Source of the DNA: Candidatus Oxydemutatoraceae bacterium | GTDB lineage: Bacteria > Pseudomonadota > Gammaproteobacteria > Poriferisulfidales > Oxydemutatoraceae | Length of the DNA stretch: 64,000 nucleotides | Direction: 5' to 3' | Assembly (NCBI GenBank): GCA_965219575.1 | Contig: OZ244779.1 | Span: 1,260,769-1,324,768, forward strand | Shown: one piece after another, positions 1-64,000 of the stretch | How positions within the stretch are numbered: position 1 is the stretch's first letter | Layout: each line of letters opens with the position of its first letter | Position numbers and translations under genes: made by a program | The notes under the pieces: generated by a model | Told to the model about the DNA's origin: nothing | Database searches by the model: none | The model's input: only the letters and a program-made list of their open reading frames with translations

Positions 1-3000
1 CGTATCTTCAGCGATAACGGTTTTGACGAGACGGTTGAAACCGGCACCGGCAGTTCGGCGATTGTGTTGCGCTCGACCGGCACAACGGTGATTAACATCG
101 AAGTCTCGGGAGCACGGCGCGTCCTATATCGCTTTGAGGTAGATTATTTCTCTTCCGGTCTCGAAAAGGATGTCGATACCGACAAAGACGGATTGGTAGA
201 TGTTCTAACATTGGAAGATTTGGATGCGATACGCAATGCGCTCGACGGCAGACGATTGAGATATCAAAACGCCGACGGTGTATCGATAGAAAGTGCCAAA
301 GGCTGTCCGGTTGCCGGTTGCAAGGGCTATGAGTTGATGCGAGACTTGGACTTCGATAATCCGGCACATTACCGAGCGGGTCGTGTCAACACGGCATGGA
401 CCGGCGGGGCAGGCTGGCAGCCGATAGGTACATCGCGACATCCGTTCACGGCAACATTCAAAGGCAACGGCTATACGATTTCTAATTTGAGAGTGAATAG
501 ACCGAATAGCGACTATATCGGGCTGTTCGGTGTCATAGACGGTAGCGAAAGCGATGTCGTAATAGAGGGTCTCGGTTTAACCGATATCGATATAGTCGGA
601 GGCGCGCATGTCGGCGGTCTGGTCGCTACTAACCGAGCGGGCGACATTCGCCGAAGTTATGTCACCGGTTATGTGGTGGCAAGAGGCAACGGCACCTCGG
701 CAATCGTCGGCGGTCTGGTCGGTAGTAATGTTGCCGGTTCCATCACCGAATCATACTCGGAGACACAAGTGAAAGGCAGTCTATCGGTCGGGTTATCGGT
801 GGCACCGGCAGGTGGTTTGGTTGCCCTAAACGATAATCGTGGTCGCATCGAGAATAGCTATGCGGTGGGGTCGGTAATCGGTTGGGACACTATCGGTGGT
901 TTAGTTGCCGTTAATCAAGGTTCCGGCGAAATCATCAACAGCTATGCGGTGAATAGGGCTATAGCCATCGGAGCGAGGTCTAAAGTAGGTGGCTTGGTTG
1001 CCGTCAACGATGCGGTGGTCGACGATAGTTATTGGGATGTAGAAGTCAGCGACATCGCAGCGAGTGCCGGCGGCACTTCTGCGACCACGGCAGTACTCCG
1101 ATCATCGACACCAACCTCGCCGATCAATAGTATCTATAAAGACTGGGATGCCGATGTATGGGAGTTTGCAGATGCGAGTCGTTATCCCGAACTGAAAGCC
1201 ATTGCCGATGTGCCGCTACTTGCTCCCGAAGGAAAGAGTCTGCTGCAAAGTCTGACCCTATCGAACAATGTTCGGTTATTCCCGTCTTTTCATCCGCTCG
1301 TTTTCGACTACGACCTTATAGCCGAGTCCAGCCGAATAACCGAAGTACAAGCCGATACCACATCGACACGGGTAGGCACGACTATAAATATTGCTTGTCG
1401 CGATGGTTTGATATGTTCGTCGGGTATCCCGACATCGTTCGTATTAAACGGTAGCGACACACCGCAAATTACGATAACAACGCATAATCCCGATGCCGGC
1501 GAATTGTCGTATAACTTCTCGGTACGTTACCACGAACTAACAATTGAACGAATGACGGCAATGAAAACGACAATCGTGCCACTATCGTTGTCGGTAGCCG
1601 AGGGCGAGCGTGTTCGTTTGATAGCTTCTTATGATTTCGGTTTGAGTGCGGATTTGTATCACTATAGGTGGCGACAATCGGCAGGTGATGCGTTAAGGTT
1701 TGACGATACGCGATCGCCGGTTGACACGCAAAATGCAATGTTGGATTTTACGGTACCCGACGATGTAGTGTCTAAGCAGGATGATAGCCGCGTCGTTCAG
1801 TTGACGGCAGAAATCGGTGTCGGCGACATGTATATAAGCAGAGCGATATCACTGATAATTTCCAAAGCGAACAACGACACTGCCGATCGTATTCGCTTGC
1901 TCAAAGATAACGATAAACCATACACTTATACCGTTCGATTTGAAAGAAGAGACGGTAGCGAGTTTGTAGACCGCGACGGAGGTTTTGCCGAAACCCGTAT
2001 ACACTGGCAACGTCGTCGTAGCGAGACAAAAGATTGGGTCGATGTCGGGAGCGGATCTCCGTATACCATTCCCGACCAAGGTGCTTATCAATATCGCGCA
2101 CTTGCTCTATACGAAGACAATCAAGGTTATCGTGAGCAACTGGCATCCGGAGTCATAAACTATTTAGACATAGACGACGACGGCGACGGTTTGATAGAGA
2201 TTCGTTATTTGGAAGAGTTGAATGCGATACGTTATCAGCCGGACGGCAGCGGCTATAAAGCAACCGCAACTGTGGATAAGATCACTACGGGTTGTCCTTT
2301 GGTCAACGGTATCGAACAATGCCGAGGCTATGAATTGATGAACGACTTGGATTTCAACGACAATGCAAGCTATCGGAATCCAATTACCCGCACCGCACTC
2401 AAGAACAGTTGGACGGTGAGCTATTTCACCGATGCAAGCGATTCGGGTTGGCAGCCTATAGGTGGGTTTGATGCCTTATTTAACGGCAACGGTTATACGA
2501 TATCGAATATGCAGATAAACCGTAGCGTCGGCAATACAAACAGTATAGGTCTATTTTCCCAAATAGGCGTAGTCGGAAAGGTTAAGAACTTGGGATTGAT
2601 AGATCCGGCGATCAAAGGCTTGGTCGGTATCAAAAATGTAGGCGGCATCGCCGGCAGAATTGAACGCGGCGGGATCATCATGAATAGCTATGTGGTCGGA
2701 GATGTCGGAGCGGGGAACACCGATAAAATAATAAGGGGTGATGTCGGATTCGGTAGCGGTATAGGCTTCATAGGCGGGATGGTCGGCTGGAATAAAGGTC
2801 TTATACTCAATAGTTATGCAAAGATCAATGTGATTGCCGAAGACTCCGGAACACTTGCAAACAAGCGTGTCGGAATAGGTGGTTTGGTCGGTAGGAACAT
2901 AGACGGCGGCAAGGTGTATAGCAGCTATGCGACCGGTGAGGTGAAAGGTCCTTGCATCGTCGGTGGTTTGGTGGGCAATCAGTTTTCCACCAACCCAAAT

Positions 3001-6000
3001 GAATTATTGACCCGCAGCGAAATCAAAAACAGCTATGCGACCGGCAATGTAGAGACCGGGTTCGGGACGTGCGTAAACTCAAACAACAAATTTGCCGGTG
3101 GTTTAGTCGGCTTTAATAATAGTTCAAGGATTGAAAAGAGTTATACACTAGGTGAAGTTCTCGGTAGCGGCACACGCGCCGGTTTGGTTGCCGGCAGGTT
3201 TCCCGGCGGCAACACTTCTATTGCAAACCCGGACAATAGTTATTGGAACTTTGATGCCAATTCCAATTGTATGAATACTTCTGACGGTCTATTTTGTTAT
3301 GATTTGGGGGTTACTACAAATTATCCGGATGCAAGACTTGAGGATAAGCTCAGATCTGCCACCGGGCCGAATATTAACGATTTGTCATGTATAGATAGTA
3401 GCAATGGCATCTATACTTGTGAGACCTATACGAGTTGGAATACTGCCGATTGGGATTTCGGTACCGGTTTGCAATATCCGGCACTCAAATACGGGGTCGG
3501 ATTGGATAAAGATGACCCGGGTTGCGACACCGATCCCGAGACCGAGTTGCCGGGTTGTAATGCTTTATTGAGCGGTCAGATTGCCGATACGCTTTTGTTG
3601 GATCGGCTGAGTATATCCGCCAATTCGAGGGCTGTGCGGTTGACCCCGAACTTCATGCCGAGTAGGTTTAACTACGAAGCGGTGATTGAAGCCGAGACCG
3701 CACCGGTGCTTATAAAAATTGCCGGCCGTGTCGACAAAGATACCGCAATAACGCTTCGTAGAGACGGTGGTGAACCTTTGATTAAACAATCGGACGGCAC
3801 CGTGCAGATTAGTACGAATGATTCATTCAATCTCGGTATTAAGACCGCAAGCGGAGATGAGCGGACGGCACACTATCGAATACAAGTACATTTAAGTTAT
3901 TTGCCGCAACCGAGAATACTCAATGTAATCGACGGGAGTACCCCTGCCGAATTAGTCAAAGGAAATATCCTTAGCTTAAACGAGGGGGATGTCGTCCGCC
4001 TCGATGCCTCGGAGAGTTTCGGGTCGAACAATTCGCGGTTGGATTACCGATGGAGTCAAGTATCGGGGAAACCGTTGCTGCCGAGGATACAAACCACATC
4101 TACCGTAAAGTTTACGGTGCCCACCGATTTTGTCGCCGCAGACGAGGACGATAGCACGGTGATCCTACAACTGGAGCTGAGCGAAAACAACAATCCACTA
4201 ACTGCCGTAAGTAGAGAAGTATTGTTGCTGGTGAGAAAAATCAATAACGGCAATGCCGAGAGTAATGCGAAATGGATCAGTAGCGATATGCTTTCGGCAG
4301 GCAATCTGTCGGACGATATAGACGGAGGTCCTCTAAGCGATATTGATTATCAATGGTCGTCGGAACAAAACGGTAGATTTGTCGCAATACTCGGTGCGAC
4401 TCGAAAAAGCTATACGCTTCCCGAAAATGCCCGCAACGCACGATACAGAGTCTCTATAAGCTACACCGACGGACAAGGTTACCGAACGAACACTCACTAC
4501 GATGCACCGCGATTTACGACGATTGCCGACTTCGTCGATAAAGACAACGACGGTTTGATAGAGATCGAGACACTCGAGGTGCTCGATGCGATTCGTTATC
4601 AGACGGACGGTAGCGGTTACCGTGCGAGCTCTACGACGATGATGATTACTACAGGTTGTCCTTTGGTCAACGGTGTAGAGAAATGCCGGGGCTACGAATT
4701 AGTCAAGGATTTGGATTTTCTAGACGATGCAGGCTATAGTTCAACCGCCAATAAAGTGGCTTGGACGACCGGCGCAGGTTGGCAACCGATCGGTATTGTC
4801 GCTAATAATGACTGTAGTGATGCGGGTAGCGACTGTTTTGCCGCTATTTTAGAAGGCAACGGATATAGCATTTCCAATTTGCGGATCAATAGAGACACCA
4901 CCGATGAAATAGGTTTATTTGCCGGAAATACCGGCACCATTCGCAATCTTGGGCTATCGGAAATAGAAGTAAAAGGCAATTCTAGGGTCGGTGGTCTCGT
5001 CGGTCGCAACGAAGGTGGACTAATGAATGTTTATGTAGTCGAAGGCAAGGTTGAAGGTCAAAATAACCATATCGGTCTGTTAACCGGCATCAGCGTGTCG
5101 GGTGCGTCGATCATCAATAGTTATGTAATCGGCACTGTGATAGGTTCTCGTTTTGTCGGTGGTATCTGTGGCATAAACTATGGTGACATGATCGGTAGTT
5201 ATACGGTTGCCGATGTTTCGGCACAGCGGGAGGCAGGTGGTCTGGTCGGCGAGAATCAAGGCACTATCAGCAACAGCTATACATCAGGCTCGGTTAGTAT
5301 CAATGAGAAAGAACGAGCTGTCGGAGGTCTAGTCGGTGTATTATGGTCGGGCGGTCGTATTGATAACAGTTACTCGACTGCCGAGGTAAAAACAGACTTT
5401 GTTGCAACAGCCAATAGCGATGTGCAGTATGTAGGTGGTTTAATCGGCAACCGAGAATCACCCAGCCTACAAGTCAATAATAGTTATTGGGATACCGATG
5501 CGAGTGGGCGGACGAACTCTCCGGGAGGCGGTATCGCCAAGACCAAGGCTGAATTACAAATGCCGACGGTAGCCGGGACAAGGGTCAATGCTGTTTATTA
5601 CAACTGGGATGCCGACAGATGGGATTTCGGCACTGCCGAGGAGTATCCGGTGCTCAAATATCACGATAACTCGTGTGGCACTTCGACACCGTCGCCGGAT
5701 TGCGGTAGATTATTGCTTCATCAACGTATCGGTTTGAGAGCTATCGTGTTGGAGCAGAATGTGGAGGGAGAGCAGTTGTATCTTTCTCCCGACTTTGATA
5801 CTGCGGTTACGACTTATACGGTATCGGTGCATGCCGATGCGAGCGAATTGAGAATCACCCCGCTAGCGGCTAATCCCGATGCCGGTATCGTAGCCGACGG
5901 CAAGGTCTTATCGGCAAACCACAGCGGCTATACCATTGCGATAGATACTTCCGAGCCTACATCGACAGTTATGCGAGTTTCGGCGAGCACTTCGATGGGA

Positions 6001-6750
6001 ACCGAGGATCCCGTTATATGTAGACTGACGGTGGGCAATCGTTTACCTACAATAGATATTAACGCGCCTGTTTCGATAAGCGAAGGCGGAACCCTTGTAT
6101 TAAATGCTTCTATAACCGATGCCGACGGAGACGAGTTGCGTTACAGTCTGAGTGCGATTACCGACTTATTGCCGGATTTAGAGGAGACCACCGGCACCGC
6201 GGTAGGCCGTGCCGATCTAATGTATGAGCTTAATATACCCAGTGATTTGCTCGGCGAGAGGCAAAGCAGCGATGATATAGAGATCGTGTTGACGGTTGAG
6301 GATGGCATGAGCGTTATCGGTGAAACGATGTCGATCGCAATAGTCAAAGAAAATAACGGTGTGGTATCGGTTGCTATACCGACGCTAAATGGTTTCACAT
6401 ACACCGTCGGAGATATAGATCTATCGTCGGATGTCGACGGAATAAATCCTGTTCCCGAGATAGCCTACCGATGGCAAGAAGAGTTGCTGGGTAGCTGGTC
6501 GGATATCGACGGTGCCACCGATCGGAGTCATACCGTGGAGGGTATTATAGGTGACCGTTACCGCGTATTGGTCGACTATACCGATAAGCAGGGCTATAGA
6601 CATCGCAGCGTTGCATCGCCGTCGGTATCGGCACCGCAGCAATTTATATATAATGTCGTGAGAACTAGAAGTGTCGTAAGAAGTTCGTCGGATCTGGAAC
6701 CGGCTAGTTTCATACACATCAGAGTATTTCCCGAAGGACTTTTACGATAA
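1..6750 (+). CDS. Giant GLUG-repeat / cadherin-like beta-sandwich surface protein, paralog 1 (5'-partial; last three of about ten modules)
   Basis: The frame is open from base 1 (RIFSDNGFDETVETGTGSSAIVLRST..., colinear with paralog 2 near 17620), so the tracked start at 64 is not real. Contains repeated VGGLVGxN..I.NSYA.G.V GLUG-type rungs, DxDxDGLIEI loops and WDFG..QYP.LKY junctions; ends IHIRVFPEGLLR*. Confidence 0.85.
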   Translation, partial: RIFSDNGFDETVETGTGSSAIVLRSTGTTVINIEVSGARRVLYRFEVDYFSSGLEKDVDTDKDGLVDVLTLEDLDAIRNALDGRRLRYQNADGVSIESAKGCPVAGCKGYELMRDLDFDNPAHYRAGRVNTAWTGGAGWQPIGTSRHPFTATFKGNGYTISNLRVNRPNSDYIGLFGVIDGSESDVVIEGLGLTDIDIVGGAHVGGLVATNRAGDIRRSYVTGYVVARGNGTSAIVGGLVGSNVAGSITESYSETQVKGSLSVGLSVAPAGGLVALNDNRGRIENSYAVGSVIGWDTIGGLVAVNQGSGEIINSYAVNRAIAIGARSKVGGLVAVNDAVVDDSYWDVEVSDIAASAGGTSATTAVLRSSTPTSPINSIYKDWDADVWEFADASRYPELKAIADVPLLAPEGKSLLQSLTLSNNVRLFPSFHPLVFDYDLIAESSRITEVQADTTSTRVGTTINIACRDGLICSSGIPTSFVLNGSDTPQITITTHNPDAGELSYNFSVRYHELTIERMTAMKTTIVPLSLSVAEGERVRLIASYDFGLSADLYHYRWRQSAGDALRFDDTRSPVDTQNAMLDFTVPDDVVSKQDDSRVVQLTAEIGVGDMYISRAISLIISKANNDTADRIRLLKDNDKPYTYTVRFERRDGSEFVDRDGGFAETRIHWQRRRSETKDWVDVGSGSPYTIPDQGAYQYRALALYEDNQGYREQLASGVINYLDIDDDGDGLIEIRYLEELNAIRYQPDGSGYKATATVDKITTGCPLVNGIEQCRGYELMNDLDFNDNASYRNPITRTALKNSWTVSYFTDASDSGWQPIGGFDALFNGNGYTISNMQINRSVGNTNSIGLFSQIGVVGKVKNLGLIDPAIKGLVGIKNVGGIAGRIERGGIIMNSYVVGDVGAGNTDKIIRGDVGFGSGIGFIGGMVGWNKGLILNSYAKINVIAEDSGTLANKRVGIGGLVGRNIDGGKVYSSYATGEVKGPCIVGGLVGNQFSTNPNELLTRSEIKNSYATGNVETGFGTCVNSNNKFAGGLVGFNNSSRIEKSYTLGEVLGSGTRAGLVAGRFPGGNTSIANPDNSYWNFDANSNCMNTSDGLFCYDLGVTTNYPDARLEDKLRSATGPNINDLSCIDSSNGIYTCETYTSWNTADWDFGTGLQYPALKYGVGLDKDDPGCDTDPETELPGCNALLSGQIADTLLLDRLSISANSRAVRLTPNFMPSRFNYEAVIEAETAPVLIKIAGRVDKDTAITLRRDGGEPLIKQSDGTVQISTNDSFNLGIKTASGDERTAHYRIQVHLSYLPQPRILNVIDGSTPAELVKGNILSLNEGDVVRLDASESFGSNNSRLDYRWSQVSGKPLLPRIQTTSTVKFTVPTDFVAADEDDSTVILQLELSENNNPLTAVSREVLLLVRKINNGNAESNAKWISSDMLSAGNLSDDIDGGPLSDIDYQWSSEQNGRFVAILGATRKSYTLPENARNARYRVSISYTDGQGYRTNTHYDAPRFTTIADFVDKDNDGLIEIETLEVLDAIRYQTDGSGYRASSTTMMITTGCPLVNGVEKCRGYELVKDLDFLDDAGYSSTANKVAWTTGAGWQPIGIVANNDCSDAGSDCFAAILEGNGYSISNLRINRDTTDEIGLFAGNTGTIRNLGLSEIEVKGNSRVGGLVGRNEGGLMNVYVVEGKVEGQNNHIGLLTGISVSGASIINSYVIGTVIGSRFVGGICGINYGDMIGSYTVADVSAQREAGGLVGENQGTISNSYTSGSVSINEKERAVGGLVGVLWSGGRIDNSYSTAEVKTDFVATANSDVQYVGGLIGNRESPSLQVNNSYWDTDASGRTNSPGGGIAKTKAELQMPTVAGTRVNAVYYNWDADRWDFGTAEEYPVLKYHDNSCGTSTPSPDCGRLLLHQRIGLRAIVLEQNVEGEQLYLSPDFDTAVTTYTVSVHADASELRITPLAANPDAGIVADGKVLSANHSGYTIAIDTSEPTSTVMRVSASTSMGTEDPVICRLTVGNRLPTIDINAPVSISEGGTLVLNASITDADGDELRYSLSAITDLLPDLEETTGTAVGRADLMYELNIPSDLLGERQSSDDIEIVLTVEDGMSVIGETMSIAIVKENNGVVSVAIPTLNGFTYTVGDIDLSSDVDGINPVPEIAYRWQEELLGSWSDIDGATDRSHTVEGIIGDRYRVLVDYTDKQGYRHRSVASPSVSAPQQFIYNVVRTRSVVRSSSDLEPASFIHIRVFPEGLLR

Positions 6751-6821
6751 TCTCATCTTTTCGGGAGTACTATTGAAAAAGTTTTATAAATTATTGAGGA
6801 TTAAAATAAATTCGTAATAGG

Positions 6822-6851
6822 TTGATATATCTGCATATATGTGCATATAAT
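6822..6851 (+). promoter_or_regulatory. Putative sigma70 promoter of paralog 2
   Basis: TTGATA (6822-6827), 18-nt spacer, TATAAT (6846-6851) in an AT-rich intergenic region; GGGAGG RBS before ATG 6942. Confidence 0.5.
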
Positions 6852-6941
6852 TAAAGGTTGCCGATAGTGGTATAGATAGTTATAAGAACGAATTATTCTT
6901 GTAGCTGTGTGAGGGAAATACTATGTGGGAGGAAGCGTAGT

Positions 6942-9900
6942 ATGAATATATCCGCAAGGTTTTTATTACTGTTAATCACGGTATTATGGACATCTGTATC
7001 GGCACAAGATAGTTTTGAATGCAATTACACAACCGATATAGATCAAGACGAAGACGGGTTGATAGAGCTATGCGATTTGGATGCACTCGATGCGGTTCGC
7101 TATCAGCTCGACGGCAGCGGTTATAGAGAAAGTTTCGATGCGGTCAAGATAACCGCCGGGTGTCCCCCAAGCGGTTGCAACGGCTACGAGTTGCGTAGAG
7201 ACTTGGATTTCAACATCGAGGATAGCTATCGCAATCTCGCCAACAAAGCAGCATGGACGAGCGGTTTAGGTTGGTTGCCTATAGGCGATCGACTCAACTT
7301 CTTTACTGCGAGGTTCGAAGGCAACGGTCATACGATAGCCAATCTTTATATCGATAGACCGTCGGATTATGTCGGTTTATTCAGGGCGACTTCGACGCCG
7401 GCTAAAATAAGCGACCTGATATTATCGCAAATAAACATCGAAGGGAACTCGTATGTCGGTGGTTTAGCGGGTCATAACGCCGGTAGCGTCGCTTATGTCG
7501 GTGTCGAAGGCGGTCGCCTAATCGCTACGGGCAACACCGTAGGCGGGTTGTTCGGTGCCAACGCCGGGACAATACTCAACGGCGATGTCATGCTCGAGCG
7601 TTTAGAGAGTCGCCGGCATAGCCTCGGCGGTCTGGTCGGTCATAACGAAGGGCATATCAGACATAGTGTTGCCGACACCGGTTTATTCGGTGTCAGCCAA
7701 GTCGGAGGCTTGGTCGGTCTCAATGCTCGCGGTGTGTTAGCGAACAGTCGCGCCGACGGGACTGCGAATGGGAGCGATTATATCGGTGGCTTGGTCGGTC
7801 TCAATCATGCTCGGATTAGTGCGAGCTATTCGATCGGCAAAGTGATAAGCGACGGTTCGTATAGCGGTGGTTTGGTCGGTGCCAACGACCGTGGCGGTAG
7901 AATTGCCGATAGTCGGGCGAGCGGTGCGATTTCCGGCAATCTTTATGCGGGCGGTCTGGTCGGTTGGAATAAAGACAGTGAAATCACCAATAGTTTTGCG
8001 CTTGGCCGTGTAGAAGGCAATAGCGATGTAGGGGGTTTGGTCGGTTGGAACGAGGGTGGTCGAATAAGCAATACCTATGCGAGCGGTTCTGCAACTGGTG
8101 TGGATAGAATCGGTGGTTTGGTCGGCAGTAATAAAGGTATCGTTTCCGACAGTTTTGCAAACGGACGCGTTGTTGCAAGCGGTGTACATGCGGGTGGTTT
8201 GATCGGCTGGAATTATGCCCATCAGACCAGAGATGCCACCACGGTGCGTGTGATACACAGCTATTGGAATAGCAACACTGTCGGGATATCGCTCAGTGCC
8301 GGTGGAAGTCCTCGGACTACCGAACAGCTACAATCACCGACTGCGCCCGGTCTACTCGGTGAGACTTTCGAGAGATGGGATGTTGCCGATTGGGATTTCG
8401 GCACCGACGAACAATACCCGATACTCAAACACAGCGAAGGTTCTAATACGGGACACCTATTGTCGGGTCAATACATTATGCTGTCGGGTCTGCTGGTATT
8501 AGACGGGTTGACTTTATCTCCGGCGTTCGATCCGCAAACCTTCGACTATCGCGTACACCTAAGCGACGACAGTTTAAGACAGATAAGGTTCAGTCCTACG
8601 ATAGCGAATAGCACGCAAACGATTAGTGTTCTCAAAGACGAGGAAACCGGTTTGCCGTCGGTGAACAACGGCGAGACGGTGACGGTCGATTTGAATATCG
8701 CTCCCGAGCCGACCTTGGTGACGATAGCGAGGCACTATCGGATCCGAGTGGTGCATCAATCCGCCTTGCAAGTAAAGATCGGTAGCGACCGCTCGGATCA
8801 TACGGTGAGCGAGGGACAAGACATCACATTCGATGTTTCAACCTCCGAACCGGACTTGCGGCGAGTGCGCTATCACTGGAGTCAGGTTTCACCGGCGAAA
8901 CCCGATTTATTGAAAGACTTAAATACTCGGAAAGCCGAACTGAACATCGACATACCCGACGATTTTGTAGCTCGAGATAACGACGAGAGCCCTGTTGTAT
9001 TGCGAGTGGAAGTGCGTGTCGGTGGGACAACCATAGTTCGCAATACGACGATGACGGTCGTCAAAATGAATAACGGCGGTATAAGCACCTTAGCTGCCCC
9101 GACCTATCGCGAAGGCACCTTGACGGTGGCGGATATAAGCGAAGCCGATTTATCTATGGAGCCCGACGGCGGTGTCGATCCGAGCAGCTTGAGCTACCGG
9201 TGGCAGTACAAGCTACCGTCGGCTTCCGCACCATGGCGAGATATTGAAGATGCGACGCAGATACACTATCAGATACCTTTTGTATTATCGGCAATCGATA
9301 ACATCGGCTATCGTGTATGGCTGGATTATGATGATAATCAGGGTTACTATCACCGCATCGTATCCGAACCACGATCGGTTATGCGTGTTGTAGCAGATGA
9401 CGGTTTTAGCGACATCTATTATCTGGAGGATTTGAATGCGATACGCAATCAACCGAACGGCAAATACGAGTTGGTCCGAGATTTGGATTTTAACTCGGAT
9501 GCAAGCTATCGCGATCCGATCAATAAAGCGAAGTGGACGGTAGCCGATTACGAGAACGATGCGGATGCCGGCTGGTTGCCGATAGGCACGATTGCAGATC
9601 GTTTCACAGGTACTTTCGAGGGTCACGGTCATGCGATATTCAATTTGCAGATCAATAGAGACACCGCCGACTATCAGGGTTTATTCGGTGTTTCGGGATC
9701 TGCTGCGACCGTAAGAAATGTCGGTTTGCCGGATGTCAAGATAGAGGGAAATCTATATATCGGTGGTCTCGTCGGTTCCAGCGGAGGCACTATCATCGGC
9801 AGTTATATTCTCGGCAAGGTATCGGCGAATAGTTTTTTAGGCGGACTGGTAGGGGAAAACGACGGCAGAATTATTAATAGCTACGCCGGTGTCGTTGTTT

Positions 9901-12900
9901 CGGCACTAAACCAACAATTAGGTGGTTTGGTCGGCATTAACAGAGGGTCTATAACGAACAGCTATGCGACGGGGAATGTCGAAGGAGGGTTGGCAGGTAG
10001 TCTGGTGGGTTGGAATTTCTCTGCCGATTCAACGATCATCGATAGTTATGCTATCGGTAGAGTGCGAGGAAGCGGCGGTGGTTTAGCTGCGATTAATAGA
10101 GGGGTCATCAGAGCGAGCTACTGGAACACCGAGACCGGCGGTTTACAAGGTCGTAACGGAAGCGGTCGGACCACGCAACAAATGCAATTACCCACTGCGG
10201 CGATCGGGATATACGAATCGTGGGACGGTGCCGATTGGGATTTCGGCAACAACGCACAGTATCCGATCCTCAAATACGCACCGGGACCCGACGGCGATGC
10301 GTGCAGTGTGTCGGGATTGCCGCAGTGCGGTGCGTTGATATCGCCGCGCCTGCGCTACGGTTTGCGTAGCTTGGCAACGGCGGGCGGTGTTGCCTTAGCT
10401 CCCGAGTTCGATATCGAGGTACAAAACCGAAGCGGTATTTATATCGGTAGTCTGCGCAGTACCGATAACACGATACGGTTGATTCCGACGACGATAGAAC
10501 CGACTGCGGATATTCGTTTCTATATCGGCGACGATAACACCGTCTACGACCGCATCCGAAGCGGCGAAACGAGTAGAGCGATTTCTTTGAAATCGGTCGG
10601 TATAACCCGTATTCGCATCGAAGTACGAGGAACGGTGACCGTGAGTTATACGCTGTATATCGATCATCGAAACACTGTCGAGTTTACGCCGATCAACTAT
10701 TTGGAAGATTTGCGTGCGATACATCGGCAGCTTGGAGGTTCTTATAAGCTAGCTAGGAACTTGGACTTCGAAGACCACGGGAGTTATCTGGATCCGTTGA
10801 ACAGGGTTCTTTGGACGGTAGACGACTACGAGGATGTTACCGATGTCGGTTGGGTGCCCATAGGCAACGAGGCAAAGCCTTTTGCCGGTCGCTTCGACGG
10901 CAACGGCTATACGATATCGGGTTTGCAGATCAATAGAGATACTGCCGACAATCAAAGTTTATTCGGTGTTGCGGCATCTAGTGCCGTTATAAGCAATATC
11001 GGCTTGTTGAATGTCAAGATAGAGGGTGGCACCCAAGCTGCCGGATTGGTCGGCACCAACCGTGGACGAGTGGTTCACAGTCATGTCGGAGGTAGTGTCC
11101 GATCGAAAAATATGGCGGGTGTGATCGGCGGTCTCGTTGCAAACAACGACGGCGGAGATATTATCGGTAGTTATGCGCTAGGCCGGGTTTCGGGGATTTC
11201 ATCGGTCGGTGGTTTGGTCGGAGATAACAACGGCAAGGTTATCAATAGTCATGCCGATAGTATCGTAACACCGGATTCGGGAGGCTCTCGGTTCGGTGGT
11301 TTGGTGGGTCGTAATCGGAGTCTAATTGCCAATAGTTATGCGAGCGGCAAAATTTTGACAAAAAGTTCCATCAAAGGAGGTCTGGTCGGTTGGAATGACT
11401 CGCAAGCACGGATCGTTAACGGTTATGCTGCGGTTGATATTGTCGGTGCCGTAGCGGGCGGTCTGGTTGGATATAACCGTGGTGCTATAAAAAATAGTTA
11501 TGCGATCGGTGAATTGAGAAGCACCGGCAATGCAATAGGTAGTTTGATCGGAAGCAACGACGGCGGCACACCCGTCGCAAGCTATTGGAATAGCGATACG
11601 ATTGTTGCCGGAAGTCGCAACGGCATCGGGCAGACTACGACACAACTAAAATCACCGACCGCCCCCGGTTTACCGGGTGAGACTTTCGAGGGATGGGATG
11701 TTGCCGATTGGGATTTCGGCACATCCGAACAATATCCGATACTTAAATATGCATCGGGGTCGGACGGAACCGCATGTGGTCTATCGGGGTTGCCGCAATG
11801 CGGCGATCTAATATCGCCGGGATTACGCTACGGTTTGCGTGGTTTAAGCGCGGCGGACAATGCGAGATTCCTCACACCGATCGACATCGAAAAGCTCAAC
11901 CAAAACAATGTTTATTCTATTACCATCCTCAACGATCGTCCGAGTGTACGGTTGACCCCGGTTGCGATCGAATCAACCGCGCGTATCGGCATTATAGGGT
12001 CTGTGCGAGAAACCCTAGACAGCCACGATACGAGTTTGCCGATTTCGTTAAAAAACGACGAAGTAAAGAAAGTGATTATTGAAGTAGAAGGCACAGAGAC
12101 GGTCGGATATACGCTTTATTTGAGCTACTCGGCTCATAGGGTGATCGACGAGGACGGCGACGGCCTAGTCGATATCGATTATTTGGAAGATTTGGATGCG
12201 ATACGTTATCAGTTGGACGGTAGCGGTTATAGAGCAAGCATCGGGTCGGCCAAGATTACATCGGGCTGCCCGAGGCAAGGCTGTCGCGGTTATGAATTGT
12301 TGAGAGACTTGGATTTTAACGATGCCGGTAGTTATCGCAACGCCGAGGAGAATATGGGTCGCTGGACCGGCGCAGGTACTTGGTTTCCTATAGGAGGGAC
12401 TTTCACCGCTACATTCAAGGGCAATAATAAAACGATTGCCAATTTAAGCATGGGTGTAAACGGCGGTCTTTTTAGCGCAATAGGTAGCGATAGTCGTGTT
12501 GCTTATATAGACGGTATCGGATTGACGGGTGTCGATATTAAAGGGAATGCAGTTGCCGGCATCGCTGCGTCGTGTAAGCGGTGTACGATAAGCAATAGCT
12601 ATGTGATAGGAGATATACAAGGAACCGCCGCTGCCGCCGGTTTGGTGAATACTATCGGCGCAACGAGCGGTGGGCGCGCCCGAATTAGTAATAGTTATTT
12701 CGTCGGCAATATTGCCGTCGACGGTCGATCGTCGGTTGCCGGAGGGTTGGTCGGCGATGTAGACTCCGATCTAACCATTACCGACAGCTATGTGGTCGGC
12801 GAGATCGGCGGAGCACACGATGGCGGATTTATAGGTGGCTTGGTCGGGGTACGCTCGTCGTCGGTTATCGAAATCGGCAACAGCTATGCGAGTGTTTCGG

Positions 12901-15900
12901 CAACCAAAGCCGGTGTACCGCAGGGTTTGTTCGGAGGCAATAGAGATCCGAACGATCAGCTCGCACCGACTGCCAAGGCAATTTATTTGGACAAAGATAT
13001 CTCTAGAATCGATGTGACTTTGGGAGAGAGTAAGCGCACCGTTGTGCTTCAATCACCGACGAGTGCCACCGGCATCTATAAAAACTGGGATAGCGATAGC
13101 TGGGATTTCGGCACCGCCGAGCAATATCCGGCGATCAAGTATAATTTGGATGCCGCTTCTACCGATGGTGACGCATATTGTGATGCGGTAAACATTCAAA
13201 AACGTCCCGATGCGTGCCGCACTGTGCTTCGTCATCAGGGTAGCCTGCTACAAGACTTAAAATTATCCGAGGGCGCAGGTTTATCCGGTCCTTTTAGGTT
13301 CACATCGTTCGATTACGGTATATCGGTCAATGCCGATCGGAGTACTATTCGTATGTTGCCGACTGCGTCCAATGGAATAGCGACGATCGAGGTTGTTAAG
13401 GATGGCAACGCAATAGGAGAAACCGACAGCGGTGAATGGACGGCACCGATACCGTTGAACGACAGCGGCGATACGGTCGTCGGTTTGGTCGTAAAAGACG
13501 GCAAACGACATTCGTACCGATACCGATTCGTTGTCAATCGCCTCGATATAGTAACTCAAAGCGTAGACGGCGACGGCGACGGACTCATAGATATTAGCAA
13601 TGCGACACATTTGAATGCCATCCGTCATCGCATCGACGGTAGGACCTATAATGAAAGTGAAAACACTGTTACAATTTATTGTTCGGGTGGTTGCACGGGG
13701 TATGAATTGACTGCCGACATAGACCTTGCCGGCATCGAGTGGCAACCGATAGGTAGTCCGAATGAACCTTTTAGCGGTGTATTCAAAGGCAACGGCTATA
13801 CGATTTCTAATTTGACCATAAAAGCAAATAACACCGACAATATCGGTCTATTCGCAGCGATCGGAGCCGGCGGCAGAGTTGAGAATCTCGGTTTGGTGAA
13901 TGTAGATATTGCCGGGCAGGGTCGTCGTATCGGTAGTATAGCCGCCTTGAACTCCGGCACGATTATCAATAGCTATGCCGACGGCAGGCTCGTAGATAGC
14001 GGCGGGAGCATCAATGTCGTCGGTGGTTTGGTCGCTAGAAACGAGCGCGGTGAAATCGTCAATAGCTATGCGCGTGTCAACATAGAGGCAGCGACCAGTT
14101 TTGCGGGCGGTTTGGTCGGTGAGAACCGAGGGGGTTCCGTCGTTAATGGTTATGCCGGCGGCGATGTGCGAGTCGATAGCGGTATCGCGGGCGGTTTGGT
14201 GGGAACAAACGGCAGTGGGGGTTCGATTGTTAATAGTTATGCTACCGGCGATGTGCAGGTCGGTAGCGGTAGATCGGGAGGTCTGGTTGCGGCAAGCTCC
14301 GGCGGAGGAACATTGAATAATAGCTACTATAGAAAGGGTGCGGTTATCTCCGGCACCGACTCACTCGTCGGCATCGATAAAACTGCGGTGGAACTCAAGG
14401 CCGGTGTGCCGTCGGATGATGTTTACACCGGCTGGAACACAACCGATTGGCACTTCGGCAATGCAGAGCAATATCCGGTCTTGTTTTATGTGACAGGCGA
14501 TGACAACGATCATCGTGCGTGCGCAACATCACCGACCGATACAGAATTGCCGACCTGCGGAACCTTGCTACCCGGGCAGCGTGCCGGGCTGGCTAGGATG
14601 GAACTTTCAAAAAATGCACACTTAACTCCGTCATTTAATTCCGAGATATACGACTACGATCTAGTCGTCGATTCGGGCACCACATTTCGTATCACACCGA
14701 CCGCCTATTACGACACCGATACGATTACCGTAGACGCCGCCGGCTTGCGCTCATCCACAACCGGTGGGCAGAGCCTGTTGTTCACGCTAAACGACGATTT
14801 AGACGGTATCGTAATCACGGTGAGATCCGCAAGTCATAATGTGCCGACACGCTATACGATTAAAGTACTGCACAGCATTGCGGTAGAGGATGGTTTGATA
14901 ACGATCGATTATCTGGAAGACTTGAACTTGATGCGTAATCCCATAGAGCGGGTATCCGCTGTCTTAAAGGATTGCCCCATAGACACCGAAGACAATGCAA
15001 GGCGATGCAGGGGTTATGAATTGAGCAGAGATTTGGACTTTGAGGATCCTACAAGCTATCGTTCGGGTAGGGTCAACTCGGTATGGACGACCGGTGCCGG
15101 ATGGCAACCGATAGGAGACAGCAACAACCCTTTCGGCAGTTTATTTAACGGTAATGCACACACGATCTCAAATCTTAGATATTCGGGTACTGCTTCCGGT
15201 CCTGTTGGTTTATTCGGTGTTTCGGCGGACGCTGCGAGAATCGAGAACATCGGCTTAGTCAATGTAGATATCGATGTCAACGGTCAATCCGGTATCGGTG
15301 CTTTGGTAGGCGAGAATCGTGGCGACATCGTCAATAGCTATGTGGTAGGCGGTGATGTTCGTGGCGGTTCTTATGTCGGTGGATTGACCGGCAGGAATTC
15401 GGGTGTGATCGTTAATAGCTATACGGATGTTGCGGTCGCCGGGACTAACTTTGTCGGTGGTCTAGCCGGTGGTAGCCAATCGTTCTCAAGAATCGACAAT
15501 AGTTATGCGAGTGGTACGGTCACCGGGAATGACTTCGTAGGAGGGTTGGTCGGCTTATCACAAATAAGCATCTTGAATAGTTATGCAAATGTTGCGGTTA
15601 TCGGAAGTCGGTCGGTGGGGGGCTTGGTCGGTGAAGCGAGCAATAGCATTATCAACAGCTATGCAATCGGCAAAATATCGGGTGGTAGTGAGGGATTAAT
15701 AGGTAGTAGTGATTTCGGCAGTTTTTTCTCTATTCAGAGTTATTGGGATGTCGCTACGAGTACGGTGGGAGACGATAATAACGATCTCAACGGTGTCGGC
15801 AAGACGACCTCGCAGCTTCAAACACCTGCGATCGGAGAGGGAATTTATAGCGGTTGGAGTAGCGACGATTGGTATTCCGAGACCGGTCGATATCCGCTAT

Positions 15901-18900
15901 TGAGATATACCGGTGCTAACGATATAATCACTCGCCCGGCGTGCCGAACAACCGAAGATGTCGATAGCGAACTGCCGGTGTGTGGAACTTTGTTGCCAAA
16001 TCAGCGTATAGGCTTACGCAATCTAGCGCGCTCGAATAGTGTGGGTCAGGTTTTGTTGTTAAGACCCGGCTTTGATTCCGGGATATACGATTACGAGTTG
16101 GTATTGAAAAGCGATGCGCGTGAGTTCAGTATTATTCCGTATACCTTTAACCCGAATGCGGTCATCGTAGTCGACGACAATAGTGAGATCAATCCACAGG
16201 AAAAGTTACGAAGCAGTCAAGTCACCACCCTTCAAATGGACAATATTAATAGTTTTTTGTTGACGCTGACAGTGGATGATCCTTTGGTATCCGAAGCGAC
16301 GCAAACGACGGTCTATCGTTTTGAGGTAATCAGACATCCTCTTATTACCGTCAACGATATAGACGACGACGACGACGGCTTGATCGAGATACGCAGCGTA
16401 GAGGATCTGAATGCGATTCGTTATCAACCGGACGGTAGCGGTTATAAAGCGAGTCGCAACGATATCAAAATCACCGTGGGGTGTCCCGAGACCGGCTGCA
16501 TAGGTTATGAATTGGTGCAAGATCTGGATGTCGACGACGCAATGCGTTTTGCCGACTGGCAGCCGATAGGATATATCGCACCGAGCGGCGATGCCGATGA
16601 ATGCAATCATCCGAGTAATCGGTGTTTTAGCGGGATATTCGACGGCAACAATCATACCATTTCAAATCTGCGTATCGATAAAACCGGCACCGACAATGTC
16701 GGCTTGTTTGCGGCATTAGCCGACGGTGCGCAAGTCAGAAATGTCAATCTGGCGAATGTGTCGGTCGAGGGTCGCTTCGGTGTCGGAAGTCTGGTCGCCT
16801 ATAATGCCGGAGAGATAGACAACAGTTATGCCGACGGTACGATAACGGGAGAACGCGATGTCGGGGGATTGGTTGCCTACAATGTCGGTCGGATTTCCGA
16901 TAGTTATGCTTACGGTGCGGTATCGGGCGGTTCTTCGGTCGGTGGTTTGGTAGCTCGTAACAAAAACGGTGGGGCGATTGCAAACAGCTATAGCTTGAAC
17001 CGTGTATCGGGCGACGATAACATCGGCGGGTTGGTCGGTTTGAATCTCGGTTCTATTGTAAATACTCATGCCAGCGGTGTTGTTCAGGGAGGCACACTTG
17101 TCGGTGGTTTGGTCGCTAACAACGGCGGTTCGGTCGCCGACAGTTATGCGACGGCAGAGATACTATGCTCCGGCGTGCCGGCGTGTGCTTCGTATACGGT
17201 TGCTACGGGCGGGCTGATCGGTAGCGATGTCGGTGGTGTTGTAGCAAATAGCTATTGGGATACCGGTGTGAGTAAGCTACGAGTATCCGCCGGCGGTGTC
17301 GGCAAAACTACCCTGCAACTGCAATCGGGTAGCGGTCAATCGTCGGATGCAAGCGGCGCGTATTACCGGTGGCGCGATAGCGACTGGTACTTCGGCACTG
17401 TAGATCAATATCCTATTCTTAAATATGCCGACAGTACCGAAAGCACGCTTGTCGGTTTGCAGTCTTATGGTTTGACAAGTTTAACGATCGCAGAGATTGT
17501 GACGCTGTCTCCTAACTTTGACACGACTAAATTGTATTATCGTGTCGGCGTAGAATTGGATACCGATATAAGGAAATTACATTTGACACCGAATGCACTG
17601 GATGAGGATGCAACCATTGGTATCTTCAGCGATAACGGTTTTGACGAGACGGTTGCAAGCGGCACCGACAGTTCGGCGATTGTGTTGCGCTCGACCGGCA
17701 CAACGGTGATTAACATCGAAGTCTCGGGATCACGGCGCGTCCTATATCGGTTTGAAGTCGATTATTTCTCTTCCGGTTTTGAAGACGATGTCGATACCGA
17801 CAAAGACGGATTGATAGATATTCTAAGCCTCGAGGATTTGGATGCGATACGCAATGCGCTCGACGGCAGACGGTTGAGATATCAAAATGCCGACGGCGTA
17901 TCGATAGAAAGTGCCAAAGGTTGTCCGATTAGCGGCTGCAAGGGCTATGAGTTGATGCGAGACTTGGACTTCGATAATCCGACACATTACCGAACGGGTC
18001 GCGTGAATACGGCATGGACCGGCGGGGCAGGCTGGCAGCCGATAGGCACCTCGCTATATCCGTTCACGGCAACATTCAAAGGCAACGGCTATACGATTTC
18101 TAATTTGAGAGTAAATAGAGCGGATAACGACGGCGGTTTATTCGGTGTGATAGACGGCAGCGAAAGCGATGTGGTAATAGAGGGTCTCGGTTTAATCGAT
18201 GTAGATATAGTCGGAGGTACGCATGTCGGCGGTTTGGTCGGCACCAACCGAGCGGGCGACATTCGCCGGAGCTATGTCACCGGTTATGTGGTGGCAAGAG
18301 GTGACGGCACATCGGCAATCGTCGGCGGTCTGGTCGGTAGAAATGTTGCCGGCTCGATCACCGAATCATACTCGGAGACACAGGTGAAAGGCAATCTATC
18401 GGCCGGATTATCGGTGGCATTGGCAGGTGGTTTGGTTGCTCTGAACGACGGTCGCGGTCGTATCGAGAATAGCTGTACGGCGGGGTCGGTGATCGGGTCG
18501 GTGGGTGTCGGTGGCATGGTCGGTGAGAACAACGGTTCGGTTCATAATAGCTATGCGGTGAGTAGGGTTATAGGCATCGGTGCATTGTCCACGGTGGGTG
18601 GCTTGGTTGCCGTCAACGATGCAGTGGTCGACGACAGTTACTGGGATATAGAGGTGAGTGGTATCGCATCGAGTGCCGGCGGCACTTCTGCGACCACGGC
18701 AGTACTCCGATCGTCGACACCGACTTCACCGATCAATAGCATCTATAAAGACTGGGATACCGATGTCTGGGAGTTCGCAGATACGAATCGTTATCCCGAA
18801 CTGAAAGCGATTGCCGATGTGCCGCTACTTGCCCCCGAAGGAAAAAGTCTGTTGCAAAGTCTGACCCTATCGGACAATGTCCGGTTATTCCCGTCTTTTC

Positions 18901-21900
18901 ATCCGCTCGTTTTCGACTACGAGCTGATAGCCGAGGCCGATCGAATGACCGAAGTACGGCTCGATACCACCTCAACGCGGATAGGCACGACAATCGATAT
19001 TACTTGTCGCAACGGCTTGATATGTTCGCCGGGTATTCCGACATCGTTTGCATTGGACGGTAGCGATACACCGAAAATTACGATAACCACGCATAACCTC
19101 GATGCCGGCGAATTATCGTATAGCTTCTCGGTGCGTTACCACGAACTAAAAATCGAACGAATGACGGCAACGACAACGACGATCGTGCCGTTATCGTTGT
19201 CGGTAGCCGAAGGCGAGCGTGTTCGCTTAATGGTTTCGTATCATTTTAGTTTGGATGAAGATTTATATCGCTACCGCTGGCGACAATCGTCGGGCGATGT
19301 GCTGAAGTTCAACGATAAGCAATCGCCGGTTGATATGCAAAATGCGATGTTGAATTTTATGATACCCGACGATGTCGTGTCTAAGCAAGACGACAGCCGT
19401 GTCGTTCGGTTGATAGCGGAAGTCAATGCGAACGACGACATCTATTTAAGCAAAATGTTATCGTTGATAATTTCCAAACGAAATAACGATACCGCCGATC
19501 GTATTCACTTACTCGGAGATAGCGATCAACCGGATACTTATGCCGTTCGATTTGAAAGAGACGACGGTAGCGAGTTTGTAGACCGCGACGGCGGTTTTGC
19601 CGAAACCCGTATACACTGGCAGCGTCGTCGTAGCGATACCGAAGATTGGGTCGATGTCGGGAACGGGTCTCCGTATACCATTCCCGACGAGGGTGCTTAT
19701 CAATATCGCGCACTCGCTACATACGAGGATAATCAGGGTTATCGCGAACAATTTGAGTCCGGAGTCATAAACTATTTAGACCTAGACGACGACGGTGACG
19801 GTCTGATAGAGATTCGTTATTTGGAAGAGTTGGATGCGATACGTCATCAGCCGGACGGCAGCGGCTATAAAGCGACTGCGAGTGCGGATAAGATTACTGC
19901 GGGGTGTCCGTTGGTCAACGGTATCGAGCAATGCCGAGGCTACGAATTGATGAACGACTTGGATTTCAACGACGACCAAAGCTATCGTACGCTTGATCCG
20001 TCGCGACTCAAGAACAGCTGGACGGTGAGCGATTTCAGTGCTGCAAGCGATTCGGGTTGGCAGCCTATCGGTGGGTTTAATGCCGTATTCGACGGCAACG
20101 GTTATACGATATCGAATATACAGATAAACCGTAGTGTCGGCAATACAAGCAATATAGGCCTATTCTCCGATATGGGTTCGGGTGGAAAGGTTAAAAACTT
20201 GGGGCTTATAGATCCGGCGATCAAAGGTCTGGTCGGGATTAAAAATGTAGGCGGTATCGCCGGCAGAATAGAACGCGGCGGTGTCATCATGAACAGCCAT
20301 GTGATCGGCGATGTCGGTGCAGGAAAAACCGATAAAATAATAAGAGGCGGTAGCGGATTGATAGGCGGGATGGTCGGCAGGAATAAAGGGCTTATACTCA
20401 ATAGTTATGCAAAGATCAATGTGATTGCCGAAGATTCCGGAACAATTGAAAACAGAGTAGGCGGTTTGGTCGGTAGGAACATAGACGGTGGCAAGGTGTA
20501 TAACAGCTATGCGACCGGTGAGGTGAAAGGACCTTGCATCGTCGGTGGTTTGGTAGGCAATCAGTTTTCCACCAACTCGAATCAGTTATTGACCCGCAGC
20601 GAGATCAAAAACAGCTATGCGACCGGTAATGTAGAGACCGGGTTCGGGACTTGCAGTAATTCGAACAACAAAGTTGCCGCTGCTTTAGTCGGTGTTAATA
20701 CTAATTCAAAGGTTGAAAATAGTTATACGCTAGGCAAAGTTTCCGGTAGTGGCACATTGTCCAATTTAATTGCTCGAGGGTCTGCCCCGATAAATAGTTA
20801 TTGGGATAGCGGAACGACTAATGTAGGCGGTGATGCTAGCGACAGGACTACTGTTAAAATGATATCGACACTCGGACCGGGCACGGCGGAAACCGACATT
20901 TATTATCGATGGAGTACCGATGACTGGGATTTCGGTACTATAAAACAATATCCGGCACTCAAATACGGGGTCGGATTGGATAAAGATGACCCGGGTTGCG
21001 ACACCGATCCCGAGACGGCGTTGCCGAGCTGTGACTCCTTATTGCACGGTCAGATTGCCGATATGCTTTTGTTGGATAGTCTGAGTGTATCCGCCAATTC
21101 GAGGGCTGTGCGGCTGACCCCGAACTTCATGCCGAGTAGATTTAACTACGAAGCGGTGATTGATGCCGAGACCGCACCGGTGTTTATAAGAATTGTCGCT
21201 GCTGCCGATGCAAATAGTGAGATAACATTTCGTAGAGACGGCGGCGCACCTTTGACCAAGCAATCGGACGGCACCGTGCAGATTAGTGAGAGTCATCCAT
21301 TCAATCTCGGAATTGAGATTGCAAGCGGAAACGAGAGAGCGGCAAACTATAAAATACAAGTGCATTTGAGTTATTTGCCGCAACCGAGAATACTCAAAGT
21401 AATCAACACCGGTATTTCCACCGAATTAGTCAAAGGAAATATCCTTAGCTTAAACGAGGGGGATGTCGTCCGCCTCGATGCCTCGGAAAGTTTCGGGCAG
21501 AACTATTCGCGGTTGGATTACCGATGGAGTCAGGTATCGGGGAAACCGTTACTGCCGGGGATACAAACCACATCTACCGTAAAGTTTACGGTACCTACCG
21601 ATTTTGTCGCCGCAGACGACGACGATAGCACGGTGATCCTAAAACTAAAGCTGAGCGAAAACAATAATCCACTAATTACCGTAAGTGAAAAAGTAGCGTT
21701 GCTGGTTAGAAAAATTAATAACGGCAATGCCGAGAGTGATGCGAAATGGATCAGTAGCGATACGCTTTCGGCAAGCGACCTGTTGGACGATATAGACGGA
21801 GGTCCATTGATCGATGTGGTTTATCTATGGTCGTTGGAACAGAACGGTAAATTTATCGCGATACCCGGTGCGACCCGAAAAAGCTATACGCCTCCCGAAA

Positions 21901-24218
21901 ATGCTCGCTACGCACGATACAGAGTCTCTATAAGCTACACCGACGGACAAGGTTACCGAACCAATACTCACCACGATGCACTGCGATTCACGACGATTGC
22001 CGACTTCGTCGATAAAGACAACGACGGTTTGATAGAGATTGAAACCCTTGATGCGCTCGATGCGATCCGTTATCAACCGGACGGTAGCGGTTATCGTGCA
22101 AACGCTATGGCGAGTAAAATTACTACGGGTTGCCCTTTGGTCAACGGTGCAGAGAAATGCCGAGGCTACGAATTAGTCGGGGATTTAGATTTTCTAGGCG
22201 ATGCCGGCTATAGTTCAACCGCCAATAAAGTGGCTTGGACGAGCGGCGCAGGTTGGCAACCTATAGGTGACCCTATTAAGCCTTTTACCGGTATTTTCGA
22301 CGGCAACGGTTTTACGATTGCCAACTTGACGATAGATAGGGCGGACAGCGACTATATCGGGCTGTTCGGTGTTGTCACAGGGGCAAATGCCCGGATTAAA
22401 AGCGTAGGTCTAATCGATGTATCCGTTGTGGGAAATGAGTACGTAGGTGGCTTGATCGGTTTTATGGAGAGAGGGAAAGTCGCCGGCAGTTATGTGAAGG
22501 GCACGGTTGCCGGATCCTCTCTCAACATAGGTGGTTTAGTCGGCTCGGTTATTTCTTCGCTTGCTATCGAGCACAGTTATACGATGGCTAATGTGATGGC
22601 AAAAAGGGCGGATAATGTAGGTGGTTTGGTCGGTTTTTGTCAGGGCGATATTCGTAATAGTTATGCGGCGAGCAATGTGACGGCAAGCGGATTTATCTTT
22701 GGAAATATAGGTGGCTTAGTCGGTTTGGGTACGGGAAATATAGATAACGGTTATACATTCGGCGATGTGACGGTGACCGCAAGTATTCGTGTTCAAAGTG
22801 TAGGTGGCTTGGTCGGTTTTCACGCCGGCAATATTCGTAATAGTTATGCGGCGAGCAATGTGACGGTAAGCGGATTTATCGTCGGAAATACGGGTGGCTT
22901 AGTCGGCGGCGGATCGACCAACCCGATGCGAAGTTATTGGAAGATGGATGCCGATAACCCCATAGGTAGTGCCAATAGTATCGCAACGAACTTAAACTAT
23001 AAGGGTTTCACATCGGACAATTTGAAGGCACCGGTTGCGGCGGGTACCATCGACGGAGATGCCTATTACGATTGGAATACGGATCAATGGGATTTCGGCA
23101 CTTTTGAGGAGTATCCGGTTCTCAAATACCACGATAATAGTTGTGCTACTGCCACACCGTCGCCCGATTGCGGTAAATTATTGCTTCATCAACGTATCGG
23201 TCTGAGAGACATAAAGTTGGAGCAGAATGTCGAGGGAGCACAGTTGTATCTCTCCCCCGATTTTGATTCTGCGGTTAAGACTTATACGGTATCGATTCAT
23301 GCCGATGCGAGCGAGTTGAGAGTCACCCCGATAGCGGCTAATCCCGATGCCGGTATCGTAGCCGACGGCAAGGTCTTATCGGCAAAGCACAGCGGCTATA
23401 CTATTGCGATAGACACTTCCGAGCCTACATCGACGGTCATCGTCGTTGCGGCGAGTAATTCGATGGGAACGGAGGATGCCATTGCCTACAAATTGACGGT
23501 GAACAATCGTCTGCCCACGATAGATATTAACGCGCCCACTTCGATAAGCGAAGGCGAAACGCTTAGATTAAATGTTTCTATAACCGATACCGACGGAGAC
23601 GAGTTGCATTACAACCTGACCGTGATTACGGATTTATTACCGGATTTAGAGGAGATCACCGGCAATGTGATAGGCGATACCGATTTTGTGTATGCACTTA
23701 ATATACCCAGTAATCTGCTCGGTGATAAGCAAAGCACCGACGATCTAGAGATCGTGCTGACGGTTGAGGACGGCATGAGCGTTATCGGTGAAACGGTGCG
23801 ATTCCGCGTAATCAGGGAGAATAACGGTGTTATGTCCGTTCCTATACCTACATTACGAGACGATACGTATACCCTCGGCGATATAGATCTATCGTCGGAT
23901 GCGGACGGAATAAATCCTGCTCCCGAGATAGTCTACCGGTGGCAGAAAGAGTTATTCGGCAACTGGTTGGATATCGATGGTGCTACCCATAGAAGCTATA
24001 CTACCGAGGGCATTATAGGTGACCGCTATCGCATATTGGTCGACTATACCGATAAGCAAGGCTATAGACATCGGAGTGTCGCATCGCCGTCGATATCGGC
24101 ACCGCAACAATTTGTATACGATGCCTTGAAATCTAGGAGTGCCGTAAGGGATTTAGTGGGTCGGCAACCGGGTATTTTCATACACGTCAGAGTATTCCCC
24201 GAAGGCCTATTACGCTAG
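6942..24218 (+). CDS. Giant secreted GLUG-repeat / cadherin-like protein, paralog 2 (about 5760 aa, ten modules), probable adhesin
   Basis: ATG 6942 follows GGGAGGAAGCGTAGT, the same context as the starts of paralogs 3 and 4. Sec-type signal peptide MNISARFLLLLITVLWTSVSA-Q. Ten modules open with I..LEDL.AIR-type motifs; ends IHVRVFPEGLLR*. The adhesin function is inferred. Confidence 0.85.
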   Translation: MNISARFLLLLITVLWTSVSAQDSFECNYTTDIDQDEDGLIELCDLDALDAVRYQLDGSGYRESFDAVKITAGCPPSGCNGYELRRDLDFNIEDSYRNLANKAAWTSGLGWLPIGDRLNFFTARFEGNGHTIANLYIDRPSDYVGLFRATSTPAKISDLILSQINIEGNSYVGGLAGHNAGSVAYVGVEGGRLIATGNTVGGLFGANAGTILNGDVMLERLESRRHSLGGLVGHNEGHIRHSVADTGLFGVSQVGGLVGLNARGVLANSRADGTANGSDYIGGLVGLNHARISASYSIGKVISDGSYSGGLVGANDRGGRIADSRASGAISGNLYAGGLVGWNKDSEITNSFALGRVEGNSDVGGLVGWNEGGRISNTYASGSATGVDRIGGLVGSNKGIVSDSFANGRVVASGVHAGGLIGWNYAHQTRDATTVRVIHSYWNSNTVGISLSAGGSPRTTEQLQSPTAPGLLGETFERWDVADWDFGTDEQYPILKHSEGSNTGHLLSGQYIMLSGLLVLDGLTLSPAFDPQTFDYRVHLSDDSLRQIRFSPTIANSTQTISVLKDEETGLPSVNNGETVTVDLNIAPEPTLVTIARHYRIRVVHQSALQVKIGSDRSDHTVSEGQDITFDVSTSEPDLRRVRYHWSQVSPAKPDLLKDLNTRKAELNIDIPDDFVARDNDESPVVLRVEVRVGGTTIVRNTTMTVVKMNNGGISTLAAPTYREGTLTVADISEADLSMEPDGGVDPSSLSYRWQYKLPSASAPWRDIEDATQIHYQIPFVLSAIDNIGYRVWLDYDDNQGYYHRIVSEPRSVMRVVADDGFSDIYYLEDLNAIRNQPNGKYELVRDLDFNSDASYRDPINKAKWTVADYENDADAGWLPIGTIADRFTGTFEGHGHAIFNLQINRDTADYQGLFGVSGSAATVRNVGLPDVKIEGNLYIGGLVGSSGGTIIGSYILGKVSANSFLGGLVGENDGRIINSYAGVVVSALNQQLGGLVGINRGSITNSYATGNVEGGLAGSLVGWNFSADSTIIDSYAIGRVRGSGGGLAAINRGVIRASYWNTETGGLQGRNGSGRTTQQMQLPTAAIGIYESWDGADWDFGNNAQYPILKYAPGPDGDACSVSGLPQCGALISPRLRYGLRSLATAGGVALAPEFDIEVQNRSGIYIGSLRSTDNTIRLIPTTIEPTADIRFYIGDDNTVYDRIRSGETSRAISLKSVGITRIRIEVRGTVTVSYTLYIDHRNTVEFTPINYLEDLRAIHRQLGGSYKLARNLDFEDHGSYLDPLNRVLWTVDDYEDVTDVGWVPIGNEAKPFAGRFDGNGYTISGLQINRDTADNQSLFGVAASSAVISNIGLLNVKIEGGTQAAGLVGTNRGRVVHSHVGGSVRSKNMAGVIGGLVANNDGGDIIGSYALGRVSGISSVGGLVGDNNGKVINSHADSIVTPDSGGSRFGGLVGRNRSLIANSYASGKILTKSSIKGGLVGWNDSQARIVNGYAAVDIVGAVAGGLVGYNRGAIKNSYAIGELRSTGNAIGSLIGSNDGGTPVASYWNSDTIVAGSRNGIGQTTTQLKSPTAPGLPGETFEGWDVADWDFGTSEQYPILKYASGSDGTACGLSGLPQCGDLISPGLRYGLRGLSAADNARFLTPIDIEKLNQNNVYSITILNDRPSVRLTPVAIESTARIGIIGSVRETLDSHDTSLPISLKNDEVKKVIIEVEGTETVGYTLYLSYSAHRVIDEDGDGLVDIDYLEDLDAIRYQLDGSGYRASIGSAKITSGCPRQGCRGYELLRDLDFNDAGSYRNAEENMGRWTGAGTWFPIGGTFTATFKGNNKTIANLSMGVNGGLFSAIGSDSRVAYIDGIGLTGVDIKGNAVAGIAASCKRCTISNSYVIGDIQGTAAAAGLVNTIGATSGGRARISNSYFVGNIAVDGRSSVAGGLVGDVDSDLTITDSYVVGEIGGAHDGGFIGGLVGVRSSSVIEIGNSYASVSATKAGVPQGLFGGNRDPNDQLAPTAKAIYLDKDISRIDVTLGESKRTVVLQSPTSATGIYKNWDSDSWDFGTAEQYPAIKYNLDAASTDGDAYCDAVNIQKRPDACRTVLRHQGSLLQDLKLSEGAGLSGPFRFTSFDYGISVNADRSTIRMLPTASNGIATIEVVKDGNAIGETDSGEWTAPIPLNDSGDTVVGLVVKDGKRHSYRYRFVVNRLDIVTQSVDGDGDGLIDISNATHLNAIRHRIDGRTYNESENTVTIYCSGGCTGYELTADIDLAGIEWQPIGSPNEPFSGVFKGNGYTISNLTIKANNTDNIGLFAAIGAGGRVENLGLVNVDIAGQGRRIGSIAALNSGTIINSYADGRLVDSGGSINVVGGLVARNERGEIVNSYARVNIEAATSFAGGLVGENRGGSVVNGYAGGDVRVDSGIAGGLVGTNGSGGSIVNSYATGDVQVGSGRSGGLVAASSGGGTLNNSYYRKGAVISGTDSLVGIDKTAVELKAGVPSDDVYTGWNTTDWHFGNAEQYPVLFYVTGDDNDHRACATSPTDTELPTCGTLLPGQRAGLARMELSKNAHLTPSFNSEIYDYDLVVDSGTTFRITPTAYYDTDTITVDAAGLRSSTTGGQSLLFTLNDDLDGIVITVRSASHNVPTRYTIKVLHSIAVEDGLITIDYLEDLNLMRNPIERVSAVLKDCPIDTEDNARRCRGYELSRDLDFEDPTSYRSGRVNSVWTTGAGWQPIGDSNNPFGSLFNGNAHTISNLRYSGTASGPVGLFGVSADAARIENIGLVNVDIDVNGQSGIGALVGENRGDIVNSYVVGGDVRGGSYVGGLTGRNSGVIVNSYTDVAVAGTNFVGGLAGGSQSFSRIDNSYASGTVTGNDFVGGLVGLSQISILNSYANVAVIGSRSVGGLVGEASNSIINSYAIGKISGGSEGLIGSSDFGSFFSIQSYWDVATSTVGDDNNDLNGVGKTTSQLQTPAIGEGIYSGWSSDDWYSETGRYPLLRYTGANDIITRPACRTTEDVDSELPVCGTLLPNQRIGLRNLARSNSVGQVLLLRPGFDSGIYDYELVLKSDAREFSIIPYTFNPNAVIVVDDNSEINPQEKLRSSQVTTLQMDNINSFLLTLTVDDPLVSEATQTTVYRFEVIRHPLITVNDIDDDDDGLIEIRSVEDLNAIRYQPDGSGYKASRNDIKITVGCPETGCIGYELVQDLDVDDAMRFADWQPIGYIAPSGDADECNHPSNRCFSGIFDGNNHTISNLRIDKTGTDNVGLFAALADGAQVRNVNLANVSVEGRFGVGSLVAYNAGEIDNSYADGTITGERDVGGLVAYNVGRISDSYAYGAVSGGSSVGGLVARNKNGGAIANSYSLNRVSGDDNIGGLVGLNLGSIVNTHASGVVQGGTLVGGLVANNGGSVADSYATAEILCSGVPACASYTVATGGLIGSDVGGVVANSYWDTGVSKLRVSAGGVGKTTLQLQSGSGQSSDASGAYYRWRDSDWYFGTVDQYPILKYADSTESTLVGLQSYGLTSLTIAEIVTLSPNFDTTKLYYRVGVELDTDIRKLHLTPNALDEDATIGIFSDNGFDETVASGTDSSAIVLRSTGTTVINIEVSGSRRVLYRFEVDYFSSGFEDDVDTDKDGLIDILSLEDLDAIRNALDGRRLRYQNADGVSIESAKGCPISGCKGYELMRDLDFDNPTHYRTGRVNTAWTGGAGWQPIGTSLYPFTATFKGNGYTISNLRVNRADNDGGLFGVIDGSESDVVIEGLGLIDVDIVGGTHVGGLVGTNRAGDIRRSYVTGYVVARGDGTSAIVGGLVGRNVAGSITESYSETQVKGNLSAGLSVALAGGLVALNDGRGRIENSCTAGSVIGSVGVGGMVGENNGSVHNSYAVSRVIGIGALSTVGGLVAVNDAVVDDSYWDIEVSGIASSAGGTSATTAVLRSSTPTSPINSIYKDWDTDVWEFADTNRYPELKAIADVPLLAPEGKSLLQSLTLSDNVRLFPSFHPLVFDYELIAEADRMTEVRLDTTSTRIGTTIDITCRNGLICSPGIPTSFALDGSDTPKITITTHNLDAGELSYSFSVRYHELKIERMTATTTTIVPLSLSVAEGERVRLMVSYHFSLDEDLYRYRWRQSSGDVLKFNDKQSPVDMQNAMLNFMIPDDVVSKQDDSRVVRLIAEVNANDDIYLSKMLSLIISKRNNDTADRIHLLGDSDQPDTYAVRFERDDGSEFVDRDGGFAETRIHWQRRRSDTEDWVDVGNGSPYTIPDEGAYQYRALATYEDNQGYREQFESGVINYLDLDDDGDGLIEIRYLEELDAIRHQPDGSGYKATASADKITAGCPLVNGIEQCRGYELMNDLDFNDDQSYRTLDPSRLKNSWTVSDFSAASDSGWQPIGGFNAVFDGNGYTISNIQINRSVGNTSNIGLFSDMGSGGKVKNLGLIDPAIKGLVGIKNVGGIAGRIERGGVIMNSHVIGDVGAGKTDKIIRGGSGLIGGMVGRNKGLILNSYAKINVIAEDSGTIENRVGGLVGRNIDGGKVYNSYATGEVKGPCIVGGLVGNQFSTNSNQLLTRSEIKNSYATGNVETGFGTCSNSNNKVAAALVGVNTNSKVENSYTLGKVSGSGTLSNLIARGSAPINSYWDSGTTNVGGDASDRTTVKMISTLGPGTAETDIYYRWSTDDWDFGTIKQYPALKYGVGLDKDDPGCDTDPETALPSCDSLLHGQIADMLLLDSLSVSANSRAVRLTPNFMPSRFNYEAVIDAETAPVFIRIVAAADANSEITFRRDGGAPLTKQSDGTVQISESHPFNLGIEIASGNERAANYKIQVHLSYLPQPRILKVINTGISTELVKGNILSLNEGDVVRLDASESFGQNYSRLDYRWSQVSGKPLLPGIQTTSTVKFTVPTDFVAADDDDSTVILKLKLSENNNPLITVSEKVALLVRKINNGNAESDAKWISSDTLSASDLLDDIDGGPLIDVVYLWSLEQNGKFIAIPGATRKSYTPPENARYARYRVSISYTDGQGYRTNTHHDALRFTTIADFVDKDNDGLIEIETLDALDAIRYQPDGSGYRANAMASKITTGCPLVNGAEKCRGYELVGDLDFLGDAGYSSTANKVAWTSGAGWQPIGDPIKPFTGIFDGNGFTIANLTIDRADSDYIGLFGVVTGANARIKSVGLIDVSVVGNEYVGGLIGFMERGKVAGSYVKGTVAGSSLNIGGLVGSVISSLAIEHSYTMANVMAKRADNVGGLVGFCQGDIRNSYAASNVTASGFIFGNIGGLVGLGTGNIDNGYTFGDVTVTASIRVQSVGGLVGFHAGNIRNSYAASNVTVSGFIVGNTGGLVGGGSTNPMRSYWKMDADNPIGSANSIATNLNYKGFTSDNLKAPVAAGTIDGDAYYDWNTDQWDFGTFEEYPVLKYHDNSCATATPSPDCGKLLLHQRIGLRDIKLEQNVEGAQLYLSPDFDSAVKTYTVSIHADASELRVTPIAANPDAGIVADGKVLSAKHSGYTIAIDTSEPTSTVIVVAASNSMGTEDAIAYKLTVNNRLPTIDINAPTSISEGETLRLNVSITDTDGDELHYNLTVITDLLPDLEEITGNVIGDTDFVYALNIPSNLLGDKQSTDDLEIVLTVEDGMSVIGETVRFRVIRENNGVMSVPIPTLRDDTYTLGDIDLSSDADGINPAPEIVYRWQKELFGNWLDIDGATHRSYTTEGIIGDRYRILVDYTDKQGYRHRSVASPSISAPQQFVYDALKSRSAVRDLVGRQPGIFIHVRVFPEGLLR

Positions 24219-24277
24219 TCTATTTCCCTCCTTTATCCAGATATTAATTCTCTGATTAAAAAGAAAATCATCCACGA

Positions 24278-24316
24278 TATAAGGCTTTTATACCTTATAA
24301 GGCTTTTATACCTTAT
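24278..24316. repeat. 18-bp tandem duplication TATAAGGCTTTTATACCT x2
   Basis: Exact copies at 24278-24295 and 24296-24313, just outside the IS end. Confidence 0.85.
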
Positions 24317-24451
24317 TTTAGAATCAGAAAGTGTCAACCCAAAGTAGAAATGTCACCCTTGATGCCGATAAAACCTTCAGGAAACTAGATATCTAAGATT
24401 ACTTTATGTCCGTTAGTTGATTATTCGACTAGGTGATAAATTGGCTAATAC

Positions 24452-24719
24452 TGCTTGTTTTTGCCTAAATCAGGCTTGCCGACTAAAAAACAAGCCCCAT
24501 AGCGTGCCGTTAAGAGACGATCTCTAGTTGAGATGAACTCTACTACCTTCCAATTTCCAAGCATTTTAGAGCGTATGCGGTGCCAGTGCTTGTTTTTGCC
24601 TAAATCAGGCTTGCCGACTAAAAAACAAGCTCCATAGCGTGCCGTTAAGAGACGATCTCTAGTTGAGATGAACTCTACTACCTTCCAATTCCCAAGCATT
24701 TTAGAGCGTGTGTGGTGCC
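24452..24719. repeat. 135-bp tandem duplication inside the IS, downstream of the transposase
   Basis: Units start TGCTTGTTTTTGCCTAAATCAGG at 24452 and 24587 and differ by only a few substitutions. Confidence 0.9.
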
Positions 24720-24814
24720 CGGTTGCTATCTCGTGGTTTGACGAATGATGCGTTTGCAGTGGCACAGGTATGTTAGACAGCCTGTGCGTAAGTCTGGGAA
24801 AACACCGGTTCTGA

Positions 24815-26125
24815 TTACTTCTGCTTGGCACTGAGATAATCCTTATTGTAGCGTCTCCACGGGTGGGTCGGCTTCGGCTTATGACCGCGACGGTGTTTTG
24901 CCACAATCTCATCTACCGCTAGATTGATTGTTTTGTCGTTGTACGGTTGAGACAGTGGGGGGTGTTCGCAGTAGATATCATACGCCAACTCCCGCCCTTT
25001 GTAGAGTATGACAATCTCGCCATTGAGTAGCTCGCACACGGTGACCGATGCGCCACGCATCGCATAACCGGGTTTCTTGGTTTTGATAAGATACTGTATA
25101 TTATGATGCTGACAGATGAGGTTTTTCGATAACTTTCTAGTACTCTGTTTAGACAAAGCCAGTGCTAATTCTCGCTGGGTGAGAGGCATTTTGCGATGAT
25201 AGTCGTGGCTGTCTAGAGGCTTCGTGGCGAACTGCTGATTGTGTTTTGGGAGATACCATTGAGCAAACTGGTTAGCTTCCTCAATAGAGCAGATGTTGTG
25301 AAGCCTCATGAGTTTGACCCATCGGTCTTGCAGGGTTTTGAATGCGCGTTCAACGCGTCCTTTAGCTTGCGGTGTGCGTGCCAGGCATAGTTCAATTTCC
25401 ATTTGTTGCAAAGCACTTTGGAACTGGGTCGGTTGTTGAAAGATGTGTTGCTCTTTGGCATTGTTGCTAAAGATGCTATGGCGGTCGGAATACAGGCACA
25501 ACGGGCAGCCATGGCGTTGGATATGCTGTTTGAGTGTTCGCATATAATCAAAGGTGGTCTCGGCAGCACAGAAATGCAATGCGGTAATCTGTGAGGTGGC
25601 ATCGTCAATAAATATAATGAGCGTGCAGGGGTCGCCTCGCCCTTCAAACCAATCGTGGGTCGAACCGTCAATCTGTATGAGTTTGCCGAAGCCAGTTTGT
25701 CTGGGACGGCTTTGATGCGTTTTGATTGCATTGCGTCGCTTACCCTGGTGTAGCCCCTCTGCAATCATCCACTTGCGCAAGGTTTCAACGCTGAATGAGC
25801 GGTCAAATAAATGCCCATGACATTCAAACAACTGCTCATGTGCAAAAGTCGGTCCGGAATCGTGATAGTTCTCACGAATGAGCTTAACGGCTAGTTGTTT
25901 GATTGTCTCCAGTATTTTATTGTTTGAAGGCTTACCGCGTCGTTTAGATATCAGTGCCTTGATATCCTGCTTGCGATAGGCACTTAATAATCGCTTCACA
26001 TGGCGGACGCTGATGTTGAGCATCTGTGCGGCCTTGGCTCTCGGTAATTTTTCCTCCAAGCATCGCTTGAGGACATGGTGGCGTTCTATTTCTTTGTCTG
26101 ACATAGAGTAAGTTCCTTCGTTCAT
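24815..26125 (-). CDS. ISNCY/IS1202-family DDE transposase (IS481-related)
   Basis: N-terminal HTH (AAQMLNISVRHVKRL) and integrase-core motifs QIDGS.HDWFE, FIDDATS, YSDRHSIF, PQAKGRVER.F.TLQDR; C-terminal KPKPTHPWR; 436 aa, intact. Confidence 0.9.
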   Translation of the reverse strand: MNEGTYSMSDKEIERHHVLKRCLEEKLPRAKAAQMLNISVRHVKRLLSAYRKQDIKALISKRRGKPSNNKILETIKQLAVKLIRENYHDSGPTFAHEQLFECHGHLFDRSFSVETLRKWMIAEGLHQGKRRNAIKTHQSRPRQTGFGKLIQIDGSTHDWFEGRGDPCTLIIFIDDATSQITALHFCAAETTFDYMRTLKQHIQRHGCPLCLYSDRHSIFSNNAKEQHIFQQPTQFQSALQQMEIELCLARTPQAKGRVERAFKTLQDRWVKLMRLHNICSIEEANQFAQWYLPKHNQQFATKPLDSHDYHRKMPLTQRELALALSKQSTRKLSKNLICQHHNIQYLIKTKKPGYAMRGASVTVCELLNGEIVILYKGRELAYDIYCEHPPLSQPYNDKTINLAVDEIVAKHRRGHKPKPTHPWRRYNKDYLSAKQK

Positions 26126-26252
26126 TGCATCTTCTCCTAAGCTGGGTTAAAAATGCTTTATTGTCCCCTAAAGGTGACATGGGGCTGTTGAAAAATACCG
26201 TTTTGCACGATCGTAACCGCTTGCGCCACATAATTATGATAACCACAAAGTC

Positions 26253-26279
26253 GTAGGGGCAGACCTGTGTGTCTGCCCT
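26253..26279 (+). repeat. GTAG-type REP hairpin
   Basis: GTAG-GGGCAGAC-CTGTGT-GTCTGCCC: GTAG tetranucleotide followed by an 8-bp stem. Confidence 0.8.
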
Positions 26280-26379
26280 AAAGTATCGTTCTGCACAGCC
26301 GTAATCGCTTGCGCCGTATGGTTTTGGTTTCCATAAATCGGGTGAATGAATGTATAAATCGTGCCGACCAACGCGTCAC

Positions 26380-26405
26380 GGGCGGACATGCAAGTCCGCC
26401 CCTAC
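26380..26405 (-). repeat. GTAG-type REP hairpin (vacant IS110 target)
   Basis: Reverse complement reads GTAG-GGGCGGAC-TTGCAT-GTCCGCCC. Confidence 0.8.
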
Positions 26406-26512
26406 GGTTCGTGGATACTTTTTCAACAGCCCCACATTTCTACTTTGGCGAAAGGTGACATTACTACTTTGTGCTTACAATTGAGAAACGGTGCTTTTTC
26501 AACAGTGCCGAA

Positions 26513-26523
26513 TGTGCTAAAAT
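26513..26523 (+). promoter_or_regulatory. Putative extended -10 promoter of paralog 3
   Basis: TGTG-C-TAAAAT (TRTGn plus -10); the same context is conserved upstream of paralog 4. Confidence 0.5.
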
Positions 26524-26568
26524 AAAAACATCATTTAGAAAAATGCTATGTAAGGGGGGAAGCGTAGT

Positions 26569-29500
26569 ATGGGGGGATCCACAAAATTTTTGCTACTGCT
26601 AATCGCAGTATCATGGGTATCGGTATCGGCACAAGATGTCTTTGAATGCGATTACGCAGCCGATGTAGATCAAGATAAAGACGGGTTGATAGAAATATGC
26701 GATGTGGACGCACTAGATGCGATTCGTTATCAGCTCGACGGCAGCGGTTATAGAGAAAGTTTCGATACGGTCAAAGTCACTGCCGGGTGTCCTCGAAGCG
26801 GCTGCAACGGCTACGAGTTGCGTAAAGATTTGGATTTCGATGCCGACGATAGCTATCGCGATCTCGGCAACAAAGCAGCATGGACGAGCGGTTTAGGTTG
26901 GTTGCCTATAGGCACTCGACTGAACTTCTTTACTGCAAGGTTTGAAGGCAACGGTCATACGATAGCCAATCTTTATATCGATAGACCGTCGGATTATGTC
27001 GGTTTATTCAAGGCGACGATGAGGCGAGCTAAAATAAGCGACCTAGTATTGTCGCAAATAAACATCAAAGGGAATTCGTATGTCGGCGGTTTAGCGGGTC
27101 ATAACGCCGGCAGTGTCGTTTATGTCGGTGTCGAGAACGGTCGCCTAATCGGTATGGGCAACACCGTAGGCGGGTTGTTCGGTGCCAACGCCGGGACGAT
27201 ACTCAACGGCGATGTCATACTCCGGCGTGTAGAGGGCAACGGGCATAGTCTCGGCGGTTTGGTCGGTCATAACGAGGGGCATATTACGCATAGCGTCGCC
27301 GATACCGGTTTATTCGGTGTTAGCCAAGTCGGTGGTTTGGTCGGTCTTAATTTTGGTGGTGTGCTGACAAACAGTCGCTCCGACGGGACTGCGAATGGGA
27401 GCGATTATATCGGTGGTTTGGTCGGTCTCAATCGTGCCCGAATTAGTGCGAGCTATGCCGAAGGCAAAGTGATAAGCGACGGCTCGTATAGCGGTGGCTT
27501 GGTCGGTGCGAATAACCGTGGCGGTAGAATTGCCGATAGTCGGGCGAGTGGTGCGGTTTCGGGTAATCTCTATGCAGGCGGTCTGGTCGGTTGGAATAAG
27601 GACAGTGAAATCACCAATAGTTTTGCGGTTAGTCGTGTAGACGGCAATAGCGATGTAGGCGGTCTGGTCGGTTGGAACGAGAGTGGTCGAATAAGCAATA
27701 CTTATGCGAACGGTTTTGTAACCGGTGTAGATAGAGTCGGTGGTTTGGTCGGCAGTAATAGGGGCATCGTCTCCGACAGTTTTGCAAACGGGCAAGTTGT
27801 CGCAAGCGGTATGCATGCGGGTGGTTTGATCGGTTGGAATCATGCGTATCAGACCAGAGATGCCGTAGCAGTGCGTGTGACACACAGCTATTGGGATAGC
27901 GAGGCTGCAGAGATTTCGCTCAGTGCCGGTGGCAGTCCTCGAACTACTCAACAGCTAAGATCGCCGACCGCCCCCGGTCTACCGGGCGAGACCTTCGAGA
28001 GATGGGATGTTGCGGATTGGGATTTCGGCACCGACGAACAATACCCGATACTCAGACACAGCGAAGGTTCTAATGAAGGACACCTATTACCGGGTCAATA
28101 CATTATGCTGTCGGGTCTGCTTGTATTGGACGGTTTGACTTTATCTCCGGCGTTCGATCCGCAAACCTTCGACTATCGTGTGTACTTAAGCGACGACAGC
28201 TTAAGACAAATAAGGTTCAGTCCTACGATAGCGAATAGCACGCAAACGATTAGTGTTCTCAAGGATGAAAAAACCGGGTTGCCGTCGGTGATTAACGGCG
28301 AGACGGTACCAATCAATTTGAATGGTGTTCCCGAACCGACCTTGGTGACGATAGCGAGGCACTATCGGATTTGGGTGCTACGTCAAACCGGTTTACAAGC
28401 GACGATTAGTAGCGATCGTTCGGATTATAGGGTGAGCGAAGGACAAAATATTGTGTTGAATGTGTTAACTTCCGAGCCGGATGTGCGACGAGTGCGTTAT
28501 CGCTGGAGTCAAGTCTCACCGATGCAACCCGATTTATTAAAAGACCTAAATACTCGGCAAGCCGAGCTGAACATAAACATACCTGACGATTTTGTAGCGC
28601 AAGATAACGACGAGAGCCCCGTTGTGCTGCAAGTGGAAGTGCGTGTCGGTGGGACAACCGTGGTTCGCAATACGACGATCACGGTCGTCAGAACGAATAA
28701 CGGTAGCATAAATACCTTAGCTGCTCCGACCTATCGCGAGGGTACGCTCGCGGTGGCAGATATCAGCGAAGCCGATTTATCTGTGGATCCCGACGGTGGT
28801 GTGGATATTAACAGTTTTCGTTATCGGTGGCAGTACAAGTTGCCGTCGGCTACGCGATGGCACGATATCAAAGATGCGACGCAGACGCGCTATGAGATAC
28901 CTGCAGTGTTGTCGGCAATCGATAACATCGGTTATCGTGTAGGGCTGGATTATCGCGACAATCAAGGTCATCGTCATCGCATCGTATCCGAGCCGGTATC
29001 GGTTGTGCAGGTCGTAGAAGATGACGGTTTTGCCGATATTTATTATTTGGAAGATTTGAATGCGATACGCAATCAATTAGACGGTCGATACGAATTAGCC
29101 CGAGATTTGGATTTCAACTCGGATGCGAGCTACCGCGACCCGATCAATAAAGCAAAATGGACAGTCGCCGATTACGGTAATGATGCAGACACCGGCTGGT
29201 TGCCCGTAGGCACGATCGTAAATCGTTTCACGGGTATTTTTGACGGCAACGGTCATACAATATTCAATTTACAGATTAATAGAGATGCTGCCGACGATCA
29301 AGGTTTGTTCGGTGCTTTGGGATCCGCGGCGATCGTAAAAAATATAGGCTTGTTGAATGTAAAGATAGAAGGAACGCAACATATCGGTGGCATGGTGGGT
29401 ATTAATGCCGGTACTATCGTCGGCAGTTATGCGGTCGGCGAGTTTTCAGCAAATAGTTTAGTAGGTGGTATCGTCGGAGTGAACCACGGTAAAATTATCA

Positions 29501-32500
29501 ATAGTTATGCCGGTTCGGTTATTTCGAGGCGAAGTTCGGTTCCGAGTCATCTGGGCGGTTTAGTCGGCACCAATGAAGGTATAGTCATCAATAGTCATGC
29601 GACGGTTCAGATTTTAGAGAGACGATCCAACAATGTGGGGGGGCTCATAGGTTGGAATGCTGTCGATGCACGGGTGATCAATAGCTATGCCGGCGGTGAT
29701 GTAGGCGGGGATGTGCATGTAGGGGGTTTAACCGGTATCAACAGAGGGTCTATAACGAATAGTTATGCAGACGGCGAAGTCTCGGGAAACGGTAGTTTAG
29801 GTGGCCTGGTCGGTGCTAATCAAATAGCTGCGGCGATGATTACCAACAGTTATGCCGTCGGTAGGGTGCAAGGAAGCGGTAGTGGTTTAGTTGCGACCAA
29901 TGAAGGAGTCATTAGGGCAAGTTACTGGAATATTGAGACCGGCGGTTCACAAGGTCGTTATGGAAGCGGTCGGACCATGCAACAGATGCAATTACCTACT
30001 GCGGCAATCGGGATATACGAAGCGTGGGACGATGCCGATTGGGATTTCGGCAACAGCGCACAGTATCCGATACTCAAGTATGCACCGGGACCCGACGGCG
30101 ATGCCTGCGGTGTGCCGGGATTGCCGCAGTGCGGCGAGTTGATATCACCGCACCTACGCCACGGTTTGCACAGTTTGGCAACGGCGGGCGGTATTGTTCT
30201 ATCTCCCGAGTTCGATACCGAGGTACAAAACCGAAGCGGTATTTATATCGGCACTCTGAGTAGTACCGATAATACGATACGGTTGATTCCGACGACGATA
30301 GAACCGACCGCACATATCGGTTTCTACATCGGCGACGATGAGATCGCGTACGACACTATCCGAAGCGGTGAGACGAGTAAAGCGATTTCTTTGAAAGCAA
30401 TCGGCATGACCCGTATTCGCATTGAAGTGCAGGGAACGGTAACCGTCGATTATACGCTGTATATCGATTATCGAAACATTGCCGAGTTTAGGTCGATCAA
30501 CTATCTGGAAGACTTGCGTGCGATACATCGGCGTCCGCAAGGTTCTTATAAGTTAGCTAGAGATTTGGATTTTGCAGACAGCGGTAGTTATCTGGATCCG
30601 TTGAATAGGATTTCTTGGACGGTAGAGGATTACAACGATGCCGGCGATGTGGGTTGGGTGCCTATCGGCAGCGAGTCAAAGCCTTTTGCCGGTCGCTTCG
30701 ACGGCAACGGTCATACGATATCGGGTTTGCAGATAAACAGAGACGATGCCGATAATCAAAGTTTACTCGGTGTTACAGCATCCAGCGCCGTTATAAGCAA
30801 TATCGGTTTGTTGAATGTAAAAATAGAAGGTGGAGCTAAAGTTGCCGGGCTGGTCGGCACGAACCGAGGGCAAGTCGGCTATAGCTATGTCGGTGGCAGT
30901 ATTGAATCAAAGAGTATAGAGGGTGTAGGCGGCGGTCTGGTTGCAAACAACGACGGCGGAGATATTATCGGCAGTCGTGCACTAAGTCAAGTTTCCGGAA
31001 CTCAATTTATCGGCGGTTTGGTCGGAGATAACAACGGCAGGATTATCAATAGTCATGCCGATAGTATCGTAATGCCGGGTTCGGGCGGCTCGCGTTTCGG
31101 TGGTTTGGTCGGTCGTAATCGGAGTCTAATTGCCAATAGTTATGCAAGCGGTGAGATTCTGTTTGGAGGAACTAGTTCTATTAAAGGGGGTCTGGTCGGT
31201 TGGAATGACTTGCAAGCACGGATCGTTAACGGTTATGCAGCGGTCGGTATTGTTGGTGCTATAGCAGGCGGGTTGGTTGGATATAATCTGGGTGCTATAG
31301 AAAATAGTTATGCGATCGGCGAGCTGAGCGGTGGCAACAGCACACGAGGCAGTTTAGTCGGTAACAACGCCGGCGGCACAATCGTCGTCAGCTATTGGAA
31401 TAGCGATACCATTGCAAGCGGAGGCAACAACGGGATCGGGCAGACCTCGGCACAGCTTCGGTCCGCAACCCCTACGGTACCGATGAATAGCATTTATAAA
31501 GATTGGGATACCGACGATTGGGATTTCGGCACATCCGAACAATATCCGATACTTAAATACACCACTGCAACCGAAAGTATTTTTGAGTGTGATTCATCGG
31601 GAATGCCGCAATGTGGCAATTTAGTATCGCCGGGTTTGCGCTACGGTTTGCGTGACTTAACGGCGGCAGACGATGTTACATTCTCTCCACCGCTTGATGT
31701 TGACAGGCTCAACCAAAGCGGCGTTTATTCCGCTACGGTGTTCGGTGAACATCCGAGTATACGTTTGATTCCGGTTGCAATCGAATCGACTGCGCGCATT
31801 AGTTTTATAGGAGATAAACATGAAATCCTGGACAGTCACGATACAAGTTCGCCGATTTCGTTAAAAAATGAAGTGATAAAAAAAGTTGTCGTTGAAGTAA
31901 AAGGCACGAAGACGGTTAGGTATACGCTTTATCTGAGTTACATGCATCATAGGGTCATAGACGAAGACGGCGACGGTCTCGTCGATATCGATTATTTGGA
32001 GGATTTGGATGCAGTACGCCATCAATTGGACGGTAGCGGTTATAGGGCGGATGCCGGGTCGGTCAAGATTACCTCGGGTTGTCCGAGTGCGGGATGTCGC
32101 GGTTATGAATTGTTAAGAGATTTGGATTTTAACGATGCTGCCGGTTATCGCAATGCCGATGCAAACATGGGGCGATGGACGGGTGCGGGTGCTTGGCAAC
32201 CGATCGGATCGGACCGAGCAACTTTCACCGCTACATTCAAGGGTAATAATAAAACGATTGCCAATTTAAGCGTGAGGGCCGGCGGCGGTCTGTTTACTGC
32301 GATAGGTAGCGATAGTCGTGTTGCCTATATAGACGGTATCGGATTGTCGGCTGTAGATATTAAAGGGGATGTAGTTGCCGGAATCGCCGCATCGTGTGTA
32401 CAGTGTACGATAAGCAATAGTTATGTGATAGGAAATATACAAGGAACCGCCGCTGTCGCCGGTTTATTAAATACTATTAGCGCAACGAACGGCGGGCGTG

Positions 32501-35500
32501 CCTCGATTAGCAACAGTTATTTCATCGGTAATCTTGCCGTTAACGGTCCATCGGCAGTCGGCGGAGGTTTGGTCGGCGATGTAGACTCCGATCTAACTAT
32601 CACCGACAGCTATGTAGTCGGCAGGATTACCGCAGAGCACGATGACGGATTTATAGGTGGCTTGGTCGGGGTACGCACATCGTCCGCGCTTGATATCGTC
32701 AACAGTTATGCGAGTATTGCGGCAACCAAAGCCGATGTATCGCAAGGCTTATTCGGTGGCAATAGGAATCCGAGTGCTAGACTGGCACCGACCGTTCATA
32801 CAAGTTATCTGGATAAAGATATTTCACAAGCCGAGGTGACTTTAGGCAAGCTCAAGAGCACCGTTGCGCTTCAATCGCAAGCACCGACGACACCGACCGA
32901 TAGTATTTATAAAGATTGGGATACCGACGATTGGGATTTCGGCACCGCTAAGCAATATCCGGCGATCAAGTATAATTTGCAGGCGCACGCTACCGATGGT
33001 GATGCACATTGTGGTACGGCGGATATTCGGAGACGTCCCGATGCGTGCCGTACCTTGCTTCGTCATCAGGGGAGTCTATTGCAAGACTTAAAGTTATCCG
33101 AAGGCTTAGGTTTGTCTAGTCCTTTTGCGCATACATCGTTTGATTACGGTATATCGGTCAATGCCGATCGCAGTACTATTCGCATGTTGCCGACGGCATT
33201 TAATGAAATAGCAACGATTGAGGTTATTAAGGATGACAACGCAATAGGAGAAACCGATAGCGGTAAATGGACGGTGCCGATACCGTTGAACGACAGCGGT
33301 GATACGGTTTTTAGTTTGGTCGTAAAAGACGGCAAACGACATTCTTACCGATATCGATTCGTCGTTAATCGGCTCGGCATCGTCGCGCAAAGCATAGACG
33401 AAGACGGCGATGGGTTCATAGATATAAGCAATGCCACACACCTGGATGCCGTCCGCCATCGCTTGGACGGCAGCGCCTATCAACAGAGCGAGACTGTCGA
33501 TGCGCTCTATTGTTCCAACGGGTGCAGCGGATATGAATTGACCGCCGATATAGACCTTGCCGGGGTTGAGTGGCAACCTATCGGTAGTCTGAATGAGCCT
33601 TTTAGCGGTGTATTCAGAGGCAACGGCCACACGATTTCCAATTTGACTATAAAAACGGGCAATGCGACCGGTATGGGTCTATTCGAAGTAATCGGAGCCG
33701 GTGGTAGAGTTGAGAATGTCGGTCTGGTGAATGTGAATATCGCCGGACAGAATAATGTCGGCACCATAGCCGGCTATAACTTCGGCACGATCATCAATAG
33801 CCATGCAGACGGCAATCTCGTGGTTGTGAACAGCTACGTCGGTGGTTTGGTCGGCAGGAATAATGGCGGCACGATCGTTAATAGCTATGCGAATGTCGAC
33901 GTACACGCAAATAATATTTACGCAGGCGGTCTGGTCGGTTGGAACGAAGCAAATAGCTTTATTGTTAATAGCTATGCCATCGGCACCGTAAGGGCGAATA
34001 ACGGTTTGGCGGGTGGTTTGGTTGGTAGTAGCCCGAAGGGTGCGAAAATTCACAATAGTTATGCAGCGGGTGATGTGCGCGTGCAAACCGATGGTAATTT
34101 AGCGGGGGGGCTGATAGCTTCCGGAGGGTTAATCGTTAGTAGTTACTACAAAGCAGGTGCGGTTATCTCCAGAGCCAACTCACTGATCGGCATCGATAAA
34201 ACTGCGGTGGAACTTAAGGCCGGTGTGCCGTCGGATGATATCTATACCGAGTGGGATAGAGCCGATTGGCACTTCGGTAATACAGAGCAATATCCGGCGT
34301 TGCTTTATGCGCCGGCCAATGCCGACGACACGGCATGCAGGCAGCCGTCGCTCGAGCAATTATCCGCTTGCAACGGTGGGTTGTTTGGAGCCTTGTCGGA
34401 ACATGACAGGGCGGTCGTATGTCGTAGTCATTTACCAAGATTACCGGAACAGACACCGTATTGTGGTGCCTTGCTACCCGAACAACGTGCCGGGTTGGTG
34501 CGGCTGGAGTTTTCAAAAAATGCAAGTTTGATTCCGGCATTTAATCCCGAGATATACGACTATGATTTAGTCGTCGATTCGGGCATCACATTTCGTACCA
34601 CACCGACCGCTTATTACGGTAGCGATACGATTACCGTAAACATAGATGATTTGGGTTCGTCTACGAGTAGTGGGCGAAGTTCATCGATTACTCTAAATGA
34701 CGATTTAGACAGCATCGTGCTTAGGGTTCAATCCGCAACGCCGGGCATGCCGACACGCTATACGATTAAGGTATTGCAAGATATTGCAGTAGTCGATGGT
34801 TTGATAACGATTGATTATCTGGAGGACTTGAACCTGATGCGTCACTCTCTGGAACAGGTATCCGCCACCTTGAAGGATTGCCCTATAGATACCGAGGACG
34901 GTGTGAGGCGATGCAAGGGTTATAGATTGGTCGGAGATTTAGATTTTAAGAATCCTACGAGTTATCGTGCCGGTAATCTCAACCCGATATGGACGACCGG
35001 TTCCGGTTGGCAACCGATAGGAAATCGTAGCAATCCTTTCAGCGGTTTATTTAGCGGAAATGCGCATACGCTATCAAATCTGAGGATCCACGACATACCT
35101 GTCGGCGACATCGGTTTATTCGGTGTTGTGGCGGATGATGCGAGAATTGAGAATATCGGTCTACTCAATGCGGATATTGATGTTGATAATAGTCGGCATA
35201 GTTTATTCGATATCGGTGGTTTGGTCGGTGAGAATTACGGCGAAATCATCAACAGCCATGTGGTAGGCGGTCGTGTTCGAGGTGATTTTTTCGTAGGTGG
35301 TTTGGTCGGTAGGAATGAAGGTGGCACAATCGTCAATAGCCATGCAAATGTTTCGGTAAATGGACGCACTAACATTACCGGCGGTTTAGTCGGTTCTAAT
35401 GCAATAGATGGAAAAATTCATAATAGTTATGCAAGCGGTGCGGTTGTCGGAAATGACTTTGTCGGTGGTTTAGTCGGTATTTCGACCGGAGATATTCGTA

Positions 35501-38500
35501 ATAGTTATGCGAGCGGTGCGGTTGTCGGAAATGGCTTTGTCGGTGGCTTGGTAGGTGAACTATCACAGCAAGGGATCGAGGTGAGTAATAGCTATGCAAT
35601 CGGCAAAGTGACGGGCAGAAGGCTTGTCGGTGGATTAATAGGCAGTATCACGAATGCCGGGATCAGGGATGCCGTCAATGCGAGTTATTGGGATATCGAT
35701 ACGAGCAACATAACAGGATCCGTCGCCGGTATCGGCAAGACGACGGCAGAGCTTCGGACACCTGCGATCGGAAATGGAATCTATAGCAACTGGGACGGCA
35801 ACGATTGGTATTCCGAGAGTAGTTCGCAATATCCGGCACTGAGATATACCGGTGCTACCGATGTGGTCGCTCGGCCGGCGTGTCGAGAAACCGGAGACGA
35901 CGGTGCCGAACTGCCGATTTGTGGAGACCTGTTGCCGGATCAGAGCATCGGTCTAAGCAATCTGGCGCGCTCAAATCGAACCGGTCAGGTTTTGTTATTA
36001 AGACCCGACTTTAATTCCGGGATATACGATTACGAGTTGATATTAAAAAGCGATGCGCGTGAATTTAGCATTATTCCGTATACATTTAATCCGGATGCGG
36101 TGATTACGCTCAACGACGATAGCGAAACGAATCGACATAGAGAATTACGAAGCGGTAAAGGCACTACGCTTACTATAGGCGATATCGATGATCTTTTGCT
36201 GACATTGGCGGTAGAAGATCGCTTGATATCCGGAACTACGCAAACGACGCTCTACAGTATCAAGGTAAGCAAACATTCTTTCGTTACCGTCAACGATATA
36301 GACGAAGACGACGACGGTTTGATAGAGGTTCGCAGTGCGGACGACCTAAATGCGATTCGTTATCAACTGGACGGTAGCGGCTATAAAGCGGATCGCGACG
36401 ACACCAAAATCACCGTGGGGTGTCCGACCACCCCGACCGTCGGTTGCAAAGGTTATGAATTGGCGGCAAGCATAGACCTTTCCGGTTTTGATTGGCATCC
36501 GATCGGAGTGATCGATGCTACGACGCTTGATTGCAACGATACGCAAAGCCGATGTTTTGCGGCGATATTCGACGGCAATCGGGCATTAGGCTACGAGATT
36601 TCCGGTTTAAGCATCGCAACCTCGCAGCGAGACAATGTCGGTTTGTTCGCGGCATTAGCCGACGCTGCGCAAGTCAAAAATCTTAATTTAGCGGATGTGG
36701 AGGTCGGGGGGCACTTCGGTGTCGGAAGTTTGACCGCCTATAATGCCGGGGCGATAGACAACAGTTCCGCCGACGGTACGGTGGCGGGGGAACATGCCGT
36801 CGGCGGTTTGGTCGCCTACAATGTCGGTCGTATTTCCGATAGTTATGCTTACGGTGCGGTATCGGGTGACCGTATAGTCGGTGGTTTGGTCGCTCGCAAC
36901 GAAAGTAGCGGGGTGATTGCAAACAGCTATAGCTTGAACCGTGTATCGGGCAACACCGGCATCGGCGGTTTGGTTGCCTTGAACCTCGGTGCGATTGCAA
37001 ACACTTATGCAAGCGGTGTTGTTGAAGGAGTTACACTTATAGGTGGTTTGGTCGGTGACAACGGCGGTTCGGTTCGCAATAGTTATGCGACGGCAGATAT
37101 CGTATGCACAGGTGTGCCTGCGTGTACCTCGTATACGGTTGCCACGGGAGGTCTCATCGGTCGCAACACCGGTGGTATTGCGGTAAATAGCTATTGGGAT
37201 ACCGGTGTGAGCAACATACGAATATCCGCCGGCGGTGTCGGCAAGACTACCTTGCAACTACAATCGGGCAGCGGCCAATCGTCGGATGCAAGCAGGGCAT
37301 ATTACCGGTGGCGCAGTAGCGATTGGCATTTCGGCGATGTATATCAATATCCGATTCTTAAATATACCGGCGGTAGCGAAAACACGCTCGCCGGTTTACA
37401 GTCTTATGGTTTGGCAAGTTTGACGATCGCAGAAGTTGTAACCTTATCTCCGAACTTCAATACGACTAAATTGCATTATCGTGTCGGCGTAGATTTGGAT
37501 GCGAACATAAAGCGGTTGCATTTGACACCGAATGCGTTGGATGAGGATGCAACCATTCGTATCTTCAGCGATAACGGTTTTGACGAGACGATCAAAACCG
37601 GCACCGGCAGTTCGGCAATTGTATTACATTCCACTGCGACGACCGTGATCGGCGTTGAAGTCTCGGGGGACCGGCGCGTCCGATATCGCTTTGAAGTAAA
37701 TTACTTCTCTTCCGGTACTAAAAGAGATGTTGATACCGACCGAGACGGGTTGATAGAGATTCTAACACTGGAGGATTTGGATGCGATGCGCAATGCGCTC
37801 GACGGCAAAAGTCTTAGACATCAAAACGCCGACGGTGTATCGATAAAAAATGCCCGAGGCTGTCCGATGACCGGTTGCAGAGGCTATGAGTTGTTGCGCG
37901 ATTTGGACTTTGATAATCCGGCACATTACCGAACGGGGAGCGTGAATACCGCATGGACTAGCGGGGCAAGCTGGCAGCCGATAGGAACCCAAAGGCATCC
38001 GTTCACGGCAACATTCAAAGGCAACGGCTATACGATTTCTAATTTGAAGGTGAATAGACCGGATAGCGACGGTGGGTTATTCGGTGTGATAGACGGTAGC
38101 GAAAGCAATGTCGTAATAGAGAGTCTAGGTTTGTCGGATGTAGATATAGTCGGCGGTGCGCATGTCGGTGGTCTGGTCGGCACTAACCGAGCGGGGGACA
38201 TTCGCAAGAGTTATGTCATCGGTTCTGTGACGACAAGAGGCTACGGCACATCGGAAATGGTGGGCGGTCTGGTCGGTAGGAATATTGCCGGTTCCATCAC
38301 CGAATCATACTCGGAGACACAAGTGAAGGCCAATCTAGCGGCTGAATTATCGGTGGCATTGGCAGGTGGTCTGGTTGCCCTAAACGATGATCGCAGTCGC
38401 ATCGAGAATAGCTATGCGATAGGGTCGGTAGTCGGTCGGGACAGCGTCGGTGGTTTGGTTGCTCTCAATCGAAACTCTAGCGAAATCGTCGACAGCTATG

Positions 38501-41500
38501 CGGTGAATAAGGCTATAGCCATCGGCGCGATGTCTAAGGTAGGCGGTTTGGTTGCCGTCAACGATGCGGTGGTCGGCGATAGTTACTGGGATATAGAAGT
38601 GAGTGGTGTCGTATCGAGTGCCGGCGGCACTTCCGCAACCACGATAACACTTCAATCGTCTACGCCGACTTCGCCGATAAACAGTGTTTATAGAAATTGG
38701 GATGCCGATGTATGGGAGTTTTCGGATGCGGGTCGCTATCCTACACTGAAAGCCTTAGACCATGCGTCACTGCTTGCTCCCGATGGAAAGAGTTTGTTAC
38801 AAAGCCTGACCCTATCGGACAATGTGCGACTATTCCCGTCCTTCCATCCGCTGATTTTTGACTACGATCTCATTGCCGAGTCGGGACAGATAGCCGAAGT
38901 GCGATTGAATACCACATCGACACGGGCAGCTACGACGATCGATATCGCTTGTAGTACCGGTTTGGTGTGTTCGTCGGGTATCCCGATGTCGTTTGTATTG
39001 AACGGTAGTGATACACCGGAAATTACCATAACCACGAATAATTCCGATGCCGGCGTGTTGTCGTATAACTTCTCGGTGCGTTACGGCGAACCGAATATCA
39101 AGCGAGTGACGGCAACGACTACAACAGTAATATCGTTGCCGTTAGCGGTAGCCGAAGGTGAGCGTGTTCGTTTGATAGCTTCGTATGATTTCGGTTTGAG
39201 TGCGGATTTGTATCACTATAGATGGCGGCAATCGACAGGTGATGCCTTAAGATTCAACGATATGCAATCGCCGGTTGATACACAGAGTGCCGTATTGGAT
39301 TTTACGGTACCCGGCAATGTAGTGTCTCAGCAAGACGATCGCCGTGTCGTACGGTTGATCTTGGAAATCGTTGTCAACGAAGCCGTGTATCTAAGCAAGG
39401 TACTACCGTTGATAATTTCCAAACGAGATAACGACGCAGCCAGTCGTATTCGCGTGCTTAAAGATGACGATAAACTGCACACTTATACCGTTAAATTTGA
39501 AAGAGCGGACGGTAGCGAGTTTGTAGATCGCGACGGTGGCTTTACCGAAACCTTTATACAATGGCAGCGTCGTCGTAGCGAAGCGGAGAGTTGGATAGAC
39601 TTAGCGTCTACGCCTACCTATACTATTCCGAACGAGGGAAATTATCAATATCGTGCACTCGCTCTGTATGAGGACAATCAAGGTTATCGCGGACAATTTG
39701 AATCTGAGGTCATAGACTATTCGGACATAGACGACGATGGCGATGGTTTGATAGAGATTCGTTATTTGGAAGAATTGGATGCGATACGCTATCGGTTGGA
39801 CGGTAGCGGTTATAAAGCGACCGCAAGTGTGGATAAGATCACTACAGGTTGCCCGTTGGTCAACGGTATAGAGAAATGCCGAGGCTATGAGTTGATGAAT
39901 GACTTGGATTTTAACGACAATGAGAGCTATCGTGCGCTTGATCCGTCGCTACTCAAGAATAGCTGGACGGTGAGCGATTTCACCGACGCAAGCGATTTGG
40001 GTTGGCAGCCTATAGGTGGGTTTAATGCCGTATTCAACGGTAACGGTTATACGATATCCAATATGCAAATAAATCGTAGCGTCGGCAATACAAACAGTAT
40101 AGGTCTATTTTCCCAAATAGGAGCAGTCGGAAAAGTTAAGAACTTGGGGCTTGTAGATCCGACAATCAAAGGTTTAGTCGGTATTAAAAATGTCGGCGGT
40201 ATCGCCGGTGCCATACAACGCGGCGGTGTCATCATCAATAGCCATGTGGTCGGCGATGTCGGCGCGGGAAACACCGATAAAATAATAACAGGTGATGTCG
40301 GATTCGCCGGCGGTAGGGGATTCATAGGGGGACTGGTCGGCTGGAATAGAGGTTTTATACTCAATAGTTATGCAAAGATCAACGTGGTTGCCGAAGACTC
40401 CGGAACGCTTGAAAACAAGCGTGTCGGAGTAGGCGGTTTGGTCGGTAGGAACATAGACGGTGGCAAGGTGTATAACAGCTATGCGACCGGTGAGGTGAAA
40501 GGCCCTTGTGTCGTCGGTGGTTTGGTGGGCAATCAATTTTCCGCCAACTCGGATAGTTTATTGACTCGAAGCGAAATCAAAAACAGCTATGCGACCGGTA
40601 ATGTAGAGACCGGGTTCGGGACGTGCGTAAACTCAAACAACAAATTTGCCGGTGGTTTAGTCGGTTTTAATAATAATTCAAGGGTTGAAAATAGTTATAC
40701 GCTGGGTGAAGTTCTCGGTGACGGTACACGCGGCGGTTTGGTTGCCGGAAAGTTTCCCGTCGGCAATACCTCTATTGCAAACCCGATCAATAGCTATTGG
40801 AACTATGAACAGAATTGTCATTTTGCTGTTTCGTTTGGTTTCGTATTAGGAGTGCAATGTTTCGGAATAACGGGAGGTACCAAGAATGTAAGAATACCGA
40901 ACAACCTTCGAAGTCCTATTGCTCCGAATACTATGTTTAATTCATGTGTTGAGAGTTATGCCGGTGGCTTAGATCCCGAAGATGTATGTACGACCTATGT
41001 GGGTTGGAATACTGCCGATTGGGATTTCGGTACTACAAAACAATATCCGGCACTCAAATACGGAGTCGGATTGGATAGAAATGCCCCTGGTTGCGACACC
41101 GATCCCAAGACGGCATTGCCGAGTTGTAATGCTTTACTGCCCGGTCAGATTGCCGATACGGTTTTATTGAATAGCCTGAGTGTATCCGCTAATTCAAGCG
41201 CTGTGCGGCTGATCCCGAGCTTCATGCCGAGTAGATTTAACTACGAAGCAATCATCGTAGCCGAAACGGTACCGGCACTTATAAAAGTTGCCACCGGTGT
41301 CGAAGAAGATACCGCAATAACGATTCGTAAAGACGGTGGTGCGCCTTTGATTAAACAATCGGACGGCACCGTGCAGATTAGTACGAACGATTCGTTCAAT
41401 CTCGGTATTAAAACCACAAGCGGAGATGAGAGAGCGGCGAACTATCGAATACAAGTACATTTAAGTTATTTGCCTCAACCGAAAATACTCCAAGTAATCA

Positions 41501-44319
41501 ACGCGAGTACTCCCACCGAATTAATCAAAGAGAATATCCTTAGCTTAAGCGAAGGGGATGTCGTCCGCTTCGATGCCTCAAGGAGTTTCGGACCGAACAA
41601 TTCGCGGTTGGATTACCGGTGGAGTCAAGTATCGGGGAAACCCTTACTGTCGGGAATAAGAACCGCATCTACCGGAGAGTTGATGATACCTGTGGATTTA
41701 TTTGCCGAAGACGAGGACGATAGCACGGTGATCCTAAAACTAGAACTGAGCGAGAGCAATAATCCGGCATCTGCGCTAAGCATAGAAATACCGTTATCGG
41801 TGCGCAAGGCAAACAACGGAAATGCCGAAAGTGGTGTGAAATGGATAAATAGCGATACGCTTTCGGCAGGCGATCTGTCGGACGATATAGACGGAGATCC
41901 ACTGATTGATGTAGCCTATCTATGGTCGTCGGAACAAAACGGTAGATTTGTCGCTATACCCGGTGCGACTCGAAAAAGCTATACGCCTCCCGAAAATGCT
42001 CGCAACGCACAATACAGAGTCTCTATAAGCTACACCGATGCACAAGGTTACCGAACCACCGCTCACTACGACGCACCGCAATTTATAACGATTGCCAACT
42101 TCGTCGATAAAGACAGCGACGGTTTGATAGAGATCGAGACACTCGAGGCACTCGATGCGATTCGTTATCAGACGGACGGTAGCGGTTACCGTGCAAGTTC
42201 TACGACGATGATGATTACTACAGGTTGTCCTTTAGTCAACGGTGTAGAGAAATGCCGGGGCTACGAATTAGTCAAGGATTTGGATTTTCTAGACGATGCC
42301 GGCTATAGTTCAACCGCCAATAAAGTAGCTTGGACAACCGGCGCAGGTTGGCAACCTATCGGTATTGTCGCTAACAATGACTGTAGTGATGCGGCTAGCG
42401 ACTGTTTCGCCGCTATTTTGGAAGGCAACGGATATAGCATTTCCAATTTGCGGATCAATAGAGACACCACCGATGAAATAGGTTTGTTTGCCGGAAACAC
42501 CGGCACCATTCGCAATCTCGGATTATCGGAAATAGAAGTAACAGGCAATTCTAGGGTCGGTGGCCTCGTCGGTCGCAACGAAGGTGGACTAATGAATATC
42601 TATGTAGTCGAAGGCAAGGTTGAAGGTCAAAATAACGTTATCGGTCTGTTAACCGGCATCGGCGTGTCGGGTTCGTCGATCATCAATAGTTATGTAATCG
42701 GCACTGTGATAGGTTCTCGTTTTGTCGGTGGTATCTGTGGCATAAACTATGGTGACATGATCGGTAGTTATGCGGTTGCCGATGTTTCGGCACAGCGGGA
42801 GGCAGGTGGTCTGGTCGGCGAGAATCAAGGCACTATCGGCAACAGCTATACATCAGGCTCGGTTAGTATCAATGAGAAAGAACGAGCTGTAGGAGGTCTA
42901 GTCGGTGTATTATGGTCGGGCGGTCGTATTGATAACAGTTACTCGACTGCCGAGGTAAAAACAGACTTTGTTGCAACAGCCAATAGCGATGCGCAGTATG
43001 TAGGTGGTTTAATCGGCAACCGAGAATCACCCAGCCTACAAGTCAATAATAGTTATTGGGATACCGATGCGAGTGGGCGGACGAACTCTTCGGGAGGCGG
43101 TATCGCCAAGACCAAGGCTGAATTGCAAATGCCGACTGTAGCGGGAGCAAGGGTCAATGCTATCTATTACAACTGGGATGCCGACAGATGGGATTTCGGC
43201 ACTTCCGAGGCGTATCCGGCACTCAAATACTACGATAACACTTGTGTCACTGCCACACCGTCGCCGGATTGCGGTAGATTATTGCTCCATCAACGTATCG
43301 GCTTGAGAGATATAAAGCTGGAGCAGAATGTGGAGGGAGAACGACTGTATCTTTCTCCCGATTTTGACTCTACGGTTACAGCTTATACGGTATCGGTGCA
43401 TGCCGATGCGAGCGAATTGGGAATTATCCCGCTAGCGGCTAATCCCGATGCGGATATCGTAGCCGACGGCAAGGTCTTATCGGCAAACCACAGCGGCTAT
43501 ACCATTGCGATAGATACTTCCGAGCCTACCTCTACGGTTATCGAAGTTTCGGCGAGCAATTCGATGGGAACGGAGGATCCCATTGCATATAGATTGACGG
43601 TAAACAATCGTTTGCCCGAGATAGATATTAACGCGCCCGCTTCGATAAGCGAAGGCGAAACCCTTAGATTAAATGCCTCTATAGCAGATGCCGACGGAGA
43701 CGAGTTGCGGTACAGTCTGAGTGCGATTACCGACTTATTGCCGGATTTAGAGGAGACCACCGGCACCGCGGTAGGCGGTGCCGATTCGGTTTATGCGCTT
43801 AACATACCGAGTGATCTGCTCGGTGAGAGGCAAAGCACCGATAATATAAAGATCATGCTGACAGTTGAGGATGGTATGAGTGTTATGAACAAAACGGTGC
43901 GGATATCGATAATCAAAGAAAATAACGGTGTGATATCGGTTGCTACCCCTACGCTGAATGGTTTCACATATACCGTCGGAAATATAGATCTATCGTCGGA
44001 TACGGACGGAATAAATCCTGTTCCCGAAATAGCTTACCGATGGCAAAAGGAACTGTTGGGCAGCTGGTCGGATATCAATGGTGCCACCGCTCAAAGTTAT
44101 ACCGTCGAGGGTATTATAGGTGACCGCTACCGTGTATTGGTCGATTATACCGATAAGCAGGGTTATAGACATCAAAGCGTTGCATCTTCGGCAGTATCGG
44201 TACCGCAGCAATTTACTTATGATGTTCAGAAATCTAGAAGTGCCGTAAGAACTGTAATGGATCGGGCACCGGGTATTTTCATACATATCAGAGTACTCCC
44301 CGAAGGCCTTCTACGGTAA
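26569..44319 (+). CDS. Giant secreted GLUG-repeat / cadherin-like protein, paralog 3 (5916 aa, ten modules)
   Basis: Signal peptide MGGSTKFLLLLIAVSWVSVSA-Q; colinear with paralog 2 throughout; ends IHIRVLPEGLLR*. Confidence 0.88.
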   Translation: MGGSTKFLLLLIAVSWVSVSAQDVFECDYAADVDQDKDGLIEICDVDALDAIRYQLDGSGYRESFDTVKVTAGCPRSGCNGYELRKDLDFDADDSYRDLGNKAAWTSGLGWLPIGTRLNFFTARFEGNGHTIANLYIDRPSDYVGLFKATMRRAKISDLVLSQINIKGNSYVGGLAGHNAGSVVYVGVENGRLIGMGNTVGGLFGANAGTILNGDVILRRVEGNGHSLGGLVGHNEGHITHSVADTGLFGVSQVGGLVGLNFGGVLTNSRSDGTANGSDYIGGLVGLNRARISASYAEGKVISDGSYSGGLVGANNRGGRIADSRASGAVSGNLYAGGLVGWNKDSEITNSFAVSRVDGNSDVGGLVGWNESGRISNTYANGFVTGVDRVGGLVGSNRGIVSDSFANGQVVASGMHAGGLIGWNHAYQTRDAVAVRVTHSYWDSEAAEISLSAGGSPRTTQQLRSPTAPGLPGETFERWDVADWDFGTDEQYPILRHSEGSNEGHLLPGQYIMLSGLLVLDGLTLSPAFDPQTFDYRVYLSDDSLRQIRFSPTIANSTQTISVLKDEKTGLPSVINGETVPINLNGVPEPTLVTIARHYRIWVLRQTGLQATISSDRSDYRVSEGQNIVLNVLTSEPDVRRVRYRWSQVSPMQPDLLKDLNTRQAELNINIPDDFVAQDNDESPVVLQVEVRVGGTTVVRNTTITVVRTNNGSINTLAAPTYREGTLAVADISEADLSVDPDGGVDINSFRYRWQYKLPSATRWHDIKDATQTRYEIPAVLSAIDNIGYRVGLDYRDNQGHRHRIVSEPVSVVQVVEDDGFADIYYLEDLNAIRNQLDGRYELARDLDFNSDASYRDPINKAKWTVADYGNDADTGWLPVGTIVNRFTGIFDGNGHTIFNLQINRDAADDQGLFGALGSAAIVKNIGLLNVKIEGTQHIGGMVGINAGTIVGSYAVGEFSANSLVGGIVGVNHGKIINSYAGSVISRRSSVPSHLGGLVGTNEGIVINSHATVQILERRSNNVGGLIGWNAVDARVINSYAGGDVGGDVHVGGLTGINRGSITNSYADGEVSGNGSLGGLVGANQIAAAMITNSYAVGRVQGSGSGLVATNEGVIRASYWNIETGGSQGRYGSGRTMQQMQLPTAAIGIYEAWDDADWDFGNSAQYPILKYAPGPDGDACGVPGLPQCGELISPHLRHGLHSLATAGGIVLSPEFDTEVQNRSGIYIGTLSSTDNTIRLIPTTIEPTAHIGFYIGDDEIAYDTIRSGETSKAISLKAIGMTRIRIEVQGTVTVDYTLYIDYRNIAEFRSINYLEDLRAIHRRPQGSYKLARDLDFADSGSYLDPLNRISWTVEDYNDAGDVGWVPIGSESKPFAGRFDGNGHTISGLQINRDDADNQSLLGVTASSAVISNIGLLNVKIEGGAKVAGLVGTNRGQVGYSYVGGSIESKSIEGVGGGLVANNDGGDIIGSRALSQVSGTQFIGGLVGDNNGRIINSHADSIVMPGSGGSRFGGLVGRNRSLIANSYASGEILFGGTSSIKGGLVGWNDLQARIVNGYAAVGIVGAIAGGLVGYNLGAIENSYAIGELSGGNSTRGSLVGNNAGGTIVVSYWNSDTIASGGNNGIGQTSAQLRSATPTVPMNSIYKDWDTDDWDFGTSEQYPILKYTTATESIFECDSSGMPQCGNLVSPGLRYGLRDLTAADDVTFSPPLDVDRLNQSGVYSATVFGEHPSIRLIPVAIESTARISFIGDKHEILDSHDTSSPISLKNEVIKKVVVEVKGTKTVRYTLYLSYMHHRVIDEDGDGLVDIDYLEDLDAVRHQLDGSGYRADAGSVKITSGCPSAGCRGYELLRDLDFNDAAGYRNADANMGRWTGAGAWQPIGSDRATFTATFKGNNKTIANLSVRAGGGLFTAIGSDSRVAYIDGIGLSAVDIKGDVVAGIAASCVQCTISNSYVIGNIQGTAAVAGLLNTISATNGGRASISNSYFIGNLAVNGPSAVGGGLVGDVDSDLTITDSYVVGRITAEHDDGFIGGLVGVRTSSALDIVNSYASIAATKADVSQGLFGGNRNPSARLAPTVHTSYLDKDISQAEVTLGKLKSTVALQSQAPTTPTDSIYKDWDTDDWDFGTAKQYPAIKYNLQAHATDGDAHCGTADIRRRPDACRTLLRHQGSLLQDLKLSEGLGLSSPFAHTSFDYGISVNADRSTIRMLPTAFNEIATIEVIKDDNAIGETDSGKWTVPIPLNDSGDTVFSLVVKDGKRHSYRYRFVVNRLGIVAQSIDEDGDGFIDISNATHLDAVRHRLDGSAYQQSETVDALYCSNGCSGYELTADIDLAGVEWQPIGSLNEPFSGVFRGNGHTISNLTIKTGNATGMGLFEVIGAGGRVENVGLVNVNIAGQNNVGTIAGYNFGTIINSHADGNLVVVNSYVGGLVGRNNGGTIVNSYANVDVHANNIYAGGLVGWNEANSFIVNSYAIGTVRANNGLAGGLVGSSPKGAKIHNSYAAGDVRVQTDGNLAGGLIASGGLIVSSYYKAGAVISRANSLIGIDKTAVELKAGVPSDDIYTEWDRADWHFGNTEQYPALLYAPANADDTACRQPSLEQLSACNGGLFGALSEHDRAVVCRSHLPRLPEQTPYCGALLPEQRAGLVRLEFSKNASLIPAFNPEIYDYDLVVDSGITFRTTPTAYYGSDTITVNIDDLGSSTSSGRSSSITLNDDLDSIVLRVQSATPGMPTRYTIKVLQDIAVVDGLITIDYLEDLNLMRHSLEQVSATLKDCPIDTEDGVRRCKGYRLVGDLDFKNPTSYRAGNLNPIWTTGSGWQPIGNRSNPFSGLFSGNAHTLSNLRIHDIPVGDIGLFGVVADDARIENIGLLNADIDVDNSRHSLFDIGGLVGENYGEIINSHVVGGRVRGDFFVGGLVGRNEGGTIVNSHANVSVNGRTNITGGLVGSNAIDGKIHNSYASGAVVGNDFVGGLVGISTGDIRNSYASGAVVGNGFVGGLVGELSQQGIEVSNSYAIGKVTGRRLVGGLIGSITNAGIRDAVNASYWDIDTSNITGSVAGIGKTTAELRTPAIGNGIYSNWDGNDWYSESSSQYPALRYTGATDVVARPACRETGDDGAELPICGDLLPDQSIGLSNLARSNRTGQVLLLRPDFNSGIYDYELILKSDAREFSIIPYTFNPDAVITLNDDSETNRHRELRSGKGTTLTIGDIDDLLLTLAVEDRLISGTTQTTLYSIKVSKHSFVTVNDIDEDDDGLIEVRSADDLNAIRYQLDGSGYKADRDDTKITVGCPTTPTVGCKGYELAASIDLSGFDWHPIGVIDATTLDCNDTQSRCFAAIFDGNRALGYEISGLSIATSQRDNVGLFAALADAAQVKNLNLADVEVGGHFGVGSLTAYNAGAIDNSSADGTVAGEHAVGGLVAYNVGRISDSYAYGAVSGDRIVGGLVARNESSGVIANSYSLNRVSGNTGIGGLVALNLGAIANTYASGVVEGVTLIGGLVGDNGGSVRNSYATADIVCTGVPACTSYTVATGGLIGRNTGGIAVNSYWDTGVSNIRISAGGVGKTTLQLQSGSGQSSDASRAYYRWRSSDWHFGDVYQYPILKYTGGSENTLAGLQSYGLASLTIAEVVTLSPNFNTTKLHYRVGVDLDANIKRLHLTPNALDEDATIRIFSDNGFDETIKTGTGSSAIVLHSTATTVIGVEVSGDRRVRYRFEVNYFSSGTKRDVDTDRDGLIEILTLEDLDAMRNALDGKSLRHQNADGVSIKNARGCPMTGCRGYELLRDLDFDNPAHYRTGSVNTAWTSGASWQPIGTQRHPFTATFKGNGYTISNLKVNRPDSDGGLFGVIDGSESNVVIESLGLSDVDIVGGAHVGGLVGTNRAGDIRKSYVIGSVTTRGYGTSEMVGGLVGRNIAGSITESYSETQVKANLAAELSVALAGGLVALNDDRSRIENSYAIGSVVGRDSVGGLVALNRNSSEIVDSYAVNKAIAIGAMSKVGGLVAVNDAVVGDSYWDIEVSGVVSSAGGTSATTITLQSSTPTSPINSVYRNWDADVWEFSDAGRYPTLKALDHASLLAPDGKSLLQSLTLSDNVRLFPSFHPLIFDYDLIAESGQIAEVRLNTTSTRAATTIDIACSTGLVCSSGIPMSFVLNGSDTPEITITTNNSDAGVLSYNFSVRYGEPNIKRVTATTTTVISLPLAVAEGERVRLIASYDFGLSADLYHYRWRQSTGDALRFNDMQSPVDTQSAVLDFTVPGNVVSQQDDRRVVRLILEIVVNEAVYLSKVLPLIISKRDNDAASRIRVLKDDDKLHTYTVKFERADGSEFVDRDGGFTETFIQWQRRRSEAESWIDLASTPTYTIPNEGNYQYRALALYEDNQGYRGQFESEVIDYSDIDDDGDGLIEIRYLEELDAIRYRLDGSGYKATASVDKITTGCPLVNGIEKCRGYELMNDLDFNDNESYRALDPSLLKNSWTVSDFTDASDLGWQPIGGFNAVFNGNGYTISNMQINRSVGNTNSIGLFSQIGAVGKVKNLGLVDPTIKGLVGIKNVGGIAGAIQRGGVIINSHVVGDVGAGNTDKIITGDVGFAGGRGFIGGLVGWNRGFILNSYAKINVVAEDSGTLENKRVGVGGLVGRNIDGGKVYNSYATGEVKGPCVVGGLVGNQFSANSDSLLTRSEIKNSYATGNVETGFGTCVNSNNKFAGGLVGFNNNSRVENSYTLGEVLGDGTRGGLVAGKFPVGNTSIANPINSYWNYEQNCHFAVSFGFVLGVQCFGITGGTKNVRIPNNLRSPIAPNTMFNSCVESYAGGLDPEDVCTTYVGWNTADWDFGTTKQYPALKYGVGLDRNAPGCDTDPKTALPSCNALLPGQIADTVLLNSLSVSANSSAVRLIPSFMPSRFNYEAIIVAETVPALIKVATGVEEDTAITIRKDGGAPLIKQSDGTVQISTNDSFNLGIKTTSGDERAANYRIQVHLSYLPQPKILQVINASTPTELIKENILSLSEGDVVRFDASRSFGPNNSRLDYRWSQVSGKPLLSGIRTASTGELMIPVDLFAEDEDDSTVILKLELSESNNPASALSIEIPLSVRKANNGNAESGVKWINSDTLSAGDLSDDIDGDPLIDVAYLWSSEQNGRFVAIPGATRKSYTPPENARNAQYRVSISYTDAQGYRTTAHYDAPQFITIANFVDKDSDGLIEIETLEALDAIRYQTDGSGYRASSTTMMITTGCPLVNGVEKCRGYELVKDLDFLDDAGYSSTANKVAWTTGAGWQPIGIVANNDCSDAASDCFAAILEGNGYSISNLRINRDTTDEIGLFAGNTGTIRNLGLSEIEVTGNSRVGGLVGRNEGGLMNIYVVEGKVEGQNNVIGLLTGIGVSGSSIINSYVIGTVIGSRFVGGICGINYGDMIGSYAVADVSAQREAGGLVGENQGTIGNSYTSGSVSINEKERAVGGLVGVLWSGGRIDNSYSTAEVKTDFVATANSDAQYVGGLIGNRESPSLQVNNSYWDTDASGRTNSSGGGIAKTKAELQMPTVAGARVNAIYYNWDADRWDFGTSEAYPALKYYDNTCVTATPSPDCGRLLLHQRIGLRDIKLEQNVEGERLYLSPDFDSTVTAYTVSVHADASELGIIPLAANPDADIVADGKVLSANHSGYTIAIDTSEPTSTVIEVSASNSMGTEDPIAYRLTVNNRLPEIDINAPASISEGETLRLNASIADADGDELRYSLSAITDLLPDLEETTGTAVGGADSVYALNIPSDLLGERQSTDNIKIMLTVEDGMSVMNKTVRISIIKENNGVISVATPTLNGFTYTVGNIDLSSDTDGINPVPEIAYRWQKELLGSWSDINGATAQSYTVEGIIGDRYRVLVDYTDKQGYRHQSVASSAVSVPQQFTYDVQKSRSAVRTVMDRAPGIFIHIRVLPEGLLR

Positions 44320-44325
44320 TCCATT

Positions 44326-44371
44326 TCCCTCCTGTGGAGGGGTGGCAGGTTGAGCCTGACGGGGTGATCGC
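44326..44371 (+). repeat. CCCTCC/GGAGGG hairpin repeat following a stop codon
   Basis: TCCCTCCTGTGGAGGGGTGGCAGGTTGAGCCTGACGGGGTGATCGC; a second, split copy lies at 52835-52856 plus 52949-52970. Confidence 0.7.
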
Positions 44372-44377
44372 CGGGGG

Positions 44378-44670
44378 AGGGCTGTTGAAAAAGTATCCAC
44401 GAACCGTAGGGGCGGACTTGCATGTCCGCCCGTGACGCGTTGGTCGGCACGATTTATACATTCATTCACCCGATTTATGGAAACCAAAACCATGCAGCGC
44501 AAGCGGTTACGGTTATTCTGGACAGTACTTAAGGGCAGACATCAGAGTTGCCGATTGACCTACCGGCTCAATCGGCGGCTTTATACCGCCCCTACGGCTT
44601 GGTGGTTATTATAAATTCAAGGCGTGCAGCGGTTGGGTTTGAGCGATGCCCGCACTTTTTCAACAGCCCA
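44378..44670. mobile_element. MITE copy 2 (opposite orientation to copy 1)
   Basis: GGGCTGTTGAAAAAG ... CTTTTTCAACAGCCC ends. About the first 110 bp are the reverse complement of the right part of copy 1. REP at 44406-44431; the second REP carries an extra hairpin (44550-44576). No target duplication visible. Confidence 0.8.
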
Positions 44671-44830
44671 AGCGTGTCTGAATCAGTTAATCTCTCTCCT
44701 TCGGAAGAGAATATCACCCTCTAATATACCGTTCAACATGTATTTACTACCGTTCATCGATTTGTTTCCCACCCTACTCAATACCGGGTTTAGGGTAGAT
44801 GTTTTACACCCAATTTATAGGAGATTTACT

Positions 44831-45779
44831 ATGGATGAAAAACATCTCGGATACTTAGACTTGACAAAAGATATTTCCTTTAAGCGATACTTGTCGATCA
44901 ATAAGCAAGTATTGTTCTCGTTGATTAAGAGCTTCCTGCCGACCTCCGATAATGCGCCGGATATGATGACATTCAACCCCGGCATACTCAACCCTGCATC
45001 CAAAACTGCAAATCAACAAAGCCGATCGGGCGATAAGCTACATCTGCAGGATAGTTCTATCCCACCGGACACACCGGGTGGCAAACAGGTTGTGCTAGAC
45101 CTCCATGTCAAGTTACATAGCGGTGAGAATATCAACATAGAGATGCAGGGCTACTCTCAAAAGGACTTCTTTAGTAGAATGTTGGCTTATTGGGTGCAGT
45201 TGCACTCTTATGGTATGAGGCGTGGGCAGAAGTTTGATCAGATTGATCCGAGCTACTTACTGGTGTTTACTCGGTTCACGGTGTTTGATGAAGAGGACTA
45301 TATAAACGAGACAATAATCACTCTGCGTAAGCATCGGCATAAAGAATTGACTAAGGACTTTGGGTTGGTGATAGTGGAATTGAGCAAGTTCAACAAGAAC
45401 TACCTTGAGTTGGTTGATATGACGGATAGGTGGTGCTATCATCAAGCACTCGGCGGAATTGACGGCTGAGCAAGTAAAGCATTTATCACAAGACGGAGAG
45501 ACGAAGATGGCATTAAAACATTTAGAGAAAGTATCAAAAGAGAATAGAGAGTACTGGAACGCTATATTGCTAGAAAGACAAGAGTGGGACCGCCACGTGA
45601 GAAAGCAAGAGATCATGGAAGAAGTCAAGGCAGAAGGGTTGGCAGAAGGTAAAGTAAAAAGAGATCACGAAATTGCTTTGAACATGTTGCAAAAAGGCCT
45701 GAAGGTTTCGTTGATTTCCGAAGTCACGGGTTTATCTGCCGACGAGATTAAACAGCTAAAGAGTAGAACTGCCGATTGA
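44831..45779 (+). pseudogene. Rpn-family recombination-promoting nuclease / PD-(D/E)XK putative transposase, frameshifted near 45440
   Basis: ATG 44831 with an AGGAG RBS. Motifs LDLTKDISFK, VLDLHV, INIEMQ, R.LAYW, IVELSKF, DRWCY; after TGG TGC TAT C the typical continuation IKHSAEL...EG.AEG...IALNMLQKG....ISEVTGLS.DEI lies in another frame. Confidence 0.8.
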
Positions 45780-45797
45780 GCCGATAGATCAATCGAC
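45771..45797 (-). repeat. 27-bp GCCGATTGA-N9-TCAATCGGC hairpin, reverse-orientation degenerate copy overlapping the Rpn stop codon
   Basis: GCCGATTGA-GCCGATAGA-TCAATCGAC versus the reverse complement of the other copies, GCCGATTGA-GCCGGTAGG-TCAATCGGC. Confidence 0.65.
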
Positions 45798-45962
45798 AGA
45801 GACGAGATGAGCCTTTTAACTATTTAGGTGGATAAATGGATAATTGTGCAGACATTCTTGGGGCTGTTGAAGAAGTGAGGACATCGTTCAAACCCAATCG
45901 CTGTGCGCCGTGAATACTTGCAAACCACCTGTAGGGGCGGACTAACATGATGCCTTATTAAA

Positions 45963-45968
45963 AATCAA
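45963..45968 (-). promoter_or_regulatory. -35 box (TTGATT) of the IS110 circle-junction promoter
   Basis: In the circular form it lies 17 nt from TATATT at 47262-47257. Confidence 0.75.
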
Positions 45969-46009
45969 GCCATTTTATTCATTTTTTATCTCCTTTTTTG
46001 AGTATCGAT

Positions 46010-46996
46010 TCAGGATGCAGATGCGCAACAATAATTCGGGTCAAACGGCTTCCTGTATCTGAGTATTCCGTAAATAATACGTGCCAGCTTATGGGCGCAA
46101 GCAACAATAATCTGCTTTTTAGTTAACTCCGGACGCCGCCGACTTAATTGGTCGGCAAAGGCACGGATGATTGGGTTATGAACCCGTGCCGAGAGTGCCG
46201 CCATAAACAGCAGGGTGCGCAGTTCGGCATCGCCCATTTTAGAGATATGCGCCTTCGCCTCGTAGTTGCCGGACTGCCGGCGCCTTGGGTTGAGACCGAC
46301 ATAGACTGCGAATTGCTCTGCGTTATCAAATGTCTTATCATTGAAAACAGCACACAGGGCAATCGCCGTCTGAGTGCCGATGCCGGTAATGGAACACAGC
46401 AACTGCTCAAGCTCTGCGAGTTGCTCGTCTTGAGCGATAATTCGCTCCATTTCGGCATCCTGCTTAGCAATCTGCTTGTCAAAGTATCTCAGGTTCTCAG
46501 CTGCTCGTTTTTTTTGCCTTGCATCGCATAAGGTTTTCATACAATTACTTAACCCGGTATGATCTTTGACTAATTGCCTGCGCACTTTTCGTGCATCTCT
46601 CAAGGCGAGTGCAGTCGGTGACGGCATTTGCCAATCTTTACCGTCAACAGCGAATGCGAACAGTGCGATGAGCCGCGCATCATCGCGATCGGTTTTATTG
46701 TGCATACCAAGCGATTTACGGAAGCTGGCAACCTGCGCCGGTTTGACAATCCTAATCGGATGTTGCGCCAGATAGCCGGCTTTGCACAGGGCGAACTCAA
46801 AACCGCCGGTGGCTTCAACACAGATGCGACAGTGCGGTGCGCAGTGTTTGCTAGCCCAAGCTAACAGTTGCTTAATGCCTTTGGCATCATTGCTAAATTG
46901 TGCCTCGGCAAAACTATTATCGGTGAATAATAGAGCGGCCTCTAAAGTGTCTTTAGAGACATCCACGCCGATTATGGCAGGGTGTTTGTTTTCCAT
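46010..46996 (-). CDS. IS110-family DEDD recombinase (bridge recombinase)
   Basis: RuvC-like DEDD motifs GVDVSK, CVEATG, KTDRDDA; Tnp domain SITGIG..TA, GLNP..RQSG, ISKMG...LR..L, ACAHKLARIIYG. Start placed at the second Met (46996) because GGAGGA lies just upstream of it. Confidence 0.95.
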   Translation of the reverse strand: MENKHPAIIGVDVSKDTLEAALLFTDNSFAEAQFSNDAKGIKQLLAWASKHCAPHCRICVEATGGFEFALCKAGYLAQHPIRIVKPAQVASFRKSLGMHNKTDRDDARLIALFAFAVDGKDWQMPSPTALALRDARKVRRQLVKDHTGLSNCMKTLCDARQKKRAAENLRYFDKQIAKQDAEMERIIAQDEQLAELEQLLCSITGIGTQTAIALCAVFNDKTFDNAEQFAVYVGLNPRRRQSGNYEAKAHISKMGDAELRTLLFMAALSARVHNPIIRAFADQLSRRRPELTKKQIIVACAHKLARIIYGILRYRKPFDPNYCCASAS

Positions 46997-47054
46997 AATA
47001 ATATCCTCCATTATGGTTGTTCAGTGAATAAAATACTCGGTAGCCAGTTCAGGA

Positions 47055-47250
47055 AAGTATGACTACGCCGCCCACACAGGTAAATACGAGATCTAAAGTC
47101 TCAAGCTGCCTTCCGAGCTCTATAGTCATAGCGCCGGAGGAGTGCTTTTCATGCTAACAGGCTTTAATGCCTCGTCCGTCCTGCGGCGTGTCTCCTCCGA
47201 CTTCCTAGGTACTGCAACTACCTAAGCATTTATCTTATATAAATAAGCTA
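47055..47250 (-). ncRNA. Predicted bridge RNA (5' hairpin, target-binding loop, donor-binding loop)
   Basis: Three stems: 47206-47224; CGGAGGAG/CTCCTCCG (47135-47199) with inner AGGC/GCCT hairpin; TATGACTA/TAGTCATA (47058-47130) with inner GAGA/TCTC hairpin. The loop guides match the target and donor sequences. Ends are approximate. Confidence 0.85.
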
Positions 47251-47256
47251 GGGTTT

Positions 47257-47262
47257 AATATA
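47257..47262 (-). promoter_or_regulatory. -10 box (TATATT) of the IS110 circle-junction promoter
   Basis: Lies two bases inside the element end, next to the core. Confidence 0.75.
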
Positions 47263-47523
47263 CCTGTCCGCCCGTAACGCGTTGGTCGGCACGATTTATA
47301 CATTCATTCATTCAATTTATGGAAACCAAAACCAAATGGCGCAAAGCGGTTAGGTTTGTGCATGACGTTAGTTAAGGGCAGACATCAGAGTTGCCGATTG
47401 ACCTACCGGCTCAATCGGCGGCTTTATACTGCCCCTACGGCTTGGTGGTTATTATAAATTCACGGCGCAAGCGGTTACGGTTGCAAGCTGACGATACTTT
47501 TTCAACAGTCCCACATCGTAAAT

Positions 47524-47551
47524 TTGCATATATGTCAGATTACACTATAAT
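47524..47551 (+). promoter_or_regulatory. Putative sigma70 promoter of the LRR/FN3 gene
   Basis: TTGCAT (47524-47529), 16 nt, TATAAT (47546-47551). Confidence 0.45.
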
Positions 47552-47574
47552 TTATTCCAGTACTCCTCAATATC

Positions 47575-50500
47575 ATGCTTAAAAATATAATAATGCGAGG
47601 TTTATTTACCTCTCGATTTATTCGGCAAGCAGTCGTTTTGTCCGTCTTGTGTTGCTTGCCGGTTATCGGTGTCGCACAATCCACTTTGGTATTCGGCACG
47701 CCGTCGATCGCACCTGCCGAACTTCGTTGGGGGGGGGATTATACACTATCGTTTCTTGCGATTAGCCAAGAACAACCCACGCAAGCGACGACGCTGACGC
47801 TCCATATAACGGAGAATGGTATCAGCAGGCGCATAGACGAAACGCCCTATGGTCTGGCAAACGAATTTTTGCCGTTGCAGAGACAGGTTTCCATACCCGC
47901 TTTAGGTATCAGAACTTCTGCTATGATCAATGCACGAGGGACGGCAGGCATCGGTCTTGTCGGAACGGTTGCTTTTAGATATTGCGACGATACGCAAACA
48001 CTCTGTACGGAGGCTTTCAATGTCGATTATCTAAGCGACACGCCGAGCCGTGATATAAACGGGAATTACCGGCTGTCCATCACAACATCGACCGTGGTAT
48101 CGGGGTCGTGTGCTGCGGTGCGTGAGCGAGAACAGCGAATTGAGATGAGCCAAGCAGGCAACACGGCAAGTTATCGTTTCACCGACGATTTCGGATTGTC
48201 GGCGATGCTTCAGGCGGCGATAAGTTCCAACACTTATGTATTCACGAGGCAATACGGCACTGCGCCGGCATTTAACGGCACGCGCACACTGATCGTACGA
48301 GCCGAGTTTAGCGACAACGATAACGGCAACGGGCGCGCGTATTGGTCATACCAACGCGCCGACGGCAACTTGTGTCGTGGCACTTACGAGGTGCAATATA
48401 GCAAGCGATCGGGGGCGATCAAAGTACGGGCGCGGGTATTTTTAGAAGGTGCGCTGAGTGGCGGTATCTCTAATATAGTTTCAGGTGCTACACCGCCTAC
48501 GCTGCCCGAGCGAGTGCAAGACACGGTGCTGTCCGAGTCGGGTGCATTATACGCATTGAGAGACGACCACACGCTATGGACGGTTAATCCGTCGGGTTCA
48601 AGACAACAACTAGTGTCCACCAGTTTTAAGGTCGGCGAGGTGGATATTCATGATTTGGTCTTTGTCGGGCGTAGCGACAGCACCGACAGGCTGTATATCG
48701 TCGATAGTTTTCTGCGTGCGGTGATTGCGGTTGATTTGACCGACGGCAGTCGCAATGTGGTTTCCGGGTGCGACATCGCCAACCGCTGTCCGTCGGGGCA
48801 ATACCGGGTGGGCGACGGTGTGCCGTTAACGCAACCGACCGATGCGGTGTTGGACGAGGCTGGCAATCGCCTGATTATCACCGATACTTATTTGAGCGCA
48901 CTTGTCGCAGTGGATTTAACGAACGGCAACCGCAGTGTGGTTTCGGGATGCACGGCAAACGATTTATGTCCTGTTGAGGAACGCAACATCGGAGACGGCA
49001 CCGTCATGCTACACCCGCAAGCGTTGAGCATCAATAGTTCTGTGACCCGTATCGTCGTCGTAGACGACCGGCTGGACGCACTGCTCGTGGTGGATGCGAC
49101 GACCGGTGAGAGAGTCATCGTTTCGGGCTGTTTGGTGCGAGCGATATGCGTGATACCGGAAAGGGGTTCCGGCCCCTCGTTCGATCAACCGATTGCAGTG
49201 GTGCTGGACGACGATGCCGGTTTGGCGTATGTTGCGGACAATGGTTTGAGGGCTGTAGTCGAGGTTGACCTTGATAACGGCAACCGCACCGTTCTATTGA
49301 GTCCGGTCACCGTCCGAGCACCGTATCATCTGATCTTAGACGCAGACACGGAGCGGGTGCTGGTCTACAGTGATGCCGACGGTTCGCTGACTGCGATTCC
49401 CCAAGCGGCGCGCACCCCGACGCAACTAACGACCTATATCAGAACCGGAAGCACCGCAACCTCGCCGCCTGCGCCGCCGCGCGATTTGATTCTTGAGGCA
49501 CGCGACGATGTCATTGCGCTCAGCTGGCGACCGGTAAATCGGGCAACCTCGTATAAGATTTATTGGAACAGCTTTGCCGATATTAATGCCGCTCAAGCGG
49601 ATCAAGTCATCTCGGATATCTACGGCACCGGCTATGTACACACCGGGCTAATCCGAGGGCAACTTTATTACTACGCGGTGAGTGCAGTCAATGAGCAGGG
49701 TGAGAGTGCCGTCAGCCCGGCGGTGAGCATAATGTTGCCGCTACCAACCGGCAACGACGAAACACCCCCGACTGCGCCGGTCATCGTGTCTGCGTATGCT
49801 TCTTCCACGACCGCCATTGCACTGGATTGGATGGCATCGACCGACGACCGCAGTGCTGCCGAGCAGATCGTCTACGAAGTGCATGTCTCCGAAAGCACCG
49901 CAACCACGATCGGCAAAGACACCGAACGGGTGATGGTGCAGGGCATCTATAGTGCCAATGTCGATGACCTCAAAACCAGCCAGACCTACTATGTGCATGT
50001 TGCCGCACTGGACGAGGCAGGCAACCGTAGCCTCTCGGAGATGATATCGATACGCACGATGTCGATGATGCCGAAATTGTCCACCCAAAACGAGGTGGTG
50101 CTGATACGGATTGATACGGAACTGAACGCCGACGGCACGATTATCGTAGACCGTCGCGACGATCTGAAAGTGGGACAAGTTGCGATCATGATGGGACAAG
50201 ACGACAGCTATCTGAGAAGGATTACCCGTATTGAAATCGTCGGTAGCGACCAAATGCTACTCTATACCGAACAGGCATCGCTGGCCGATGTATTCTCAGA
50301 CCTCAGCTTGAACATGAATGTTAGACTGGAGGATGTGGACGACGATGCGGCGATTGCGGCAGCGAAATCGGCACAAGTGCGTGCCGAGCAACGAGGCGAG
50401 CCGGCACCGCCGGCGGACACCAAACTCAGGCGGTTCTCCCCGGCACTGCGCTCGCCGATGTCGGTTCCGCCGTCCGAAGTGTGGCCGTATCAACCGATCT

Positions 50501-52833
50501 TCGAGGGCGGCGAGCAAATCCGTGAGATGCACTGGCCGGATAGCGGCTTTAGACTACGCCAGTCCGAACCGCTCAGCCAAACCGACGATCTACTCGATAG
50601 CATCAAAGATGCGGTAGGGCTACGCTCGGAGCAACAGCCGTCCGAACCGGATATTCCTGCGACTTATGAACATGAAAATATCCGCATTATCACAACAGGC
50701 TTTTTCGGTCTATTCGGCGACATCATAAAAGTTTGGTATCCGCCTTATGTGACAGCCGAAGTCAACAAGGTTGCCTCGTTTGATGTTTATGTTGAATATC
50801 CCGAGAACTTTAGCGAACGGTGTTCGGTGACCATAGACGACATCACCCAAAGAGGTACGAGCCGGGGAAGGCAGGGTGCTTCGGTGAGAGCTAAACCGGC
50901 AAGTGCCGATGCAAGGATTGTGGAACATCGTGTGCGCTGGCGAACTTACGAACGGCATAAGAGTCGCGATGAATGGAAAATGGAGCTTTTGTTCGGCTAT
51001 CCATGCGAGCGAAGTATTACGGTGCCGATTGCTGTTTCTTCCGATAAACCTGTGAATCTTTCCTTCCAAGGAGAGGTGACGATACCGATACCCTCAATAC
51101 CCGATGGCGAACAGCGATTCCATGGCGATATGGATCTGGATTTTGACCCTGAAATTAAAATCTCTTATGATCGAGAATCATCCAAACACGGAACTCTCGA
51201 GGTCGTTGTCGGTGGCGATGTAGATCTAGACATACTACTAGAAATAATTACTGCATCCGGATATACGCTAGATGGAGAAAAAGAAATAGGTAAAAAGAAA
51301 AGTTTCTATCGGCTCATATTTGTACCTACTTTGGGAATACCGATACCGGTTGTGGTTAACGGTGAGCTTGGCTTTAAGGTAAGAGGTGAGGCTGGAGTAT
51401 CGGCCGAGATGAACATTGCCCAGACATTTCAATCAACCTATAAATTAAGGGCAGGTTTTAGATACAAAAACGGTAGATTTGTGCCTATCAGCAGTGCCGA
51501 CAGTAGCAGCGAATACGAAATCACGGTTAAGACAGCAGCCGGAATGATGGTTAAGTTTTCGCTGATTCCTCAACTGGACTTGGGGCTTTACGCCTCCATT
51601 CTTACGAATGTTCAATTAATTCCTTATGTGCAGGGCAATGGCGATGTTGAGGGAATATTCGAGCGAGGGAGTGGTGTTTCTTTAGAGGCAGCTATTGACA
51701 GCAGTGATTATCGCTTCACGAGGTTGGATTCAAGTTTAGGAATTGCGTCAAACATAAATGTGGATCTTGAACCTATTCTTATCCCCTTCGCCGAATCGTA
51801 TGAATTATTTGACTTGCGTCGTGCGATTACATCGCTACCGGAAATGCAGCTGAGACAAGGTAGAAATGACGAAAATACCTATACCGTGCGGGTTACACCG
51901 GGGCAATGGTTTGGTAGGGAGAGGAACAAAATCCAACAGGGCATGTGGTCGGTTGTTCCACCCGAAGGTGCGCCTAGATTGATAAGAGTTGACGAAAACA
52001 CCGTCCGAGTGGATGACTCACAAGAGATAGAAGAAGACAAATACAAGCTACGCTATACCGGACACAGTCGATACGGTAGAGTAATTCAGCAATATCAGGA
52101 AATACCAATCGCTGTGCAACTACTGGGTGTATGCGATAGAACACCACAGGTGCGGGATGAAATCAAACAACGGGTTGACAAAGACGACTGTGCCGAGATT
52201 AGTGCGGAAGACCTCGCTACGATTACAAGAATGTTTCTTGATGAAGAGTCGATATTTCCTTCATTATCTTCTTTATTGACCGGTGATTTTAGCGGTTTAA
52301 CTAGTCTGGAGTGGTTGGATTTGGGCGACAACGAGCTAAGCACGCTCCCCGAGGGTATCTTTAGCGGTTTAACTAGTCTGGGGCGGTTGGATTTGGATGG
52401 CAACGAGCTAAGTACGCTCCCCGAGGGTATCTTTAGCGGTTTAACTAGGCTGTATGAGTTGAGTTTGGATAACAACAAGCTAAGTACGCTCCCCGAGGGT
52501 ATCTTTAGCGGTTTAACTAGGCTGGAGTGGTTGGGTTTGGGCGACAATAATCTAAGTACGCTCCCCGAGGATATTTTTAGCGGTTTAACTAGGCTGTATG
52601 AGTTGAGGTTGGATAACAACAAGCTAAGTACGCTGCCCGAGGATATCTTTAGCGGTTTAACTAGTCTGGAGTATTTGTATTTGTATGGTAACGAGCTAAG
52701 CACGCTTCCCGAGGATATCTTTAGTGGTTTAACTAGTCTGCAGTGGTTGGTTTTGAGGAACAACAATTTGGGTAACGATTACTGTACGGCTTTGAGAAAT
52801 CAGCTATCACTTAGTCGCTTTAGCTGTGATTAA
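47575..52833 (+). CDS. Secreted multidomain protein: beta-propeller-like (NHL-type) repeats, two fibronectin type III domains, unknown middle region, C-terminal leucine-rich repeats
   Basis: Signal-like N-terminus (RQAVVLSVLCCLPVIGVA-Q; start may be the Met at 47593). Repeats L.I.D..L.A..AVDL..G.R.VVSGC; FN3 motifs IALSW.PV..A.SY.IYW...GL..G..YYYAVSAVN..GES and ALDW.ASTDD...YY..VAALDEAGN; LRR cap VCDRTPQVRD..C and 24-aa LRRs. Confidence 0.85.
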   Translation: MLKNIIMRGLFTSRFIRQAVVLSVLCCLPVIGVAQSTLVFGTPSIAPAELRWGGDYTLSFLAISQEQPTQATTLTLHITENGISRRIDETPYGLANEFLPLQRQVSIPALGIRTSAMINARGTAGIGLVGTVAFRYCDDTQTLCTEAFNVDYLSDTPSRDINGNYRLSITTSTVVSGSCAAVREREQRIEMSQAGNTASYRFTDDFGLSAMLQAAISSNTYVFTRQYGTAPAFNGTRTLIVRAEFSDNDNGNGRAYWSYQRADGNLCRGTYEVQYSKRSGAIKVRARVFLEGALSGGISNIVSGATPPTLPERVQDTVLSESGALYALRDDHTLWTVNPSGSRQQLVSTSFKVGEVDIHDLVFVGRSDSTDRLYIVDSFLRAVIAVDLTDGSRNVVSGCDIANRCPSGQYRVGDGVPLTQPTDAVLDEAGNRLIITDTYLSALVAVDLTNGNRSVVSGCTANDLCPVEERNIGDGTVMLHPQALSINSSVTRIVVVDDRLDALLVVDATTGERVIVSGCLVRAICVIPERGSGPSFDQPIAVVLDDDAGLAYVADNGLRAVVEVDLDNGNRTVLLSPVTVRAPYHLILDADTERVLVYSDADGSLTAIPQAARTPTQLTTYIRTGSTATSPPAPPRDLILEARDDVIALSWRPVNRATSYKIYWNSFADINAAQADQVISDIYGTGYVHTGLIRGQLYYYAVSAVNEQGESAVSPAVSIMLPLPTGNDETPPTAPVIVSAYASSTTAIALDWMASTDDRSAAEQIVYEVHVSESTATTIGKDTERVMVQGIYSANVDDLKTSQTYYVHVAALDEAGNRSLSEMISIRTMSMMPKLSTQNEVVLIRIDTELNADGTIIVDRRDDLKVGQVAIMMGQDDSYLRRITRIEIVGSDQMLLYTEQASLADVFSDLSLNMNVRLEDVDDDAAIAAAKSAQVRAEQRGEPAPPADTKLRRFSPALRSPMSVPPSEVWPYQPIFEGGEQIREMHWPDSGFRLRQSEPLSQTDDLLDSIKDAVGLRSEQQPSEPDIPATYEHENIRIITTGFFGLFGDIIKVWYPPYVTAEVNKVASFDVYVEYPENFSERCSVTIDDITQRGTSRGRQGASVRAKPASADARIVEHRVRWRTYERHKSRDEWKMELLFGYPCERSITVPIAVSSDKPVNLSFQGEVTIPIPSIPDGEQRFHGDMDLDFDPEIKISYDRESSKHGTLEVVVGGDVDLDILLEIITASGYTLDGEKEIGKKKSFYRLIFVPTLGIPIPVVVNGELGFKVRGEAGVSAEMNIAQTFQSTYKLRAGFRYKNGRFVPISSADSSSEYEITVKTAAGMMVKFSLIPQLDLGLYASILTNVQLIPYVQGNGDVEGIFERGSGVSLEAAIDSSDYRFTRLDSSLGIASNINVDLEPILIPFAESYELFDLRRAITSLPEMQLRQGRNDENTYTVRVTPGQWFGRERNKIQQGMWSVVPPEGAPRLIRVDENTVRVDDSQEIEEDKYKLRYTGHSRYGRVIQQYQEIPIAVQLLGVCDRTPQVRDEIKQRVDKDDCAEISAEDLATITRMFLDEESIFPSLSSLLTGDFSGLTSLEWLDLGDNELSTLPEGIFSGLTSLGRLDLDGNELSTLPEGIFSGLTRLYELSLDNNKLSTLPEGIFSGLTRLEWLGLGDNNLSTLPEDIFSGLTRLYELRLDNNKLSTLPEDIFSGLTSLEYLYLYGNELSTLPEDIFSGLTSLQWLVLRNNNLGNDYCTALRNQLSLSRFSCD
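52288..52770 (+). repeat. Seven 72-bp tandem repeats encoding 24-aa LRRs
   Basis: TTTAG[C/T]GGTTTAACTAG at 52288, 52360, 52432, 52504, 52576, 52648 and 52720. Confidence 0.95.
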
Positions 52834-52835
52834 TT

Positions 52836-52852
52836 CCCCTCCTTCGGAGGGG
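52836..52852 (+). terminator. GC-rich hairpin immediately after the LRR gene stop (possible terminator or mRNA-stabilising stem)
   Basis: CCCCTCC-TTC-GGAGGGG (cUUCGg loop); no U-tract, so termination is uncertain. Confidence 0.4.
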
Positions 52853-52913
52853 TGGCCTATGCATTTTGCAATGCATGCGTTTAGCAGTCATAATGAGGTT
52901 CTGAACAAAGTCA

Positions 52914-52942
52914 CGCCGATTGACCTACCGGTTCAATCGGCG
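52914..52942 (+). repeat. GCCGATTGA-N9-TCAATCGGC hairpin repeat
   Basis: CGCCGATTGA-CCTACCGGT-TCAATCGGCG followed by GTTTTATT; other copies at 44550, 47393, 53269 and 45771. Confidence 0.8.
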
Positions 52943-52975
52943 GTTTTATTGAGCCTGACGGGGTGATCGCTAAGA

Positions 52976-53184
52976 GGGGCTGTTGAAAAAGTGCGGCATC
53001 GTACGAATCCAATCACTTGCGCCATTTGGTTTTGGTTTCCATAAATTGGATGGATGAATGTATAAATCGTGTAAGCACAACGCGTTACGGGCGGACATGC
53101 TAGTCCGCCCCTATGGGTGGTTTGCAAATATTCACGGTGCAAGCGGTTGGATTTTTGCGCTAACAATACTTTTTCAACAATCGC
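52976..53184. mobile_element. MITE copy 4 (shorter, single REP, degenerate right TIR)
   Basis: GGGGCTGTTGAAAAAG at 52976 and TTTTTCAACA at 53170-53179. Internal sequence is shared with copy 1; REP GGGCGGACATGCTAGTCCGCCCCTAT at 53089-53114. Confidence 0.75.
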
Positions 53185-53268
53185 TAAGGGTCTGTACAGT
53201 TGCAGTGTCGGTACATTCCTCTGAAAGGGGCAGGCGAATCCAATATATTATGGTTTTGCAAAGGGTTA

Positions 53269-53297
53269 CGCCGATTGACCTAGCGGCTCAATCGGCG
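53269..53297 (+). repeat. GCCGATTGA-N9-TCAATCGGC hairpin repeat
   Basis: CGCCGATTGA-CCTAGCGGC-TCAATCGGCG followed by GTTTTAT. Confidence 0.8.
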
Positions 53298-53336
53298 GTT
53301 TTATGGCGGTAATGTCGCTTTTTCAACCGTGCCGAA

Positions 53337-53347
53337 TATGCTAAAAT
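53337..53347 (+). promoter_or_regulatory. Putative extended -10 promoter of paralog 4
   Basis: TATG-C-TAAAAT, homologous to 26513-26523. Confidence 0.5.
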
Positions 53348-53393
53348 AGAAATATATTTTGAAGAGAATGCTATGTATGGGGGGGAGCGTAGT

Positions 53394-56300
53394 ATGGGGG
53401 GATCGGCAAGATTTCTACTACTGTTAATCACGGTATTATGGGTATCGGTATCGGCACAGGATGTCTTTGAATGCAACTATGCAACCGATGTAGATCAAGA
53501 CGAAGACGGGTTGATAGAGCTATGCGATTTGGATGCACTCGATGCGGTTCGCTATCAGCTCGACGGCAGCGGTTATAGAGAAAGTTTCGATGCAGTCAAA
53601 ATAACCGCCGGGTGTCCTCGAAGCGGTTGCAACGGCTACGAGTTGCGTAGAGATTTGGACTTCAATTCCGACGATAGCTATCGCGATCTCGCCAACAAAG
53701 CAGCATGGACGAGCGGTTCGGGTTGGTTGCCTATAGGCGATCGGCTGGATTTCTTTACCGCAAGGTTCGAAGGCAACGGTCATACGATAGCCAATCTTTA
53801 CATCAACAGGCTGTCGGATTATGTCGGTTTATTCAGGGCAACGGCAAAACCGGCCAAAATAAGCGACCTGGTATTGTCGCAAATAAACATCACAGGGAAT
53901 TCATACATCGGTGGTTTGGCGGGTCATAACGCCGGCAGTGTCGCTTATGTCGGTGTCGAGGGCGGTCGCCTAATCGCTACGGGCAACACCGTAGGCGGGT
54001 TGTTCGGTGCCAATGCCGGGACGATACTCAACGGCGATGTCATACTCGAGCATTTAGAGAGTCGCGGGCATAGTCTCGGCGGTCTGGTAGGTTATAACGA
54101 AGGGCATATCAGGCATAGCGTTGCCGATACCGGTTTATTCGGTGTCAGCCAAGTCGGCGGTCTGGTTGGTCTCAATGCTCGCGGTGTGCTGACCGACAGT
54201 CGCTCCGACGGCACTGCGAATGGGAGCGATTATATCGGTGGTTTGGTCGGTCTCAATCGTGCCCGGATTAGTGCGAGCTATGCGATCGGCAAAGTGATAA
54301 GCGACGGTTCGTATAGCGGTGGCTTGGTCGGTGCCAATGACCGTGGCGGTAGAATTGCCGATAGTCGGGCGAGCGGTGCGGTTTCGGGTAATCTCTATGC
54401 AGGCGGTCTGGTCGGTTGGAATAAGGACAGTGAAATCACCAATAGTTTTGCGGTTAATCGTGTAGACGGCAATAGCGATGTAGGCGGTCTGGTCGGTTGG
54501 AACGAGGACAGTCGGATAAGCAATACTTATGCGACCGGTTCTATAACCGGTGTGGATAGAGTCGGTGGTTTGGTCGGCAGTAATAAGGGCATCGTCTCCG
54601 ACAGTTTTGCAAACGGGCAAGTTGTTGCAAGCGGGATGCATGCCGGTGGTTTGATCGGCTGGAATTACGCGTATCAGACTAGAGATGCCGTAGCAGTGCG
54701 TGTGACACACAGCTATTGGAATAGCAAAACTGTCGGGATATCGCTCAGTGCCGGTGGCAGTCCTCGCACTACCGAACAGCTAAAATCATCGACCGCTCCC
54801 GGTCTACTCGGTGAGACCTTCGAGAGATGGGATGTTGCCGATTGGGATTTCGGCACCGGCGAACAATACCCGATACTCAGATACAGCGAGGGTTTTAATG
54901 AAGGACATCTGCTACCGGGTCAACACATCGTGTTGTCGGGTTTGCTCGTATTGGACGGTTTGACCTTATCTCCTGCGTTCGATCCACAGACTTTTAATTA
55001 TCGTGTTCACCTAAGCGACGACAGCTTAAGACAAATAAGGTTCAGCCTTACGATAGCGAATAGCACGCAAACGATTAGTGTTCTTAAAGACGAGAGAGTC
55101 GGTTTGCCGTCGGTTCACAACGGCGAGACGGTAACGGTCAATTTGAATGGTGTTCCCGAGCCTACCTTGGTGACGATAGCGAGGCACTATCGGGTATGGA
55201 TCGTGCATCACACTCGCTTGCGAGCTGTAATCGGTAGCAACCGCTCGGATTATAGGCTAAGCGAAGGACAAGACATTAGGTTCGATGTTTCAACCTCCGA
55301 ACCGGATTTACGGCGGCTACGCTATCGCTGGAGTCAGGTCTCACCGCCACAACCCGATTTATTAAAAGACTCGGACACCGGCCTAGCCGAGTTGAACATC
55401 AACATACCCGACGATTTTGTAGCCCGAGGTGCCGACGAGACCTCGGCCGTGTTGCAAGTGGAAGTGCGTGCCGGTCGGACGACCGTAGTTCGCAACACGA
55501 CGATGACGGTCGTCAAAAAAAATAACGGTAGTATAAGTGTCTTAGCTGCGCCGATTTATCGACAAGGCACTTTAACGACGGCGGATATCGGCGAAGCCGA
55601 TCTATCTATGGAGTCCGACGGCGGTGTGCATCCCAACAGCTTTAGTTATCAATGGCAGTACAAGCTACCGTTTGACTCCGGGCTATGGAGAGACATTGAA
55701 GATGCGATACAAATGCGTTATGAGATACCGACGGTGTTGTCGGCAATCAATAACATCGGCTATCGTGTATCGCTGGATTATCGCGATAATCAAGGTTATC
55801 GTCATCGTATCGTATCCGAGCCGATATCGGTTATGAAGTCCTTAGTAGATGACGGTTTTACCAATATTTATCATCTGGAGGATTTGAATGCGATACGCAA
55901 TCGATTAAACGGTAAATACAAACTGATGCGGGATTTGGATTTCAATTCGGATGCAAGCTACCGCGACCCGATCAATAAAGCGAAATGGACGGTAGCCGAT
56001 TACGAGAACGATGCGGATACCGGCTGGTTGCCTATAGGAAAATCCGTCAATGCATATTGCAAAAATAGCGGTAGTAGCTGCTTTACCGGTACCTTCGAAG
56101 GCAACGGTTATACGATATTCAATTTACAAATCAACAGAGACACTGCCGACTATCAAGGTTTATTCGGTGCCGTGGGACCTGCTGCTACCATAAGAAATAT
56201 AGGCTTGCCCAATGTAAAGATAGAGGGAAATCAATACATCGGTGGACTCGTAGGTGTGAGTGAAGGTACTATCGTTGCCGGTTATGCGATCGGTGAGTTT

Positions 56301-59300
56301 CGGAGTCTGGCAAATAAACCCCTTCAAGGCTATGTGGGGGGGTTAGTCGGCGACAATATAGGCTTGATTATCAATAGTCATGCACACGGTAGTGTGTCGG
56401 GAGAGAGACATTTTGTCGGTGCACTCGCAGGCCGGAATGATTTTAATGCGCGCATTATCAATAGCTATGCCGGTGGTGATGTCAGAGGTGGTTTCAGAAG
56501 TGACTCCATAGGGGGTTTAACCGGCGCGAATAGAGGGTCCATAACGAATAGCTATGCCTACGGCGAAGTCTCCGGAAACGGTAATGTAGCCGGCTTGGTC
56601 GGTGCTAATCAAATATTGAAGGCAGCGATTAGAAACAGTTATGCCGTCGTGAAAGTCCGGAGAAGCCGAGAAGGTTTAGTCACTTTCAATAACGGGGTTA
56701 TTAGAGAAAGCTATTGGAATCCCGAGATCAGTGGTTTACAAGATCGTACCGGAAATGGGCGGACTACGCGACAAATGCAATTACCCACTGCGGCAATCGG
56801 GATATACGAAGCGTGGGACGATGCCGATTGGGATTTCGGCAACAGCGCGCAGTATCCGATCCTCAAATATGCGTCGGGACCTCGCGGCGATGCGTGCGGT
56901 GTGTCGGGATTGCCGCAGTGCGGTGCGTTGATATCACCGCGCTTGCGCTACGGTTTACACAGTTTGACGACGGCGGACGGTGTTGCCTTAGCTCCCGAGT
57001 TTGATATAGCGGCACAAAACCAAAGCGGTATTTATATCGGCACTCTGAACAGTACCGATAACACGATACGGTTGATTCCGACAGCGATAGAACCAACTGC
57101 GCGTATCGGTTTCTACATCGGCGACGATAAGACCGTCTACGACCGCATCCGAAGCGGCGAGACGAGTAGAGCGATTTCTTTGAAAGCGGACTTTATAACC
57201 CGTATTCGCATTGAAGTACAGGGAACGGTAACGGTGGGCTATACGTTGTATATCGATTATCAAAGCATTGCCGACGATAGAGTCATATCGATTAACTATC
57301 TAGAGGACTTAAATGCGATACGAGATCGACCGACGGGCTCTTATAAGTTAACCAGGGATTTAGATTTTGAAGATAGTGGTAGTTATCTGGATCCGTTGAA
57401 TAGGAGTTTTTGGACGGTAGACGACTACAACGATGCCGGCGATGTCGGTTGGGTGCCTATAGGCAACGAGGCAAAGCCTTTCGGCGGTCGCTTCGACGGC
57501 AACGGCTATACGATATCCGGTTTGCAAATCAATAGAAACGATGCCGACAATCAAAGTTTATTCGGCGTTAGCGCAGCCGCTGCACTGATAAGCAATATCG
57601 GCTTGTTGAATGTAAAGATAGAAGGTGGAGCTAAAGTTGCCGGGCTGGTCGGCACGAACCGAGGGCAAGTCGGTTATAGCTATGTCGGTGGCAGTATTGA
57701 AGCTAAAAGTATCGAGGGTGTAGCCGGCGGTCTGGTTGCAGACAACGACGGCGGAGATGTTATCGGCAGTTATGCGCTAAGTCAAGTGTCGGGAGCTTCA
57801 TCGGTCGGTGGTTTAATCGGAGATAACAACGGCAAGGTTATCAATAGTCATGCCGATAGTATCGTGATGCCGGGTTCGGGCGGCGCGCGGTTCGGTGGTT
57901 TGGTCGGTCGTAATCGGAGTCTGATTGCCAATAGTTATGCGAGCGGTAAGATTTTGCGGGAGGGGAGTAGTTCTATTAAAGGGGGTCTGGTTGGTGAGAA
58001 TATTTCGAAAGCACGGATCATTAACGGTTATGCAGCGGTCGGTGTTGCCGGTGCTATAGCAGGCGGACTGGTTGGATATAACCTGGGTGCTATAAAAAAT
58101 AGTTATGCGATCGGCGAGCTAATCGATGGCAGCAACACAAGAGGCAGTTTAGTCGGGATCAACGATGGCGGCACAATTGCCGCAAGCTATTGGAATAGCG
58201 ATACGATTGCTGTCGGAAACAACTACGGTGTCGGGCAGACCATGGCACAGCTTCAATCGGCAACCCCTACGATGCCGAGTAGCATCTATAAAGATTGGGA
58301 TAGCGGCGATTGGGATTTCGGTACACCCGAACACTATCCGATACTTAAATACACCACTGCAACCGAAAGTATTTTTGAATGTGGTTTATCGGGAATGCCG
58401 CAATGCGGCGATTTGATATCGCCGGGTTTGCGCTACGGCTTGCGTAGCTTAACATCGGCGAACGATGCGACATTGTCTCCACCCATCGATATTGAAAGGC
58501 TCAACCAAAGCGGTATTTATTTAGGCACGGTGATCGCAGAACATCCGAGTGTGCGCTTGACTCCGGTGGCAATGGAATCAACTGCGGGCATCAATGTTAT
58601 AGGAGATAAACATGAAACCCTAGACAGCCACGATACGAGTTTGCCGATTTCGTTGAAAAATGACGAAGTAAAGAAAGTGATTATTGAAGTAAAAGGCACG
58701 CGGAAGGTCGGATACACGCTTTATTTGAGCTACGCGAGCCATAGGGTCATAGACGAAGACGGCGACGGTCTCGTTGACATCGATTATTTGGAAGATTTGG
58801 ATGCGATCCGCTATCAGTTGGACGGTAGCGGCTATAGAGCGAATGTCGGGTCGGCCAAGATTAGCTCGGGCTGTCCGAGCGAGGGATGTCGCGGTTATGA
58901 ATTGCTAAGAGATTTGGATTTTAACGATGCCGACAGTTATCGCAACGCCGCTGCGAACATGCGTCGTTGGACGGGTGTAGGTGCTTGGCAACCTATAGCA
59001 GGAACCTTTACCGGTATATTCAAAGGCAATAATAAAACGATTGCCAATTTAAGCGTGAGATCAAACGGCGGTCTTTTTACCAAGCTAGGTAGCGATAGTC
59101 GTGTTGCCTATATAGACGGTATCGGATTGTCGGCTGTGGATATTAAGGGGGATGCCGTTGCCGGCATCGCTACATCGTGTCGGTGGTGTACGATAAGCAA
59201 TAGTTATGTTATAGGAGATATACAAGGCACCGTCGCTGCCGCCGGTTTGGTCGGTATTATCGGTGCAACGAGTAGTGGGCGTGCACGAATTAACAACAGT

Positions 59301-62300
59301 TATTTCGTCGGTAATATTGCCGTGGACGGTCGATCGGCGGTTGCCGGCGGTTTGGTCGGCGATGTAGATTCGGATCTAATCATCACCGACAGTTATGTGG
59401 TCGGCAGGATTACGGCAGAACACGATGGCGGATTTATAGGCGGTTTGGTCGGGGTACGTTCATCGTCGGTTCTTGAAATCGGCAACAGCTATGCGAGTGT
59501 TCTGGCAACCAGAGCCGGTATGCCGCAAGGTTTATTCGGCGGCAATAGAGATCCGCAAGATCGGTTTGCACCGGTTTCCCACGCAATTTATGAAGACGAA
59601 GACATCGCCGCAACCGATGTGACTTTGGGAGAGAGTAAGCGTACCGCCGAACTTCAATCACCGACGAGTGCAACCGGCATCTATATAAGCTGGGATAGCG
59701 ATAGCTGGGATTTCGGCACCGCTAAGCACTATCCGGCGATTAAGTATAATTTGCAGGCGCACGCTACCGATGGTGATGCACATTGTGATACGGCGGATAT
59801 TCAAAAACGTCCCGATGCATGTCGCACCTTACTTCGTCATCAAGGGAGTCTATTGCGAGACTTAGAATTATCCGAAGGCGCAGGTTTGTCCAGCCCTTTT
59901 ACATTTACATCGTTTGATTACGGTATATCGGTCAATGCCGATCGGAGTACCATTCGTATGTTGCCGACCGCATTTAACGGAGTAGCGACGGTGGAGGTTT
60001 TTAAGGATGGTGATCCGATAGGAGCAAGCGATAGCGGCGAATGGACGGTGCCGATACCGTTGAACGACATCGGCGATACGGTTGTCGGTTTGGTCGTAAA
60101 AGAAGGCAAACGACATTCTTACCGATATCAATTCATTGTCAATCGTATCGATACCGTAGTTCAAAACATAGATGAGGACGGTGATGGACTAATAGAGATT
60201 AACGATGCGACACATTTGAATGCCGTCCGTCACCGCTTGGACGGTAGTGCTTATCAAGAACGAGAAACTGCCGATGCGGTCTATTGTATCGGCGGTTGTA
60301 CGGGATACGAACTGACTGCCGATATAGACCTTGCCGGGATTTCTTGGTGGCCTATAGGTAATCTGAGTGAACCTTTTACCGGTGTATTCAACGGCAACGG
60401 CCATAAAATTTCCAATTTGACTATAAAGGCAAACAATATTAACAATATCGGTTTATTCGGAGCAATCGGAGATAACGGCAGGGTTGAGAATATCGCTCTA
60501 GTGAATGTGGATATCGCCGGACGAAACACTATCGGTAGCATCGCCGGCTACAACTTCGGCACGATTATCAATAGCTATGCAGAGGGTAAGCTCTCGGCTA
60601 TGTCCGAGTATGGTGGTGGTTTGGTCGGTAGAAACAGACGCGGCACGATCGTCAATAGCTATGCGAATGTCGACGTACGAGTGCATAGTGATCATGCCGG
60701 CGGTTTGGTCGGTTGGAATGAAATAGGGAGTTCTATCGTTAATAGTTATGCGGTCGGTGATGTGCAGGCAAGTAATGGCGGTGCAGGTGGTTTGGTCGGT
60801 AATAATCATTCAAGAATTCACACGAGCTATGCAATCGGTGATGTACGGGCAAGTAATGGCAGCGCAGGAGGGTTAGTGGCAGCATACATAGCCGAGCATA
60901 AAATTACCGATAGTTATCATAGAGAAGGCGGAGTGAGCTCCGCAACCGTCTCATTTACCGAAACTACAAAAACTGCGACGGCACTCAAGATCGGTATGCC
61001 GTCGAATGATATCTACAGCGGATGGAATAGAGGCGATTGGCACTTCGGTAATGCAGAGCAATATCCGGCGTTGCTTTATGCGCCGGGCGACGGCGAAAAT
61101 AAGGCATGTAGGCAGCCGTCTTCGGAGCAATTATCCGATTGCGACGGCAGGTTGTTCGCAAACTTGTCGGAGCATGACAAAACGGTTATATGTCGTAGCC
61201 TGATGTCGAGATTGCCGCAAGAGACACCGTATTGTGGTGCTTTGCTACCCGAACAACGCGCCGGGTTGGTTCAAATGGAGTTCTCAAAAAATGCATACTT
61301 GATTCCGGCATTTAATCCCGAGGTATACGACTATAATCTAATCGTCAATCAGGGCAACGAGATTCGTACCACACCGACCGCTTATTACGGCACCGATACG
61401 ATTACCGTAGACGCAGATGGCTTGAGTTCACCGAGTGGTAGCGGGCAAAGTTCGTCGTTCACTCTAAACGACGGTTTAGACAGCATTGTAATTACGGTGC
61501 GTGCTGCGAATCATAATGTAGCGACGCGCTATACGATTAGGGTACTGAACGATATTGCGATAGTAGGAGGTTTGATATCGATTGATTATCTGGAAGATTT
61601 GGATTTGATGCGTTATTCTTTGGCACAGGTATCGGCCACCTTGGACGGTTGCCCTATAGATACCGAAGATAACATGAGGCGATGCAGGGGTTACAGGCTG
61701 AACAGAGACTTAGACTTTAAGGATCCTATGAGCTATCGTGCAGGTAGGATCAACTCGATGTGGACGACCGGTGCCGGGTGGCAACCGATAGGAAACCGTA
61801 GCAACCCTTTCGGATATTCGTTTAACGGTAATGCACATACGATATCGAATTTGAGGATACACGGTATCTCTGCCGATGATATCGGTTTATTCGGTGTTTC
61901 GGCGGACGGCGCGAGAATTGAGAACATCGGCTTAGTCGCTGCGGATATTAATGTTAACGGTCAATCTAATATCGGCACTTTGGTAGGCGAGAATCGCGGT
62001 GAGATCGTCAATAGCTATGTGATAGGCGGTGCTGTCCGTGGCGGTTCTCGTGTAGGTGGATTGACCGGTAGGAATTCGGGTGAGATCGTTAATAGCTATA
62101 CGGATATTGCAGTCACCGGAATTAATTTTGTCGGTGGTTTAGCCGGCAGTAGCCGATCGGGTTCAAGAATCTACAATAGTTATACGAATGGTACGGTTAG
62201 CGGAAACGAATTCGTAGGGGGTTTAGTCGGCTCATCACAAGCGAGTATCTTGAATAGTTATGCAAACGCTGCGGTTATCGGCAGTCGGTCCGTGGGAGGG

Positions 62301-64000
62301 TTAGTCGGCAGAGCAGGTAATAGAATTATCAACAGCTATGCAATCGGAAAAATATCGGGTCGTAGTGGGGGATTAATAGGTAGTGCTTTGAGCAATTTTT
62401 TCTTTATTCAGAGTTATTGGGATGTTGCTACGAGTACGGTGGGAGATGACAATAATAATCTCAACGGTGTCGGCAAGACGACATCGGAGCTCCAAACAGC
62501 TGCGATCGGAGATGGAATCTATCGCAACTGGGATAGTGAAAATTGGTATTCCGAGGCCGGTCAATATCCGGCATTGAGATATACCGGTGCTATCGATATA
62601 ATCACTCGCTCGGCGTGCCGAGTATCCGAAAATATACATGCCGAGACACCGATATGTGGGACCTTGTTGCCGGCGCAACGCCGCACCGGTTTAAGCAATT
62701 TAGCACTTTCAAGTGATGTAGGCCGGATTTTGCTATTAAAACCCGATTTTCATTTCGGAATATACGATTACAATTTGATATTAAAAAGTGATGCGCGTCA
62801 ATTTAGTATTATTCCGCATACGTTTAACCCGAATGCGGTGATCGTAATAAACGACGATAAAGAATTACGAAGTGGTCAAATCACTACGCTTACTATAGAT
62901 AATAGCGATAATTTTTTGTTGACGCTGACAGTCCGAGATACTCTAATTTTTGCAACTACGAGAACGACGAGTTATCGGCTTAGGGTGAGCAAGCATCCAC
63001 TTATTACCGTCAACGATATAGACGATGACGACGACGGTTTAATAGAGATTCGCAATATAGACGATTTGAATGTAATGCGTTATCAATTAGACGGTAGCGG
63101 TTATAGAGCGAGCGAAGACAACATTAAAATCATCGAGGGCTGTCCGAACGATATATGTTCGGGTTATGAATTAACACGAGACTTGGACTTCCGCAACGCA
63201 GCAAGCTACTACTCGGGGGTGGTGAATACCGAATGGGCGGAGAGTTGGCAATCTATAGGAGATCGAGATAATCCGTTCGCCGGTGTGTTCAACGGCAACG
63301 ATCATACTATTTCAAATCTACGCATCGATAAGACCGACACCGATCATGTCGGCTTATTTGCGGCATTATCCGACGGTGCGCAAGTCGGAAATGTTAATTT
63401 GGCGGATGTAGATATTGCCGGTCGTTTCGGTGTCGGGAGTCTAGCTGCCTATAATGCCGGGGTCATAGACAACAGTTCTGCCGACGGCACGGTGGCGGGA
63501 GAACATGACGTCGGCGGTTTGGTGGCCTATAATGTCGGTCGTGTTTCTAATAGTTATGCCTACGGTGTGGTGTCGGGGAGATCTTCGGTCGGCGGTTTGG
63601 TGGCTCGAAACGAAAGCACCGGGGTGATTGCAAGCAGCTATAGCTTGAACCGTGTATCGGGCAATGATAGTATCGGTGGTTTAGTCGGTTTGAACCTCGG
63701 TTCTATCGCAAACACTTATGCAAGCGGCGGTGTCGAGGGAAACACGCGCATCGGTGGTTTGGTCGGTGACAACGGGGGTTCGGTCGGCAACAGTTATGCG
63801 ACGGCGGCTATAATATGCACGGGCGTGCCTGCGTGTGCTTCGTATACGGTCGCCACGGGCGGGCTAATCGGTAACAATGCCGATGGTGGTAATGCCGTAA
63901 ATAGCTATTGGGATACCGGTGTGAGCAACATGCGAATATCCGCCGGTGGTGTCGGTAAGACCACCCTGCAACTACGATCGGGCAACAGCCAATCGTCGGA
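53394..64000 (+). CDS. Giant secreted GLUG-repeat / cadherin-like protein, paralog 4 (3'-partial, modules 1-7; missing from the ORF track)
   Basis: ATG 53394 after GGGGGAGCGTAGT gives MGGSARFLLLLITVLWVSVSAQDVFECNYATDVDQDEDGL. Spot checks at 56031, 63246 and 63903 are in the same frame and colinear with paralogs 2 and 3. Absence from the track fits having no stop before the window end. Confidence 0.85.
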   Translation, partial: MGGSARFLLLLITVLWVSVSAQDVFECNYATDVDQDEDGLIELCDLDALDAVRYQLDGSGYRESFDAVKITAGCPRSGCNGYELRRDLDFNSDDSYRDLANKAAWTSGSGWLPIGDRLDFFTARFEGNGHTIANLYINRLSDYVGLFRATAKPAKISDLVLSQINITGNSYIGGLAGHNAGSVAYVGVEGGRLIATGNTVGGLFGANAGTILNGDVILEHLESRGHSLGGLVGYNEGHIRHSVADTGLFGVSQVGGLVGLNARGVLTDSRSDGTANGSDYIGGLVGLNRARISASYAIGKVISDGSYSGGLVGANDRGGRIADSRASGAVSGNLYAGGLVGWNKDSEITNSFAVNRVDGNSDVGGLVGWNEDSRISNTYATGSITGVDRVGGLVGSNKGIVSDSFANGQVVASGMHAGGLIGWNYAYQTRDAVAVRVTHSYWNSKTVGISLSAGGSPRTTEQLKSSTAPGLLGETFERWDVADWDFGTGEQYPILRYSEGFNEGHLLPGQHIVLSGLLVLDGLTLSPAFDPQTFNYRVHLSDDSLRQIRFSLTIANSTQTISVLKDERVGLPSVHNGETVTVNLNGVPEPTLVTIARHYRVWIVHHTRLRAVIGSNRSDYRLSEGQDIRFDVSTSEPDLRRLRYRWSQVSPPQPDLLKDSDTGLAELNINIPDDFVARGADETSAVLQVEVRAGRTTVVRNTTMTVVKKNNGSISVLAAPIYRQGTLTTADIGEADLSMESDGGVHPNSFSYQWQYKLPFDSGLWRDIEDAIQMRYEIPTVLSAINNIGYRVSLDYRDNQGYRHRIVSEPISVMKSLVDDGFTNIYHLEDLNAIRNRLNGKYKLMRDLDFNSDASYRDPINKAKWTVADYENDADTGWLPIGKSVNAYCKNSGSSCFTGTFEGNGYTIFNLQINRDTADYQGLFGAVGPAATIRNIGLPNVKIEGNQYIGGLVGVSEGTIVAGYAIGEFRSLANKPLQGYVGGLVGDNIGLIINSHAHGSVSGERHFVGALAGRNDFNARIINSYAGGDVRGGFRSDSIGGLTGANRGSITNSYAYGEVSGNGNVAGLVGANQILKAAIRNSYAVVKVRRSREGLVTFNNGVIRESYWNPEISGLQDRTGNGRTTRQMQLPTAAIGIYEAWDDADWDFGNSAQYPILKYASGPRGDACGVSGLPQCGALISPRLRYGLHSLTTADGVALAPEFDIAAQNQSGIYIGTLNSTDNTIRLIPTAIEPTARIGFYIGDDKTVYDRIRSGETSRAISLKADFITRIRIEVQGTVTVGYTLYIDYQSIADDRVISINYLEDLNAIRDRPTGSYKLTRDLDFEDSGSYLDPLNRSFWTVDDYNDAGDVGWVPIGNEAKPFGGRFDGNGYTISGLQINRNDADNQSLFGVSAAAALISNIGLLNVKIEGGAKVAGLVGTNRGQVGYSYVGGSIEAKSIEGVAGGLVADNDGGDVIGSYALSQVSGASSVGGLIGDNNGKVINSHADSIVMPGSGGARFGGLVGRNRSLIANSYASGKILREGSSSIKGGLVGENISKARIINGYAAVGVAGAIAGGLVGYNLGAIKNSYAIGELIDGSNTRGSLVGINDGGTIAASYWNSDTIAVGNNYGVGQTMAQLQSATPTMPSSIYKDWDSGDWDFGTPEHYPILKYTTATESIFECGLSGMPQCGDLISPGLRYGLRSLTSANDATLSPPIDIERLNQSGIYLGTVIAEHPSVRLTPVAMESTAGINVIGDKHETLDSHDTSLPISLKNDEVKKVIIEVKGTRKVGYTLYLSYASHRVIDEDGDGLVDIDYLEDLDAIRYQLDGSGYRANVGSAKISSGCPSEGCRGYELLRDLDFNDADSYRNAAANMRRWTGVGAWQPIAGTFTGIFKGNNKTIANLSVRSNGGLFTKLGSDSRVAYIDGIGLSAVDIKGDAVAGIATSCRWCTISNSYVIGDIQGTVAAAGLVGIIGATSSGRARINNSYFVGNIAVDGRSAVAGGLVGDVDSDLIITDSYVVGRITAEHDGGFIGGLVGVRSSSVLEIGNSYASVLATRAGMPQGLFGGNRDPQDRFAPVSHAIYEDEDIAATDVTLGESKRTAELQSPTSATGIYISWDSDSWDFGTAKHYPAIKYNLQAHATDGDAHCDTADIQKRPDACRTLLRHQGSLLRDLELSEGAGLSSPFTFTSFDYGISVNADRSTIRMLPTAFNGVATVEVFKDGDPIGASDSGEWTVPIPLNDIGDTVVGLVVKEGKRHSYRYQFIVNRIDTVVQNIDEDGDGLIEINDATHLNAVRHRLDGSAYQERETADAVYCIGGCTGYELTADIDLAGISWWPIGNLSEPFTGVFNGNGHKISNLTIKANNINNIGLFGAIGDNGRVENIALVNVDIAGRNTIGSIAGYNFGTIINSYAEGKLSAMSEYGGGLVGRNRRGTIVNSYANVDVRVHSDHAGGLVGWNEIGSSIVNSYAVGDVQASNGGAGGLVGNNHSRIHTSYAIGDVRASNGSAGGLVAAYIAEHKITDSYHREGGVSSATVSFTETTKTATALKIGMPSNDIYSGWNRGDWHFGNAEQYPALLYAPGDGENKACRQPSSEQLSDCDGRLFANLSEHDKTVICRSLMSRLPQETPYCGALLPEQRAGLVQMEFSKNAYLIPAFNPEVYDYNLIVNQGNEIRTTPTAYYGTDTITVDADGLSSPSGSGQSSSFTLNDGLDSIVITVRAANHNVATRYTIRVLNDIAIVGGLISIDYLEDLDLMRYSLAQVSATLDGCPIDTEDNMRRCRGYRLNRDLDFKDPMSYRAGRINSMWTTGAGWQPIGNRSNPFGYSFNGNAHTISNLRIHGISADDIGLFGVSADGARIENIGLVAADINVNGQSNIGTLVGENRGEIVNSYVIGGAVRGGSRVGGLTGRNSGEIVNSYTDIAVTGINFVGGLAGSSRSGSRIYNSYTNGTVSGNEFVGGLVGSSQASILNSYANAAVIGSRSVGGLVGRAGNRIINSYAIGKISGRSGGLIGSALSNFFFIQSYWDVATSTVGDDNNNLNGVGKTTSELQTAAIGDGIYRNWDSENWYSEAGQYPALRYTGAIDIITRSACRVSENIHAETPICGTLLPAQRRTGLSNLALSSDVGRILLLKPDFHFGIYDYNLILKSDARQFSIIPHTFNPNAVIVINDDKELRSGQITTLTIDNSDNFLLTLTVRDTLIFATTRTTSYRLRVSKHPLITVNDIDDDDDGLIEIRNIDDLNVMRYQLDGSGYRASEDNIKIIEGCPNDICSGYELTRDLDFRNAASYYSGVVNTEWAESWQSIGDRDNPFAGVFNGNDHTISNLRIDKTDTDHVGLFAALSDGAQVGNVNLADVDIAGRFGVGSLAAYNAGVIDNSSADGTVAGEHDVGGLVAYNVGRVSNSYAYGVVSGRSSVGGLVARNESTGVIASSYSLNRVSGNDSIGGLVGLNLGSIANTYASGGVEGNTRIGGLVGDNGGSVGNSYATAAIICTGVPACASYTVATGGLIGNNADGGNAVNSYWDTGVSNMRISAGGVGKTTLQLRSGNSQSS

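What the first reader, a model, noticed from the sequence alone, without database searches (positions are those of the whole stretch)
45931..47273. IS110 inserted precisely into a REP carried by a MITE; three vacant targets in the window
Seen: removing 45950-47266 restores GTAGGGGCGGACTAACATGTCCGCCC. Near-identical empty REPs occur at 26380-26405, 44406-44431 and 53089-53114, all inside the same MITE family. Inference: the IS110 parasitises a mobile, non-autonomous element that spreads its landing pads through intergenic DNA and may carry it as cargo, giving three nested levels (IS110 in REP in MITE).
Basis: partly seen in the sequence, partly recalled or inferred. Interest (0 to 1): 0.8.

Follow-up and report, generated by a model that had tools for sequence, protein, structure and literature searches.

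The report
IS110 element sitting in REP hairpin
A small jumping gene of the IS110 family has landed in one of about 300 copies of a short palindromic repeat, apparently steered by its own guide RNA; this is an ordinary example of a mechanism described in 2024.

Summary
Window 45950-47266 is a 1,317-bp IS110-family element, with its transposase on the minus strand (DEDD_Tnp_IS110 + Transposase_20). It splits a REP hairpin, and 2 bp (TG on +, CA on the element strand) occur at both junctions. All 7 of 7 full copies in the 2.37-Mb genome sit at the same position and orientation in a REP.

The roughly 200-nt left end folds into two internal-loop stem-loops laid out like the IS621 bridge RNA. The first loop matches the REP and the second matches the element's own ends. 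Guide and target vary together:
- Two subfamilies in this genome differ by one guide base and occupy the matching REP loop variants.
- In 26 copies from four species of the genus, 19 right-target guides pair perfectly and 3 more pair with a single wobble.

The REP lies in a 205-330-bp element with terminal inverted repeats and 4-5-bp flanking duplications. It shares its ends with a RAYT-like gene cassette, so "MITE" is a fair name.

The "cargo" idea has no support. Repeat arms around different IS copies are only 55-83% identical, and the share of occupied REPs inside complete repeats (5/7) matches the background (201/302).

Verdict: a new member of a known kind, of modest interest.

The parts
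45950..47266 (-). IS110-family insertion sequence, 1,317 bp counted with one copy of the 2-bp core. No terminal inverted repeats.
   Evidence: 7 full-length genome copies share the same ends. Deleting it restores the REP.
45948..45949 (.). Core dinucleotide TG (CA on the element strand), flank copy. The second copy is at 47265-47266.
   Evidence: 2 bp are identical at both junctions in 7 of 7 copies.
46010..47011 (-). Transposase/recombinase ORF, 333 aa. The likely true start is the ATG at 46996 (328 aa), preceded by GGAGGA.
   Evidence: PF01548 E 3.2e-21 and PF02371 E 1.6e-22. NF033542 223.5 bits (cut-off 140). IS621 chain 8wt6_A E 4.1e-44 over residues 13-326..
47058..47248 (-). Predicted bridge RNA in the left end: two 5' hairpins (47234-47248, 47204-47227), a target-binding stem-loop (47133-47201) and a donor-binding stem-loop (47058-47130).
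   Evidence: MFE fold; consensus fold of 11 variants, 52 pairs; coordinates.
47174..47181 (-). Left target guide GGACGGAC, on the 5' side of the first internal loop. It equals the top-strand REP arm plus the first core base at 7 of 8 positions, so it would pair with the bottom strand.
   Evidence: The pairing rule comes from PMC11208160.
47150..47156 (-). Right target guide UAGCAUG, on the 3' side of the first loop. It is complementary to core + loop CATGCTA. At this copy the target is CATGTTA, which gives one G-T wobble.
47105..47112 (-). Left donor guide AAGGCAGC, on the 5' side of the second loop. It equals the right-end terminus AAGGCAT + C at 7 of 8 positions.
47077..47082 (-). Right donor guide UACCUG, on the 3' side of the second loop. 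It is complementary to core + left-end start CAGGTA.
   Evidence: the guide base and left-end position 4 agree in 26 of 26 copies.
47257..47262 (-). -10-like hexamer TATATT at left-end positions 5-10. It finds a -35 partner only after circularisation.
   Evidence: TTGATT, 17 nt, TATATT across the right-end/left-end junction, with no such pair in the integrated context; no promoter-like site upstream of the RNA in the integrated element.
45963..45968 (-). -35-like hexamer TTGATT in the right end.
45931..45949 (+). Left part of the split REP: GTAG, the 8-nt arm and part of the loop.
47267..47273 (+). Right part of the split REP (the rest of the 3' arm).
45860..47512 (.). Host repeat (MITE/REPIN-like, about 332 bp without the IS) bounded by inverted ends.
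26380..26405 (-). Vacant REP. It reads CATGCAA on the element strand, a perfect match to the B-subfamily guide. It lies inside repeat 26181-26433, which also holds the variant REP at 26257-26278.
44406..44431 (+). Vacant REP (CATGCAA type) inside repeat 44378-44670.
53089..53114 (-). Vacant REP (CATGCTA type, a perfect match to this element's own guide) inside repeat 52976-53184. Its tetranucleotide reads CTAT.

Best explanation
Window 45950-47266 is an intact IS110-group insertion sequence that moves by bridge-RNA-guided recombination.

Proposed cycle:
1. The element excises as a circle. Joining right end to left end creates a sigma-70-type promoter (TTGATT, 17 nt, TATATT).
2. That promoter drives a roughly 200-nt RNA from the left end.
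3. The RNA has two internal-loop stem-loops.
[quoted passage not shown] - In the second loop, AAGGCAGC and UACCUG recognise the element's own right-end terminus and left-end start around the same CA core.
4. The DEDD/Ser recombinase exchanges strands at the CA core and places the element in the REP without a scar.

Shown here:
- the anatomy of the element;
- 7 of 7 identical insertion sites;
- guide-target and guide-donor complementarity, and their co-variation;
- homology to IS621.

Inferred: transcription, circle formation and catalysis.

The REPs are supplied by a TIR- and TSD-bounded REPIN-like repeat that shares its ends with a RAYT-like gene cassette. The IS uses these REPs only as landing pads.
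For: Protein:
- PF01548 + PF02371.
- NF033542 'IS110 family RNA-guided transposase', 223.5 bits against a cut-off of 140.
- Full-length alignment to the IS621 transposase, E 4.1e-44, with the D, E, D..D and S motif positions aligned.

Site specificity:
- 7 of 7 full copies lie at the same REP position and orientation.
- In the relatives, 24 of 26 copies have a REP arm directly 5' of the core.

RNA:
- The MFE fold and the consensus fold of 11 variants both give two 5' hairpins followed by two internal-loop stem-loops.
- Variable alignment columns concentrate in the first loop: LTG side 9/12 and RTG side 5/12, against 2/31 in its stems. Durrant et al. report the same pattern, a variable first loop and a conserved second loop.
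- The strand rule matches PMC11208160: the 5' side pairs with the bottom strand, the 3' side with the top strand, and the core is included.

Co-variation:
- In this genome, A-type RTG UAGCAUG copies sit in CATGCTA (4) or CATGTTA (1). B-type UUGCAUG copies sit in CATGCAA (2 of 2). Vacant REPs show 36 CATGCTA and about 44 CATGCAA among 296. By my arithmetic the chance of this sorting is about 3e-5 if insertions are independent.
- Copy c5 carries a B-type transposase but an A-type left end, and it sits in an A-type site.
- Across 26 copies in 4 species, RTG pairing is perfect in 19, wobble-only in 3, has one mismatch in 3, and has a wobble plus a mismatch in 1.
- The RDG base and left-end position 4 agree in 26 of 26 copies.

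Promoter: the junction promoter is present only in the circular form.
Against: - There is no expression or circle data. No RNA run holds the stretch, and the contigs laid show no empty-site or circle joint.
- Rfam 15 gave no match at E <= 1, so the RNA is identified by architecture and complementarity only.
- The scaffold stems are invariant. Only 1 of 52 pairs shows a compensatory change, so the fold itself has little co-variation support. The MFE z-score is modest at -2.31.
- The LTG is imperfect here (7 of 9 positions, 5 contiguous).
- In the major G016/G017 lineage the LTG matches its own REP arm at only 5 of 9 positions, no better than it matches this genome's arm (my comparison rows). 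Left-arm recognition by RNA is therefore not demonstrated for that lineage.
- The copies are related, so counts over copies overstate independence.
Confidence: 0.85

Rival explanations
1. The recombinase recognises the REP hairpin as a DNA structure or protein-binding motif. The complementarity in the left end would then be incidental, or would serve only to regulate expression.
For: The REP is a perfect 8-bp-arm palindrome. A 2026 preprint on ISPpu10 reports that a target stem-loop adds specificity beyond base pairing (abstract and section 7 read). The LTG of the G016/G017 major lineage matches its REP arm at only 5 of 9 positions.
Against: Single-base differences in the RTG track the REP loop variant that is occupied, both within one genome and across four species. 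The hybrid c5 follows its RNA type, not its protein type. The RDG co-varies with the left-end start in 26 of 26 copies. A structural contribution on top of RNA guidance is not excluded.
Confidence: 0.1
2. One reading: the MITE carries the IS as cargo, so MITE+IS composites transpose together and the IS specifically parasitises the MITE.
For: All 7 copies have a repeat end 45-88 nt to one side, and 5 of 7 lie in a complete TIR pair. The repeat is itself mobile: flanking direct repeats of 4 nt or more occur in 46 of 126 elements, against 2.7 expected.
Against: Flanking repeat arms of different IS copies are 55-83% identical, while the IS copies are up to 99.9% identical. The flanks show different repeat subtypes. 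Occupancy inside complete repeats (5/7) equals the background (201/302).
Confidence: 0.04
3. The REP halves belong to the IS as its own terminal repeats, so nothing was 'targeted'.
For: The two flanks are inverted repeats of each other.
Against: About 296-302 intact REPs exist without any IS. BLAST identity between copies stops exactly at 45950 and 47266. Relatives in G016/G017 sit in a different REP sequence (GGGAGGGC type) with the same element ends.
Confidence: 0.01

Closest known systems
IS621 of Escherichia coli (IS110 family; bridge RNA; structures 8wt6 and others)
   Same: - Homologous recombinase over its full length (E 4.1e-44).
- Left-end non-coding RNA with a 5' stem-loop followed by target-binding and donor-binding internal loops.
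[quoted passage not shown]
- A promoter is rebuilt across the right-end/left-end junction.
- It inserts in REPs.
Source: PMC11208160, passages read.
   Different: - The core is CA here and CT in IS621.
- The REP family is different, and insertion is at the arm/loop boundary of the hairpin.
- There are two 5' hairpins instead of one, and the RNA is about 190-200 nt against 177 nt.
- The host is an uncultured member of a genus whose nearest named record is a 'candidatus Porisulfidus' MAG.
ISPpu9 / ISPpu10 of Pseudomonas putida KT2440 and the other REP-recognising ISs listed by Tobes & Pareja 2006
   Same: These are multi-copy IS110-family elements, each inserted at one position of a species-specific REP. 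ISPpu9 has seven copies. The REP targets often occur as convergent pairs. Sources: abstracts of PMC1525189 and PMC12288879; section 7 of the ISPpu10 preprint.
   Different: In ISPpu10 the target stem-loop is a 5' extension of the paired region. Here the guides cover the arm and the loop of the hairpin itself. Here the REPs sit in a TIR- and TSD-bounded repeat.
REPIN/RAYT systems (Bertels & Rainey) and BIMEs of E. coli
   Same: - High-copy palindromes preceded by GTAG, frequently as inverted pairs about 123 bp apart.
- A RAYT-like gene flanked by inverted REPs.
   Different: - The repeat has 14-16-nt terminal inverted repeats and 4-5-bp flanking duplications.
- The RAYT-like cassette is present in 2 identical copies plus 1 partial copy. 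It is not single-copy.
- Its NCBIfam score (49 bits) is below the 80-bit cut-off.

Membership tests
IS110 family (IS110 group, bridge-RNA-guided) | [quoted passage not shown] | tested here: met
   E 3.2e-21, residues 14-160; the D, E and D..D motif positions align with IS621.
IS110 family (IS110 group, bridge-RNA-guided) | C-terminal Transposase_20 domain (PF02371) with a conserved serine | tested here: met
   E 1.6e-22; query QSG aligns with IS621 ESG. The identity of the catalytic Ser is recalled, not tested.
IS110 family (IS110 group, bridge-RNA-guided) | No terminal inverted repeats; a 2-bp core at both junctions; scarless relation to the target | tested here: met
   TG/CA at both junctions in 7 of 7 copies. 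Deletion restores an intact REP.
IS110 family (IS110 group, bridge-RNA-guided) | Long non-coding left end that folds into a 5' stem-loop plus two internal-loop stem-loops | tested here: met
   The stems are invariant, so support comes from thermodynamics and conservation, not from compensatory changes (1 of 52 pairs).
IS110 family (IS110 group, bridge-RNA-guided) | Loop 1 complementary to the target and loop 2 to the donor, with the published strand rule | tested here: met
   against the rule read. RTG: 19 of 26 perfect. RDG: 26 of 26 concordant. The LTG is weak in one lineage (5 of 9).
IS110 family (IS110 group, bridge-RNA-guided) | Promoter rebuilt across the right-end/left-end junction of the circle | tested here: met
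   (in silico only): TTGATT, 17 nt, TATATT. It is absent in the integrated context.
IS110 family (IS110 group, bridge-RNA-guided) | RNA is expressed, the circle forms and recombination occurs | not testable with these tools
   One search lists no RNA holder. laid short contigs only.
REP (RAYT-associated repetitive extragenic palindrome) | Short, high-copy imperfect palindrome with a conserved 5' GTAG | tested here: met
   296-299 copies in 2.37 Mb, with GTAG/CTAC next to the hairpin. The role of GTAG is recalled from the RAYT literature.
REP (RAYT-associated repetitive extragenic palindrome) | A RAYT gene flanked by inverted REPs in the same genome | tested here: inconclusive
   The 188-aa ORF scores Y1_Tnp 24.1 bits (cut-off 23). 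It matches NF047646 at E 5.2e-13 but at 49 bits, below the 80-bit cut-off. It is flanked by inverted REPs. The six-frame genome search with PF01797 found nothing at E <= 0.001.
MITE | Terminal inverted repeats | tested here: met
   223 forward and 206 reverse ends (up to 1 mismatch), and 126 compact pairs under 450 bp.
MITE | Target-site duplication | tested here: met
   direct repeats of 4 nt or more flank 46 of 126 elements, against 2.7 expected from shuffled pairing. The other 78 of 126 show none.
MITE | An autonomous partner with the same ends | tested here: inconclusive
   a 1,097-bp unit with the same ends carries only the RAYT-like gene. Two copies are about 100% identical exactly between the ends. 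Whether that protein moves the repeat is unknown.

The most novel reading that the evidence does not exclude
The element and its relatives form a natural re-programming series confined to one genus.
- The recombinases have diverged to 58-71% identity, yet the RNA scaffold is almost invariant.
- The 7-nt right target guide has shifted among four variants that track the REP loop variants of each host. This includes hosts whose REP arm has changed from the GGGCGGAC type to the GGGAGGGC type.
- One copy (c5) has swapped its left end and followed the RNA's specificity, not the protein's.
- The landing pads are multiplied by a RAYT-linked repeat with TIRs and TSDs, which itself inserts in yet another repeat. 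That makes four nesting levels.
- A stand-alone RNA that keeps only the target-binding half of the bridge RNA is conserved in two species. It could be a domesticated guide.
Probability: 0.3. Interest if true: 0.5.

Novelty: new member of a known kind. Interest (0 to 1): 0.3.

Why it matters
It adds a clean natural example of bridge-RNA programming. Within one small genome, two guide variants that differ by one base sort onto the matching REP variants, and a natural left-end swap follows the RNA. That could serve as an orthologue set for bridge-recombinase engineering and for studying how an IS tracks a host's changing REP family. It does not change the picture: REPs have been known as IS110 targets since 2003-2006, and the RNA mechanism has been known since 2024.

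Tried and rejected
- Rfam 15 on 44000-48000 at E <= 1 gave no match. No curated bridge-RNA family answered.
- The six-frame genome search with PF01797 found nothing at E <= 0.001. I first read this as 'no RAYT'. An ORF scan between repeat ends then found a 188-aa RAYT-like protein, so that reading was wrong.
- The cargo hypothesis is rejected on flank divergence and on background occupancy.
- A replication-linked orientation is rejected. All 7 copies are on one genome strand, but GC skew puts the origin near 2.33 Mb and the terminus near 1.50 Mb. That gives 5 copies on one replichore and 2 on the other. With vacant REPs at 158 + and 138 -, the two-sided chance is about 0.02 by my arithmetic. 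It remains unexplained.
- PDDEXK_2/Rpn-like genes as the repeat's parent are not supported. There are 13 such genes, and most have repeat ends within 230-460 bp, but the end orientations are inconsistent (F..R, R..F and F..F).
- The promoter scan of the integrated element found 5 promoter-like sites against 2.4 expected, none upstream of the RNA.
- Sequencing runs: no RNA holder is listed. Contigs from 4 runs of 4 studies were laid. They are short, and no joint skips 45950-47266. The loose ends at 45949 and 47265 continue into other REP copies. This says nothing about empty sites or circles.
- The taxonomy look-up of the relative's genus name found no entry.
- Supplementary files of the papers were not opened. 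Supplementary Table 1 of PMC11208160 may list further REP-targeting IS110 elements.
- I did not run the search for homologous proteins, the search of protein representatives, structure prediction or complex prediction.
Full report
**1. The observation**

Reading 45700-47500 shows the left flank ending ...GTAGGGGCGGACTAACATG at 45949 and the right flank starting TCCGCCC at 47267. The dinucleotide TG occurs at 45948-45949 and again at 47265-47266, so the boundary is ambiguous by exactly 2 bp.

The hairpin pattern occurs 4 times in the window against 0.03 expected, and 0 of 100 shuffles reached 4. The one at 53089 has CTAT instead of CTAC. A fourth, variant REP (GGGCAGAC type) lies at 26257.

**2. 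The insert**

The only long ORF is 46010-47011 on the minus strand.
- It carries DEDD_Tnp_IS110 and Transposase_20.
- It passes NCBIfam's 'IS110 family RNA-guided transposase' model at 223.5 bits, against a cut-off of 140.
- It aligns over residues 13-326 with the IS621 transposase of PDB 8wt6 (E 4.1e-44) and with ISCro4 (E 4.4e-41). The acidic and serine motif positions are aligned.
- A GGAGGA seven bases before the second ATG suggests the true start is 46996, giving 328 aa.

**3.

The window is G000:C1:1260769-1324768 of a single 2,369,097-bp contig.

BLAST with the element finds 8 places. Seven are full-length: four at 98-100% identity (subfamily A) and three at 80-81%. The eighth is an 80-nt fragment.

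All 7 of 7 full copies have the same left junction (...GGACTNNCATG|) and the same right junction (|TCCGCCCG...), in the same orientation relative to the REP.

All seven reading frames are open. B-type proteins end about 14 residues earlier, at a TGA.

**4. The targets**

A tolerant regex finds 299 hairpins. Of these, 296 can be oriented by the CTAC: 158 on + and 138 on -. On the element strand the loop classes are:
- CATGTTA: 54 + 4
- CACACAG: 53
- CATGCAA: about 44
- CATGCCA: 36
- CATGCTA: 33 + 3
- CATATAA: 32
- CATACAA: 16
- minor classes

Only 7 of roughly 303 REPs are occupied.

**5. How the site is chosen**

The 255 nt between the core and the first ATG fold into two small hairpins followed by two long stem-loops, each with a large internal loop and a distal hairpin. 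The MFE is -76.9 kcal/mol with z = -2.31. The consensus fold of 11 distinct variants gives the same layout with 52 pairs.

In the first loop:
- The 5' side holds GGACGGAC. It is identical at 7 of 8 positions to the top-strand REP arm plus the first core base.
- The 3' side holds UAGCAUG, the reverse complement of core + loop CATGCTA.

In the second loop:
- The 5' side holds AAGGCAGC. It matches the right-end terminus AAGGCAT + C at 7 of 8 positions.
- The 3' side holds UACCUG, the reverse complement of CAGGTA, which is the core plus the first bases of the left end.

This is the rule Durrant et al. give for IS621. The first loop binds the target and the second binds the donor. The 5' sides pair with the bottom strand over 8-9 nt and the 3' sides with the top strand over 4-7 nt. 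The core is included in every pairing (PMC11208160, passages read).

They also report that the circle rebuilds a promoter across the right-end/left-end junction, and that the first loop is variable while the second is conserved. Both hold here.
- The junction gives TTGATT, 17 nt, TATATT. The integrated context has no such pair.
- Among the 11 variants, variable columns are 9/12 on the LTG side and 5/12 on the RTG side. They are 2/31 in the first loop's stems, 2/10 on the LDG side and 4/12 on the RDG side.

**6. Co-variation**

Within this genome, the five copies with RTG UAGCAUG sit in CATGCTA (four) or CATGTTA (one, the window's copy, with a G-T wobble). The two copies with UUGCAUG both sit in CATGCAA. 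Given the vacant-site frequencies, I estimate the chance of this sorting at about 3e-5, if the insertions are independent.

Copy c5 (genome 1384837-1386161) is a recombinant. Its first ~218 nt are A-type and the rest, including the transposase, is B-type. It sits in an A-type site.

The RDG differs in the same way. A-type ACCUG goes with a left end starting CAGGT. B-type AUCUG goes with CAGAT.

**7. Relatives**

A pattern scan of one genome per species found 4 loci, all in one MAG titled 'uncultured candidatus Porisulfidus sp.'.

A search of the 19 genomes of the family (G000 included) found the recombinase at E <= 1e-40 in G000 and in 3 of 4 other genomes of the same genus. It found none in 14 genomes of five other genera.

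I parsed 26 copies (7 from G000, 6 from G018, 10 from G017, 3 from G016), the loci that searches returned with complete ends. G017 has further copies listed without loci.

RTG against core + RT:
- 19 pair perfectly.
- 3 have a single wobble.
- 3 have one mismatch.
- 1 has a wobble plus a mismatch.

There are four RTG variants: UAGCAUG, UUGCAUG, UGGUAUG and UAACAUG. The RDG base and left-end position 4 agree in 26 of 26 copies.

In G016 and G017 the host REP arm is GGGAGGGC, not GGGCGGAC, and the element still sits at arm-CA-loop.

Against my reading:
- The LTG of the major G016/G017 lineage (GAGAGGAUU) matches its own arm + core at only 5 of 9 positions, no better than it matches this genome's arm.
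- The minor G017 lineage (L018) has 6 contiguous matches.
- In L027 and L030 a partial left-end copy lies between the REP arm and the full element.

**8. The 'MITE'**

BLAST of 44330-44720 against the genome gives 671 HSPs. HSP boundaries pile up at 44379 (68 starts) and 44669 (75 ends).

The ends are inverted: GGCTGTTGAAAAAG and its complement. There are 223 forward and 206 reverse ends at up to 1 mismatch. They form 126 compact pairs in size classes near 205, 250 and 290 bp.

If the element is taken to start two bases outside that motif, 46 of 126 pairs have perfect flanking direct repeats of 4 nt or more, against 2.7 expected from shuffled pairing. So 'MITE' is defensible.

Many elements hold two REPs in inverted orientation about 123 bp apart, which is the REPIN layout.

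An ORF scan between more distant ends found a 188-aa protein.
- It scores Y1_Tnp at 24.1 bits (cut-off 23).
- It matches NCBIfam 'REP-associated tyrosine transposase' at E 5.2e-13, but at 49 bits against a cut-off of 80.
- It is present twice intact and once partial.
- The two intact 1,097-bp units are about 100% identical exactly from end to end and unrelated outside.

The repeat is therefore best described as a REPIN-like derivative of a RAYT-like cassette that has TIRs and TSDs. Which enzyme moves it is open.

**9. IS versus MITE**

Complete end pairs of 450 bp or less enclose 201 of 302 REPs, and 248 of 302 have an end within 130 nt.

Of the 7 occupied REPs, 5 lie in complete pairs. The repeat lengths without the IS are 163-332 bp. 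All 7 have an end 45-88 nt to one side. This is the background rate.

Flanks of different IS copies are 55-83% identical, while the IS copies reach 99.9%. The IS therefore targets the REP. Its nesting in the repeat follows from where REPs live, and nothing suggests joint movement.

**10. Comparison with what is known**

- REPs as IS targets: Tobes & Pareja 2006 (abstract read) list ISPpu9, ISPpu10, ISPa11 and others.
- IS621 in E. coli REPs: Choi et al. 2003, seen only as reference 16.
- ISPpu9: seven copies in REPs (abstract).
- A search for REPIN + RAYT + IS110 returned 6 papers, of which 4 were listed. The one I opened mentions IS1106 beside RAYTs, not IS110 inside REPINs.

I did not find this genus or this element in print, but I ran only the searches.

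**11. Verdict**

The element is a new member of the bridge-RNA-guided IS110 kind, with a tidy natural series of guide-target co-variation. Interest: 0.3.

Noticed in passing
outside the window: G000:C1:~2280530-2280730 (+); locus L046:1501-1701: A stand-alone relative of the first half of the bridge RNA. It keeps the second 5' hairpin, the target-loop outer stem and the distal hairpin. It has its own TATAAT, but no donor loop and no transposase. It is conserved at 85% over 201 nt at one place in G018, while the sequence upstream is unrelated.
   Followed up: partly
outside the window: G000:C1:66168-67264 and 1094635-1095730 (L013, L014); partial copy at 1742925-1743707: A RAYT-like 188-aa gene sits in a 1,097-bp unit with the same inverted ends and REPs as the small repeats. 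Two copies are about 100% identical exactly between the ends. Copy 1 is flanked by a 5-nt direct repeat. A multi-copy RAYT cassette with TIRs and TSDs is unusual for RAYTs.
   Followed up: partly
window 44330-44378 and the flanks of many repeats genome-wide: The repeats and the RAYT cassette often sit inside yet another repeated sequence (TGCAGA..5 nt..ACAACCACCCCGTCAGGC...), with the 5 nt duplicated. This would be a fourth nesting level.
   Followed up: partly
window 44624-45469 (+), with ORF 45459-45779 behind it: A PDDEXK_2/Rpn-like 'transposase' gene lies between two of the repeats and is probably split into two ORFs. The genome holds 13 such genes. Most have repeat ends within 230-460 bp on both sides, and three lie within 1 kb of an IS copy.
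   Followed up: partly
window 44543-44586 and 47390-47432; related hairpins near 52912-52940 and 53272-53300: In some repeats the loop of the second REP (GGGCAGAC type) is replaced by a module of about 44 nt that holds a 9-bp-stem hairpin (GCCGATTGA...TCAATCGGC) followed by a T-rich run. There were about 239 BLAST HSPs in the genome, counting both strands.
   Followed up: no
genome-wide: the 7 IS copies: All 7 copies have the transposase on the same genome strand, although vacant REPs are 158 + and 138 -, and the copies lie on both replichores. The chance is about 0.02. Unexplained.
   Followed up: partly
L030 (G017) and L027 (G016): A partial left-end copy (the first ~54 or ~74 nt, ending in CA) lies directly in front of a complete element. 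This looks like recombination at a pseudo-target inside another copy's left end.
   Followed up: no
window 26569-44319 (+) and 47575-52833 (+): Two giant ORFs of 5,916 and 1,752 aa are bracketed by the repeats. I did not examine them.
   Followed up: no
window 45998: Contigs of three of the four public runs laid carry 10 extra bases behind 45998 in the right end. This is the same indel that separates this copy from genome copies c2-c4.
   Followed up: no

Follow-up and report, generated by a model that had tools for sequence, protein, structure and literature searches.

A CA-core IS110-group insertion sequence with a predicted bridge RNA directed at REP hairpin loops in a Candidatus Oxydemutatoraceae bacterium

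Main finding

An intact insertion sequence of the IS110 group is present in the genome of a Candidatus Oxydemutatoraceae bacterium. Very probably it is a system of IS621-type RNA-guided recombination directed at the loops of REP hairpins, with a CA core. The window, that is, the whole stretch of DNA analysed, is 64,000 nucleotides long and belongs to contig OZ244779.1. An earlier note on this window had proposed an IS621-type bridge RNA, and this proposal is now supported by the recombinase, the layout of the RNA, the four guides, the handshake bases, and the covariation of guides with DNA. The anatomy of the element, its guide matches, their covariation, and the homology of its recombinase are observed directly. 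The known bridge RNA mechanism is unchanged by this element, which represents a new lineage with a CA crossover. The phrase "CA core" did not occur in the listed papers on IS110 and bridge RNAs; the cores of thousands of elements may be given in the supplementary tables of PMC11208160.

Bridge recombinases are under development as genome-writing tools, and the cores of the tested systems, IS621 and ISCro4/IS622, are CT or GT. A CA-core relative that is active in nature and has a long right target guide could broaden the range of addressable sites. Six guide variants, each found in a matching REP loop or stem, provide a field example of retargeting by a few base changes, in which the guides follow the repeat families of their hosts. 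The coordinates of all features are collected in Table 1.

Table 1. Features of the insertion sequence, its predicted bridge RNA, and its REP targets (positions in the window)
Feature	Position	Strand	Remarks
Whole IS110-group insertion sequence	45948..47264	-	1,317 bp, one CA core copy counted
Left end of element	47264-46997	-	268 nt, non-coding, 5' of recombinase gene
Right end of element	46009-45950	-	60 nt, 3' of recombinase gene
CA core, left copy (target-left/donor-right junction)	47265..47266	-	Junction reading and copy alignment
CA core, right copy (donor-left/target-right junction)	45948..45949	-	Junction reading and copy alignment
Left arm GGGCGGAC of disrupted REP hairpin	47266..47273	-	
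Right arm GTCCGCCC of disrupted REP hairpin, then CTAC	45935..45942	-	
Vacant REP hairpin GGGCGGAC-ATGCTA-GTCCGCCC	53089..53110	+	Perfect unoccupied target; the genome has 38 such loops
Recombinase gene	46010..46996	-	328 aa; PF01548 and PF02371; NF033542; IS621/ISCro4 alignment
Ribosome-binding site GGAGGA of recombinase gene	47009-47004	-	
Predicted bridge RNA	47055..47250	-	About 195 nt; 5' end placed from the -10 box, 3' end approximate
5' stem-loop of predicted RNA	47204..47226	-	RNAfold and consensus fold
Target-binding loop module (predicted)	47133..47201	-	10-bp outer stem, inner hairpin 47172-47159
Donor-binding loop module (predicted)	47058..47130	-	9-bp and 5-bp outer stems, inner hairpin 47103-47087
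Left target guide GGACGGACG	47173..47181	-	Top-strand sense, against GGGCGGA-CA
Right target guide GUUAGCAUG	47150..47158	-	Pairs with top strand CA-TGCTA, 7/7 Watson-Crick
Target-loop handshake guide AA	47148..47149	-	First A pairs with donor T7, not target A7
Left donor guide AAGGCAGCU	47104..47112	-	Against right end AAGGCAT-CA
Right donor guide AUUUACCUG	47077..47085	-	Against left-end start CA-GGTATAT, 8/9
Donor-loop handshake guide UG	47075..47076	-	U pairs with target A7, not donor T7
Candidate -35 box TTGATT	45963..45968	-	Right end; TTGACT in the G003 copies
Candidate -10 box TATATT	47257..47262	-	Left end

Element boundaries and the CA core

The boundaries of the element were set by aligning the seven genomic copies, which have differing flanks, and by comparison with a vacant REP site. 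In the copy alignment, similarity ends exactly at GGGCGGA-CA and GGTATAT on the left and at AAGGCAT-CA and TGCTAGTCCGCCC on the right. On the minus strand, the left junction of the studied copy reads GGGCGGA-CA-GGTATAT, with the CA at 47266-47265, and the right junction reads AAGGCAT, ending at 45950, followed by CA (45949-45948) and TGTTAGTCCGCCC. The dinucleotide CA is the exact overlap of the two junctions, and it is found at both junctions in all 25 loci for which both were recovered. These readings bear out the target GGGCGGA-CA-TGTTA and the donor AAGGCAT-CA-GGTATAT that had been rebuilt in the earlier note. The vacant site at 53089-53110, GGGCGGAC-ATGCTA-GTCCGCCC, contains only one CA. 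The element therefore interrupts the loop of an 8-bp hairpin, with CA as the crossover overlap.

A long left end, a short right end, and an RNA located upstream of the gene distinguish the IS110 group from the IS1111 group, according to a criterion in passages of PMC11208160, and the studied element has this arrangement. An RNA of the IS1111 type in the right end was also considered and was rejected because the right end has only 60 nt.

REP targets in the host genome

Hairpins of the form GGGCGGAC-N6-GTCCGCCC occur 206 times in the genome as exact copies and 296 times when one substitution is allowed per arm. Among their loops are ATGTTA (59), CTGTGT (52), ATGCAA (45), ATGCTA (38), ATGCCA (37), ATATAA (32), and ATACAA (17). 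REPs are short, GC-rich, imperfect palindromes that recur between genes in many copies and have a GTAG end. On the opposite strand, the hairpin studied here comes directly after a GTAG. Judged by these features, the target qualifies as a REP, or repetitive extragenic palindrome. A search of the host genome for a Y1 (RAYT) transposase found none.

The copies are not distributed evenly over the available loops. Type-C copies lie in ATGCTA loops in four of five cases, compared with 13.9% of REP loops (P = 0.0016 under random loop choice). Both type-D copies lie in ATGCAA loops (P = 0.024 under the same model).

The recombinase

The protein matches both Pfam domains of the family, PF01548 with 76.2 bits (cut-off 29) and PF02371 with 80.1 bits (cut-off 21.3). 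It also reaches 223.6 bits against a cut-off of 140 for NCBIfam NF033542, "IS110 family RNA-guided transposase". It aligned over its full length with the PDB recombinases of IS621 (E 4.3e-44) and ISCro4 (E 4.9e-41). Residues D12, E61, D103, and D106 (DEDD) and S242 are invariant in all five variants of the protein alignment (A1), and they align with the IS621 motifs D11, E60, D102, D105, and S241, the catalytic residue numbering given in passages of PMC11208158. On this evidence, the element encodes an IS110 family recombinase with a DEDD RuvC-like domain and a Tnp serine domain.

Structure of the predicted bridge RNA

The earlier note had placed the guides in loops beside inner hairpins, and RNAfold puts them there. 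Folding of 47250-47055 gave a small hairpin and a 5' stem-loop, together with a pair of long stem-loops. Both long stem-loops contain an inner hairpin that is flanked by guides on its two sides. The minimum free energy structure has a few weak pairs within the loops, three of which per loop are retained in a consensus fold built from 10 distinct RNA variants. The fold energy has a modest z-score of -2.19, and 4 of 200 shuffled sequences folded as well or better. The five named helices are paired in 99.2% of cells, compared with 34-52% when the 3' partners were slid.

Covariation within the stems was also examined in the 10 distinct RNAs, which come from a narrow lineage. Two-sided changes were found in none of the 33 pairs, 29 of which are invariant, and the stem covariation score was reached by 442 of 500 shuffles. 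A single double change from A-U to G-C occurs in the 5' hairpin, at locus L037. With no stem covariation in so narrow a set, the fold rests on energy, conserved pairing, and likeness to IS621. Among the same 10 RNAs, 17 of the 40 guide and handshake columns vary, compared with 12 of the 98 stem columns, which fits a predicted architecture of invariant scaffolds surrounding variable guides.

A scan of 45800-47400 against Rfam with E up to 10 gave no family match, and rli26 and DUF2815 scored at chance level. A covariance model built from the 10 variants recovers the window copy by construction. Against the IS621 locus, with filters off, the best match of this model scored 9.4 bits (E 0.047) but was out of register, and a match of similar strength lay on the opposite strand.

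Guides and handshake bases of the studied copy

The left target guide GGACGGACG forms seven Watson-Crick pairs with GGGCGGA-CA, with an A.C mismatch at position 3 and a G.T pair at the second core base. The right target guide GUUAGCAUG, which pairs perfectly with the vacant hairpin, has one G.T wobble against CA-TGTTA, the site that its own copy occupies. The left donor guide AAGGCAGCU matches at 7/9 positions and misses donor position 7 and the second core base. In IS621, the core takes part in all four guide pairings, left donor position 7 tolerates mismatches, and the pairing of the right donor guide is discontiguous, as described in passages of PMC11208160.

The guides named in the earlier note were recovered as described. 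Its left target guide GGACGGAC (47181-47174) matches GGGCGGAC at 7/8, and its right target guide TAGCATG (47156-47150) is the exact reverse complement of CATGCTA at 53096-53102 in the vacant hairpin, with a single G:T wobble to the occupied CATGTTA. Its left donor guide AAGGCAGC (47112-47105) matches AAGGCATC at 7/8, and its right donor guide ATTTACCTG (47085-47077) matches the reverse complement of CAGGTATAT at 8/9. Among 200,000 random genomic 16-mers, none matched both strands equally well for the target loop, and the same number of 16-mers gave the same result for the donor loop. The guide matches cannot be due to chance.

Handshake guides are the two bases that follow the right-hand guides. 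They pair with position 7, and sometimes position 6, of the non-cognate DNA after the first strand exchange, and pairing with their own DNA must be absent, according to passages of PMC11208158. Both pairs of bases in the studied copy have this property at position 7 (Table 1).

Natural variation of the guides

The covariation set comprised 27 left ends in four genomes, 25 of them with both junctions, and contained six guide types. These types are related, so they stand for a few events and not for 27 independent ones. The right target guide changes together with the loop that it occupies. UAGCAUG is found in CATGCTA in four copies and in CATGTTA in one, UUGCAUG in CATGCAA in four copies, and UAACAUG in CATGTTA in 10 copies and in CATGCTA in two, with one mismatch each. 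UGGUAUG is found in CATATCA and CATGCCA, and also in CATGCAA, where it has one mismatch. All seven positions of this guide are paired in 22 of the 25 loci, and the other three have one mismatch. At the donor, the right guide has ACCUG with elements that start with CAGG (17 loci) and AUCUG with those that start with CAGA (10), and the variable position is Watson-Crick paired in 27/27 cases. The left donor guide is perfect at 8/8 in one variant, AAGGCAUC.

In the target loop, the handshake bases pair with the non-cognate position 7 and leave the cognate one unpaired in 25/25 loci. In the donor loop, the rule at position 7 holds in 24 of 25 loci, through 13 Watson-Crick and 11 G.U pairs, and is broken by L037. 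Pairing at position 6 is less regular than at position 7. When the guide types were compared in a cross-matrix, the mean score was 10.4/12 on a type's own sites versus 8.75 on the sites of others, and a type's own site was best or tied for best in four of the six rows.

The earlier note had named covariation of guides with targets in homologs as a test of its reading. In the set examined here, the six guide types change with the REP loop, the REP stem, and the element end. This natural covariation of guide and DNA provides the strongest evidence for the predicted bridge RNA.

The same evidence bears on another interpretation, in which the left-end structure serves only as a leader for the control of transposase expression, and its resemblance to the target and the element ends is a by-product of a captured REP. 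The small RNAs of IS110 elements were formerly thought to modulate recombinase expression, as mentioned in passages of PMC11208160, and the stems have no compensatory changes. Against this, the matches to the left and to the right of the core are on opposite strands, exactly as they are arranged in IS621, and they change with target and donor across the six variants. The handshake rule also holds, and a captured REP copy leaves the donor guides unexplained. A role as a mere leader is thus highly improbable, and the structure is best read as a bridge RNA.

Guide variants and REP families of related genomes

Exact GGGCGGAC REPs number 206, 24, 0, 25, and 95 in genomes G000 to G004, respectively, and GGGAGGGC REPs number 0, 156, 0, 0, and 131. 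Guide variants of the GGACGGAC type are found in G000 and G003, the genomes that have only the GGGCGGAC REP. The variant GAGAGGAUU, which resembles GGGAGGGC, is found only in G001 and G004. Genome G002, which is 95% complete, has neither REP type and no element. The left target guide thus also tracks the REP family of each genome.

The left target guide has mismatches in all six variants, and the commonest variant, H, forms only five Watson-Crick pairs and one wobble over nine positions, with two A.C mismatches. These mismatches would be expected under dual recognition, in which the RNA serves chiefly for the right half of the target (the REP loop), the left half (the REP stem) is recognized largely by the protein as a DNA hairpin, and the left target guide plays a minor part. 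Every target is a perfect hairpin of 8 bp, and either arm could be paired by the same guide because the arms are palindromic. A target stem-loop also forms a second specificity layer in ISPpu10, as reported in the preprint 10.64898/2026.03.19.712850; the stem-loop of ISPpu10 lies 5' of the target, whereas the insertion point here is within the loop. However, the left target guide changes with the REP stem. At position 4, it has C with C in the stem and A with A, and at position 7, G with G in L037. In addition, G004 harbors both REP families (95 and 131), and all of the H-type copies listed there whose left flank is a REP are in the family that the guide resembles. Dual recognition is rather unlikely on these grounds, and reading of both halves of the target by the RNA is preferred.

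Two guide types within one genome

Two co-resident bridge systems, orthogonal at both ends, may exist in the host genome, which is a tentative reading and not the expected one. Type C combines TGCTA loops with a GG donor, and type D combines TGCAA loops with a GA donor. As the two types differ in both target and donor, each would take its own portion of the variants of a single REP family. If this reading is true, the guides, together with the fixed CA core, would amount to a series reprogrammed in nature and could supply orthogonal bridge recombinases with cores other than CT.

One copy, d1, has a type-C left end together with a type-D recombinase gene, whose protein is 68% identical, and lies in a type-C target. 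This chimera is a hint that the RNA carries target choice with it. If d1 moved as such, this would show that target choice follows the RNA and that a divergent recombinase accepts the RNA of the other type. The exchange between left end and gene may also have taken place later than the insertion.

Copies, distribution, and mobility

The host genome is a single contig of 2.37 Mb with seven copies of the element, four at 97-100% identity and three at 81-82%. The four near-identical copies occupy different flanks, which indicates recent mobility as far as the sequence can tell. Reading frames are open in all seven copies. The studied copy lacks 10 bp of the right end that are present in copies c2-c4. 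Among 61 related genomes, the element family was found in four, all of one genus. A class-wide search with E up to 1e-70 found the family in none of the 399 other scored genomes, and no relative turned up when metagenomes were scanned with protein alignment A1. Solo bridge RNA genes were ruled out among the 57 genomic matches, none of which covers the left end alone.

Of the listed sequencing runs that contain the element, none is recorded as RNA. The element body is present in four studies, in the contigs of X1, X2, X6, and X7. Loose contig ends at 45949 and 47265 correspond to other REP copies. These contigs contain neither a join across the element nor a circle junction, and no emptied copy of the site was found; contigs are unable to show rare forms.

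These observations also bear on whether the element could be a recently silenced relic, immobile in its host, with an RNA and a gene that only look intact. It has just seven copies against 296 available REP hairpins, the studied copy is in a wobble site and has a shortened right end relative to c2-c4, and the contigs examined have no circle junction. A relic of this kind is nevertheless improbable: the frames are open in 7/7 copies, four copies are 97-100% identical in different flanks, and the guides, handshake bases, and promoter boxes are all intact. Rare circles, moreover, are invisible in contigs. An element that can still move is the preferred reading.

Candidate junction promoter and proposed cycle

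A search for a sigma-70-like site upstream of the RNA in the integrated state found none. When the two ends are read as joined in a circle, TTGATT of the right end and TATATT of the left end are separated by a spacer of 17 nt, and they form a candidate promoter whose boxes adjoin only once the ends are joined. Reconstitution of a promoter across the joined ends is described in passages of PMC11208160, as is the location of the RNA of IS110-group elements in the long left end. The same source reports bridge RNAs predicted in 85.7% of IS110-group elements in 2024.

For transcription, RNA-protein assembly, chemistry, and the direction of the reaction, we infer from IS621. Excision would join the ends and bring the -35 box of the right end and the -10 box of the left end 17 nt apart. 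The resulting junction promoter would transcribe the bridge RNA of about 195 nt and the downstream recombinase gene. The first large loop of the RNA would read the loop and left arm of the REP hairpin. The second loop would read the joined ends in the same manner, with AAGGCAT-CA to one side of the junction and CA-GGTAT to the other. Strands would then be exchanged at the shared CA by a tetramer of the DEDD/serine recombinase, and pairing of the two bases after each right-hand guide with the other DNA, at its position 7, would drive the exchange forward.

Comparison with known systems

The closest comparison is with IS621. The left end of the reference IS621 (E. coli record) folds into the same three modules, and reading it in the same way returns the published target ATCAGGC-CT-AC and the AU handshake. 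Its left target guide, AUCGGGCCU, has a G opposite target position 4, which is read as the site of the G53A substitution made by its authors. The recombinase aligns over its full length with that of IS621 and keeps the DEDD and Ser catalytic residues. In both elements, the RNA is located in the long left end and contains a 5' hairpin together with a target loop and a donor loop. The guides on the 5' side share the sense of the top strand, those on the 3' side are its complement, and all of them overlap the 2-bp core. Two handshake bases come after each right-hand guide. The left donor guide leaves donor position 7 unmatched in both. The right donor has two variable base pairs followed by TAT, and the right donor guide starts with a GUAUUU motif in both. 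In the studied element, as in IS621, a junction promoter would be split between the two ends, and the target is a REP.

In contrast to these likenesses, the recombinase has only about 33% amino-acid identity with that of IS621 (tblastn), and RNA homology went undetected at the sequence level with the element's own covariance model. The core is CA instead of CT, and the right target guide has 7-9 nt, whereas that of wild-type IS621 has 4. Unlike IS621, the studied element is inserted within a loop, that of an 8-bp REP hairpin. The handshake guides are 73 nt apart, compared with 85 in IS621 (positions 81 and 166 in passages of PMC11208158). The studied element is confined to one genus among the sampled genomes.

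ISCro4/IS622 of Citrobacter rodentium resembles the element in its full-length recombinase match and in the same bridge RNA architecture, as described in passages of 10.1101/2025.05.14.653916. It differs in its host, in its CT core (GT is also used), and in having been tested in human cells, whereas the present element is known from sequence. ISPpu10 of Pseudomonas putida is likewise an IS110-group element with a bridge RNA, and it inserts only into REPs with a GC-rich stem-loop, according to passages of 10.64898/2026.03.19.712850. It generates a CT duplication, and its stem-loop lies to the 5' side of the target, whereas the stem-loop surrounds the insertion point in the studied element. The IS1111-group seekRNA elements share the recombinase family and the logic of RNA guidance. 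Their RNA is located in a right end that is long, and they also possess long subterminal inverted repeats, as described in passages of PMC11208160, whereas the studied element has a right end of 60 nt and its RNA upstream of the gene.

A chimeric copy and the type-D gene end

Copy d1, in the genome that contains the window (G000), is chimeric. Its left end is of type C, the guide type that reads TGCTA loops, and is identical to type C until just beyond the bridge RNA, the predicted guide RNA. The gene and right end of d1 are of type D, the TGCAA-loop readers, with ~81% DNA identity to type C, and the target of this copy is the type-C loop (TGCTA). In copies d1-d3 of G000, the type-D recombinase gene stops five codons before the type-C stop (…NYC*). 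The genome search flags the type-D gene of these copies as "1 TGA inside"; the flag reflects a shorter C-terminus and no broken reading frame.

Coordinates of the chimeric copy, REP arrays and large reading frames
Feature	Location	Strand	Details
Chimeric copy d1 (locus L005/L056)	G000:C1:1384818-1386215		
Tandem REP array	G001:C1:642861-643540		spacing ~84 bp
Tandem REP array	G004:C2:362579-380423		spacing ~134-214 bp
Very large ORF	window 26569-44319	+	5,916 aa
Very large ORF	window 47575-52833	+	1,752 aa

REP repeats and the surroundings of the window copy

The REP hairpin, the host repeat serving as target, forms the middle of a longer repeat of ~100 bp that is present in more than 40 copies in G000 (window 53020-53150 and the element flanks). 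Despite 296 REP hairpins in the 2.37 Mb of G000, a Y1/RAYT transposase (PF01797) was not found in this genome. REPs of the sister genomes G001 and G004 form long tandem arrays, with dozens of hairpins in succession. The REP-rich spacer holding the window copy is bounded by the two very large reading frames in the table. At its right end, the window copy is without 10 bp (site at window 45998) that are present in copies c2-c4 of G000. The 10-bp right-end form is present in contigs from three of the four sequencing runs compared.

Copies with an extra left-end fragment

L046 in G001 and L049 in G004 are copies of the commonest guide variant (H), each with a duplicated piece of its own left end in front on the element strand, which covers the initial 75 nt in L046 and the initial 51 nt in L049. 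These pieces start at a normal junction of REP and the core dinucleotide CA and end at an internal CA. Along the element strand, the REP left arm is followed by CA, the left-end fragment and a second CA, and then come the full element, a third CA and the REP right arm. The arrangement looks like the outcome of an off-target event at a CA within the left end of a resident copy, after which one copy would have been lost.
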